Source of the DNA: Macrostomum lignano
Taxonomy: Eukaryota
Direction: 5' to 3'
NCBI GenBank assembly: GCA_002269645.1
Contig: NIVC01001322.1
Location: 148,598 to 212,597, forward strand
DNA: 64,000 bases
The notes below the pieces were generated by a model. The model worked only from the letters and a program-made list of their open reading frames with translations. It did no database searches and was not told the DNA's origin. Below, one piece after another: positions 1-64,000 of the stretch. The translations under genes and the position numbers were made by a program. Within the stretch, counting starts at the first letter, position 1. The number at the start of each line of letters is the position of its first letter.

Positions 1-530
1 TGGTTCATAGTACCAATTTGGTGCACCTGGGATCAAATTACTCAACAGCTCGGCGGCGCACACAACGGTGGCCATCAGAATCAGTGCGGGAAAATTTGCT
101 CTCGTAACTCCAGATGTCCTTGGCCCAGTCCCGGGGTGTCCAGCCTGTATGCTGCTTCGCCCAGTTCCAGCGCCGCTTCCGGTTTTCGTCGTCGGCAGTC
201 TAGCAGCTACCAGCGGCGGACAGTCAGGGGGTGCAGCTGGACACCACTGGACACCTGAAGTTCACGGCTGATGTCCACAGCGATGAGCCGACGGTTGGAC
301 TCGGACATTCGCACAATTCGTCGATCCAGTCGGTGGTCAGTTTTCGGTGCCCTGCCACGTCTTGAGGCATAGCCTGTGCTGCTGCAGTGCTGCTGAGGCG
401 CCTGAGTGCTACTGGACGCATGTTTTCCACTTTCCCAACTGCGTGGCTAGGCACGCTGGGAAACTCCTTGGTCGAACAGGGCCCTGATTTTCCTACACGA
501 CTCAGGCGATAGAGCTCTGTTTTTCCCCAT
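1..530 (-). mobile_element. Degenerate Tc1-family DD(34)E transposase, N-terminal part (pseudogene; runs off the window edge)
   Basis: Manual minus-strand translation from ATG at 530: MGKNRALSPESCRKIRALFDQGVSQRA*...RGRAPKTDHRLDRRIVRMSESNRRLIAVDISRELQ...TVRR, then after a frameshift NRKRRWNWAKQHTGWTPRDWAKDIWSYESKF...SDG...VRR. This matches the Tc1 HTH region and the WSDESKF motif, with the catalytic D changed to Y and in-frame stops. Confidence 0.85.
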
Positions 531-2199
531 TCTAGGAGAGTTCGGAATCAGTTTGGCTTGGAGTAGTATTGAATTTGATGTTTTGGCCTTGCAGAATCAG
601 CAGGGCCACTTTTAAGGCACCTTTTAGCCCAATTAATAACTGGTTTGAATATGCTGAAGAATTCTTTAATTTTTCGAAATCACTCGAATTTATACAATAG
701 CCTACAATACATATGTCTATAGAGGCGTGGCCCCGTACGAACTCTCTATCGAAGCAATGGGTTGGTTTCGTCATCTAAGTCTGTCCAAGTCTGTCCCCAA
801 TACAAGACTGTGTTAAAGCGATACACTATCTGTTTCTATTGACAGTGAGGATGATACAAGACGGCTTGCCGCACTTTACTTGGTAACCGTACGCGTAAAC
901 CATGCCATAGCAGATGCTGCTGTACACTTACATCCTCTCCCCTCGAAGCTCCTACGCGCTAAATCAAATATATTGCACACTTTGCATGTTCAACAACCAA
1001 CCTTTATTCTGTAACTCTAACCATGTTCAAAATTCAATCCCAGGAGTATAAATTTTCCACACCAGCCACCCCTGGTAATATTCAATAATATTACCAATAT
1101 TATAATATTCAATGGTTGGCAGACTCGTCCTCACAGCGCAGACCCCATCTAGCAAATCTAATAGAGACACTTGTCCTTGCTCTCAGGCAAAATCTTTCCA
1201 TTTCTAACCGTCAACGAATTCCAACCCGATCTCTATCGCATTACATTCTGACCGGACAATCAGATATATTCCCAACACAGACCCATATATTGAGCCTGAT
1301 TTAATCATCAACCCTCTTCTCTGATTACATCATCCATACCTCCCCACAGAAGCAGTAAGCAACTAACCTTTTCAATGCACACATGTCGAACGCTGCGAAC
1401 CTGGGACAATCTAAGTCTACCAAGACAGCGTCCAACTGCATTGACAATGTCCCTGCTTTTGTCAATACACAGCGTATGAATCAGTGCCCCCTGCGCATGC
1501 AATTTTCATTGTCAAATAAATACTCACACTCTTATCTTACCCTGCGTCATACTAGAGGTAGTGAAGTCCACCCGCCCATACTTAAATACGTGCTGCTATG
1601 CAATTCTACCTCTCCGCCACGTCTCTTTTGCCATCTTTTACTCTGAGATCAACTTCGATCCCTCGAAGCAGGAATGAATAACACACTGACCTCTCCATAT
1701 ACAAGTCATCATAATTAGTTGGATTTCCTACCGACAAATTTGGTTATTGAAAGCTAAATAATAGAAATGCACATTTTTAATTAAAAATTCCATTTTTCAC
1801 AGTTTTACGCCTTTAACGTTAAAGTACAGACTTGGTTGATAAAAATCAGTAAATTCATTACTAGAAAGCATAATTTTAGCAGCAAAGTTGTCGCAAATTC
1901 TTTTTGGTTTGAACTGCGGCGATAACCGGCTTTTGCGTACGCTCCACATCCCCTCGCGTGTTTGCATCCCCCCGCCGGCCGGGGGTGGGTTATGCCGTGT
2001 TTAGGGCTGTTTAGCCTCGCTGCCTTGGTTGATGTTGCAGTGCCCGGTGCGTACTCATGCTTTGAGGACTTAGGGTTAGGACCCACAGCTGGAGGGCGAA
2101 CTACAGCAGCCAGGAAAGCAGCATCCGAGCACGTATCGGGTGCTTCATCAGCACTCAGAAGCGGCTGGAGCTGAACAAATCTGAATGTCAGTTGTACCT

Positions 2200-3260
2200 T
2201 TGACACTGTTGAGCAGGATATCTACAGATCCATCAATCATCACCGTGCAGGTGTTCAGGCTCAAGTTCGTGAGGAACTACAGACGGGCAGATATTGCGTT
2301 TGTGCCAAGCCAATGATTGTGAGCGCCCTGGGCGCCATTCCCAAGTCGGGTGGGAGCATCCAGCTCATCCATGACTGCGGCCTGCAGCCTCAAGGTCTCG
2401 CTGGCAATGACATGTTCGTTTGCCAATGAAAGCTTCAGTTTTCTTCGGCAGGGGCTCTTGGCAGAAGGCTGCACAACGGTATGTACTCGTACATGTGCAA
2501 GGTGGACCTGAGCCAGGCCTACAGATCTGGCAGCATTCACTCGAGTGACCACTGCCTGAAGTTCACGTTCGAAGGCGATGCTGAGCTGATCTACACGGTG
2601 GACACCCGGCAGCCGTTTGGTGCTACGGCATCTGTTAGCAACTTCTTCCAGATTAGTAATGCCATCCGGTTCATGATGCTCAAGCTCATGTTCTAAAACT
2701 TCGGCGTCTGCATGAACGACTTCGGCTTCGCGGGGGTCGCTGACGGATTGCCGGCATTTCTACACGGAGCTGATGCAGCTGATTCAGAGGCTGGGCCTGA
2801 CTGTTAACTGGAAGAAGTGTGTGTGCAGCCGACTCAGGAAATGTGCTTCCTGGGCATCCAATTCAATGCTCTGTCAGGACTCATGAGCTTGGCAGGATCC
2901 AAAGTGGAAGAGCTGCGGTCAGCCTTGATCAGTGCTGTGCGATGCGGCGGATCTCCAAGCATGAGCTGCAGAAGCTGGTGGGCAACCTCAACTGGGCCTG
3001 ACAGGTGATCGGCAACGGCCGGCCGTTCCTGCGCGCCCTGATCGACCGCGTCGGCAACCTGTCAAGCCCAAAAGATCGGCTGTGGGTGGATGACCAGTTG
3101 AAGATCATCCTCGGCTGGTGGAAGGTGGCACTGCGGCAGCAGCGAGGTCGTGAGATTTAGCCCACGGGCAGGAGACCAGTTGCCATGGAGACGGACGCCT
3201 GCCTAGTGAGAGCGGCAGCTATTTGCGTGACCGGTTGGTTTTGACTGGTGCTACCTGAAG
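2200..3260 (+). mobile_element. DIRS/Ngaro-type (tyrosine-recombinase) retrotransposon RT-RNase H relic
   Basis: Fragments: VSALGAIPKSGGSIQLIHDC; YMCKVDLSQAYR...VDTRQPFG; CMNDF (decayed YLDDF); FLGIQFN; ELQKLVGNLNWA...GRPFLRALID; METDAC (RNase H start). Several stops and frameshifts; no YR domain or terminal repeats seen. Confidence 0.8.
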
Positions 3261-3976
3261 CAGGATTTTGATGCTGTTGGCATCTCCATCAAGTGCTGCA
3301 TCACAAGGTTGCTGCGGTCAGCTGCACAACTGCCGGGTCGCCGTCTTCCAGGAAGCCCCGGTTTCTGCGGTTGCTGAAACCTGTTACTCTGCTTTGCCTG
3401 AAGCAGAACGTTATTGATACCGTCCATCTTGTGTTTAGCTGATTCCAGCTGTTTGCTGATGCAGCTTCCCGCCTGCCGTAAGGAATTGCTGAATTTAGTG
3501 TTGCGAGCCTATGCAACATGTTGTGTCTGCCCGCAAAAGGTTGCCCTTCCACCGCCTCCAGTTGAACTCCAGTTTCCACTTTGCAACTGTGGGTGAGGAA
3601 GCGAGCACTAATATCTAGGAGTATTTTAGGAGTGCATGAAAACTTTATTTGGGCCTGACCGACTTTAAAGTTAAGAAATTTTATGGAATTTGAATGGAAT
3701 TTGAATTTTTTATTAGAAGTGACTTTACATATTCTTAAAGAAATACACATGCCAATTGAAGAGATAGGAAAAATTTACTTAGCTACGAGAAAAATTGTGA
3801 TATTTCAAATTCAAAATCGATTTCCTCGTGGCACTATTGACGTAGAACTATCAGGTGTGCCACCCACGTGAGACAAATATTTTTAAGAATTAAAATTCAA
3901 TTTTTTCCCATAAAAGAGTTGAAGCCTCGATGTTGCTGAAATACTTTTTATTGAACGATTGAACCAAAAGGCAATC

Positions 3977-5074
3977 ATGCTGTACATTACTTTCAGTGTG
4001 ATTCTTCTCGTTGCTGTTAAGGGAGTCTTCGTAGCGAATGGTGAGAGACTCTGTGTTTGTATGAGTTGCTATACTGCGTACATATTAAATATTCGAATTT
4101 TTACGTAACTAATAATACTGAAGTTTGCGCTTTCTTACCCTTTTACCCATTCTTTGTACTCATTCAACTTTTTGCATTCAAGCTTGAAAACCACTGATTA
4201 TCAAGTACCCACTATTGCACTATTAAATTAAATCGCAAGCCGCGACGACGTCTACTGCCTGGGTCTTCTTGCCGCTTTTTTGCTGGCTAAGGCAGATTTT
4301 TGTAGTTTGTTTAAATGCAGTTTTTTATGTAGCTGCGTGAGTATATGACACAGTTGAGTAAATACGTCTCTAATCTATAAAACCATTTCAGAAAACTATG
4401 CGGGTTGCTTTGTGCATCGTTTTAATGATCAGTGGGCGCTAAAATTTTTAGCCAAAACTTCACTAAAATGGCTCCTTACCTCTGTTTGCCCAGTTGTCAA
4501 GTTTTGGAACAAAAGTTTTTTGGAATAACACAAAATCAATGCTTTTGTGGAAACGAACTCCATAGTATTGAAGTGCCTCGCTATCGATGCAATCAAAGAT
4601 GTAGTGGAAAACAAGAGACAAGATGTGGTGGTATGAATGTTATGAGCGTCTACTAGGTGACAGGTGTTACCATTCCATTGGTGCCAGGTAAGTTGAGATG
4701 TTCTTACTACATGTAATCTAGTAAATATCAAGTGAGCCGCCAAAAAAATTTGAGTCACGCTCTATGTCGCAATTTTAGCACCGTCAAAAGGATGCTTTTT
4801 TTGGTCCCCTACTGAAAGGGTGCTACATAAAGAAGTAAAAAAGAATTTCCAAGTCATGAACCAAAAAGAATGTGCTTCAAGTTGCTTTAAAATCTACAGA
4901 AAATTATTTGGTCTAGCAAACGGCAACCGATGCTACTGTGGCAATCAAATAATTAATGGAAATCCGATGGCGAAAAGATTTTGTAACCAGCAATGTCAGA
5001 ATGCCCAATACGGACAAAAATGTGGAGGACCACTAGCAATTGAGATATTCGATTTAGTTCCAACAAAATCCTAA
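3977..5074 (+). pseudogene. Secreted double-WSC-domain protein, paralog 1, disrupted (exons 3977-4040, 4392-4687, 4779-5074)
   Basis: Signal-peptide exon MLYITFSVILLVAVKGVFVAN ending at GTGAG. Two WSC domains (YAGCF...C...C...FG...CFCG...C...C.G...CGG...SVY) with phase-1 junctions matching paralog 2. One base is missing in the T-run at 4445-4449 and there is an in-frame TAG at 4654-4656. Confidence 0.8.
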
Positions 5075-5245
5075 TGTAACTAAATTGGTTCGCGACTGAT
5101 TGAACTGGACTTGACTGAAAATGTAATCCCAATAACTGATAATAAAATGCACTCTTAGCATCACAGAACACAGGTATTCTGTGCTTAGCATTACTTGCGA
5201 AGGCATTGTCCAGAAGACACAGCCTGGCGTAATGACAAACTCAAC

Positions 5246-6463
5246 TGGCCATTATTTCTCTACTTCTCGTCAGATCAAGCCTATCATCAGCTTATTCATT
5301 TATAGTCTATGGCCCAACAGCTTTTTTATTTATAGTCTATGGCCCAACCACCGCCTCTTTACGCAGTTGCACGCACGCAGACTCTTACCCTGAAATAATG
5401 ACCGCTTCCGGCACGCTGAAATAATGGCCAGGCTGTGTCTTATAGACAATGACGTTGCGTAGTAGGTAAGGGGCTGAAATAATGGCCATAGACACTCGTG
5501 CGCTACGCGCACTCGTGTTTGGCCATTATTTCAGCCCCTTACCTACTACGCAATCTACCATTATTCCACACTTTTGCGGCCATTATTCCACACTTTTGTC
5601 GCTGTCATTATTCCACACTTTTTATCATGCTTCAATTGGCTGTTTTAAGAGTTATTTTACCATAGACGACTGAGTTGTGTGGCTTAGTTTGACCATAGAC
5701 AACACTGTGATGAGTGCTGATTTTGCTTGCGTCTTGCAAGAAATCAAGAAAGCGAGTAGTGGGAGAAAAAGCTATTTGTCTTGTCAAACAACTATGGCTA
5801 TAGTGCATCTCGTCAAACAGCCGCGCTTATTAATTGAAAAAATCTTCCTGTCGACGACTGAACGAACCGTGCGGCGCTACCTAGGAAGAAAACGCGACCA
5901 TGCAGTCTTCAACGCCTCGACGGCTATAAACGATGCCTGAAAGCGGCCAATCGATTCAGTCGAGCAGCCGACAGTCCCAAAGAATCCCAGCTTGGATACT
6001 GCGGTACCAAAGAAGCTCATCAGACGAAGCTCATCAGTCGCATGCCAACTTAACCAAGACGTGCATCTTTCAACTGGTAAGTTCGGCAACTATACTTGAG
6101 CACCTGTATTTCTCTTTCATAGAAAACATTCAACATAGACCAACTCCTTTTGCAGTGCCAAATCATCAGGCTAAAGTGTCGAGCATCTTTGGAAACTGCG
6201 GCTTTGAGAACTGTGCATGTTTCACTTTGGGTGACAAATTGATTTTTACATTGTCAAATTTCGACTACAAACTGATAAACTGCACTAGCTGTGACATTTA
6301 TTATTAACTCTTTTCGTGTAGCTGGTACTTTAGTTTTAATGATTTTTCCTTTTTGTTCATTTACTTCTTGTTGTTCTGTATTTATTAACAAAAATACTGA
6401 GCGATGGATTGTTTCAATCCAAATGTCTATGGTACACATCAAAACTGTGGAATAATGGCCAAA
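5246..6463. mobile_element. Non-autonomous symmetric hairpin element (putative Crypton-related or MITE-like)
   Basis: Perfect 34-bp inverted repeat at 5455-5488/5520-5553. About nine copies of a CATTATT(T/C)C core (often preceded by GGC) in both orientations. 13-bp inverted repeats bound 5246-5488 and 5518-6463. CCATAGAC motifs recur. The family assignment is inference. Confidence 0.55.
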
Positions 6464-8179
6464 CTATTTTTTCATTGCGTCTGGGTAAAAGTATAATTAC
6501 AATGGACGTTCTATTTATGGATTGGATCGGGGCAAAATGAGCAAAATCTCAGGTCTGCAAAGCACTTTGACAGGTGCAGGGCCGTCATGGGAGGGACACA
6601 GCGGAAAGGCACAGACACCAATTTCGCTGATCCCTGAACGGCCGACGCGTCGCTTGAGAAAATAATAATTATGTTATTAATAACTTTAAGTTGCATTTCT
6701 GACGGAAGAGGACTTACTTTCTCTTTTGTTATCAAGCAATGCGCATACAGTCCGTGACGATGAATTTTGTTTTGCCCGTGGCGGTTAAAATATTAAAGCA
6801 AATGCCATTGATTTGAAAAAGCTAATTCCCGAAAATTCTTTAAAAAATTAAGATAAAAGGAATTAGGTGTGAACTCCTATCTGAGAAAACTATGTCCGTT
6901 CGCAGTTCACAGAAGGATTAGAAACCATTTCCGCTCCCTGGCAGAAAATTCTGACCCAACTGCAGTTTCCAGACCAGAGATGAAAATCTGAAAAGACTCA
7001 GAGATTCAAAACTATGTACCACTGACGGACTTCACTGAACTGCCTAGCGTAATTGCCTAATCGAGCTCTTCATGGATTAGTGGAATAATCGACGACTCTC
7101 ACCTCCCCGGTGTTTCATCGGACGAATGTAGGTTTATTTTTCATCGTGATGAAGCCTTATTATTACTCTATAGCTATCCAAAAAACTTCTCCTAAAATTT
7201 CTCTAAACATTTGAAGATCCACCAACTAACAACTTTAATTTAATTTTTGCCTCGTTTTGTTTGTCGATATTTCCGACAAATTTGTAGAGCAACTTTAGTT
7301 GCCAGGCAACATTGTCTGCACTGGAGACGCACTGCTCACAGCAGGTGCAGGAGACGTAGCTGTTGATGCTGCCCCCTGCACCGAAATACTTGGCTCAGAA
7401 GGCCTTTCTCCGTCTGTATTCAAAGGCTGAACTCCCCTCTTGAAACTTTGCAGCTTACTTGCTAATTAGGCTAGATTTGTTTTACCACCTACAAAGCAGC
7501 GGTTTTAACCCGTATCTAAACCGATACCATTGCCTTCTTATGGCAATGTCACTAGAGGAGACATGCATAGCTCTCCGTACTCTGAGAACGGGTGTACCTT
7601 AAATGGCGCTTATCCACGATAATTACATAAGACATCAGCGTAATCTGTTTACATCATCTGTTCCTTTTGTCATTAGCATTTATTTCGTAATCAAGACATC
7701 ATGTTCTCTACAATTTTTTTCATCAAAAAGTTTTTCCATAATTTTAAAAAGATATAGAGTAATACCAAGTTACCATAAAATAAAAGCAACAGTTTTACAG
7801 ATAAAAAGAAAATAAATTAAATATCTTTCAAAAATGCTGAATACAGGAAGAATGTAGTTAAGGAATTCGAAAAATAAATTTAAATAAATTTTTTACTCAA
7901 AATTCATTTTAGATGAATTCCAATTTCCTAAACCTAACCTTAAATTTTCAAAAAAAAATTAAATTAGCAGAAAACTTTGATCCACTAAAATTCTTTGATT
8001 CGAATTCTACGTGGTAGTATCAATTTGAAAATATTCCAAGTGACGCAAATTAATAGCTTGTATCAAGAATTTGTATTCGAACTCTATAAAAGAAAGAGAG
8101 GTTCAAGGCTGCCGAATCAAGAAATTCAACGAACACAGATAAGTCTAGTAAAACAAATTCTTGAAGCAAAAAAGCAACC

Positions 8180-9530
8180 ATGCAATTCTCAACTCTGGCT
8201 CTGCTCCTTCTCGTTGCTGTTTCGAGCGTCGTCGGACGTAAGTCTCTATTCTCTAGATTAGTATGAACCTAATTTTATATGTATTTGTATTAAAGTTGTG
8301 CCGGGCTTTGCCTTTAGCTACTTCAATCTACGTCAGTGAGTGCCTACTCGTATTTCCAATGCAAAATTGATATTGATTGATAGATTAACTACTAGGTTAA
8401 AGACTTTAGCAAATTATTAACTTTTATTACGCATTAATTTACCGTTAGCTTTATAACTTCGCTGTATTTTGCAAGTACAAACAATAACACAGAGTTCCCA
8501 TCTTAGTTTAATCTATTATCTAATAATTCTTTACACCTAGACCGCTATGTTGAATAGGTGTACGCATTTATAAAGCAAGCATTCTCCAGCTACTTAGATA
8601 GAATGCATCTTAATTTGGTCCGTTATACCAGCTAGGTGACATTTTGACTCGACTCGCTGGCTTAACGCGCACTCGTGATCTAGGCGTTGCTGAATTTAGC
8701 ACACTCGCGCCCCCACCCATTAGCCCGAGTTCCGAGCTTCGTCCTACCACTCAAAGTGTATCTGAATTTGAAAAGTAATTAATTTGGGAGACGCACTGGC
8801 GTACATTTCCTATCAATAATAATTGAATTTGTACCAACCAATTTCAGAAATCAAGTACAAGGGTTGTTATTTTCACCACCAAGGCACCAATGCTCTACTA
8901 TATTTTTTCAAAAATGACTCCAAAATGGAAGCTTCTGTCTGCGTGTTTGAATGCCAAAGTAGTAGAATGAAATATTTTGGATTACAAAGTAACCAATGCT
9001 TCTGTGGCAATGTTCTAAAATCAATTCCTATGTCTGATGATGAGTGCCATAGCCGGTGTCCGGGAAACAAAAGAGAAACTTGTGGTGGCAAATCTAGTAT
9101 GAGTGTCTACCATGTGCCATCTGCTATGGTTCCGTTAGTGCCGGGTAAGTATATAACCTTTTCTACGAAACATGCAAATTAGCTGCCTAAAAATACACCG
9201 AGTCACACTTTTGTTGTTCTTTCAGCGACGTCAAGGGGATGCTATGTTTTTGCTTACGGACACAAGTTGCTAAGCATAGAAGTAAATACGAACTTCGAAT
9301 TCTTGAGCCAACAAGTGTGTGCTTCTGAGTGCATGGCAAAGGGGATATACTCATTTTTTGGACTAGCGTGGGGCGACCGATGCTTCTGCGGCAATCAAAT
9401 AAATGGAGGAACCGCTTTGCCTTCGAATAAAGGATTTTGTAGAATGCAATGCAAAAACTTCCATTATGGAGAAACTTGCGGTGGCCCTGGGCAAATGGAA
9501 ATATTCGATTTAGTTGCTGTAGCGAACTAA
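8180..9530 (+). CDS. Secreted double-WSC-domain protein, paralog 2, intact (exons 8180-8237, 8848-9144, 9226-9530; 219 aa)
   Basis: Signal peptide MQFSTLALLLLVAVSSVVG ending at GTAAGT. Exon lengths 58+297+305 = 660 nt join in frame through canonical TTTCAG acceptors. Two complete WSC cysteine patterns; AATAAA near 9612. Confidence 0.88.
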
Positions 9531-10593
9531 ATCGAACTAAACTGGCTGGATCACGACTGGCTAAACTCAACTTGACTGAAAATGCTAAAAATGTAATTCC
9601 AATAATTGATAAATAAACTAAAAAGTTGAAACGCCATAACCAACGTTAAAGAAAAAAAAGATCTGCATAAAAATGAATAAAATTACTTCTGACTTGTCAT
9701 TTCTTCAAATTATACAAGTGTCTTGACACCATTAGGTCCGAGAAAATATGAATTCTTTTATGAAAAAGAAGAGTTAAAGGCACTTAGTAATCAAATAAAC
9801 CTTCAAATCACCCGACTGATGTACAGAGACAAAACTTCTGTAGGAATCATTTATATACTAAGACGCAAAGCGGAGGCCCCTTGCGCGCACGCGCTCGCAG
9901 AATAGGCGGGAGGGGCAGGCAACAGCAGCCTGAGGGGTCAGCTCAAGCGCCTGCAAGTCAGCGATGAGGCAGTCCGAGGCAGTGCGGGCTTGTTGCTCGG
10001 TCGGCCGGAGCAGCATGGCCAGGGCCAAAGGGTCCGTAGGCAGTGGCCCAGCAGCATCTGGCGGCGCCGGCGCAGAATCAGGAATGTAGGAGTCATGGAA
10101 GTGCTGTAAATCGGCTTTATTTAAAAAAATTGTTAATAATTTCCCCAGATTAGCTTTAAAAGTACACACGCTCTTATACCTAGTAAGTTTGTACATAATA
10201 ATTTCATATATTTAAGCTAGTAAGTAGCTTTATCATTCTCTCATACGAGGGCTGCCCTGAAAGTTTTGAAAGTAAAAAAATGAGAACGAGCAGAATCAGA
10301 AACTGCTACAAACAAAACTTTTTTTGCATTTTGAAGCAGTAATTTTTTTCTTTCTGAATATAGCTAACTTCAATATTGTATATTTTGGTCATTTCATTTA
10401 AAAATCATACTTGAATAATCATCGTCTGCAATCGCCTCGCACTGATAGTATAATCATTAGCCTTCGAGGCAGCCTTCTCAACACAGTCTCACCCGAATGG
10501 GTCTCTGGTTCACTTTCAGTTGTGTCTGTGCCGGAAACAGGGGTTGGCGCGGCTGGGTGCTTGCTGCCGTGGGCTAACTCACTAACTCCGGAA

Positions 10594-10889
10594 CCCGTAG
10601 CAACACACTTCTCCCATGGCTTGAGCATCCCGTCATCTCCACCAGTAGCAACACACTTCTCCCATGGCTTGAGCATCCCGTCATCTCCACCCGTAGCAAC
10701 ACACTTCTCCCATGGCTTGAGCATCCCGTCATCTCCACCCGTAGCAACACACTTCTCCCATGGCTTGAGCATCCCGTCATTTCCACCAGTAGCAACACAC
10801 TTCTCCCATGGCTTGAGCATCCCGTCATTTCCACCCGTAGCAACACACTTCTCCCATGGCTTGAGCATCCCGTCATTTCCACCAGTAGC
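10594..10889. repeat. 48-bp tandem repeat, about 6 copies
   Basis: Unit CC(A/C)GTAGCAACACACTTCTCCCATGGCTTGAGCATCCCGTCAT(C/T)TCCA, nearly identical copies. Confidence 0.95.
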
Positions 10890-12722
10890 TCAGGCAGCTC
10901 AGACAATCACACAGAAAGGGGGTGGGTGATGCGCGTAAATTTCCTTATCTTTAGCAACTAAGTAAACTTCTTAACCTTCAGACAAAGCAGGGTGGCGGGC
11001 ATGTGAGGAAAAGTGCAATGTCGGGTGCACCCGCACTGAGGGCTGAATGGATCGCTCAGCAGTGCAAGTGTACGCCGGCACAACACCACACCACAGCCTC
11101 TGCTGAAGCGGCCCCTGCAGCGGGGCATTCGCACGTCGAACCCAGCGGCCCGCAGCCGGCAACGACAGCCGCCCCGACTATGGATCCTCCCGTTGACTCC
11201 TCGACCGCGCCAAAATGCGATCGAGCTGTCTCCGTGCGCTGCATCCCGCTGAATTTCTTACTCTGCTCTATCTTCCCTGCTCCTGGCCCATTCTGTGCCG
11301 CAACTCCATCCACTACCTCCATAGCAACCGTCTGATACTCAGCCTCCCGCAGCAGCCATTGATGAAGAGCGCTGAGCGTGTCATTTCTGCCATTCTCCCC
11401 GACCCATCGGTGATACCGTGCCAGGGTGTCCGTCGGCAATTTCTTTTGCATCGCGAAGATAAAGCAATCCATTGCTGTCTAGTTTAGCTTCACGACCCGC
11501 CTCCATCAGGTTGATAACCGCTACATCCACCAGATCATCCAGCTTCTTCAACTGAGGCGCGCTCTCCGTCAAAATGGGCCGAAAACGGTCCAGATCCTCC
11601 AACACTAGCACCAGACGGCGCCGCTCTCCTCCATATTCTCTCTCCAACCTATCCAGAGCCGCCTTGTACGCAAATTCAGAATGCCCTAAGTTGGCTATTA
11701 GCTTCAGCGCATCGCCCTGCAGACACTGCCTCAGTTGCAATAGCTTGTACACTCGAGAGGAGGGTGCAGCATCTACACACGCGTAAAAGGCCGCCTTCCA
11801 CCCCTCGTACTGACGCTTATCACCTGAGAAATTGGGAATCACCACCCGCTGCAATTGCCACCACATGTCCTGACTGACCTGCCTCTCGCTTCTTCTCTCA
11901 GCCTCAATGTACACTCCTGCTGAACGATTGGCTCTCTTAGTTGCCACTGTACACTGGCTGACTGTGAGGTGGCTGGCCTGGGTGCAGAGTTTGATTTTAT
12001 CGATCGCTCGCCTCACCCCCCCCCTTCGTGGGCAGTCCAATCAGCTCTTCCACTCCTGTCTGGCGCAGCGCTTACACCCACCTCAGCCCCAATCGACTGT
12101 TCAGCCAAACCTGAACCTGGGCTAGGCCTTTCACACGGGCTCTCTGCCTTAGTGCTGCCAGTAACAATTTTCAATCGCCTCAGCTCCTCTGCCAACTGCT
12201 CATGCCGTTGTTGATAGTCTCTCTCTAGCTCTCTCTGCACTTCTTCCAACTCCAGCGCTCTGAGCTCCGCGGCTTGCACTTTTCGCTGCTCTTCCTCACG
12301 CCTCTGCTGTTCTTCAAACTCCGCCAAGCGATCCTGCTCCTCCCTCTCAGCTGCTTTGCTTCTGCTACGATCTTTCCAGAACTCGGTCATCAGACCCACA
12401 GTCTCACCGTAGTCCTTTTCAGCATTCTCCAGCTCCTTGATCGTTTGGCGACGCAGTGGCAGGTCGTCTCCGGCGAAGCTCCAGCAGCTTCTCCAGCTCA
12501 GTGGTCACAGCCTCGAACAGCTTTTCCAAGAAATTCGCTTGCTGTTGTACTTCGGCGCCGTCTTGACCACCAGCAGCGAGTTGTTGCACCAGGCGGTTTC
12601 TTCCATTGGTGAATGCGGCCTTGGCCCTTATCTTTGCGGCCTTCGCGTCAATCAGCTTGCGTTCTTCCTCGTCGGCCGGCGGGTAGTTCGACTCGGTGTC
12701 CTCACCGTCCTTTTGCATTTTT

Positions 12723-12741
12723 GAACCACGCTCTGCTACCA
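12723..12741 (-). other. Primer-binding site complementary to the 3' end of initiator tRNA-Met
   Basis: Minus strand reads TGGTAGCAGAGCGTGGTT, between the LTR end (...TTAACA-AC) and the gag ATG at 12718. TGGTAGCAGAG matches the conserved tRNAiMet 3' end. Confidence 0.75.
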
Positions 12742-12743
12742 GT

Positions 12744-13028
12744 TGTTAAAGCGTTAAAGCGGATAACTGTTCAGAACAAAAGAATAAGGAAAAAAGTCGG
12801 ATTCTTAAAAGTATTTTTCTTGCCTTCAGCACTTCTGCCGGTCTCGCGCAGACACAAAAAAACTTACCAAACTTACCAGAAAATCGCACCTTTTAATTAT
12901 TATTTAAAATTTGGTGGGGTTAACAGAGAGAGGGGGTTGGCTCATTTACATTAAATAAAGAAAAAATACATCTACAGTTAAATAAGTAAAACCCCAAAAA
13001 TATAACAAAAAACTGAACCTCCAGAACA
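12744..13028 (-). repeat. Putative 5' LTR of the Bel/Pao element (TGTT...AACA, about 285 bp)
   Basis: The inner end abuts the PBS. The outer end is placed at TGTT where the 29-bp array starts. There is no second LTR to confirm the boundary. Confidence 0.55.
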
Positions 13029-13204
13029 TGGTGTTGGGTGTGTTCAAATCTAAGATATGGTGTTTGGTGTGTTCAGATGTTAGATATGGTGTTGGGTGTG
13101 TTCAGATGTTAGATATGGTGTTGGGTGTGTTCAGATGTCAGATATGGTGTTGGGTGAGTTCAGACGTTAGATATGGTGTTGGGTGTGTTCAGATGTTAGA
13201 TATA
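13028..13204. repeat. 29-bp tandem repeat, about 6 copies
   Basis: Unit TAGATATGGTGTTGGGTGTGTTCAGATGT. Confidence 0.92.
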
Positions 13205-14017
13205 GTGTGCTTGTCAATGTAGAGAACATTTTAATTGTAATAACAAGTTTGTCAGCTCCTGTCTGCTCTCGGTCGCAGAAGGCTTGTCTGGTGCCCTTTA
13301 GTTTTTTTAATCTGAAGATATTAAAATAATAGATTTCGTAGTCAAATATCTACCCGGTTACCTAGTAGTCACAAATGAAACAATCCTCTTTCAAGTAACT
13401 GAGGGAAAAATAATTTATTTCTAGCAAAAAATCGCTCGACTATGCATGTAAGCGGTGGCACGAGCAAAAATTCACGGTGGAATAGAAATTATAGCTTCAC
13501 ACACGATGGTTGGATATCGTTCAATCAAATCGACACCTGGCCGGATTTTATGACGCATTAACAAGCTCACATCTGGGCGCGTATTGAGTTACTTATGCAT
13601 GCGCCATGCAGTCTGTTTTGACCTTAACGACGCCGCGCAAACGTGTTCAGGCATATTTTCATTGATCCTTTTATCGGCAGATGTGTCTCACTAATTTATT
13701 ACTTTAATCCATTGCCGCGCAAGGACTTTACTAGATGTTGAATTGTTATCAGGACGTAAAACTCGCATTCTGAGGAGAATTTATTTGTAGTCAAAATCTC
13801 GTTCAAAATCCATTACAATTGGTCTACGAATAATCTAAGTTACATCAACGTAAATCAACTTTGGCCAATAGGAGTTCATGTGTGAGCAGCTTATTGAGAT
13901 CTCAGTAGAGCTGCAATATATAAGTTTCATTCAGACCTCTTCTACTAGCCAAACGAAACCAGACTCTAGCTTGCCGTTCACCGTACCTGAATAGAAGCTT
14001 CCGGTCCTCGAGTCAAG

Positions 14018-15394
14018 ATGCATTCATTCCTGCGAAGCTACGATCATCATAAAGAGCATCGGGCCAGAGCAGACCATCGAAACCATGCAGCAAATCTGCC
14101 CGACCTGCCCGCGCTGCAGCAGCATCCGAGGCAAGAGCACAGCTGCCAGCAAGAACGCTGCCAGCGCGTGCTGATCAACGTTTCTGGGGAGCTGTTCGAG
14201 ACCCAGCTAAAAACGCTGGACCGCTATCCAGACACTCTCCTAGGAGACGAGACTAAACGACTGGCGCACTGGGACCCCGATCGATGCGAGTACTTCTTTG
14301 ATCGGCACAGACCCTCTTTCCCGGCCATACTCAACTTCTACCAATCCGGTGGGCGCCTCCGCCGTCCGCAGGAGGTGCCCGAGGAGATCTTCTACGACGA
14401 GTTGCGATTCTTCCAGTTCAACCGGGATATTATTCGCGACTTTCTACTATCCGAAGGCTACGCCAGGCGAATTGTCAAGCGAGTCGCCGGGCAAAGCTTA
14501 CGCGCTCGCTTGTACGCCACGTTTGAGCATCCGGAGTCTTCGAATACGGCTCGAGCGGTGTCGGCGTTTAGTGTATTGGTCATAGTGCTGAGTATTGTGC
14601 TATTCTGCATTGAAACAGTGCCTGAGGAAGCCTTAGACACGGAGAGATGCTCTCAGGGCGGCGTCGAGTATTTGTATCGGCCAAGCCCCACAGCTGCGCC
14701 GTCGCGTGCGAAGCATTCTTTGGTCTCTCCGCAGCACCAGCTTAGCTGGATTTTTATTCTAGAAGCTCTTTGCGTTTCCTGGTTTACATTGGAGTTCATA
14801 ATTCGAATGCTGACCTACCCGTACCCTCGCAGGGCTCTGCTGTACTCCCTGACTAACTGGCTAGACGTGGTCAGCATCCTTCCGTTTGTCGTGTCAGCCG
14901 TTTTCATAGCCGACGGCTGTCTAGACCAGCAGGTCTGCTCGCGTCGCTCTTACCTGCTGAAAGCGTTCGGCTTCCTTCGTGTACTTCGAGTGTTCAAGTT
15001 TCACAAGTACGTTGCCGGGATGCAGATACTTGGGCGAACTTTGCGAATGAGCTTCCGCGAGATGACTATGTTTGTGTTCTTCTTGTGCATCTGCGTTGTG
15101 CTCTTCTCCACGGCGATCTACTATACGGAGTCTGACAATGACCGGCTTCAGTTCAGTAGCATCCCGGACTCATTCTGGTGGGCTGTGATCAGCATGTGCA
15201 CAGTTGGATACGGAGACTATGTGCCGCGTAGCCTCAGCGGCAAACTTGTTGGCGCAATTTGCGTAGTAGCCGGCGTCATGACCATAGCGCTGCCAGTGCC
15301 CGTGATCGTCACCAACTTCAACACCGTCTACAGGCAGGCTGTGCAGCGCAGGGTCAGACCTGAGGTTGTTGAAGAGAAACTGATTTACGCCTGA
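14018..15394 (+). CDS. KCNA: Intronless voltage-gated K+ channel alpha subunit, Kv1/Shaker-like (458 aa)
   Basis: T1 domain (RVLINVSGELFET...EYFFDRHRPSFPAILNFYQSGGRLRRP), S1-S6, S4-S5 linker GMQILGRTL, pore SIPDSFWWAV.SMCTVGYGD, S6 IALPVPVIVTNF. The symbol denotes the family, not a specific ortholog. Confidence 0.95.
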   Translation: MHSFLRSYDHHKEHRARADHRNHAANLPDLPALQQHPRQEHSCQQERCQRVLINVSGELFETQLKTLDRYPDTLLGDETKRLAHWDPDRCEYFFDRHRPSFPAILNFYQSGGRLRRPQEVPEEIFYDELRFFQFNRDIIRDFLLSEGYARRIVKRVAGQSLRARLYATFEHPESSNTARAVSAFSVLVIVLSIVLFCIETVPEEALDTERCSQGGVEYLYRPSPTAAPSRAKHSLVSPQHQLSWIFILEALCVSWFTLEFIIRMLTYPYPRRALLYSLTNWLDVVSILPFVVSAVFIADGCLDQQVCSRRSYLLKAFGFLRVLRVFKFHKYVAGMQILGRTLRMSFREMTMFVFFLCICVVLFSTAIYYTESDNDRLQFSSIPDSFWWAVISMCTVGYGDYVPRSLSGKLVGAICVVAGVMTIALPVPVIVTNFNTVYRQAVQRRVRPEVVEEKLIYA

Positions 15395-15940
15395 ACTTCT
15401 TCAATTAGTTCAGCCAATGCGTCGTTTGCTAAGGACATCTGGTGTACAAAATTAGCTCGAAGCTGACGTGAGGATAGTTTGTTTACTAGGGCGTGGACTC
15501 GAAAACTAGATATTATATAGCTGGATAGTTGTAGGAACCTATTGCTATTGCTTCTACGCTAGTATTTGAAATTTCATTCGGAATTTTTTTGTTAATTCTG
15601 ACCCAATAAAGTACTTGCAATACTTTGAAACTTGCTTGCTCGGTCTCTTCCCGATTTGAAAAATCCCAATCCTGATAAATCCGTTGGATGGTGTATAGCT
15701 GATATAGGATCCAACTGAAGCAAAGAGAATCGAAGACAGCGGATTTCATTGGATTTAACAAAAGTCAGGGTTTCAGTGGCTCACTCGATTCTGTTGTTAT
15801 TTTATATTTATACTATGCAAAGTAGAAATAGTATGGAAACCTATGGTTTTTTTCGATAAAGCTCACTAGCAATCTGCGCTCCTTTTAAACTGTCCATGTA
15901 TACAGCTCACAATTATTTTCATTTTTCTTTTCATTTGCTG

Positions 15941-16985
15941 TTGAGAATCTGCTTCTCCGCTCTTCCTCAGTCCTTGAGAATCTGCCACGCCGCTCTCTCT
16001 CAGTCCTTGAGAATCTGCCTCGCGGCTCTCCCTCAGTCCTTGAGAATCTGCCTCGCGGCTCTCCCTCAGTCCTTGAGAATCTGCCTCGCGGCTCTCCCTC
16101 AGTCCTTGAGAATCTGCCTCGCGGCTCTCCTTCAGTCCTTGAGAATCTGCCTCGCGGCTCTCCTTCAGTCCTTGAGAATCTGCCACTCCGCTCCCCCTCA
16201 GTCCTTAAGAATCTGCCTCGCGGCTCTCCCTCAGTCCTTGAGAATCTGCCTCGCGGCTCTCCCTCAGTCCTTGAGAATCTGCCTCGCGGCTCTCCCTCAG
16301 TCCTTGAGAATCTGCCTCGCGGCTCTCCCTCAGTCCTTGAGAATCTGCCTCGCGGCTCTCCTTCAGTCCTTGAGAATCTGCCTCTCCACTCTCCCTCAGT
16401 CCTTGAGAATCTGCCTCTCCACTCTCCCTTAGTCCTTGAGAATCTGCCTCGCGTCTCTCCTTCAGTCCTTGAGAATCTGCCTCGCGGCTCTCCTTCAGTC
16501 CTTGAGAATCTGCCACTCCGCTCCCCCTCAGTCCTTGAGAATCTGCCTCGCGGCTCTCCCTCAGTCCTTGAGAATCTGCCTCGCGGCTCTCCCTCAGTCC
16601 TTGAGAATCTGCCTCGCGGCTCTCCCTCAGTCCTTGAGAATCTGCCTCGCGGCTCTCCCTCAGTCCTTGAGAATCTGCCTCGCGGCTCTCCCTCAGTCCT
16701 TGAGAATCTGCCTCGCGGCTCTCCCTCAGTCCTTGAGAATCTGCCTCGCGGCTCTCCTTCAGTCCTTGAGAATCTGCCTCTCCACTCTCCCTTAGTCCTT
16801 GAGAATCTGCCTCTCCAATCTCCCTCAGTCCTTGAGAATCTGCCTCTCCACTCTCCCTTAGTCCTTGAGAATCTGCCTCTCCACTCTCCCTTAGTCCTTG
16901 AGAATCTGCCTCTCCACTCTCCCTTAGTCCTCGAGAATCTGCCTCTCCACTCTCCCTCAGTCCTTGAGAATCTGTCTCTCCGCTT
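15941..16985. repeat. 33-bp minisatellite, about 31 copies
   Basis: Unit CAGTCCTTGAGAATCTGCCTCGCGGCTCTCCCT, with recurring variant blocks. Confidence 0.96.
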
Positions 16986-17858
16986 CCTTCCCAATTAGCA
17001 ACCAGCTCTCAAAAATAGAAAAAAATCTGTTTCAAGAATTTCAAATAGCTTGTAGATCGAATACCCTAATTATTTTATATAAACACTGGCTCTACAGTGC
17101 CCTCTCAGTACTGTACGAGCATTGGAATTTTTGCTTACAGAGTCAGATCCAGATCAGGCCACAAACTTCCAGCGGAGCTTGTATTTGCGGTTTGAGTAAA
17201 ACGATCCAGCCACTACGCAGTCTTATCAGTTGGTAAAACCACACGGAGCATTAAACTGAGTTCGGCATTTTTTATCGAGTACTCAAGGGACTGCAAAGGC
17301 AGATTAGCACGGCATCGATCGGAGGCCGGAACGGGGACTTGTTGCAGAAAAATTGTCCAAAACAAAGTTGAAATGTCATTACAGTTACTTTGCTGGCGTA
17401 ATGCAGTTATTGGGAGATTTCGATACATTACCAATGACTCCATGGATTCGTAAGTATAAATGTGTCTACCATTTTGTACTTAGTATAATTTTCTTTTAAA
17501 CGAACTTGTTTCAGGTACCTGCTTTAAAACAAGTGCATAATTTTTTAGTTTGTAAAAGTACATGTCGCACTTTGTCGCTCTTGGAAATTGCCAAATTTTT
17601 ACGTAGCTTAGTGATCCAGCACTCCTGCTCGAGCACTATTACGACTCGATCTGTAGGGCCCAGTAAATACTGAAAAACTATAAATTTTATTGGTCGAAAA
17701 CACACATTCGATTGGAGAACTAATCCGATCGGGGAGATAGAGCCTATGGTCTTCTTTGCCTGTGGGCAGAGCAAATTTCTGCGCATTTTCATAGTACTAA
17801 GCTAACTGGGAGAACGTTTTGCATCACCATCGAACAGAACTAAATGCGCTAGTAGTAT

Positions 17859-18300
17859 GTGTGTCGCCATGGATTTTATGGTGGGGGGGGCAGAGTCAAG
17901 AATACAACATGTACATGACTAAATTGCTACATTTCCATTATTTTGGAAATCGTGTGTCAGCGCTCATTTTAGCGCTGCAGGCACTCTTTGTGGCGCCGCA
18001 GGAACTCATTGTGGCGCCGCAGGCACTCATTGTGGCGCCGAAGGCACTCATTTTGGCGCTGAAGGCACTCATTGTGGCGCCGCAGGAACTCATTGTGGCG
18101 CCGTAGGGACTCCTTTTTGGCGCTGTAGACACTCATCTTAGCACCGAAGGTATTCCTTTTGGCACCGAAAGCGCTGTATTTTGGCGCCCTGAAGAAGCAT
18201 TTTTTATTACTACAACGGGTCAAAAGGTGGGGTGGGGGGGACAAAGCATTGGCATGTCCCCCTGTCCCCCTGTCCCCCCCCCCCGGTGGCGACGCGCCTG
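17859..18300. mobile_element. Putative MITE containing a 21-bp tandem repeat (about 11 copies, 17961-18190)
   Basis: Imperfect 11-bp TIR: GTGTGTCGCCA (17859-17869) versus the reverse complement GCGCGTCGCCA of 18287-18297 (two CpG-type transitions), flanked internally by G and C runs. Internal unit GCAGG(A/C)ACTCATTGTGGCGCC. Confidence 0.45.
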
Positions 18301-18374
18301 GTATGTGTAACAAAAGCAGTATGCGAGATTTGCCTCATATTTTAAGCACCGAAAAGGCTCCAAAAGGTTGAAAT

Positions 18375-19244
18375 TGTAGTAGGGGGTTTAGTTCAAGCAG
18401 TTTTGCTAAGGGCGTTTGCCAAGGTTTCCGATTCGTCGAGATAATTATTTTAGTTTTCCGAAATCGAGAATAAGCAGTTTTGCTTTTACGCTACTGTTAG
18501 TAGTTCACCCTCGGGGAAATATCTGAAGTTGTGGGAATTCGAGTATTAGCGGGTTCCTCTATTAGTAAAAGGCTGTTTTTCCTCGGGAAAAGCATCCGTT
18601 CGGGACAATCAGTCAAGGATCCGTTCAGGACCGTCCATCAGGACAATATTTCAGAGACTAAGTCTCAAAGCACAAACTCAAAATATAAGGGAGTCTCCCC
18701 TTGTATAAAGATAGAAATACTAAAAAAATTCTAAAACAGAAATTAAGGGTAAGTTAGGGTAAAATAGGGAGGCTAAGAAGGAGTCTACCACTTAGTCAAA
18801 ACGGAGTCTACCGAAGAATAGGAATAAATTAGGTAACATAGGGAAAGACTAAGGGAGTCTACCATTAGTCTAACTAAGAATCGGAGTCTACCGAATTGTT
18901 AACATAGGGATTAATTGTATACCTTCTTTTGCATATTTGGTTTAATAATATTTCTTTTGTTTGTTTGATCTAAATAATCTTATATGAAATTGACTCTTGT
19001 CTCACTTATTTTAATTTAACATTAATTATAAGGGGCATTAGTCTGGTGGCAGCGACCTACCAAATAAAAGTACGTAATAGCAGATTAGTAGAGCAAAGTA
19101 AACCTAAGATCGTAACAACTATTCATCCAATTTAAGGTAGCTAGGAAATCTTCTAGCTTAATCTAAGCCCGGAGTCTCTCGAGCTTAGATTAATCAAATT
19201 AAAAATAAACCAGTAGCCTAAACCGCAGGTACCACGCTTGTCCA
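18375..19244 (+). repeat. 5' LTR (870 bp)
   Basis: TGTAGTAGGGGG...CTTGTCCA; identical by eye to the 3' LTR except for one extra G in CCCTCGGGGAAAT. Confidence 0.96.
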
Positions 19245-19246
19245 AT

Positions 19247-19256
19247 TGGTGGCAGC
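19247..19256 (+). other. Primer-binding site, probably tRNA-Leu
   Basis: TGGTGGCAGC lies 2 nt after the LTR and is complementary to the metazoan tRNA-Leu 3' end (...GCTGCCACCA). Confidence 0.7.
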
Positions 19257-19664
19257 TTAGGGGATTAGTAAACCCGAGAAACGCAAAAAGTTAAAGACTG
19301 GTGCAAAACTAGCAAAATCAGTAATATATATAACCTGCAAAATAAAAACGTTTCGGAAAGTCAGAATCAGGAGAGAAGGTAATCTAAATACTGAAACTAA
19401 TGCGATAATCCTAAATCCTAGGATTAACAAATTAAAGAACGAATTAACGCTTCTATTGAACTAGCAGTTTCGAAATTTGATAGCAAGGTCATAATTGACC
19501 CAGTTAAAAGTGAAGAGATCACGCAGTCTAGCAGTTCTGTTCACAAATTAGAAATAACCAATTAAAAACTAGTTAAATAGATCAGTGACTCAGGAGTCTC
19601 CCAGTCTCACTGAATTCAATTAATAGTAAGTATCAGAAGCGATAATTCGTAATTCGAAAAACTA

Positions 19665-20675
19665 ATGGACGCCAACGAAGTAGTAGAAGCTCTGGCTGAA
19701 GGAATTAGAGACAGACTAGACATTAGAAAGCACATTAGGATCCAAAAGTACACGCCTAATCAAGATATAGACGTATGGATTCAGGCTTTTGAGCAAAGGT
19801 GTATCGCAGATGAGATACCTGCAGCCGATTGGAAAAATGAACTACTATCTAATCTAGATGTCCAATCAGCGTTTGCTATTGTGACAAGGCTGAATTTAGA
19901 CCCTAATCTACCGTATGCTGAATTCAAGGATAGGCTCATCGAACGATTCACGCATGCGGGTAGTGCCCAAGAAGCTAGGGAAGAATTCCGCAGCAGATAT
20001 CAATCTAAGACAGAGAGCTCTGACGACTATGCGGAGAAGCTGACAGAGTTAGCCTATATGGCATTTCCCCACCTAACTAATGACCAAAGACAGGAAGAAG
20101 TGGTGGAACAATTTATTAGAGGTGTTAGGATAACCCTAGAGGCTAGGGAGAAGCTACTGCTAGCACAGGCGAACACACTCCAAGAGACACGTCGAGTTTT
20201 GCGACGTATCGAAATGGCGTATACCATGTCTCGCCGAGGTAGAGATCCAGCTCAGTGCAAGGCAACTGGAGGAGATGAGGCGGAAAGTAGCTTGAGGGAG
20301 TTAGTCCGCAAGCAAGGTGAGACACTAGAAAGCCAGCAGAGGGTACTCCAGGAGTTGCTTCGACACCAGCAGAGTGCTGAGCAGAAGGCTAGACAGAAGC
20401 CGTACCAAGGCCAGCAACAGGGCCAAGGTCAGAAGCAGCCAGTAAAGTGCTTCAAGTGTGGGAAAAGCGGTCACATAGCTAAGCATTGCCAGCAGCAGCA
20501 GAATCAGCCGCAGTTTCCGCAGCAGCAGTTTCCACAACCACCACAGTTTATTCCGTACCAGCCGCAGTACCCGCCGCCGCAGTTCCCGCAGCAGCAGTTC
20601 CCGCAGCAGTACCAGAATAAGAATCAGGGAAACGGAGTAGCCGGAAGCGTAGGAGGCAACGCTTTCCAGAAGTAG
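19665..20675 (+). CDS. gag: Gypsy Gag (336 aa) with CCHC zinc knuckle and Q/P-rich tail
   Basis: Retrotransposon-gag-like core (DIDVWIQAFE...FRSRYQ...DDYAEKLTELA..AFP) and the knuckle CFKCGKSGHIAKHC. Confidence 0.93.
   Translation: MDANEVVEALAEGIRDRLDIRKHIRIQKYTPNQDIDVWIQAFEQRCIADEIPAADWKNELLSNLDVQSAFAIVTRLNLDPNLPYAEFKDRLIERFTHAGSAQEAREEFRSRYQSKTESSDDYAEKLTELAYMAFPHLTNDQRQEEVVEQFIRGVRITLEAREKLLLAQANTLQETRRVLRRIEMAYTMSRRGRDPAQCKATGGDEAESSLRELVRKQGETLESQQRVLQELLRHQQSAEQKARQKPYQGQQQGQGQKQPVKCFKCGKSGHIAKHCQQQQNQPQFPQQQFPQPPQFIPYQPQYPPPQFPQQQFPQQYQNKNQGNGVAGSVGGNAFQK
20627..20667 (+). other. Programmed -1 ribosomal frameshift signal (G GGA AAC plus downstream stem-loop)
   Basis: The heptamer at 20627-20633 is in the correct Gag phase (cag gga aac). 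The -1 frame is open from 20621 into the protease. Stem GGAAGCGT (20643-20650) pairs with ACGCTTTCC (20659-20667), 9 nt downstream. Confidence 0.8.
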
Positions 20676-20740
20676 ACAGCCAGCAGTCTGTAGCCTCGCA
20701 ACCTGTAAATAGCAGCGATAGTTTTTCTGTAAATAGTGAA

Positions 20741-23700
20741 TTGAATTCTTTGTATAACAGTAGACATGCGCAACCATTTAATCAATCATTTAATCAACCA
20801 AATATTTATTCTCAGCACTTTTCACACGCACCACAGCAACAACCTTGTTCTAGTAAGCAGCAAATTAAACCACAAAATTTAAGCGAACCAACTAAGAAGC
20901 AAAATTACGATCCGTATATTACTGGCAGCATTCTAAATAAGGAGGTAGTTTATCTATTAGACACTGGCAGCAATAGGAACATTCTAGGACGTGAAACCTG
21001 GAAACACTTGTTCACTGGCAAGAATAGTCACTTAATTAAACAATGGAACAATAGAATCGTATCGTTCACAGAAGAGCCGATTCCAATTAAAGGTTCCGTA
21101 GTTATTAAGGCGACATTCGGTGATTTCGAAGAAGAAATAGAGTTTCTCTTATGTGACGCAGAAGTAGACAATGTAATAGGCGTGACGTTTGTCCAACAAT
21201 ATTGTAATGCTATCGACTTTGAGACAGGAATGCTAACTATGAAGCAGGGAACCAGAATTCCACTTCGTTCTACCAGAGCTAAGCCTCAGGTTAAGAGAAT
21301 CTATGTTGCAGAAAAGAGACAGTTCCAGCTAATAGTTCAGGATTAGTCAAGGTTAGATTAGCCACAGGTAGTGAATCCAATTTCGGAGTGCCGTCAGTTG
21401 TTGAGCCACTCAGATCAGGATTGAAGACTAGAGCAGAGAAGGTAACTGTAGTACCAAGCTTAGTAACTCTAAGGCAAGGAGAAGCGTATCTAGAAGTGAT
21501 TAACACCAGCTCACAGGAAGCTAGAGTGCCAGCAGCAGCACTAGTAGGAATGGCTAAGCCACTTTTCGCTAGTGAATTAAACTATCTTAAAGATCAACCA
21601 GAGAAAGAGCAGTTATGCCAGAATAAGAACACGCAGTTTTGCGAAAACATCAGACAGGTTCAAGACAAGTCAGAAGACTGGATTAGTGAGATTAACATAG
21701 GAACTGAACTGACTCAGGAGCAGAGACAGAAGGTGATCGAAGTCGTCAAGGAGCATTCAGCAGCTTTCTCGCAGCACGAGTTAGACTTAGGCAGAACGCA
21801 TTTAGTCACACATGAGATTATCTTGAAGGACAACAACCCAGTTCAGATACCAGCTAGAAAGATTCCACCTCATTGGATCAAGGAGGTAGATGAGCAGTTA
21901 GATCTCATGTTGGCTAGAGGCATCATTAGGCCTAGTTACTCGCAGTACTCGACTCCATTAGTCATAGTACCTAAGAAAGATGGTTCGCTGAGATTAGTTA
22001 ACGACTATCGAGCACTAAACAACAAATCGGAGTACTTTCCGTATCCAATAACTAATATTAATGAAACATTCTCGTGTCTCCATGGAGCCAGTCAATTTTC
22101 TACGTTAGATCTATTCTCAGGATATTATCAGATAGCTCTTAGGGAAGAAGATAAATGCAAAACTAGTTTTCCAACTTTACATCGAGGCTCGTTTGAGTAC
22201 GAAGTTTTGCCAATGGGATTGCAAGGAGCTCCAGGAACTTTCCAAAGGTGCATGAACTTAGTTCTTAAGGACATTGCACAGAAGTTCGCCATAGCTTACT
22301 TAGACGATGTAATAGTTTATAGTACAGACTTTGAATCTCACTTAGAACACCTGAAAGAAGTGCTCAAAAGACTAATCCAAGCTAATATGAAACTAAAAGC
22401 GAAGAAATGTCACCTTTTCAAATCAGAACTGCAATATCTAGGACACATCATAGGCAAATCAGGAATTAAAAGGGATGCGTCAAAGTTAGAAACGATTAGG
22501 AACTGGCCAAAACCTAAATCTGTGACAGAGCTTCGAAGTTTTCTCGGACTCTGTAACTATTATCGAAAGTTTGTTAGAGATTTCGCCGAGGTAGCAGCAC
22601 CACTCTGTGAGCTAACGAAGAAGAACATCAAGTGTATCCAGGACAATTGGACCAGGATTCATGATGAATGCTTCGAGCTGTTGAAGGAACGGATGTGTTC
22701 CGAAGAAGTGCTTGCTTACCCAGAGTTTAATACGGACCCCCAAGTTTATTTTGTGTTAGACACTGATGCATCAGATGTCAGAATTGGGGCGGTCTTAAAT
22801 CAAGTGCAGAGCGACGGAGTTGAGAGACCGATCGCGTATTATAGTCGAAAAATGAGGCAGTCAGAAAGTAGATACCCGATTACGAGGAAGGAGCTTCTAG
22901 CGATTGTTGACTCGCTGAAGTACTTCAGGTTTTACCTCGTAGGGAAACGTTTTAAGGTGCGCACTGATCACAATGCCCTAACCTGGTTGCTTCGCCAGAC
23001 CGAACAGACAGGCATTTTAGGTCGTTGGATCGAGAGACTTAGTGAATTTGATTTTGAGATTGAGCATAGAAGTGGCCCTAAGCATGTGAATGCTGATGCT
23101 CTATCCAGGATCCCGGATCCTCAACAGGATGAGTCATCCCCATATGCCAGGTCGCTTAGCTGTAGGGCAACTGTGAACACAGACCCAGCATCAGCTGTTA
23201 CTGTGAGCTCAGGCAATTCCGCGCAAGCCGAAACCTGTAGTCTGCACAGTGGAGTTACGTCATGCTGTTCGCCGCAGAATATGGCGCCGAACCGACACAA
23301 TACTCCGAGTTTTAGTAGCAGGTTGCTAAGCAAAAGGCAAGAACAGGAGCCTAAGGAAAGGTACCCGCTTGTTTGCAATGCACTGCTGAGTGATTACCTT
23401 CGTAGCCCAGTGCGTCGCGAAAATTTGGTCGCAGCTCAGCTAGCCGACCCCGCACTAAGCTATGTCAGGAATCTGATTGAATCTGACTTGCCGAAACCGA
23501 ATTTTCAAGAAAGACTAGAATTGTCTCATGAGATTAGAAATCTGCTAGGTTACTTTGAACTCTTCAGGATAGAAGGCGGTGTTCTCAGAATAGACTTAAA
23601 TTTAGGGCGGACCGAATCTAAAGTGGTGTTGCCCAAGTCTTTGGATGGTGAAGTTTTTCACGAATTCCACGATTCACCGTTAGCAGGTCATCTAGGAAGA

Positions 23701-25071
23701 GATAAAACTTATCAGCGAGTTAAAGAAAGATTTTGGAGAGTAGGATTAGCTACAGCAGTCGAAAAATACGTCGCCAAGTGCAAATCTTGTTTAGAAAGTA
23801 AATCAAGAAAGCGATGCAAGGCACCAGTGCAGAATTTTCCTATTGTCGAGCCATTCTCACGCCTTCACATTGATTTGATAGGTCCGATCAGTCAGACTAG
23901 CAAATCTGGTAACAAATATGTCTTGTCAGTTATTGACAGCACTAGCAAATTTCCGTTTGCGTTTGCAATTAAAAATCAGAAGGCTAAGACAGTAATCAAA
24001 ATTCTGCAGGAGCGAGTTTTCGCCGACTTTGGAATACCTCAGTGGATTCACACGGATCAGGGAACACAATTTACAGGGAGAGCATTTAGGAAATTTCTAG
24101 ACCTCTATGGGATTAGGCACGCTAGGACAACAAGCTATCATCCACAAAGCAATGGGCTAGTAGAGAATTTAAACAAACAAATTAAGTCAATTCTTACCTG
24201 TTTGCTCGAGAAAGAACATGCGAACTGGGATGTTCTATTGCCCGGTTGTATAACTGCATTGCGCACCAGCACGCATACAGCCACAGGTTTCAGCCCGCAT
24301 TATCTTGTGTTTGGAAGAGAGGCCCGGATGCCGAGTGACAATGTGTTCCAGCAGCCAAAGGCGTTCGCCGATCTGCCTGCTTATGTTCAAGAGCACTTGA
24401 CTCACCTGCAAGAGGGGCAAGAACTCGCCAAACAGCGGCTCAAATTAATACAACGTAATCGTGAGCAGCACTATTCTAACAAACCTAAACAACCAGACTT
24501 ACCTATAGGGAGCTTAGTTTTCATTAACAACCCAGTCATCACACAGACAGAAGCCAACAAGTTCCACAGGAAGAGAAGAGCAGTTTACGAGGTCATAGAA
24601 CAGTTATCAGAAGTAGTTTACAGGATTAGATTATTAAACAAAAGTACTAAGGCTAGAAAAGAGGAATTAGTCATGCATAGGGATAATTTACTACCCGTAC
24701 CAACAGCCGATTACGTTAGTGAGGAAGAAAAGCCAGAAAGCAGTTGTGCCAGGCGACCGAAACTTCGAGAAAATGTACCGCTTAATCCGATGTACGAAGC
24801 AGCCGACAGTGAGAGTGAACATGAAGATGAAGTGCAGTTTGTGCCAGTGCAAATTCAAAATAATGTTCCAGTGCCAGTGCAGGTTATGCCAGTGCAGGAT
24901 ATACCAGTGCAAGATATGCCAGTACAAAATAACGAACAGCCAGTAGTCGAAAATAGACCAGTTAGAAATAGACGGGAGCCGAGTAGATTAGCGATAGACC
25001 CAGGCCAGAAGAGCTACGTACAGAGAGTAAAGGAGTTGTTTAACCCCTATCTACTCTTCCAGCTCGAATAG
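20741..25071 (+). CDS. pol: Gypsy Pol: aspartic protease, RT, RNase H, integrase (one-base frame break near 21312-21315)
   Basis: LLDTGS protease; RT YLDDV; RNase H DTDAS...ELLAI...TDH; integrase HH-CC zinc finger, LHIDLIGP, IHTDQG, VENLNK. Adding one A to the A4 run joins ORF 20741-21346 to ORF 21388-25071 (VAEKETVPANSS). Confidence 0.95.
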
Positions 25072-25075
25072 CATT

Positions 25076-25905
25076 ATGGCTGATGCCCCGGAGCGCATTT
25101 ATCCTATTTAAAAAAAATTTATTCCGGAAAAAGGAGACATGATTCAGACGAAAATGAACCCCCGAGAGTGCGCGCAGTAAGGGTGATAGAAACGGCTGAC
25201 GAGCCCGAGAAACCCCATCCACGGGAAGAACCGATTACGAAGGAAGAAGAAGGCGAAGGTAGATTAATAATAGATCTGGGAGGCGCAGATCTGGAAGCCG
25301 AGACAAGGAAGCAGGAAGAAGAGAGAAGAGAAGAGCACGATGAGTTTTTACGAATGTTGCTAGATGTTAGCCTGCCCGATATTGAAGAGGCCTTGAGCCC
25401 TGCCAATGAGGCACCAGTGGCAGAGGAACCACCAAGCAATGATGTCCAAGAGCATAAGCCGGCTCCGGTGGCGGATGAGCCTCCCTTGGATGTCGCCGGA
25501 CTATTTCGAGACGACGCACCACCGCCCAGCAACCAAGACGCAGCGAACGAACCTTCCGGCGCCAGTCCAAGAAAGTTCCGGAAGTGCACAAAGGCCCTGA
25601 AAAGGTGGTTGCTGCAGACCGGCAACACGGGCCGGTACGATCCGACAGTGCCAGCGGCCTGCACACGATTTCTCGCTAAGGCTACGGCGGCGCAGCGCAT
25701 CCAGAGCTTAGAGGTGGCCTGCACCTATGCGTTGCAGCATGCAGAGGAACGGGCGAAAGGACCAATATCACCGTACCAGGTGAGTGAACATCTACGCGAC
25801 CTGGCAGAATTATTTGACCCGGAAGGCAAGAAAACGCCAGCAACCGGCCTGCTTTACCAGTGTGCGCAGAGGGCGCCAACCTGCCGACCCCTAGGGAATC
25901 TTTGA
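25076..25905 (+). CDS. Gypsy ORF3, non-env protein of unknown function (about 276 aa if one T is restored at 25107-25109)
   Basis: ATG 4 nt after the pol stop; reading frame open 25084-25905. Acidic/Pro-rich N-terminal half and a helical, Cys-containing C-terminal region. No signal peptide or TM segment. Confidence 0.65.
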
Positions 25906-26480
25906 GTTGAAAATTTAATAACCCAGGGATTAACGCTTCCATTGCTGCTATTTTTTTTTTTTGTTATTATTACACAACCACACAGCTTTAACTTTTCTTT
26001 TCTATGTTGTCTGCATTTTACACAGTGCCATAGTGCCATTTTTTTTTCTTTTTCTCAAATTATTGCACCGCTTCTTGGCCTTATATATATCTTTACATAT
26101 CGATAATATTCAGGAAGGAAACCTATATGGTCATTGCCTATTTCATGAATCCCATTATACTCAATGCTCACATAATATTGCTCAACTAATATTGTATGGC
26201 TTAATTATTGTCGTTTAATTTTCCTTAATCATGTACTCGTACTGTTTATTACCTTTGCTGATAGTATGCTATTATTACTACCTATACCGTATATTACTAA
26301 TTAATCATACTATGTTCCATACTATGCTATGCTACCATTACTCAGTTATTATTATTGCTTAATCATGCTCATTATATTGCTTATATTTAGTCCATGCATG
26401 CCACTACTAATACTGTCTGAATTACTTGAAATAAACCCGATATTAACTAAATATGCAAAGGGGTTTGCACATTTTTTTTT

Positions 26481-26493
26481 AGTGGGGGGTAAG
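26481..26493 (+). other. Polypurine tract
   Basis: AGTGGGGGGTAAG preceded by a T-run and immediately followed by the TG of the 3' LTR. Confidence 0.8.
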
Positions 26494-27362
26494 TGTAGTA
26501 GGGGGTTTAGTTCAAGCAGTTTTGCTAAGGGCGTTTGCCAAGGTTTCCGATTCGTCGAGATAATTATTTTAGTTTTCCGAAATCGAGAATAAGCAGTTTT
26601 GCTTTTACGCTACTGTTAGTAGTTCACCCTCGGGAAATATCTGAAGTTGTGGGAATTCGAGTATTAGCGGGTTCCTCTATTAGTAAAAGGCTGTTTTTCC
26701 TCGGGAAAAGCATCCGTTCGGGACAATCAGTCAAGGATCCGTTCAGGACCGTCCATCAGGACAATATTTCAGAGACTAAGTCTCAAAGCACAAACTCAAA
26801 ATATAAGGGAGTCTCCCCTTGTATAAAGATAGAAATACTAAAAAAATTCTAAAACAGAAATTAAGGGTAAGTTAGGGTAAAATAGGGAGGCTAAGAAGGA
26901 GTCTACCACTTAGTCAAAACGGAGTCTACCGAAGAATAGGAATAAATTAGGTAACATAGGGAAAGACTAAGGGAGTCTACCATTAGTCTAACTAAGAATC
27001 GGAGTCTACCGAATTGTTAACATAGGGATTAATTGTATACCTTCTTTTGCATATTTGGTTTAATAATATTTCTTTTGTTTGTTTGATCTAAATAATCTTA
27101 TATGAAATTGACTCTTGTCTCACTTATTTTAATTTAACATTAATTATAAGGGGCATTAGTCTGGTGGCAGCGACCTACCAAATAAAAGTACGTAATAGCA
27201 GATTAGTAGAGCAAAGTAAACCTAAGATCGTAACAACTATTCATCCAATTTAAGGTAGCTAGGAAATCTTCTAGCTTAATCTAAGCCCGGAGTCTCTCGA
27301 GCTTAGATTAATCAAATTAAAAATAAACCAGTAGCCTAAACCGCAGGTACCACGCTTGTCCA
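26494..27362 (+). repeat. 3' LTR (869 bp)
   Basis: Direct repeat of 18375-19244. Confidence 0.96.
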
Positions 27363-27649
27363 AAATCGATTTCTCAGAAAGATTTATTAAAACCGAACTG
27401 ATTTCTGAGAAATTAAAAAATCCGAAAACAATTCGTTCAGAACTGGCCAGTCTACTTTCATATAATTAACCCCACAGAGCGGTAAATAAATAAAAAACTG
27501 ACGCGACCATTTCACAAGTCTGTCGCAAAACTAAAGCTTTTCGCGTCGCCAAAAAATCGGTGCAAAAGAACGCGAAATAGTTGCGGTACAATTTGTTGAA
27601 CTTCAAGACGCGAGATAGGAGTGTGGAAGAACAATTAGCTGCAGGATTG

Positions 27650-30600
27650 TCACCGATTTGAGAAGCGCTGACAGTTGCCAGAGCATCCTGTTGTCGGGTG
27701 CAGACTGAACTCATCTAATAGAGCTAGGCAACGACAAACCGGACAGTCAGATGACAATCGATCCGAGCTGAGCTGACGCAACTGACGGGCAGAATTAGGC
27801 GATGATGACAGCAGAGAGCTTCGTCTGACCCGACGATTAGAGAAAGTCGTCGTTGTTGCCGTTGAATTGTCGTCGTCAGTGTCGCTGCAACTGCAGCTGC
27901 TGCTGCTGCTGTTTGACGTAGTAGAATCATCAACGGGAGCTGACACCGCGTGCCACACTGCGTGGCTGTATGGCCGTCGGGTGCAGACTCGATCGGACAG
28001 ACTCGACAAGCTTATGTCATTCAGTCGGGCATTAGCATTGCTGCTCTCCGTCACAAGAAGGGGCTTAGATTCCAGCTCGAAGCAGCGCTCGCTGCTGTCC
28101 GAGTGTGTCTCCTCGTCCGTGAGCAGAACTCGTTCAGCGATGCCAAATTGCGCCCTGTGACGCTGCGCCAGCGGCGATCCCGGCCTGAAGTCCTGCGGTT
28201 GGTGCAAGCTCGGCTGGAGTTGGACGTGCTGGCGAAGCGGTGGGATACGGCTGACACCTTCCGTAGGTACGGGCCGTTCCTTGCTAAGCGTTGTAGCGTC
28301 CTCTGTGGTGCTTTTAGCCCACCTGTGTTTTTGAGTAAATTTGTTATCGAGGCTGCTACTGTACTGATATCAAAGCTACGAGTACTACTGTACTGATACC
28401 AAAGCTAATACTGTACTGATACCAAAGCTACTACTGTACTGATATCAAAGCTACTACTGTACTGATACCAAAGCTACTACTGTATTGATACTGAGGCTAC
28501 TTCTGTACTGATATCGAGGCTACTACTGTACTGATATCGAGGCTACTGCTGTACTGATATCGAGGCTACTACTGTACTGATATCGAGGCTACTACTGTAC
28601 TGATACCAAGGCTACTTCTGTACTGATACCGAGGCTACTACTGTACTGATACCGAGGCTACTACTGTACTGATACCGAGGCTACTTCTGTACTGATTCCG
28701 AGGCTACTACTGTACTGATATCAAAGCTACTACTGTACTGATACCAAAGCTACTACTGTATTGATACTGAGGCTACTTCTGTACTGATATCGAGGCTACT
28801 ACTGTACTGATATCGAGGCTACTGCTGTACTGATATCGAGGCTACTACTGTACTGATATCGAGGCTACTACTGTACTGATATCAAAGCTACTACTGTACT
28901 GATATCGAGGCTGCTACTGTACTGATACCGAGGCTACTACTGTACTGATACCGAGGCTACTACTGTACTGATATCAAAGCTACGAGTACTACTGTACTGA
29001 TACCAAAGCTAATACTGTACTGATACCAAAGCTACTACTGTACTGATATCAAAGCTACTACTGTACTGATACCAAAGCTACTACTGTATTGATACTGAGG
29101 CTACTTCTGTACTGATATCGAGGCTACTACTGTACTGATATCGAGGCTACTGCTGTACTGATATCGAGGCTACTACTGTACTGATATCGAGGCTACTACT
29201 GTACTGATACCAAGGCTACTTCTGTACTGATACCGAGGCTACTACTGTACTGATACCGAGGCTACTACTGTACTGATACCGAGGCTACTTCTGTACTGAT
29301 TCCGAGGCTACTACTGTACTGATATCAAAGCTACTACTGTACTGATACCAAAGCTACTACTGTATTGATACTGAGGCTACTTCTGTACTGATATCGAGGC
29401 TACTACTGTACTGATATCGAGGCTACTGCTGTACTGATATCGAGGCTACTACTGTACTGATATCGAGGCTACTACTGTACTGATATCAAAGCTACTACTG
29501 TACTGATATCGAGGCTGCTACTGTACTGATACCGAGGCTACTACTGTACTGATACCGAGGCTACTTCTGTACTGATTCCGAGGCTACTACTGTACTGATA
29601 TCAAAGCTACTACTGTACTGATATCAAGGCTACTGCTGTACTGATACCGAGGCTACTGCTGTACTGATATCAAGTCTACTACGAGACTTACCTGTCAGGA
29701 TTCACCAGCCTATGCTGCTCCGCAATATCGCTGCCGCCGCTACTGAAGGGACCAGGAGTGCTACTTGTTCGACGAGATCGACTAGACGCATCGCTAACGA
29801 TATGCAACACTGGACGACTGCTCGAAGGTGGAGCAGTGCTCAGCGGCGATTGATCCCGATAGAGTTCGCTTGGTTTCTTTTTATCACTTTCGCCAGTGTA
29901 ACTCTGTCCAAGTCGAGCCTCTGGCGACTGATCTACCGATGTTGTCGGCATTGATAGACCAACTGGAGTGCGACTGTTGACTGGCGGTTGCTGCGGTTTG
30001 ATTCCATCGGGACCCCGCGATGGTATCGTCGTGCTGTCGAACTCTGAAGCGTACCCAGTTCGGTTGTCACTGGCTGATAGTGGAGTGGTAGTTTCTAGTT
30101 CAGTGCGTAGCGGTTGGCCAGTCCCGGAGTCTGGATTATATGGATCGGCTCTGGTATTGATGAGCCTTTTTTCTGGGTCTTGTTGAAGCCCAGCTCGACT
30201 ATCAGTGCTCGGCGATAATCCCGTACTGCTAGCAGGCTGAAACCGAGTCGCACTTTCTGTGCCTATTAAAGCTCCAGTCTTTGTGTCACTACCGAACGGC
30301 TTTGTTGTCGATTGGGGCGACATTGAATCCTCATCTTTTATTGGGCTATTGAATTTGACTTCCGGAGCTGTTCTCAAAATAGGTTGATTTTGACCCAACC
30401 CATTCTTGCTGTCGGTGCTTGGAGAAAACGCAGTGCTGCCACCAGTCCTGCTGTCTACTTGTATTGGCAGATCAGTCCTGTTGTCCACTGCTGCTGGAAG
30501 ACCAGTCCTGCTGTCCACTGCTGCTGGAAGATCAGTCCTGTTGTCCACTGCTGCTGGAAGACCAGTCCTGCTGTCCACTGCTGCTGGAAGACCAGTCCTG

Positions 30601-33600
30601 TTGTCCACTGCTGCTGGAAGACCAGTCCCGTTGTCTACTGCTGCTGGAAGACCAGTCCTGTTGTCAACTGCTGCTGGAAGACCAGTCCTGCTGTCCACTG
30701 CTGCTGGAAGATCAGTCCTGCCGTCCACACCAGTCGGTTGACCAGTCCTGCCGTCCACACCAGTCGGTTGACCAGTCCTGCTATCTACACCTGATGGTTG
30801 ACCAGTCCTGCTATCTACACCTGATGGTTGACCAGTCCTGCCGTCCACACCAAATGGTTGACCAGTCCTGCCGTCCACACCAGTTGGTTGACCAGTCCTG
30901 CTATCCACATCAGATGGTTGAACAGTCCTGCCGTCCACACTAGTCGGTTGACCAGTCCTGCCGTCCACACCAGTCGGTTGACCAGTCCTGCCGTCCACAC
31001 CAGTCGGTTGACCAGTCCTGCCGTCCACACCAGTCGGTTGACCAGTCCTGCCGTCCACACCAAATGGTTGACCAGTCCTGCCGTCCACACCAAATGGTTG
31101 ACCAGTCCTGCCGTCCACACCAGTTGGTTGACCAGTCCTGCTATCCACATCAGATGGTTGAACAGTCCTGCCGTCCACACTAGTCGGTTGACCAGTCCTG
31201 CCGTCCACACCAGTCGGTTGACCAGTCCTGCCGTCCACACCAGTCGGTTGACCAGTCCTGCCGTCCACACCAGTCGGTTGACCAGTCCTGCCGTCCACAC
31301 CAAATGGTTGACCAGTCCTGCCGTCCACACCAAATGGTTGACCAGTCCTGCCGTCCACACCAGTTGGTTGACCAGTCCTGCTATCCACATCAGATGGTTG
31401 ACAAGTCCTGCCGTCCACACCAGTCGGTTGACCAGTCCTGCCGTCCACACCAGTCGGTTGACCAGTCCTGCCGTCCACACCAGTCGGTTGACCAGTCCTG
31501 CCGTCCACACCAAATGGTTGACCAGTCCTGCCGTCCACACCAAATGGTTGACCAGTCCTGCCGTCCACACCAGTTGGTTGACCAGTCCTGCTATCCACAT
31601 CAGATGGTTGACCAGTCCTGCCGTCCACACTAAATGGTTGACCAGTCCTGCCGTCCACACCAGTTGGTTGACCAGTCCTGCTATACACACCAGTTGGTTG
31701 ACCAGTCCTGCTATCCACATCAGATGGTTGACCAGTCCTGCTATCCACATCTGATGGTTGACCAGTCCTGCTATCCACACCAGATGGTTGACCAGTCCTG
31801 CCGTCCACACCAGCTGGTTGACCAGTCCTGCTATCCTCACCAGATGGTTGGCCAGTCCTGCCATCCATCGCTGTCGGGATACCAGGCTTACTGTCCACAG
31901 CTGATGCTTGATCAGTCCTGCTGTCCACTTGTGTTGGAAGACCAGTTCTGTCATCTACTAATGTCGGGAGATCCGTCTTGCTTTCCCCATCAGATTGGAG
32001 ACCAGCCCTGTGGTCTGCTGTTGGAAGACCAGCTCTGCGGTTCTCTGTTGGGAGACCAGTCTTACTGTCCAAAACCGATGTTAGACTAGTTCTTCCGTCC
32101 GCACCAGTAGGTGGATCAGTTCCGTGCGAGCCAGTGTGTTCATTTGCTTCCGAAAAAAAACTGTTTGGCGTTTCTATTCCCGCTGTTTGGTTAGTCCTTA
32201 CAGATTGAACAGGCATGCCTTCACTGCTTGTCTGACCTCCTGTTTTAACTCCAGTGCTTGTTGGAACTGGAGTTTTATATTCACTGCTCTGCAAAACCTC
32301 AGTTCTGCTGTCACTGTTTGTGGGAAATATCGTTCGACTGTCGCTGCTCACAAGCTGCTCACCAAGCTGCTCGTCGCGGCTCTCGGTTGCAGACGAATCA
32401 ATTGTTGCCGTGCTGCGTTGCAGTGCATCTTTGCTGTCACTTTCTGCATTAGTTTCTGCTTTCTGATCTTCTGGTCGAGCTAGTGAGACACCTTTAGCTG
32501 GAACGACACCTGAGTCTGTACCACCTGCTCTGTGCGAGTATCCCTCCATAGCCGGCGCTTGAACTTCAGCAGCGGATGGTGTTCCCCACCTACTGTCACT
32601 CACTGCCTTGGTTTCAAATTGGTCTTTTGAAACCATTCCCGGTGTGCTTAGTCTTTCTTCACTGATCGAAGATAAACCTTTTTGCTGCGGCTCAGATTCT
32701 GAACGAACGATACCATGCTTGTCGGGCTGAGAAGTGTCATCTGATGGTAAACTCTTTTCTGCCAGTTGGTTAGTGAACTTGTCAGGCTGGTTGTCTGTCT
32801 CAGAATAGACGGGTTTGTCCACCTGGTCTATATTATCAGCAGGTTGGTATCCAGTGTGACTGTCTTGCTTCAGCTGTTTAGACTGATAGTCGGGATTTTC
32901 ATCTAAGGAAGTCTGAAAAGCTTCTTGTTGCCCAGGCTCGTTCCCGTATGTCGCCTGGGCAGGCGCGTATTCAGAGCTGCTGGCGGGAAAATTACCAGGT
33001 CCACTTTCAATTTTTTGTAGTTGAGGCTGATATTTTGTTCCATCATCGAGCATGCTTGTGGCAGGTTGACTTTCGGGTCCACTGTCAGATAGCTGCTGGT
33101 CAGGCTGGAATTCTTGACTTCTGTCAGTGATTGATGCAGCGTGTTCATGGTGCGGGGCTTTTTCCTCAGATGCTGCAGCTGGCTGGTATTCAGTTCTACC
33201 GTCAGGAGATGTTATGGAAATTTGTGGGAGTTTTCCCTCAGTTTCTGCCAGCTTTCGGTATCCAGGTCTCTCGTCGAGAGCAGTTGCGGAAGGTGCCTCT
33301 TTAAAATCTGTCGCTGAAGGTTGGTAAAAAGGTCTTCCATCAGGTGTTGTAGCATCCGGCTGGTTTGCAGATTTACCGTCGGGTGGTATCGTATGATTGT
33401 ATTCAGGTCTTCCGTCCGGTGTTGCTTCAGGCTGTAATTCGAGTCTAGTTTCAGGAGTTTCAGCCATAGGCTGATATCCAAGTCCACTTTGAGATGGTGC
33501 AGAAGGTTGGGTTTCAAGTTTACTATCAGAAGATTGGTATCCTGGTCTCTCATCGGGTATGATTGCAGGTCGGTGCACTCCGGATTCAGACTGGAAATCA

Positions 33601-36600
33601 GGTCTCCCTTCGGTTGTTGCATCAGGTTGATATTCAGGTCTTCCAACAGCTGTTACGTCACTTTGGTATCCAGTTCTCGGCTGGAATCGTTCAATTTCAT
33701 CGACTGCTGCTGCACCAAAATTGTCTGCAGGCTTTACAGCAGATGCTTCACCCAATTTGTATCTGTGGCCTTCGCCAGAGGTCGCATCCGTTTGGTATTC
33801 AAGTCTTTTATCAAATGGTATAGCAGGTTGGGATCCAGGTGTTTCATCGGGCGTTGTTGAAGGTTCTAGTTCCGTTCTTGCATCTATTTCTGTTGTTTCT
33901 TGTTGCTTTTCGGGTCTCTCGTTTGTTTCTGTAACATTTTTATATTCAGGTGCTGTTTGGTAGTCAGCTCTAGCTGGTGTAGACACTGCAGGTTGATATC
34001 CGGGAACGTTTCCAACTTTGAGTTTGGTATCGAGTTCACTGCCGCCAGTTGCCTGACCTTGAAGTTGGTAATCCTCGGTTGGCTCTATTTGTTGATAGTC
34101 CTGTCTGTTTTCCTGCGCTTGCTGAGCAGGCTGTTGGATCGATTTGTTTTTTAGGGCGTCATTTTCAGGTATATAACCTGTGGAACCATCTGCTAAGTTT
34201 TGCGGCTTTGCCGGAGTCGTTTCACTGTAGTCCTGCGACAACTGCTGCGCTGGCTGTAATCCGATCTTATTAACATTAACCGCAATTTCATGCCCATGCT
34301 CTGGTCTTGAGACCACCGAAGCAGCAATTCCGGCTGGCGTCTTTTTAAGCTCGCTAAGCGACAGCTCCGGCTTGTAAATTTTGCTGGTTCTTTTCACAAG
34401 CTGTTCGGTTTGGTATTCTCCTTTGGCTGCTGGATCATTTCCCGATCCTGCCCCTGAAACTGAGTTATCTGTCTCGTACTCCAGTTTTTCAGTCCTCGGA
34501 ACTCCTGTTCCAAGGACCGTCTTTGCTGCGTATTTTTGCGATATAGGATCACTTTCCGATGCTGGTTGGTTGCTGGGTATGGACTTTTCAGACTTCTCGT
34601 ACACATATGGCGCGCTGTCTTTGAAGAAATGACTAGGTTGGTAGCCCATATTTTGCCGATCGTACACTTGCTGGCCAGGGTGATTCTCCGGTGTAGTTTG
34701 ATCTTGAGCACCTGAACCAAGTTGGTAACTACCTGACATAGTCTTGTGCGCGTACTGAATCTGTTTGTATCCGAGTGACTTGCTATCCATTGCAGATTCG
34801 TTTGGTAATTTTCCGACTTGCGCTGTTCCTTGGCCGATATCAGTAGCTGTAGTCTCCAACTGACTGTGTGGCCTGCTTCCAAACTCAATCGTCATGGACT
34901 CTTTATTATCAAAAAGGCTATTTGGTCGACCATAGAACTGCGAAAATGAGTAACTATTTGGTCTACTACTAACGTATGGTTCCCCAGAATGGTCCAGCTC
35001 ATTCTTGTGCAAACTTTGTTGTTGTTCCTGAGCTGCCGCCCCTGCATCTGCAAGGGGGCTGCGTAGAGCTGTTTGTTCATTTTGATAGTCGGTGAAAGAT
35101 TCAGTGTGACTTCGGCGAGACACGTACTCAGACTTGTCAATAGTCAGTGTTCCGCCCTCCGACTCAAACTTCAGACTGTTGTATCTTTGATAGCTTTCCT
35201 GGCTGGTTTTGTTAAATTGAAGAGCAGCTGTAAATGCATCGTTATCTTCCCTGATAACAGGAATTGATCTGATGTCGGCTGTTGAACTGGCTTTGCCGTT
35301 TTCAAAGCATGTGCTTGAACCTTTCTCAGCAGCTTTGAAGCTTTTTTCAGCTATGCTCGAGCGCCGTTGTTCAGTTCCTGAATATCCCGGCTTCATCTGC
35401 GTTATCTTGTTAAATCCGTCCCTCTTGCCGGCAATACTTGGCCTTCTGCTGCCGTCAGATCCGATGCTTAGCTGGCTAGTACGATTACCTACGGCCCCAG
35501 GTGGATAAATTGGTCCACAGGTTTCAGATGTGACGCTGCCGCGATGCTGCTTCAACCTGTCGTCAGTGTCTGGCGATTTTTCAACAATCGCACCTGGTGG
35601 CAATAGCGGTCTTTCGCAAGTCCCAGGAGATATGCCTGTCGGAGATACTGCCGCGTCCAGCATTTGACTTCGTCTTCTTTGTTCTGCCCCCGGTGGATAG
35701 TAGATCTTTGCTGGAGTTGGGCCTGAGCCTGGCGGAATAGAGCTTTGCGGTGGTTTGCTCTCGTTGTCGACAGGTTTATCAACTACTGCACGAGAAGGAT
35801 GCGACTCGTCACCTTCAGGTGGCTGTTTTGCAAGTTTTCCCGCATCTTCGGGCACATCCTCTGTAATATTGGTTGCAGTTTCAAGCTGCTGTGTGGTTTC
35901 TTGTTTTGGAGCTGGCTGAGTATCAGTCCGTCTGAGGTGCTCTGACTCAGGGCTGGTATCTGGTTGCTGACTTCGTTGCGCACTGTCTTTATTGATCTTT
36001 TCTTGCGGAATTCCTCTATCATCTAGACCAAAATTTCCTTCTCCTGAATTTTCTGGATGTGTACTTTCTGTGCCAGTTGAAAATTTACTTGGAAGCTTGT
36101 CGAATTCATCAGCAGACACCTTCGGTTTATGATCAGTGCCTTGATTTTCAAGAGCCAACTTTTCCTCAACATCACGTTGCCTGACATCATCCGCGGCGCT
36201 GGTTTTTGATTCACCGCTCGTTTCCATCGGTTTCGCCTGCTTTGTGTCGCTTTTAGGGCTTTGTAGGTCTAAATTTTCGCCATCATTGGCTTTATCCGCA
36301 GATTCTTCAGCAGCAGCAGCCTCTGCTCGCGAGTCTGACGCTTTTGACTCTGCTACGTCATCACGTTGCGGCCGCTTGTGAAGCTGCGTCTGTCCAGCGC
36401 CTTCTAAACTGTCAACAATGGTCTCTTGCTGGCTCAACTGTTGAGACTTTCCTTGCTGCCCGTCACTGGGAGCTTCAATTCGTTGATATTCATCGCTGTC
36501 GCTGGGCAGTGCGTCTCTGGACTTAGCTTCTGTTAACTCTTGATTCTCAGTAGTCGGTCGTGACACTTCAGCAGCGGAATCTGTCGGTGGTACTGGCACA

Positions 36601-39600
36601 TTCTTCGTGATCGGAGCAGTGTCTACTTCACTGGAAGGTTGCACGTTGTCGTCCACTGGTTTGGGCTTGGGGCCAACATCTGGCGCACTCTGGACACTGT
36701 CTTGAGCATTTCCAACGGGCCTATCCTCCTCACTGATTTTTCGTGGGTTTTCTGCCAGCGCCAAATCAGTGGCGATTTCTTTAGCGGGTTCTTTACTGTG
36801 AACTCCGTCCTCTTCATTTATTTTAGGTATTTTCCCGTAAACTTGTTTATCATCCTTCTTTTCTGTGCTCCCATCTCTGCCTTTGTCAATAAAAAGTTTA
36901 TCATCTCTGTCCTTCTCATGGCCAGCTTTCGTTGTGCTGTCTAAGTATTTGTCAGTGCCATAACTGGAATCGGTCTGAGGTTCATGCCCATCAATATATC
37001 CCATCGGCAGTTTATCGCTTTTGTCCCGCAACGACGAGCGTCTCTTTAGACCACGTTTAGTGACGTTCGGTTCACCGAGCTTTGAATATCTATAATCGTA
37101 TTCTGTAGAGTAGCCTAGCTTGTTGGCGCTGGGCCTTTCGCTCCATTGTTCGTAATTCCACTCTTTGCCTTGGCTTGGATCAGTGACAAGATCAGCAAAT
37201 TTGCCTTCGGCTCTGCCAGAATACTTGCCAACCGACACTTTGTCCGTCCAGCCGCCGTACTGTTCCACCAATTCATTGTCTCTTAAGGGATCCGGCATTC
37301 CTGCTTTGTCGAAATCTGCAACATCGTCGTATTTCTGCGAAGTCTTGCTACTGAGTCGATCATGCTGTCCAAGGCTACCTCTCTGATAGTATCTGTCTGG
37401 ATGCTTTTCACCGTCGGGATCGAGCTTTGTGCCTTTAAAGCGATCGTTTAGGTAATCTGGCTGGGCTTTGTTGCGATCATATGGTAGAGCACCTGTCTGC
37501 GGCTGGCTTTCGGGTATTTTGTTGTATTTCGTATCAGTTCTCCAGTTTTCAAACGAAGAGCCGTACTTTCCATACTTCTCGCCCGTGCGAAATTGACCAG
37601 ATTGACCATCATATTCAGTTGGCGCCTTGAACTGATCTCTAGGCCTATGTTTATCAGCCAACGTACCATTAGTCCATTGACCTTCGTTTGCGTCCGCTGC
37701 AGCTGCATAGTCTCTAGGAAGGTGGTTGCCACGTCTCTTGTAATCATTTGGTAAACTTCCCGCTCTTTGTGTTCCCGGATAATTGTCTGTTTCAGGTCTC
37801 AGCTTGTTGCCAGGAAACTGCTGATGCAGCTGCCACGGGGCGTTAAACATCGGTCTCAGGGCAGCTGACTCCAAATCACCTGAGCGCCTTCTACTGCGGT
37901 CAAAACCTTCATGTCGTTGCCGTCTTAAATAGTCTTGTTCTTGCTGCTGCTGCTGTTGTTGCTGCTGCTGCTGTTGTTGTTGATCTTGCAATTGTTCCTG
38001 TTGCTGCTGTTGAAGACTATACCGCCTTGAGCGCCTAGACTTGTCTACCGGCTCGTTACGTTCCATGTAAGCAACAGAGTCATCGGGATGGCAGCAGGTC
38101 GCGTACACGTCCACTTGGTGTCTGTGCCGTGGTTGCTGCAATTCTCCAGGACAATCTGAAACGCACGTCATGCGTCTCGTGTGACAGACCGACGCTTCGT
38201 CTGCAAACAGCAATATGACACAAATTGAGCAATTATTTTACATTGGTCGACGAATAAATAAGAAGAATTAATTACAAAATATTGATGAACCGAATATTCT
38301 TAAAAGTATAAACTTACAACAGTTCGTCCGGCAGTCGACCAATGAGCCTTTTCCAACTCTACCAGCGCATTCCCCTCGGCTGCGCGCTGTCATAACGCGC
38401 TGGTCGCGCCTGATCAGCATTGTTGGAGGGTGCCTGCGTTGTTCCATAGGCTGATCTCTTTGCCTGGAGCAGCAACAGCTGCAGTAGTAGCAACAGTCAC
38501 AAGTAGTTGTTGAACGACCATCTTGACGATCTATTCCGCAATACATTCGACCATCCGAACGTTCGTCGCATTCTTCATTGTCAGACGATTCGTCGAAACA
38601 ATAGGGTTTATGAGGGAAACCGCTGCAATCTTCGGTGCTTTCCTCCTCGGATGAAGACTCCTCACCATCGCGTTTGAGCACGCAGCACATCGGCGACCGA
38701 CTGCAGTCGCTGTCGAAGACAATTTGAACCGCTGTTTGACTGCCGCCTACGCAGTCCTGAACCCGCTGCTGTGCGGACGGTCGCGAGTGTCCTCGAGGGT
38801 GCATCTGTCGGCTCTGGCGCCTTCTACCGCTAGAAAAGCTATCGTACGATTGGGTGCGCCTATTCTCGGCTGGGTGTAAGCACTGCAGCATGGATACAAC
38901 TGGGCCCTGATGGCACTGCCGATTGTTGGCTGAAACTGTTGACAGCTGCTGGCTTAGTCGTGGCTCTCTCTGTCGGCTGCGATCGACTTGATATGTGCTG
39001 CGATTCGATGCACACTGATTTAGGTACTCATAGCTCGACTCGTCACTGCTGTCCACGTAGGCCCCCGTGGTGCCGTAGCAGTTGCTAGTAAAACAGCTAC
39101 AATAACTATAAGCACTTTCGCAGTGTCTGGCTGACTGACTACTGAATATTCTGCTGCTGTCGGTTGGCATTGGCGAATGACGCTTTTTTAGTCCCATCGG
39201 AACAGCATTCGGGTTTGGAGACGGCACTGAATTTGATGCGTAAATGTCGCACCTGGGCGGGCGATGCACTGTGTGATGACATCCAGCTGACTTGACTTCA
39301 ATGTTGTTGGCGTTGTTAGTCGATTCTCTGGGCACAGGGGGTAGCGGGCGCGAGTACTGGGAGCTGGCGAGCGCGAGCTGAAAGGTCCAGAAAAACTTTT
39401 GCTTAAATTCGACTTCGACATCTTTACAGAATCCAGTCGATTTAAGCGTCATTTTGGATATCTACGAGTGCTTTTAGAGACAATGACACGCAGTGAAGCC
39501 CCGAGATGTCTCAAGACCAAAGTCACTCGGCTCCCTGGTGCAGTAGGTGGTCGGCAGAGTTCCTTCTACAGACCAAAAGCTATAAGCGCCTCAAGATCTA

Positions 39601-40047
39601 AAGAGTACGCTATCCGAAATACCTTAATGTCAATCTGTATGTGCTTGCAGCTATTGTACAGTATCGGGAGAAAATTCCCTTCCTCAGTTTGCCGTTATAA
39701 ACCATTCTATAATGGATGCGTACAGTGTATGCGTGTTGTACTTATAATTTGTGGATAGAATCAAACCGCTTTAAGAAAGCTGTTTAAAGCAGAATATAAC
39801 TAATGAGTAGATAAATGTTGCAACATTCTCCACAGAACCTACCAGCTTGACGCTGGCGCAGTGTAGTCCCGTCTCCGCTGTCCAATCCAGCTCGCAGCAG
39901 ATCAGCAGGGCAGCCCGGTAATGAGTAGAGTCGCTGCCGTCGACACACTGCTGCTGCAGCTCGACGCCAGCCGATGCAGCAGCAGCCGCAGCGACTCCGC
40001 CGGGCGGTTCCACTATGTTTGAAATGGGTGGCAGAATCGTCAAGTTT
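27650..40047 (-). CDS. Giant low-complexity/tandem-repeat protein of unknown function (at least 3,466 aa; exons 40047-39843, 39377-38363, 38200-29692, 28322-27650; 5' exon not fixed)
   Basis: Four ORFs join through phase-compatible GT-AG sites (CTG/GTAGG to TTTCAG/CTC; GCTG/GTAGAG to TTTGCAG/AC; GACAG/GTAAG to ACACAG/G). No recognisable globular domain. Confidence 0.8.
28345..29680. repeat. 23-bp intronic minisatellite, about 57 copies, with a ~604-bp higher-order duplication
   Basis: Unit GCTACTACTGTACTGATATCGAG. The rare variant CTACGAGTACT recurs at 28378 and 28982. Confidence 0.96.
29692..38200 (-). CDS. 8,509-nt coding exon of the giant protein
   Basis: Stop-free 2,841-codon ORF, roughly 7 kb of it outside the tandem array, which cannot be chance. 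Bounded by a canonical acceptor and a GTAAG donor. Confidence 0.93.
30445..31935 (-). repeat. 30-bp coding tandem repeat (10 aa: TGQPTGVDGR / TGLPAAVDSR), about 50 copies
   Basis: Visible 30-nt periodicity; 240-bp blocks 30841-31080 and 31081-31320 are identical. Confidence 0.96.
37941..38012 (-). repeat. Poly-glutamine (CAG/CAA) tract in the giant protein
   Basis: QQQQQEQLQDQQQQQQQQQQQQQQ. Confidence 0.9.
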
Positions 40048-42139
40048 CTGATTATAAACTAGTGGAATGGCAGATGAAAATTGCCTCAAAAAATCACTTA
40101 ACCGGCTGATCAAGAAAGTAAGTTGATCAAAGTCGGTTTTAACCTTTTTGTCGCTAAGTGTTTAGCGCAGATCCTATTGCCATAGATATCTCTCGACGAG
40201 CGTAAAATTGAAATTCAATTCATTCAAGCCACTGCGCCCACTGGTATTTTTGGATTTTTCGTTCGACTCGATATCGGTTGGTATCCGAAGGAAGCATACA
40301 CTGTGCATATAAGAAAATAATTAGCATATCATTTTATGACATGTACATGATGGGCATATTGTCCATTTCTTGTGACAGGTTTTTTAAATAATTTACTATT
40401 TACATATCAGGTTAACCTAAGGGTATCTTCAGGTGCCTCCATGTCTACATTCTCCTGATCATTGCATCGCCGAGTAATAATTTAGGCTGAGGATTTTGAT
40501 CTGAGCATTCATACACTACACATATTAATGGGTTTCCCTCTCTCTCTTCAATTCTCTTTCGCCTGTTTTAGAACTATTATATGCATGCTAAAATACCCAA
40601 GATGTACTCAAGTTGAAGGACGGCAAACAATGTTTTTTATTTTTAATGACGCTGGTTTTTACTGCGAATACAATGCGGAAAAAAGTGAATCATTTTTTGC
40701 AGCACAAAGTTTTGATTGCTTTTGATAGCAGACAGGCCCAATGTTTATCTTTTGATGGCTTGCCCTTCTTGTCACTTTAATGTTAATATTCGTAGAGCTT
40801 TTGTTTAGAAAATTAGGAGTATGGGATAGATTTATCCTCTCTAATCTGTGTCAAGAGTTATCCCTATTTTAAAATTATACGGTTTAACTACACATTGTGT
40901 TTAGTACAGATAAACAATTTTTTCAAAGATTTGTTATTTAAAGTTCTTAAAACAATAAATTTTTGTAAAATCTTAAAGAAAAAAACAGTATTTTTACTTT
41001 AAATTTAACTCCTTTGTAATAAGAAAAGTTTTTGATTTGGATATACTCTGGAGACAGCTATATTTTAAATTACTATACATTCTGTCGTGTAACTTAATGT
41101 CTGAGAATATCGAAACTAGGTTAGTTTGGGTTACTTAGCGTTACTAATGCTTGTAAATTTGATAGTAAAAAATGCTCGTTCATTCAGTTATAATAATAAT
41201 TTTATGTCTGTCATGACTCCATGGGTTCAAAGGGGCTATAGTTCCGTTAAGTAGAGGCCAAACAACGTAGTCAAATCTTTTCGTCATGTTATATAGTAGA
41301 CTAGTTAGGCTCTAACAATTTTAGGACTTTTAGGTTTTTACAGGCTTCTATCTTCAGAATTCATGCCTGCCCTAAAAACTTCCTGACTTGTGCAGTAAAT
41401 GGAACCCTCGCATAACATAAGTTTTCAGACGTTTCAGTTCACGAAGAGCACATGCATTTTATTTCTTTTAAAATACTAATATTCGCAGTTTGTGCCTGTG
41501 CTTATGTTATGTTTAGGCTATATTGTTTCTTTACTGATTAGTTATTCAATGCACAATACGGTGAAGTGTTTTCAAGTGGCATTTTTAGTTTTACAGAACT
41601 GTATAGCATAAACTAGATTTTTTACTATTTAATAATGATAATGTATCTATGAAAAATTAAATATTCACTTTAGTTAGTGTTATAGCTGGAATCTGCAAAA
41701 CTTAAAAAAGACTATAATGTAGTAATGATTTAATATACTGATAGAAACTATTGATACTGTAGATTATAAGGTTTTTAATACAAGTTTGTAAAGATTTTTA
41801 TTCTTATAATTAGAGATATTTGTAATCATTATTTTTTGTCTTTTAGAGAATATTCAGTCTAAAAAGTATTGTAAATATTCAACTTTGCCACCTTTGATTC
41901 AGACATAAGGTTTAAAACAATGCTTTAGGATTATCCGACAGAAAATAATGTAGAATTTTTTTAATGAATGAGTAAAATGTAGTTACATAGATACCTTTTA
42001 TTATTAATTTCACAGTTACTACTATAGAACTATTGCCATATTTTACAACCTTGACTTTTAAGGCCGGTGTAATATCTATGGCAATTATTTTTGTTTTATT
42101 AAAGGTTAAGACAAAGCTTTGGCTAATCCGCAGGCCGCT

Positions 42140-45100
42140 ATGACTTTGCCGCCGCCACCGCTGCACATCCGCGGCCTGCCCCAGCCTGGACTGTTCGGTG
42201 ACCTCACCGATCGTCGAGTCGTCTTCGCGCTGGAATCGTCCGCCCGGCTGGCGCTCGTCATGCCAAAAATTCGACAACAAGTTACCGACGCTCTGCTCCG
42301 ACTGGCGCACCGTAGCGGCGAAACCGCCTTCGGCTTGGTGGTTGGCAGCCGGCCGACTGTCTACGGCGCCGAGGACCGGCTGACCGCCGCAACGCCAGAA
42401 TCCGTGGCCGAGGCCGTCAACTGGCTGTCCCAGCAGCCTTGCCGCTCCATCGCTGATCATCTTGCCAGTCTCCTAGCGGCGTTCCGGCCGGCAGACTGTC
42501 AGGCAGTGTGGCTGGTAGCCGGCAGTGCGCCCGCGAGTGCAGCCGAGTCGGAGGCCGTGCTGGATCACGCGGCTTATCTGTCCCGCGGCCGGCCTGTGCA
42601 CTGCGTCTGCCTGCGGCTGCCCGGCGACCAGGATGGCGGGGAGGCAGCCCGGCTGATTGAATTTATGGACCGCCTGGCGGCTGAGACATGCGGCTCACTG
42701 ACTGCTGTGACCATTGATGAGGCTCAGGTGCGAGAGGAGTGGATGCAAGGGAGATACAAGATTTATTAGATGGGAGAGATGAGAGAGACAAAAGAAAGAG
42801 GTGGAGGAGATGTAGAAGAGATGCGGGAGAAAAGCGAGAGAGAGCGGGAGAGATGCGGGAGAGAAGGGGGAGAGAAGCGGGAGAGATGCGGGAGAGATGC
42901 GGGGGGGATGCGGGAGAGATGCGGGAGAGAAGCGGGAGAGAAGCGGGAGAGAGGCGAGAGAGATGCGGGAGAGAAGCGGGAGAGAATTGGGAGAGAGGCG
43001 AGAGAGATGCGGGGGAGATGCAGGAGAGAAGGGGGAGAGATGCGGGAGAGATGCGGGAGAGATGCAGGAGAGATGCGGGAGAGATGCGGGAGAGATGCGG
43101 TAGAGATGCGGGAGAGATGCGGGAGAGATGCAGGAGAGATGCGGGAGAGATGCGGGAGAGATGCGGTAGAGATGCGGTAGAGATGCGGGGGAGATGCGGG
43201 GGAGATGCAGGAGAGAAGGGGGAGAGATGCGGTAGAGATGCGGGAGAGATGCGGGGGAGATGCAGGAGAGAAGGGGGAGAGAAGCGGGAGAGATGCGGTA
43301 GAGATGCGGGAGAGATGCGGTAGAGATGCGGGAGAGATGCGGTAGAGATGCGGTAGAGATGCAGGAGAGATGCGGTAGAGATGCGGGAGAGATGCAGGAG
43401 AGATGCGGGAGAGATGCGGGAGAGATGCGGTAGAGATGCGGTAGAGATGCGGGAGAGATGCGGGGGGAGATGCAGGAGAGAAGGGGGAGAGATGCGGGAG
43501 AGATGCGGGAGAGATGCGGGAGAGATGCGGGGGAGTTGCTGGAGAGAAGGGGGAGAGATGCGGGAGAGATGCGGGAGAGATGCGGTAGAGATGCGGGAGA
43601 GATGCGGGGGAGATGCAGGAGAGAAGGGGGAGAGATGCGGGAGAGATGCGGGAGAGATGCGGGGGAGTTGCTGGAGAGAAGGGGGAGAGATGCGGGAGAG
43701 ATGCGGGAGAGATGCGGGAGAGACGCGAGAGAGAAGCAGGAAAGAGACACAAGAGAGACATTTGAATTGGAATTTTCACTTCACACCATCAGTACACTGC
43801 AGTTCAGTAACTGAGGCTACCCGAGCAAAGCATAAAATTTGTTAACTTCATTCTACTCGAACTTTTCTAAACCCAGTCCATATCTGCCGTGCAACGTCTC
43901 CGCGGTTCCGACGGCCCCGCCGAGCGGATGATTCGCACCAAGGACGGCAGAATTCGCCCAGAACTGGCCACCTGTTCGATCACCACCTGCTTGAGCAGCG
44001 GCGTTGATCCCCTCCTCGAGCCGCCGCTGCTGCCGCCGCCAGCTGGTCTGAAGTCGTTCAGCCGGCACCGACCAGCCAGGGCGTTCATCTCAGCCGGCGG
44101 CGCCAGCGGAGCCGGTGTCCAGTCCCGAAATCCGTTCTGCCCGGCTGGCGGGGCAACCCTGATTGGTCGGCGGGTGCTGGCCAGGAGGCGGGACCCGGCC
44201 GCCAGCGGCTTCTACAGGGGCAAAGTGGTTAGCGAGGTGAGTTGTTAATTCATTCTGTTTAGATAGATTCTGTTTCTTCATCTTAGACTTCACCTTATCA
44301 TTTTTAAAATAGGATTCCAATTGGCATTACTCCCCTGAGCAGGTGCACAAGCGCGCCGATATGTGCGCAGTCATACGCACAGGCACACACACACAGGAGT
44401 GTACAGCGGTCCTAACTTTATTTATCCTTGCGGTTGGCCCTCAAGCTGGGCGTTACTTGCACGGGCAGAGCCAAGCCCAGATTCCAAATTAGCTCCAAAT
44501 TAATGTGACTGCACTTGGAATCGAGTCAAATCACACCAGAGCGCCGCGCTGGACCACTAGGCTACGGCCCCTCACCACTTCAGGGACCAATTCATCGCCC
44601 CATCAGCTCCCAAACAAACCCTACCTAATCATAAAAATCAAAAATGGCACCTTAGGTCGAGCCCGACCTCTTCCTGGTGGAGTTCCCTGCCGACGAGCCA
44701 GACGAAGGCAAGCCGCAGCACCAGGAGACCCGCATCAGCGACATCGTCAGCCTAGACGACGCTCTCCGACACTCGATCGCTCCCGGCGATGCGGTGCTGC
44801 TGCCGCCGTCGCCGGGCTCAAGCGAGCCGGCCAAATTCCAGCTGGGCATCGTGCGGAGCGGCCACGAAGCGCGCGACTTCGCCTCAGCCGGCGCCGACGT
44901 CACGCCGTTAATCGTCGCTGTGACAACCGCTGGCGAGGAAGCCGAAGTAGAAGCTGCCGCTGGCGAGGCCGTATGGATTCCACGCCAGCTGTACGACTCG
45001 CTTCTAGCTGAGAAAGTGGACTCTGACGATTCTGCCAACTCGAAGCAGGCTGAAGTACCACTGAGGACATCCTGCCCAACTGTTATCCTGTATCCGCCAG

Positions 45101-47777
45101 TGAGTTCCAGCGTTATTTTGTTTCATTTTAGAGATTTTTAGCGACCTGGCAGCGTGTCTTGTCGGTATTGACACTCGACTAGTTCAACATCGCTGACAGC
45201 CAAGTTTACCGCATCTGACACCAAGTTCACCGCATATCTGACACCAAGTTCACCGCATCTGACACCAAGTTCACCGCATCTGACACCAAGTTTACCTCAT
45301 CTGACACCACGTTTACCTTATCTGACTCCAAGTTTAGCCCATCTGACACCAAGTTTAGCCCATCTGACACCAAGTTTAGCGCATCTGACACCAAGTTTAG
45401 CCCATCTGACACCAAGTTTAGCCCATCTGACACCAAGTTTAGCCCATCTGACACCAAGTTTACCGCATCTGACACCAAGTTTAGCCCATCTGACACCAAG
45501 TTTAGCCCATCTGACACCAAGTTTAGCCCATCTGACACCAAGTTTAGCCCATCTGACACCAAGTTTAGCCCATCTGACACCAAGTTTAGCCCATCTGACA
45601 CCAAGTTTAGCGCATCTGACACCAAATTCACCGCATCTGCCACCCAAGTTTACCGCATCTGCCAACCAAGTTTACCGCATCTGACACCAAGTTTAGCCCA
45701 TCTGACACCAAGTTTACCGCATCTGCCACCCAAGTTTACCGCATCTGCCACCCAAGTTTACCGCATCTGCCACCCAAGTTTACCGCATCTGCCACCCAAG
45801 TTTAGCCCATCTGACACCAAGTTTAGCCCATCTGACACCAAGTTTAGCCCATCTGACACCAAGTTTACCGCATCTGACACCAAGTTTAGCTCATCTGACA
45901 CCAAGTTTACCGCATCTGACACCCAAGTTCACCGCATCTGACACCAAGTTTAGCTCATCTGACACCAAGTTTACCGCATCTGACACAAAGTTTACCGCAT
46001 CTGACACCCAGTTAACACCTTCGACAGCAAGTTTAGCGCCTTAAAAGCCAACACGCCGCCATTAAGTTTACACTCGAATAATAAAACTATCTATCTTCCC
46101 CCGTCTGACAACTCCCGCAGGGCCTGATGTACGTTTATCCCACAGCGTCACTCGCGGCACCTTTATTGTTGAACAGCGGCTCCGGCAGGGAGTTCCCGAT
46201 TCGCAGTCACCCGGCGCCGCCGCTATACTCTCGCCCGCTGCACCCAGTTGTCCCGGCCTCAGCCTCCGCTCCGCCACCGCCCGTCGATGAAACAGCGGCG
46301 GAAGCGCCGACATCGACGCCCGTGGACGCTCCCACGTCAGTTCCAGATGCTCCGGCCGCCGCCGCCGCCGCGGCCGCTGAACCCGACAACGAGGAGAAGG
46401 CGAGGAAGGAGGCTGCGGATGAAGAGGCCGAGCTACTCGCACTTGACCGCGAGCTGGCCGCCGCTTTGGCCACCAGCGACATCGGAGTCGGCAACTGTCC
46501 AGCCGTTGACGATAAACGTCGGAAGAAACCGACAATGCGGCGTCGACAACGGCCGCCCTGGCGCTACTGGGGCGCCGGCGGCGTCGGCTGTGGCATCAAC
46601 AGCAGCAGCGGAATGCCCGACGTGATCGATCTGCACCCAACTGACCCTCACGTCAACTGGGGCCGATGCGACGTTCTCGAGCATCGGCTGAACCCGGCCG
46701 ACAAGGCGAAGCCTCGACTGCGACCGGACTCGCCGCGCAGGCTGCTGGATCCGCGCCTGTACGACCGGTTCGGCGACCCGGCCGACCATCGGATGACTCG
46801 CGAGCAGGCGGCTGCGTCGGCGTCAGCAGTGAGACAGCAGCGGCGATGGACTGCTGGCCGGGGCGGCTTTGACGACGCTGAGGCGACCGACGCCATACTG
46901 GCAGCTCGGTCCAGGCATCTGGTGGACGCACAGGTGAGGACAGCCAGGGGTCATAGAGTGACTAGGTCATAGAGTGACTAGGTCACATAGTGACTAGGTC
47001 ACAGAGTGAATAGGTCATAGAGTGAATAGGTCATAGAGGGAATAGGTCATGGAGTGAATAGGTCATAGAGTGAATAGGTCATAGAGTGAATAGGTCATAG
47101 AGTGAATAGGTCATAGAGTGAATAGGTCACAGAGTGACTAGGGACCACAAAGTGACTAGGGGGTCACAGAGTGACTCGGGGTCACAGAGTTACGCTTGAA
47201 ACTCATCCTCCCCAGGTTCAGCACGAGCTGCACCGTCTGGACCGTCAGGAGAGGTCGGCAGCAGCGGCGGCCAGTCTGGAGTCGGCAATCAAAGCGCAGC
47301 TGCAGCGCGAGGCCCTGGCAGAGGCGCAGGGCTACAGGCTGGCAGTTCAGGAGGAGCTGCGGCGCGGCAGGTCCGGTGGCTGCCGATTCGATGATCGGAT
47401 TGGCCATTTCAAGGGCGCCTTCCCGGCAGTCAAGATGTCGGAGGGCCGCGAGCGGGTGTGGCAGTCCAGATCTGCAGGTGGAGTCGCGGCCGAAGATGCC
47501 CAGCATTCACGTCTGGTAGAAAATTCCACTGCTCAGAGGTGAGGAACCGCGAGATTTTCGTGATTGAGTTTGAGAAATCATTTTCATGATTGAGTTAGAA
47601 GAATCATTCTGAAACCGCTCTGTCCGCAGGACGGTGGCTCACTGGCTCCGCTACCAGGACCTGATGGACCCTCAGCAGGCCGCCGCCTCCGCCCAGACCA
47701 TGGCTGCCAGACATCGGGACTGCCACTCGGCGCTGGAGTCTCAACGACTGTTGCGTCAGAGGCAAGAAGCAATTTGA
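42140..47777 (+). CDS. VWA3B: VWA + DUF4537 (Tudor-like) domain protein, VWA3B-like (exons 42140-42727, 43877-44236, 44656-45099, 46121-46933, 47216-47538, 47630-47777; about 891 aa; upstream exon possible)
   Basis: VWA_3-like GLFGDLTDRRVVFALESS...AVNWL...AVWLV...PVHCV...LAAETCG. DUF4537-like LIGRRVLARR...FYRGKV / FLVEF...DIVSLDDALRHSIAPGDAVL...AVWIP..Y. All five introns are GT-AG and phase-compatible. Orthology is inferred from architecture. Confidence 0.8.
42780..43740. repeat. 11-bp purine-rich minisatellite in intron 1 of the VWA gene
   Basis: Unit GGGAGAGATGC with variants, roughly 85 units. Confidence 0.93.
45200..46010. repeat. 21-bp minisatellite in intron 3 of the VWA gene, about 38 copies
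   Basis: Unit CTGACACCAAGTTTAGCCCAT / ...TTACCGCAT. Confidence 0.95.
46948..47190. repeat. 16-bp minisatellite in intron 4 of the VWA gene, about 15 copies
   Basis: Unit GGTCATAGAGTGAATA. Confidence 0.93.
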
Positions 47778-48310
47778 CGTTTTTGTTGCGTGATTTAATT
47801 TATACTACTGACTACTTCTACTTCTCGTATTTAAGTAGTGTAAATTTAAAATGTGAATTTTGCTTTCTCTGGCTTTCAAAGTTTAAATTAGGTAGAATCT
47901 CTTAACAAGTTGATTTCCAATTTTCTAAAATTTCCCTATGGCGTCTTCGATGCTAAATGCGCTCCATTTATGTAGCTGAATATATTTTACGAGCGTATTG
48001 TATTTAGTAGCCCCTTTCTATGATGCCGTCTGCTTCAATTGGTAGATTTGCCTATCTATTTATGCATCTAGATATTTTAGTAGAATCATAGACAGTAGAG
48101 TGTGCATATGCATATGATGCTACTAGTACAGGACCACTGCTCACCGGCTTACAATCAAATGTTTTTATATACATTAATAAAAATCACGCCTTCAGTTTAC
48201 TTAAACAGAGAATTTCTATTTTAGCTGTTAAAAATTTTGCAACTAATGCGCTGTTTCGACTTAATACTGATCTGAATTTTTAATTTAACCCCAATATTGT
48301 AGTCCAGGCG

Positions 48311-49620
48311 CCACAGGCCACACCCCAACACCCACCCCTCCTCTCTATCCTTCAGTTCAGCCCCCACAGGCCACACCCCAACACCCACCCCTCCTCTCTA
48401 TCCTTCAGTTCAGCCCCCACAGGCCACACCCCAACACCCACCCCTCCTCTCTATCCTTCAGTTCAGCCCCCACAGGCCACACCCCAACACCCACCCCTCC
48501 TCTCTATCCTTCAGTTCAGCCCCCACAGGCCACACCCCAACACCCACCCCTCCTCTCTATCCTTCAGTTCAGCCCCACAGGCCACACCCCAACACCCACC
48601 CCTCCTCTCTGTCCTTCAGTCCAGCTCCCGCAGGCCACACCCCAACACCCACCCCTCCTCTCTATCCTTCAGTTCAGCCCCACAGGCCACACCCCAACAC
48701 CCACCCCTCCTCTCTATCCTTCAGTTCAGCCCCCACAGGCCACACCCCAACACCCACCCCTCCTCTCTATCCTTCAGTTCAGCCCCCACAGGCCACACCC
48801 CAACACCCACCCTCCTCTCTATCCTTCAGTTCAGCCCCCACAGGCCACACCCCAACACCCACCCCTCCTCTCTGTCCTTCAGTCCAGCTCCCGCAGGCCA
48901 CACCCAACACCCACCCCTCCTTTCTATCCTTCATTTCAGCCCCCACAGGCCACACCCAACACCCACTTCTTCTGTCTATCCTTCAGTCCAGCCCCCGCGG
49001 GCCACACTCAACACTCATCCCTCCTCTCTATCCTTCATTTCAGCCCCCACAGGCCACACCCAACACCCACCCCTCCTCTCTATCCTTCAGTTCATCCCCC
49101 ACAGGCCACACCCAACACCCACCCCTCCTCTCTATCTTTCAGTTCAGCCCCCACAGGCCACACCCCAACACCCACCCCTCCTCTCTATCCTTCAGTTCAG
49201 CCCCCACAGGCCACACCCCAACACCCACCCCTCCTCTCTGTCCTTCAGTCCAGCTCCCGCAGGCCACACCCAACACCCACTTCTTCTGTCTATCCTTCAG
49301 TCCAGCCCCGCGGGCCACACTCAACACTCATCCCTCCTCTCTATCCTTCATTTCAGCCCCCACAGGCCACACCCAACACCCACCCCTCCTCTCTATCCTT
49401 CAGTTCATCCCCACAGGCCACACCCAACACCCACCCCTCCTCTCTATCTTTCAGTTCAGCCCCCACAGGCCACACCCAACACCCACCCCTCCTCTCTGTC
49501 CTTCAGTCCAGCTCCCGCAGGCCACACCCAACACCCACCCTCCTCTCTATCCTTCAGTCCAGCTCCACAGGCCGCACCCACAGGCAACACCCACCCTCTG
49601 TCTTTCCTTTAGTCCAGCCC
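48311..49620. repeat. 53-bp C-rich minisatellite, about 24 copies, between convergent genes
   Basis: Unit CACAGGCCACACCCCAACACCCACCCCTCCTCTCTATCCTTCAGTTCAGCCCC (CACAGG at 48312, 48365, 48418...). Confidence 0.96.
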
Positions 49621-49946
49621 TCTGAAGCTAAAAAAAGTTAAACACAAAATTTAAGTACGCTCAAAATTTTTATATCTTTAAAGAGTCGGACATTTTCGCT
49701 TTTCTATTTTTTAGGCTTCGAAAAAAGCTTAAAACTAGTGTTGTCAAACTCGATAGATTAAATTTACTACTAAAGACTAGATTTTGAATTAATTTTACCA
49801 AAAACGTCGAATATTTACGGAATATTCCTTCGCACAATAGATTCATTGTACAGAACCTTACAATCAATAGTAAAGCCGTGTGGCATCTGAAGCTACAAAT
49901 TCAAAGTACTTCAGATTAAATCTCATTCGAGCGATTCCAGCTGCCT

Positions 49947-50174
49947 CTACGTAGCCGCTTGATCAGCCGATCCGCTGACGGAGTGAGCAGTTCTCGACAT
50001 CATGACCGTGTTGGCGTCTGCCACGCGGTTGTTGCGGTCTCTCACTAGGGCGACAATCTGCAAATCGAATTTGATAGTGCTGCTTTTAGAGCCTAATAAC
50101 TGGCTTAGATAGCAAGTTAGTTTACTAATTAGGTTTTTAGTTATTTAGTTAGCTAGTTAATTTGTTAGTTAGTC

Positions 50175-50221
<47 letters not shown>

Positions 50222-50304
50222 CAGTTAGTTAGTTAGTTAGATAGTTAGTTAGTTAGTTAGTTAGTTAATTTGTTAGTTAGACAGTTAGTTAGTTAGTTAG
50301 TCAA

Positions 50305-50397
<93 letters not shown>

Positions 50398-50454
50398 CAG
50401 TTAGTTAGTTAGTCAGTTAGTTAGTTAGTCAGTTAGTTAGTTAGTTAGTTAGTC

Positions 50455-50491
<37 letters not shown>

Positions 50492-50528
50492 ATTTGTTAG
50501 TTAGACAGTTAGTTAGTTAGTTAGTCAA

Positions 50529-50569
<41 letters not shown>

Positions 50570-50594
50570 CAGTTAGTTAGTTAGTTAGTTAGTC

Positions 50595-50637
<43 letters not shown>

Positions 50638-53600
50638 CAGTTATTTAGTCAGTTAATTAGTTAGTTAGTTTATTAAACTTGTGCCAAAGTCATAAAAAGT
50701 ATAGTCGCTTCGACCATAACAACAATCTATACCATCGAACGGTGGTACCTTAAAATTGCTTCACCCCAACGCTTCAAAGGGCCGGACTGGTCCTCAATGG
50801 GAAACTGAGCACCATTCCACAAGGCCATCCAACAACATGTTTAATAAGGCTCACCTTCCCCCGAACACTAGCAGCACGGTGGTAGTTGAGCAGATGATGA
50901 TGCAAGAGCTCAACAAAAGGTGACGCAGGTACACAGCGCTATTCGGCAGGGCGAAGTCCAGCACCACTCCGATCAGCCCCATCACCATGGTGTTGTACAC
51001 GCAAACTCCAATTGTCTTCGAGTCGTTCAGCACTTCAACATGAACAGTTCGAGTCTCCCAGGCGAAAAATATGCCGAATAGAAGGAAAATCGCTGCAATT
51101 TATCAGAAATTGTTTGAATCACATTTAAATCATTTTGTCAATGATTTACTACTAACAACGAGTCTTAGGAGTAGTGCACGAGGAAGTTTGCAATGGAAAA
51201 ACCTGTTTAGTACCTACAAAGAGGAACTCCATTTAGTTCAGGTTGATTTGACGATGCCCGCCTGGGTTCTGCAGACTGTTCCATCATTTCAGCACCTTCA
51301 ATGCTTCAATCGAATCTTTCTTCAGTGTACTAAAAAACTTTTGATTCTATAAGAGAACTGAGCCCGACCCACCCACCATCCAGTACCTTTCATCCCAATA
51401 ATGATGCCCTTCCAAAGCCAGTTGTTGTTGCAGCGACAGACCGTTAGAGTCTGCTGTATCAGAGTGCCGTCAGACACCACTTCCTGATGGAAAGGCGAGT
51501 TTTGTTACGTTAAGTTTTGAAAGTATATTGATTGAAACAGCTGTGAGAATTTACTATCAATGTGTTTACCACCTTACCTGGTCTTTCAGCTGCAAAACCA
51601 GCAGTTTGTACGGGTCAGCAACTCCCCAGGCAGTCAGTATCACAGCGTCCAGCAGAATTATTACCAGAATCACAATGAACAGATGCCAGTCTTTGATAGC
51701 CTGCGAGAGTTTCGATGAAAACCTTAGTTATTCAACAACACTGAAATCAACTGAAAAAATTTCCATCAACTCCACTTCTGCCACCTCTGCTTCTACAAAC
51801 TCAACTTATACAAACTCAACTTATACAATCGCAACTTCTACCATCTCTGCTTCTACCACCTCTGCTTCTACAAACTCAACTTATACAATCTCAACTTATA
51901 CAATCGCAACTTCTACCATCTCTGGTTCTACCATCTCTGCTTCTACCACCTCTGCTTCTACCACCTCTGCTTCTACCATCTCTGCTTCTACCACCTCGTT
52001 TTCTGCCATCCGACTGTCTCCTTACCAGTTTGCGCAATTGCTTGTTAGTAAAGATGCGATGCACTCGCCAGGTTTTGGCCAGCATTCCGCCAAATGCGCA
52101 AGAATAGCCACAGACTAGAAACACCAGCTGCAGCCAGCACAGGCTCAGTAGCGTCTCGTCAACGTGAGCGTTCACAGTCATAGCTAGACAGGCACCGTAG
52201 CATAGCAGACAGCCGAGACCAATAATTGTATTCACGTAGGGACTGCTCAGGCGAATGAGTGCGACTTTTCTATACAGGAGGTTCACGATCATGGCCGCAA
52301 TGGCTAGGCAAGCGCCTAGGCCAGACAGAACCCCGGTAATGTAGGCAACCGGAAGGCTGACACGAGACAGTTGAGTGACTAGACGGGGTGAGTCTACCGG
52401 AGCTGAACCACCTGATGAAGTGGTTAGTGAAATTGTTAACATTACCTATGTATCACTAGAGCTGCGACCACCCAGGCATAACATCTTTGCGGCGAATTCA
52501 TCATCTGACTCCTGAGAGCATACAAGCGCCCATGCAAAAGCAAGATAGGCAAGACTTAGGGTACCTCGGATATTCTTTAAGTACTAAATCGAGATCGGTA
52601 TGAGCTCCTAGAATTGCTCAAAAGCATGACGCAAACAGAGACGATCCCAAGTAAGCTACGGTGGTCGTATCCTTTTTTTCAAGTACAATCACATTAGCAA
52701 AGCCTTTAATGTTGAAACAAAGGTTACGTTGAAAAAAAAGACATTTCCTTTGTGCTCGGTTATTCAGTCGATCTGTGCATGTTAATGGTTAAAGCTGTTT
52801 TATTCTCCACAGTTACTGACAGGTGTGCTTCAAATCACACATGCTTCTGTAGGCCTATCAAGGTATGTCAATCTTCAATGCTATCAAGTGCTTAGGCTTT
52901 GAAATGTGCATTTTGTTCCCAAGGGTGAATAGTTTGACCAACGCTTTGTTGTTGAATGGCAATAATGGACGATGTCCATCAAAAAGTGAATTAGAGTGCT
53001 GGGCTGTTTTTGACGTTGGAGTAGAAAATCATTGACTTAGAGAACTGACTATCTACTCAAGTTCACTCATACTACTCAAATCTAAAGGTATCGTGCGACA
53101 CTGGGAACAAAGAGACAGAAGTAGATAACTAAGCAAAATTGTTCAATATTTTAAGGTTCAGAAAGGTAAGATGCCAAAAAATTCAAATTAGATTGGATAT
53201 TTTAACAGCGAAAGTGAATTTGATCGTTGCAGATGCAGACTTGATGCTGTCATTCATTGTTTCTAATGAGAATTCCTAATGGATTTTTGTATTGATTGGA
53301 ATATTGATTGGTTTTATTTGAGCTCTGCTGGCATACGGGTTACGCGCAGATTTTAATGGAATATTGTCCATTTATTAATTTAGAAAAGCCATATCTATAT
53401 ATTTAACTCCATCTAGGAGTAAAATGAAAATGATCATTATTTTCGTTTTATTTATGCTAAGCAGCGAAACTGAGTAGTGACTATATCTCTCAAAAGAGCT
53501 ATGAAAATCACTTTCTTAGCTACACATTGTATTGTCTCACCTGCAAACCAAAAGGATTTCTGCCAATCAGTGGCACCTGTCGTTGGCTCATAGATGCCAA

Positions 53601-56600
53601 TCAAGTCCCGCGCAAGACCTGCATAAGTTGAGGGTAGCTAGTTAAGAAATTTTCGTTCAAAAACAATACATTTTACGAGAAACGTAAAAAACGATATGAT
53701 TGACGCTGAAACGTTTTGAATCAATCACATGGTTATGTACTAAAAGCGTCTCTGATAATATGCAAATTAATATGTGTTTTCAATAATTATTTTCAGTTTA
53801 ATCGGCACCTCAGTTACCTCGAATCTGGTAGATGTAAATCTTAGCAGTTCGATCGCCTCTTGAGTCGAACTTTACTCGACCCTGAAAGTTATGCAATAAT
53901 TGCGATTGCAGTTATAAACAGTTTCATAAAAAAACCTTACAAGCATAAGCAAGGTTTTACCATAGACAAACTAACAGAAGCCGTACAGAATAAAACTGAC
54001 TCATGGGGGCCAACCCCAAGACACGCAGAGCGTACATGTCAAAGGAATAAAATTTCAGGACCCTGTGCACCCTGTGTGAGTGTGTGTATGAGTGCGTGCC
54101 TGAAATCTAAAATAAAGAATCTCTTTGAAGCACTCAAATTATGAGGTGTCAGATATCATTAAGTGCGAATATTGGTTAGGTTAGACCGTCTTTTCAAGAC
54201 AAAATCACCCACCGACAGACCAGCAAAGTCCAGACGAAGAACGTTGCTAAATAGCCGGCGTTTGAATGCGTCATCGCCAAGCTGCACAGGTTGAGCCGTG
54301 TAGTTCCCACCGTCGGCCAGGGTGGCATTAATGGCCAGGGCGGCGGCCATGACCGCGTCGAAACGAAGGTCGAAGCCGAGAATGCTCGTCTGCTGTGGTG
54401 CCACCGTCTGGTTACCGAATTCCAGCATAAAATCCTGGAAGCTTTCGTTCCGGGTCTGAAATTTTACAAAAAGAGTTATCTAAGGTTTTCATCCGAGTCC
54501 GGACAGACTCATTTGAACAGTAGGTTGACGTAGCGCACGATGGCTTGCTTCAATATCGGCAACGAGTGAGTTACAAGCGCTGACTCTGTATCTCTGTGAA
54601 CGCTTGGTCCATCTAAGCGACCTGTTGCGCCCTTGGCGACTCCAACTGGAAGGTTCCGCTCTCGCGTTCACGTTCGCGTTGAGTAGCTGAACGCTGAAGG
54701 CAGTCATACTCGTATGCGAGATAATATTGAGCCGACGCTCCAACCACTAGTCTACAACCCCTCTGGCTACAACCTAAATGAAATGACTCAATTTGTTATG
54801 ATGCAAACGAACAAACGAAAAATGAACGAATCAAATTCGGGAAACTTTTAAGTTGGATTTTGACCTAGCAGTGAGCTTACCCGACCAGTGATGTCGGCAG
54901 GGTGAATCACAGCAGGATCATTGACGTCGCTATCGAATTCAATAGAGCCCTCCATGGCAAGCTGCCTATCGGAGTCTGGGCAGGACTGCTCAACTTGCAT
55001 CCGGCTTGTGAATGGAAAGCCAATCTGCAGCCACTGGTACTTTGGGCCATAGGCGCCAATCTTTTTGATCTGCGGAACAGGTAGACGTTGATTTGAAGTT
55101 CTACGAGCGTATTACGACGTACAGAGCCCTAGTTTTTGTTTTATTAATTGTAACACAATAATCAATTTTACGAAGAGAACGTAACACTTCAAGTCAGATT
55201 ACAGACAAAACAAGTTACACTTGGACATCAAAGAGCAGGGGTTATCGCGTTTTACACAGGCGCCAAAGGTGCCAAAGGCGTCAGTGCCCAAGCTTCCTGA
55301 AGACTTATTAACTATCTAATTGAAACTAAATTCGATCCTAGTTCCGAACATTACAGATCTATCTCGCTAATGAATTTCAACGCGAAATATTTCAAGCCAT
55401 AAAAATTCAACTCACTAGACAGTCGAATCGTTTGTCTGGACTCTCTTCGGCCATGCTGCGCACCACAACAAAGATTCGAATGTCATTTTTCTGCGTAGAA
55501 AAAAAGATAAAACCGTTATAAGTTCTGTGCGCACCGTTGATTTATAAACTACTTGAGTAGCTACTCTTACCACAAGTCGATTGATGGCGTCAGTGGCGTC
55601 GTTGCTAAAGATTGCTTTCTGATAGGACGTGATGTTCTGCGCAGTCAGAGTGGCCTCCAGCTCCAGTGTTATCTACGGAACAGGGTTGATTTTTTCGGGT
55701 GCTTGTACGAGGGTCATACTGAAAGTCTTGAGACCTGGCCAGTTGATTTCTTTATCAGAACTTCTCAAGTTGTTCTCAATTGCCTGTATGCATTTGGCTA
55801 TCCTCTCAGACCAACTCGCGAAGGTTCCAACCCACTTCTCCTGAGACAACTCCATGAGAGCATCTTCGTAGATTACTAAAATTGAGTTCCTCGCACTCTT
55901 GACGTGATTGAAGCGAAAGACGTCGCAGGATTCTAGGTCAGGAGAATAAGACGGATTTGAGAGACGTTGTCTGGCATCCAAACGGCACATCGCTGGGTGA
56001 CACCCAGATTGATCGTTCGATATGGATGTCACTGTTGCCGATTCAATGCCGAGCGTCTCTCGAATCTCCTGGATGTCACTCTCCTGTCCTTCACAACCGT
56101 TCTCTTTGCAGCATTTTCCTTTGTCACTGCAGTTGATTGGCGTCCTGACCGACTCTCATCTTCAAGACTGCTTCTGCCCCGCTTGCTCTCAGCGAATCAG
56201 CGAAATATTGTGGAACTCTAGAAGGTGCAGTGTACCAAAAACAGAGCAACACAATGCTCTTACACTAACCCCTCAGGTTGGTCATAACAGCAACATGGTT
56301 AGTTTCATGTCCCAATTGCTGCAATTGGATTACGCTTTTTACTTAAAATCGCTACGTATAAAGACAGGTTGTGCCAGAGACAACACGCAAATTTCGGACT
56401 GAGAAACTCGACTGAAAAACAAGCTTAGAATACTTATACACAACAAAAGGAAGTATATAATCTTTGTCTGTTCTTTTGGTTCCTATGGCAGAGAAAGGCC
56501 GAGGACGCTGTTCTCAGGCCGAGGCGAAGCCGAGGCCTTAGAATTGCGTCCGAGGTCTTTCTGCCATAGACACCAAAAGAACAGACGAAGATCGTACTTA

Positions 56601-59600
56601 ATCTACAGATATTGGAAGCGACTGGGAGTGGGAGTGAGGTATTCGTCAAAAGCGGGGGTGTGGGGGCGCAGCCCCCCCACATTTAACCATAAACATAAAA
56701 ATTAAAGTAAAAGATTCGATGCTTAAATTAAAAGCGATAAAGGAAAGGTTTGGGCAGCTTGGGCACACCCCAGATCATGAGCGCTGCCTTCCGTGCATCT
56801 ATAAAATCAACGACGGCTACCGACCGGAGCAATGTAAGCACGAGAACCTCTTTCTGACTTGGTTTCGAAGTGAGTCTGCCATTAAGAGCGACAGATTGTA
56901 CCAGAATGGACCTATCGGCCGGCAATACTCTCGACTCCATTGTGGCGAATATCACCAAGCCCGTGTCTACGGATGGTAAATTCTCAAACCAGTCTCTAAG
57001 GAAGACATGTGCCAGCACGTTGCATCGGGCTGGACTGGCTAGGGACGATATAGCCCGCGTCACTGAACATTCGTCCAACGCAATTGAGAGTTACATACGG
57101 CTAGACGTCCAGGACCATTCGCGTATGACCTACGCTCTACACGCCGGAGGAGCCGTGGAGTCCAATGGGCGGACCAATGAGCAAGATGTCGTGTCTGAGG
57201 GTACTACCAAGAAGATGCGCATGACTGTCCACGGTGACACCAACACCGTAGAAATCATGTTTGATTGAATCGGCAAGAATGAATCGGTCTTTACTGCTGT
57301 TGATAGTTTATACTTCTAATGGACTAACTGACAAATTATAGTCATTTTAAAATGTTCTCAGGCCTTGTTATTAGGCCTGTTAACCGGTTAACAGGCCTCG
57401 TTTTGAGTTCTTAGGCTTCGTTTTTAGTGAGGTTTGGCCATAGACTATCGTTCCACTAGAAAAGAAGGAGCCTAGGAATTTAGTGTGAACCGTCATATAT
57501 GTAGGTTAAGCATCAGTAAATTCTTTCTAGCTTTAGAAAATCAGATTTGACTCGATCACTGCTGGGCACAGACGCTATAGGCAGAAGTTGCAGAAGAGAC
57601 AGATGAGGCAGCAATAACCGTCCCGGGCGAAAACCGATCCAGAAGATTCTGTTTTTTGTCTTCATTCGCCCGAGTGGAAAGCCTATTTAAGTAAAGACTT
57701 AAGAGAATAAAGCTCTGAATATTCTATTGTATGGGTAATTGTTCAAACAAAATTGCATTGGCATGAGATGTACGAGCAAAAGCTTCTATAATTATACTAT
57801 ATTGAGCCCGGATGAAGAATTGGGAAACGAAGGCTACAATAAAAAATTCTCCCTTTCAATTCCGATATCGTATGAGTCTACTTCAGCACGTAATTCCCTG
57901 CTTAGCTATCGCTGTCAACAGCTATAGAAAAGCCCATTGAGCAGCCCTAAATATTTTAAAAACATGCTCGCTTGATCATACAAAATTGCTATCGCTATCA
58001 TCTCATTACCATCTTCTCTCCGATAAAAGCAACGATTATTACTTGACGGATTCCGTTTGTTCCGCTGTATTGAACGCAAAATAGATTAGTTGAAAGGACC
58101 ATGCTTGCCTAAAAGCAATTTTAGGCGTTTTATTTTGTTTTTTTAGAAATACTTGATCAAATTTTCTGACGTTGCATGATATTGTTAGTTAACATAGGCA
58201 TCACGGAGCTGCATGTGACCGAATTTTACAGGCGCAGATTTAAACCAAGTTACATGTAAATGCTGCATTGGCTGACTTCACGACCATGGATAAATTGAAT
58301 TCAGCTTTGTCCCTTTTTACAACTTGCTTAGATTATTTAAGTTGTAATGCGTATGAGCCCGAATAGACTGTAGAAACTTGATACTTATTTCATAGCGTGA
58401 CACTGTATTAACACATATAAATGCACAAAACTTCCGTATAGCATATTTAAACTGCAAAGTTTGTTTTAACTAATCCAAGATAAACATACCGGATAAAAAA
58501 TTGGCGAATCTGTAGTCATAATCCAATCTTTTTCCAGCGGAACAGTTTAGTAGGTTAAACAGCTGGCGCAATATATATGCTATTGGTGATGGCCATTCTG
58601 ATGAAGAACGGATAAGTTGCCTTGTCGCTTAGAGCTGGCGATGTGTTCGAGTACCCGATCTGGATGAGCGCAATCAGTATTGGTTGGCTGGGTGATTTGT
58701 CATTTATTTAGAAAGCCACTTGCTCGAGAGTGACTTCTATGACTCGTATTTAGCATGGCACTTAGGAATCATAACCCCTTCCAGTTGGTTAATTACACTC
58801 TCACGGAAGTCCTACATTGCATTACTTTATTGCATTTTTATTTAAGCTCACCTGAGGCAGGTAATAATACTGAGCCAGGTCAGCAACAACCTGGGACTGA
58901 TGAGAGTAGGTCGCTCCCAGCAATATCGCCTTGTTAAAGCCCCTCAGGTAGCCGTCAATGAATGCTTTGGAAGCGCTCCCAGATTTTTGCTGCGGAAGAA
59001 AATCGAAACAAAGCTAATATTTGTTTTATTAGAATGCGCTTCTGTGTTGCCTGGCGATTGTTGTCTCGGGATAAGCAGTGCCAGTGAGCAGGGGGGGGGT
59101 GCAAAACTTGCTTTTACAGCCTATGTGGATGCATAGTGTGGATGTTTGGATAACTGCAATAATTTAAAAAGCATTCAGCATTCGTGAATTGTCAAATTGA
59201 AATTTCGTTAATATTAATTGGACAAATCTGACTGCATGCGTTGAGAGACATTGAAACCGGTAGCATACATACGCTCGTACTTGTGTTTTTGCTCCATTGC
59301 TTATTCTTATACAAGTGTACCGTATTGATTTGGCAGCAGCAAAAAGTAGCTGCAGAAACAAAGAGAAAAAGAAACAGGCCTAACCAGATCAAACGATCAG
59401 AAAGAGAGAGACGAATCTTTACTTTCCTTGTTGGGACACAACGAGAGGTCCCAACAAGCAAGTTCTGAGCAAATGGCATCGACCTCCGGAAGTCAAAGAG
59501 GCGAAAAACTAATTGCCAAGAGTACATGTAAAAGCAACAAATTAATTTCAAGTGAGCATTCAGCAGCAATAGCAGCACTGACCCCTGCAGCGAATCGAAA

Positions 59601-59813
59601 CTCCGGCACCAGCTGCATCGTCGGAAACAAATCCTCGCGACTGTTCACGTAGTCGATCGAATAGTTCAAGAAGAAGACATCGTTGTAAAACAGTTCGGCT
59701 GTGCTGCCTACGAGCAGGATGTGAACCGACTGTCGCGACGGGGCGGCCAGGTGGACGCTTCTCTCCGACATTTGGCTGCATAGAATTATGGCTATGGATA
59801 TTAGAAATCGCAT
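49947..59813 (-). CDS. GABA-B-receptor-like class C GPCR, 15 exons, about 788 aa (59813-59583, 58989-58852, 58659-58490, 55672-55571, 55490-55416, 55069-54881, ~54762-54622, 54434-54213, 53881-53818, 53618-53541, 52411-52026, 51700-51578, 51483-51387, 51092-50855, 50057-49947)
   Basis: Signal peptide; Venus-flytrap motifs IDYVNSREDL, QIGYSNTSPALSDK..YPFF.R, KNDIRIF, YGPKYQW, FDAV, GRVKFDSRGDR; 7TM motifs IRLSSPYVN, FGGMLAKTWRVHRIF, LLFGIFFAWETR...LNDSKTIG..VYN. No cysteine-rich domain, as in GABA-B. Exons 3 and 14 are each a net one base short; the exon 7 boundaries are tentative. Confidence 0.88.
50146..50670. repeat. (TTAG)n microsatellite in the last GPCR intron
   Basis: About 130 units with occasional TCAG/TTTG variants. 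Confidence 0.97.
51775..52005. repeat. 15-bp degenerate tandem repeat in a GPCR intron
   Basis: Units CTTCTACCA(C/T)CTCTG and CTTATACAA(A/T)CTCAA. Confidence 0.85.
55706..56260 (-). mobile_element. Internally deleted mariner (DD34D) transposon relic
   Basis: TA plus mariner-type TIR CGAGGGTCATACTGAAAGTCTTGAGAC at 55706. HTH fragment KRGRSSLEDESRSGR.STAVTKEN...DRRVT; C-terminal PSYSPDL..CD.F.F...W.ERIAKCI. The catalytic core and second TIR were not found. Confidence 0.85.
56460..57450 (+). mobile_element. Crypton-type (tyrosine recombinase, DUF3504-like) DNA transposon relic with terminal hairpins
   Basis: ERC...YK...RP...LFL...LYQNGPIG(R)NTL (frameshift near 56920) ...GKFSNQSLRKTCASTLHRAG...IARVTEHSS.AIESY. 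This resembles the H-x-x-R, TGH and catalytic-Tyr motifs of CryptonA/DUF3504. Long imperfect hairpin at 56460-56592 and perfect 26-bp palindrome at 57373-57398. Confidence 0.75.
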
Positions 59814-60024
59814 CGTTAACAGAGTAGAGGAGCTTTGCGGCTGGCTTTTAGCAAATACGCCGTATTCCTGGTCAGGATATCTACTCTTCCTGTCCCTAGG
59901 AGACACTCCTGGTTTCTCTTCTGCAGATATTTAATCCTTACAAAACGGTATATGCTCCATACAGAGCAGCGTCTTATTGGATAGATAATGCCACAGCCAA
60001 TTGACGGTGATGCCATAGGAACTG

Positions 60025-60465
<441 letters not shown>

Positions 60466-61365
60466 CATATATGATTAATATTGCAGAGGTAGCTACTTAC
60501 AATTAAACTGGTATGAAATATTGTATTTTGATTGGGAAATTTGTTTGCCTTGGCCTGTGTTCAATTCATCGTCACACTGCTCGTGACTTACTCTTTCGCT
60601 ATCTATCTACTTTATGAACTTTCATAACGCCCACAATTGCTGCCTGCTATAGTTGATGATATTTTATAAATTTCACGTCTTAATCGTTCCCTAACTGAAA
60701 TTTCCCGGTCAATTAGCCAGAGGGACTTGTTGCCGGTTCTCTCATAAGCGTCGTTGCTGTGCATTTTTAATATTGCATCAAAAAATTAAAAAAGTGGTAA
60801 GAAAACTTAGTGAAGGAACTTTGCATCCTACGAGGTACGAGATTAGGCTTCGCGGAATGACAGCTGTACCTCTACTATCGTAGGCGGTTTTGCATATCGG
60901 TTATACAGTAAAGAGGTTAGTGTATCTATAGTGTCTGTTACATCTGAGCCGTGTTTATGAGTTGTCCCAATGCTTCTCTACAGTCTTCTCCACCGCTTGA
61001 CACACACAAGTTGCGGCCCGAGCTTTAGAGAATAAGAAAGCTGGCATGAAGAATGCTGGGCTGCTTGCTGCACTGTACTGGAGTTCTTGTTGGGTTTAGG
61101 GCTTTTGCAGCACAATAAAGAGCAAGGCAGAAAGGCAAATCGTACCCGCACACTCGCACACACCCAATTGCGACTGGCAGACAATGAGATTTCGGTCTGT
61201 AAGCTCGAAACGACCCTCGAGGCTTTCTGCTTTTCTTTATAACAGCAAAAATGCCCAGCTTTAGAGCCACTTAGTGCAAGAAAAAAGAAGCTTGTTGAGT
61301 AAAATTTACTGGATACTTCTATATTACTGGCCCCCTGCTGACATCATCGATTTATCGAGGTCATA

Positions 61366-62837
61366 ATGCATCTGGTGCGTCTAGTACTTCTGCTGGTCCT
61401 ACCATCGTGTATTTCAGTTTTTCCTAGCGTTGTCGCATCGTCCTCGGGCCAGCTGGGGCCGAAGAACACCATCTACGATGGCCTACTGGCTTATTTATTT
61501 GAAAACGAGACAACGCCGTACAAGGCGAACGCTATGCCAATCTGCGAGCTGGGAAAGAAGCTGAAGATTCAACAGGATATGCTGCTTATTCAGCTGTTCG
61601 ATCTTGACGAACCAACCCAGATGCTCACGGTTGACGTCTGGGTTGAATCGACATGGAAAGACTGTCGGCTGACATGGGATCCGAAGCGCTTTAACAATAT
61701 TGATAACTTTGTCATCAAGGCGGAGGAGATCTGGTACCCCGATCTTATATTCTACGAGTCTCTGCACGGAAACTTCGAAGAGGGCATGTTCATCTACGGC
61801 GAGTCCAAGGCCAGAATCTTTAGCGATGGCTCCATTCAGCTAGGAGCTCAGGCTGTGTTCAAGTCTTTCTGTCGGATCAACATAGCACAGTTTCCGTACG
61901 ATAGACAGCGCTGCAACATCACGTTCAGTTCTTGGACGAAGGATACCAGTAATTTCTTGCTTGTCAAGAAAGAAGAAGCGCCCGGCAAAAAAGAAGATCA
62001 TGCTTTTGTCAGTGCCAGCAACGGTGAGTGGATGGTGGAGGGTTTCCCGTCCTTCGATCGCGTAGCGGACAGAAAAGTCGGTCTCGATGAAGCTTCTGGT
62101 CGTTCGAGACAATATAGCGAGGTTGCTTTCCAACTGCGGCTCAAGCGAAAGTACATGTTCCAGCAGGTCTATATGCTGTTCCCGTGCATGCTGCTCACTT
62201 GGCTGACGCTATTCGTCTTTATCATGCCAACCGAGTGCGGCGAGAAGATAGCTTACGTCACCACTATTCTACTGTCGTTGATGGTTTTCCTATTGATGGT
62301 GTCGGACAACATTCCCCGATCAGGCGACGCTGTACCGGTGCTAGGAATCTACTTCTGCATAGCCATAGCACTAGTGAGCCTCGCCAACATCAAGACTATA
62401 ATCAGCTACAACATATCGCTGAAGGGTAAGGACTTCTGCATGCCAGCCTGCTTCATTAAGATACTGGAAAGCGGCAAGTACGTCGGATTGCCGCTGACGC
62501 ATCACAATGAGGCCGCTGTCAAAGTCATCTCGTTCGCGATGAAGCCACGCAGGCCGGACAGAATCCGGTGACGCGTCACGAGGATTCCGAGGTGCCGCTG
62601 TCGACGACAAACCCAGAGAGTCATTTCGGACAGGACGAGAATAAATGGCGTTTTCTAGGAATCATTTTGGACAGAGTTTTTCTCATCATTTACTTTGTCT
62701 TGAATCTGGCTGTGTCAATATGGATTTTGACCAGAGCGACTAGAAGAATGAATTCGATTAGGTTTGAGCGACTGCTGCCGTGTTTCGATCTTCCAAATGT
62801 TGTCAAGTTGAACAAAAATTGTAAGTACGAGCTATGA
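61366..62837 (+). CDS. Intronless Cys-loop ligand-gated cation channel, non-alpha nAChR-like subunit (frame break in the M3-M4 loop, 62511-62570)
   Basis: Signal peptide, WKDCRLTWDP, IWYPD, Cys-loop CRINIAQFPYDRQRC, FSSWT, M1, M2 entry GEK, M3. M4 (KWRFLGIILDRVFL) lies in the -1 frame ORF 62568-62837. No vicinal Cys in loop C. Confidence 0.92.
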
Positions 62838-64000
62838 TTGCTTTTTTAGCTCCGGATTGAAAACTTCTGTAGCGTTTTCAAAGTAGCTTAAATTATTTTA
62901 CGTTGTTCATTTTATCACAATAAGTTTAAAATATTGCTTAGAAATTACATATGCATGTAAAAAACCCTTTTTGATTAATTTACCAATCTATTTTGTTTCT
63001 ATTCCTAAATTCTGTTTCAGTTTCTGATAATCAAACTTTAATAATTTCAACCTCGATCTATAGTTATCTTTCTTCATGTTCGCATCGCAAAGACGTGAAG
63101 AAGCCAGCTGAATTTCAACTTGTTTTACCTTTAGCACCCAGTTTTAAACTCGATTTGGCAAATACAAAATTACCAATTTGAGTTGATATAGCTAAGACTG
63201 GTTTCTATATGGCGTCTGACCATAAAAGTTGTTCATTTTTTCATTGCAAATTCCTTTTTTCGCAATCTTAATCATTTTTTCGATCTTTGTTATACACAGT
63301 TCTAGAGTCCATACATGTAGTCACCTAGTGCCACCTGCACAAGGTTCCGACGGCGCCAGGATGATCACCTATTGCTTGAGTTAAACTGTTGAAGATGTCC
63401 AGCAGTTTAGCTTAAATCAGAAAATTCCAACAGTCGCAATAATAGGGTGTTCATAAAGTCATCTGGTGCCACCTGTTGAAAGTCCAAAGACTGCCTAAAG
63501 TGAAAAATAGATCGAGGCCAGATGAGATGCTTCAGATTATCCAAGTGGTCAACGTGCTGATGAAATTTTGAAAGCTTGCATGGAAATGCCGCACTGAGGC
63601 GCAGTGCTGATTGGCGCGCAGGGGTGTACTGAACACAATAGCACTTACATGTACAGAAACAATCTGGCAGAATCGCTGAACAACCCGACGGTCTGGGGGG
63701 CTTTCGACTTGATGTTTGTCAGATTCTTGCTTAACTTTTTGTGCCTGTGTGTTGCTCCGTTCAAGCGCAGCAAAATCTAGTCAGGGTCAAGGCGATTAAG
63801 CTTCTACTGTTAACGATCATTCTCCGTTTCCAAAATGAAAGCAAACTAAAATCCAATTTTTTCGTGACATATAGAAAGAATAGCTACTAACGCCAGCAGC
63901 AACGAGTGCATACATAGCGTATTTAGCTAACAGTCAAATACAGTAAGTACACATCATCCTACACACACTATTTGCCCACTGAGGAGGATCGATCATCAAG

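Follow-up and report, generated by a model that had tools for sequence, protein, structure and literature searches.

A third, non-Env open reading frame between pol and the 3' LTR of a Ty3/Gypsy element in Macrostomum lignano

The host element and its third reading frame

The window, i.e., the whole 64,000-nucleotide stretch of Macrostomum lignano DNA analysed here, carries at positions 18375-27362 a Ty3/Gypsy element in which gag is followed by pol with the domain order PR-RT-RH-IN, per Pfam. The element also has an LTR pair, a target-site duplication (TSD), a primer-binding site (PBS), and a polypurine tract (PPT). The features of the element and of the reading frame downstream of pol, referred to here as ORF3, are as follows.

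18375..19244, plus strand: 5' LTR with TG...CA ends; target-site duplication AAAT just before it (18371-18374)
18780..18891, plus strand: GGAGTCTAC motif, four exact copies arrayed within the 5' LTR and again in the 3' LTR at 26898-27009
19247..19256, plus strand: primer-binding site TGGTGGCAGC; sister elements start at the same place
19665..20675, plus strand: gag with zinc knuckle (Pfam, open frames)
20621..25071, plus strand: pol (PR-RT-RH-IN), in the -1 frame relative to gag; TAG stop at 25069-25071
24455..24460, plus strand: splice donor within integrase; GTAATC in the window, GTAAGC in other group A copies
25039..25062, plus strand: TTTAAC resembling a branch point, pyrimidine tract, and CAG acceptor; overlaps the final codons of pol
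25076..25905, plus strand: ORF3; window copy off-frame at a homopolymer run near 25107-25119, sister copies 275 aa
25129..25137, plus strand: basic cluster KRR, putatively NLS-like
25258..25377, plus strand: LIIDL hydrophobic motif; long, acidic amphipathic helix with DEFLRMLLD at its end
25558..25902, plus strand: conserved basic five-helix C-terminal domain (predicted; model pLDDT 77.6, pTM 0.72)
25906..26493, plus strand: AT-rich 3' UTR that differs between types, with the polypurine tract at its end
26494..27362, plus strand: 3' LTR; AAAT directly after it (27363-27366)

The PBS is one that we take to be of the tRNA-Leu type; searches for tRNA and Rfam matches found none. All eight exact matches to the LTR motif in the window fall within the two LTRs, and the array is a candidate set of protein-binding sites, judging from its sequence. 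No heat-shock element was present in the LTRs scanned (three from the family and eight from sister elements). The nearest named relatives of the RT are labelled Macrostomum lignano (58-59% identity), with others at 42-50%; as the RT tree was built from this genome's elements and matches of unnamed clade, with no reference RTs, our placement of the element as Osvaldo-like is a guess.

The description of the element as active-looking in the first-pass annotation is borne out by its LTR pair, which differs by one mismatch and one gap over 874 columns, but not by its pol, which is broken by a frame change between protease and RT near 21295-21346, where a sister copy has a single 1483-codon pol frame. 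An empty insertion site, joining 18370 to 27363, was found in one run (X15, probably DNA), so the insertion is either polymorphic or missing from a second copy of the region.

ORF3 begins with an ATG at 25076, 4 nt beyond the pol stop, as had been annotated. In the window as assembled, the frame of this ATG ends after 11 codons, and the remainder lies in a 273-codon open frame (25084-25905) that contains both the acidic, Pro-rich first half and the C-terminal region originally described. It had been proposed that restoring one T would yield a continuous product of about 276 aa. Such a continuous ORF does exist, being unbroken from the same ATG in four of the five sister copies most similar to the window's, but its length there is 275 codons. 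The suggested choice between three and four T residues at 25107-25109 did not turn out as guessed: six of seven runs cover the homopolymer, and all six differ from the window in another way. All six runs listing the protease-RT break differ from the window there too, so both breaks are either errors or private to the window copy; because run contigs cannot tell this copy from near-identical sisters, assembly error and private mutation are both possible. At window position 24459 (splice donor position +5), the window again stands apart, both from every other group A copy and from the runs; this is a third private difference or assembly error.

Across the 48 family copies examined, some of which may be assembly duplicates, the ORF3 ATG could be located in 44, and the frame is complete in 27 of these (240-285 aa); three further copies, with 236-248 codons, shift frame before the end. 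Two copies (L093 and L108) retain a complete 277-aa ORF3 and 3' LTR with pol replaced by unrelated sequence 60 nt upstream, and in another (L094:6940-7883, G000:C734) the gag-pol remains in front of an ORF3 of the window's group belong to another family (RT about 57%), which may reflect a chimera or nested insertion.

Several other features of the window and its relatives were observed. A second PBS-like sequence, TGGTGGCAGCG, lies within each LTR (19044-19054 and 27162-27172), 100-200 nt before the true PBS, and the pair recurs in both groups, in those copies with a retrieved 5' end. The disordered integrase tail (24830-24950) contains tandem MPVQ repeats in which Pro is encoded by CCA in 55 of 59 cases across both groups even though neighbouring synonymous sites are saturated; the repeats may be a DNA-level element. 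Outside the element, the minus strand of 29688-38237 holds a low-complexity open frame of 2849 codons that carries tandem repeats of 10 residues and is probably a host exon; in the two parts scanned, its Pfam matches were compositional only. Tandem arrays occupy 15800-17070 (33-nt unit), 28245-29700 (23), 42700-43800 (11), and 49985-50800 (8/12).

The ORF3 protein and its relatives

The ORF3 product is built from an N-terminal basic cluster, found within the first 50 residues of all 15 intact proteins, an acidic helix, and the C-terminal domain. The helix is predicted over residues 69-96 (pLDDT 81-92 in blocks 71-90), and 14 of 16 proteins have an acidic window (net -5 to -11 per 30 residues) around a hydrophobic-x-x-hydrophobic-hydrophobic motif, a region that may be activation-domain-like, judging by composition and motif. 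The C-terminal domain has a pI above 8 in 13 of the 15 family sequences and in all eight sister sequences, the other two family sequences being acidic (pI about 6). A SIM-like hydrophobic motif in acidic context, found with a custom pattern based on the SIM consensus, occurs in 13/15 proteins, and a leucine-rich NES-like pattern closes the acidic helix in 6/6 group A proteins and is on that helix in 0/9 of group B.

The view that ORF3 is not Env holds up: none of the 15 intact family proteins has a TM or signal-peptide-like stretch by hydropathy (highest 19-residue value 0.65), nor is there a hydrophobic stretch in seven of seven sister proteins (highest 1.03 across both sets). Furin-like RxK/RR sites occur in 7/15 proteins at differing positions, with none in the window's type, and no such site is conserved. 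At 240-285 aa and with no TM helix, ORF3 also differs from fusogens of the sORF2/FAST kind, which are about 70-115 aa long with a central TM helix. The alpha/beta enzyme domains of the bdelloid kind (GDSL, DEDDy) are likewise absent, neither structural model containing a strand and 13 of 13 proteins lacking a Pfam match.

Database searches for relatives found little outside this genome. A single-protein homologue search retrieved nothing at E<=0.01, a C-domain profile had no match at E<=0.1 among longer proteins, no ORF3 match was found in metagenome and viral contigs, and Pfam, PHROGs, and NCBIfam gave nothing near cut-off. A profile of the full ORF3 retrieved three matches among 1.84 billion representatives: two were repeat-driven, and the third is a chimeric gene model, likely from Macrostomum lignano itself, whose start is nearly letter-identical to group B ORF3 and whose first 125 residues had no usable Atlas feature match. 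Foldseek against PDB and viral structures found nothing at E<=0.001, and the best VIA Z values (8.0 and 7.2) were to generic helical bundles, resembling no known DNA-binding domain, a result that does not by itself make the fold novel. The family and fold checks suggested for the C-terminal region therefore matched nothing known. Profile positions 35-94 align nearly ungapped to two DNAJC9 chains, presumably the histone-binding part of that protein, at E-values that are not significant (0.22 and 0.91). A modelled complex of ORF3 residues 40-105 with host H3-H4 scored 0.03, which weighs neither for nor against binding.

Within the genome, there are at least 78 matches to the ORF3 C domain, with 33-100% identity. 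None of those examined in context (40 regions; 28 mapped) lies in a recognisable host gene, and one (L086) is a decayed, isolated fragment.

We also compared 14 sister elements with RT 57-64% identical to that of the window. Nine of them have a post-pol ORF that begins with an acidic amphipathic helix and continues through a Pro/Gln-rich linker to a helical C domain; four have an ORF of similar size that is not alignable, and one has an unrelated frame. The profile match between the sister-type and ORF3 C domains (probability 69%, P 4e-5, 61 columns, helices 1-3 only) scored 32.5, with 150 block shuffles reaching 22.3 at most and reversed profiles 14. On this sequence evidence, the two domains are likely, though not proven, to be homologous. 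Sister-type ORF3s have at least 150 matches in the genome; LTR pairs, found in eight of the nine sister elements, are 97.7-100% identical. Motif arrays are present in the window LTRs and in four of the eight sister LTR pairs.

Further variants were seen among related elements. In one sister family (L128, L129, L131, and L143), an ORF3 immediately after pol is acidic at first and both basic and helical towards its end, aligns to neither type, and is accompanied by a 15-fold repeated motif in the 3' region; in one of these copies (L131:1047-6443, G000:C1746), pol and the third ORF form one 1798-codon frame. Elsewhere, a different 217-codon frame with no Pfam match lies 1.6 kb past pol behind a tandem repeat array (L130:7262-7915).

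Selection, modular divergence, and the ORF3 message

Selection was estimated from unbroken natural frames alone, with broken copies dropped, leaving 15 ORF3, 10 RT, and 11 integrase sequences. The codon model gave a dN/dS of 0.078 for the C domain, 0.133 for the middle, and 0.107 for the N-terminal 34 codons, with dN/dS=1 rejected in each part (twice the log-likelihood gain 534, 259, and 158, respectively); the same model gave 0.060 for RT and 0.057 for integrase. Pairwise values for whole ORF3 between types were 0.05-0.21 where dS was computable, with two recombinant pairs reaching about 0.3. The data required no codon class with dN/dS above 1 (twice the log-likelihood gain 0, 1.5, and 0 in a custom mixture likelihood with the tree fixed, a test of low power at saturation). 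The ratio among family copies, 0.08-0.13, is thus far from the value near 1 that had been named as counting against function. Function had earlier been argued from retention in a zero-age element; a functional ORF is indeed what the data point to, but the basis is selection across old types and not the youth of a copy that is broken. Together, these results support ORF3 as a functional, non-Env accessory ORF.

At 88% nucleotide identity, the 44 copies form a single RT type and two types each of gag, protease, and integrase, with 12-13 types per ORF3 segment and 8-17 LTR types. These types occur in varying combinations with one another, and reshuffling has also occurred within ORF3. Identity drops sharply at the ORF3 ATG: in 200-nt bins, two copies (L095 and L097) are 93-100% identical across gag-pol, falling to 89% in its final bin and to 54-70% between the ATG and the end of the 3' UTR, and their RT dS is 0.037 where ORF3 is saturated. 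Synonymous positions, the UTR, and the LTR have diverged just as deeply, and sister families repeat the pattern, with RT 98-99% identical and C domains 46-51%. A distal UTR is common to three ORF3 types. The pattern fits either balancing of the 3' module or repeated gag-pol sweeps.

As for how ORF3 is expressed, a GT..AG splice joint from 24454 to 25063 was found in one contig at depth 2.2 in one of seven runs (X1, which is RNA by guess, as are all RNA labels on the runs). The joint is not listed in the six other runs, and unspliced contigs span the site. Six bases beyond the donor lies a GTGAGC, present in both groups. The acceptor ends 13 nt upstream of the ATG, and its CAG is kept in 47 of 48 copies and deleted in one; the Gln codon that it overlaps is CAG in about 55% of cases in pol, and there are few independent lineages among the copies. 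A spliced transcript from LTR to ORF3 had been suggested as a check. One GT-AG joint near the ATG was indeed found, but with its donor in integrase and not in the LTR, and no LTR-to-ORF3 joint is among the four joints listed.

Among 44 copies, the pol stop and the ATG are 2 nt apart in 21, 3 nt in 4, and 4 nt in 19, a variability which argues that ORF3 starts on its own. The sister ORF3s, in the six elements with unbroken pol and ORF3 starts, begin 224-536 nt past the pol stop. An RRCCAAT motif stands upstream of 8/9 of them, compared with 29/148 gag-pol control windows, and CCAAT plus TATA upstream of 4/9, compared with 0/148, although these four are close relatives (RT 93-95% where compared) and not independent. 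LTR motifs are not enriched in the internal-promoter regions of the sisters, and no promoter motif adjoins the ATG in the window's group. Of the two routes first proposed, reinitiation or a subgenomic RNA, a separate message is favoured; reinitiation is unlikely in view of the varying gap of 2-4 nt, the GT-AG joint, and the location of the likely sister homologues at a distance from pol, eight of nine of them behind a CCAAT box. Two other routes were rejected. Fusion of integrase to ORF3 by splicing would be out of frame in the window's group, and the frame of the ATG relative to pol varies among copies, which also tells against read-through from pol. ORF3 is likely translated from its own message.

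Possible functions of ORF3

We lean, with somewhat less than even confidence, towards a reading of ORF3 as a nuclear activator of its own element that would work like foamy-virus Tas or plant VANC. Its message would arise separately from the genomic RNA, through splicing in the window's family and, in sister families, through an internal promoter with CCAAT and TATA motifs. Nuclear entry may depend on the basic cluster; once there, the protein would contact element DNA, possibly the LTR motif arrays, through its basic five-helix domain, and its acidic amphipathic helix would attract coactivators or dislodge silencing chromatin. Exchange of ORF3-UTR-LTR as modules, alongside homogenisation of gag-pol, would keep old types in existence.

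An acidic helix joined to a basic domain is a possible transactivator layout which, together with an internal promoter, parallels foamy virus Tas/Bel1, described in the relevant part of PMC7390438 as having an internal promoter, an acidic activation domain, and a separate DNA-binding domain. Both are accessory genes close to the 3' end, so Tas may serve as a model of how ORF3 works and no further; in ORF3, the acidic part comes first, reversing the order, the host is a Gypsy element rather than a retrovirus, and searches of Pfam, PDB, and viral folds found no match to Tas. The promoter likeness extends to the CCAAT/TATA motifs of sister families, and not to the ATG of the window's group. The divergence among close families and the LTR motif arrays would likewise parallel VANC (PMC5735166). 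VANC21 and VANC6, which remove DNA methylation, are accessory proteins of Arabidopsis VANDAL elements that diverge between close families and are accompanied by tandem motif arrays in the non-coding DNA of the element, per the sections of PMC5735166 and PMC6719617 that treat them. In contrast to these plant DNA transposons, the ORF3 and LTR types of Macrostomum are not one-to-one: C-types h, i, and j have the LTR motif GGAGTCTAC in common, and type j is found with three LTR types, so that a protein type is not paired with a motif array of its own. This lack of pairing counts against the activator reading, which draws on composition and layout, traits that export factors and adaptors may have as well.

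One such adaptor would be a protein-level antagonist of host silencing or restriction, engaging SUMO, Piwi-pathway, or ubiquitin-ligase components, with its types kept by frequency-dependent selection. The 12-13 old types on one RT type, recurring in sister families, and the SIM-like motif would suit it; nevertheless, we consider it rather improbable, as no codon class with dN/dS above 1 emerged (from a test of low power at saturation) and the equally deep synonymous, UTR, and LTR divergence means that repeated gag-pol sweeps alone could produce the pattern. A Rev- or CERV-like factor, made from a spliced message and letting unspliced genomic RNA leave the nucleus, strikes us as improbable. 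The genomic RNA does contain a usable GT-AG intron, the basic cluster and basic domain would fit, the NES-like pattern is present throughout group A, and Cer1 CERV, as described in part of PMC10309623, is a precedent; yet that pattern is missing from the acidic helix throughout group B, ORF3 has no window of excess synonymous conservation and no Rfam match, a separate promoter seems to serve the sister families, and a distal UTR is common to three ORF3 types.

The near-ungapped DNAJC9 alignment is what would suggest a chromatin tether or histone-binding helper, acting, e.g., in integration targeting through a DNAJC9-like H3-H4-binding helix. With its E-values not significant, sister ORF3s retaining only a short acidic helix, and 12 ORF3 types on two integrase types, this is very doubtful, and it is because those types share two integrase types that a targeting factor is the least favoured of the candidates first put forward. 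That ORF3 is an Env remnant or small fusogen is scarcely credible: the location between pol and the 3' LTR and the spliced message are env-like, but all 15 family and seven sister proteins have no hydrophobic stretch, and the protein is acidic and half disordered. We regard a captured host fragment or functionless chance frame as equally hard to credit, since the 17 of 44 copies broken as assembled, the window's included, are set against a dN/dS near 0.1 at synonymous saturation and the absence of any examined match in a recognisable host gene.

Other elements with additional ORFs offer partial likenesses, so far as the cited portions of the sources go. The ORF3s of bdelloid rotifer LTR retrotransposons, comprising GDSL esterases, DEDDy exonucleases, and coiled-coil or TM proteins, are also family-specific, modular third ORFs past pol in a separate transcription unit; that of Macrostomum, in contrast, is an all-helical orphan with many types per one pol (PMC5408684). 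CERV of C. elegans Cer1, a 517-aa protein with exons common with gag, a cysteine loop, and a G-protein-like domain, is likewise an orphan that an animal Gypsy element encodes as an accessory protein, with a spliced message and candidate NLS, whereas ORF3 has its own ATG past pol and one small helical domain (PMC10309623). Drosophila MDG1-group sORF1 and sORF2 lie upstream of gag and encode about 110 and 70 aa; they are small accessory ORFs under purifying selection, sORF2 being a membrane fusogen and sORF1 a nuclear protein described there as being of unknown function (bioRxiv 10.1101/2025.03.14.642691). The additional ORFs of plant LTR retrotransposons are conserved, of unknown origin, and located between pol and the 3' LTR, but the sense ones are mostly env-like with TM segments and others are antisense, with no ORF3 match found in the part of the source consulted (PMC7264820).

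No description of ORF3 was found in the literature outside subscription journals, Repbase entries, and bioRxiv supplements, and the word 'ORF' is absent from the text and five supplements of a flatworm LTR paper (PMC12801592). Non-env third ORFs are known from the portions cited of PMC5408684, PMC7264820, and PMC10309623; no published account was found of this protein family, of its occurrence throughout the branch, or of its dozen exchangeable types. A passage of a 2019 review gives TE-encoded anti-silencing as known from plants only, with none against the piRNA pathway (PMC6719617). A conserved, nuclear-looking orphan spread across a branch of recently active animal elements, with genome matches numbering at least 78 for ORF3 and at least 150 for the sister type, makes a direct candidate for such a role. 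The abrupt loss of identity at the ATG clearly illustrates modular evolution of LTR elements, and a dozen natural types on one pol make specificity testable with reporters. It is possible, though we put it forward tentatively and think it rather less probable than not, that a branch of animal LTR elements encodes a sequence-specific activator or anti-silencer from an undescribed domain family, expressed from its own promoter or a spliced message, and that its variants would be swapped as specificity modules on a common gag-pol, much like phage immunity regions.
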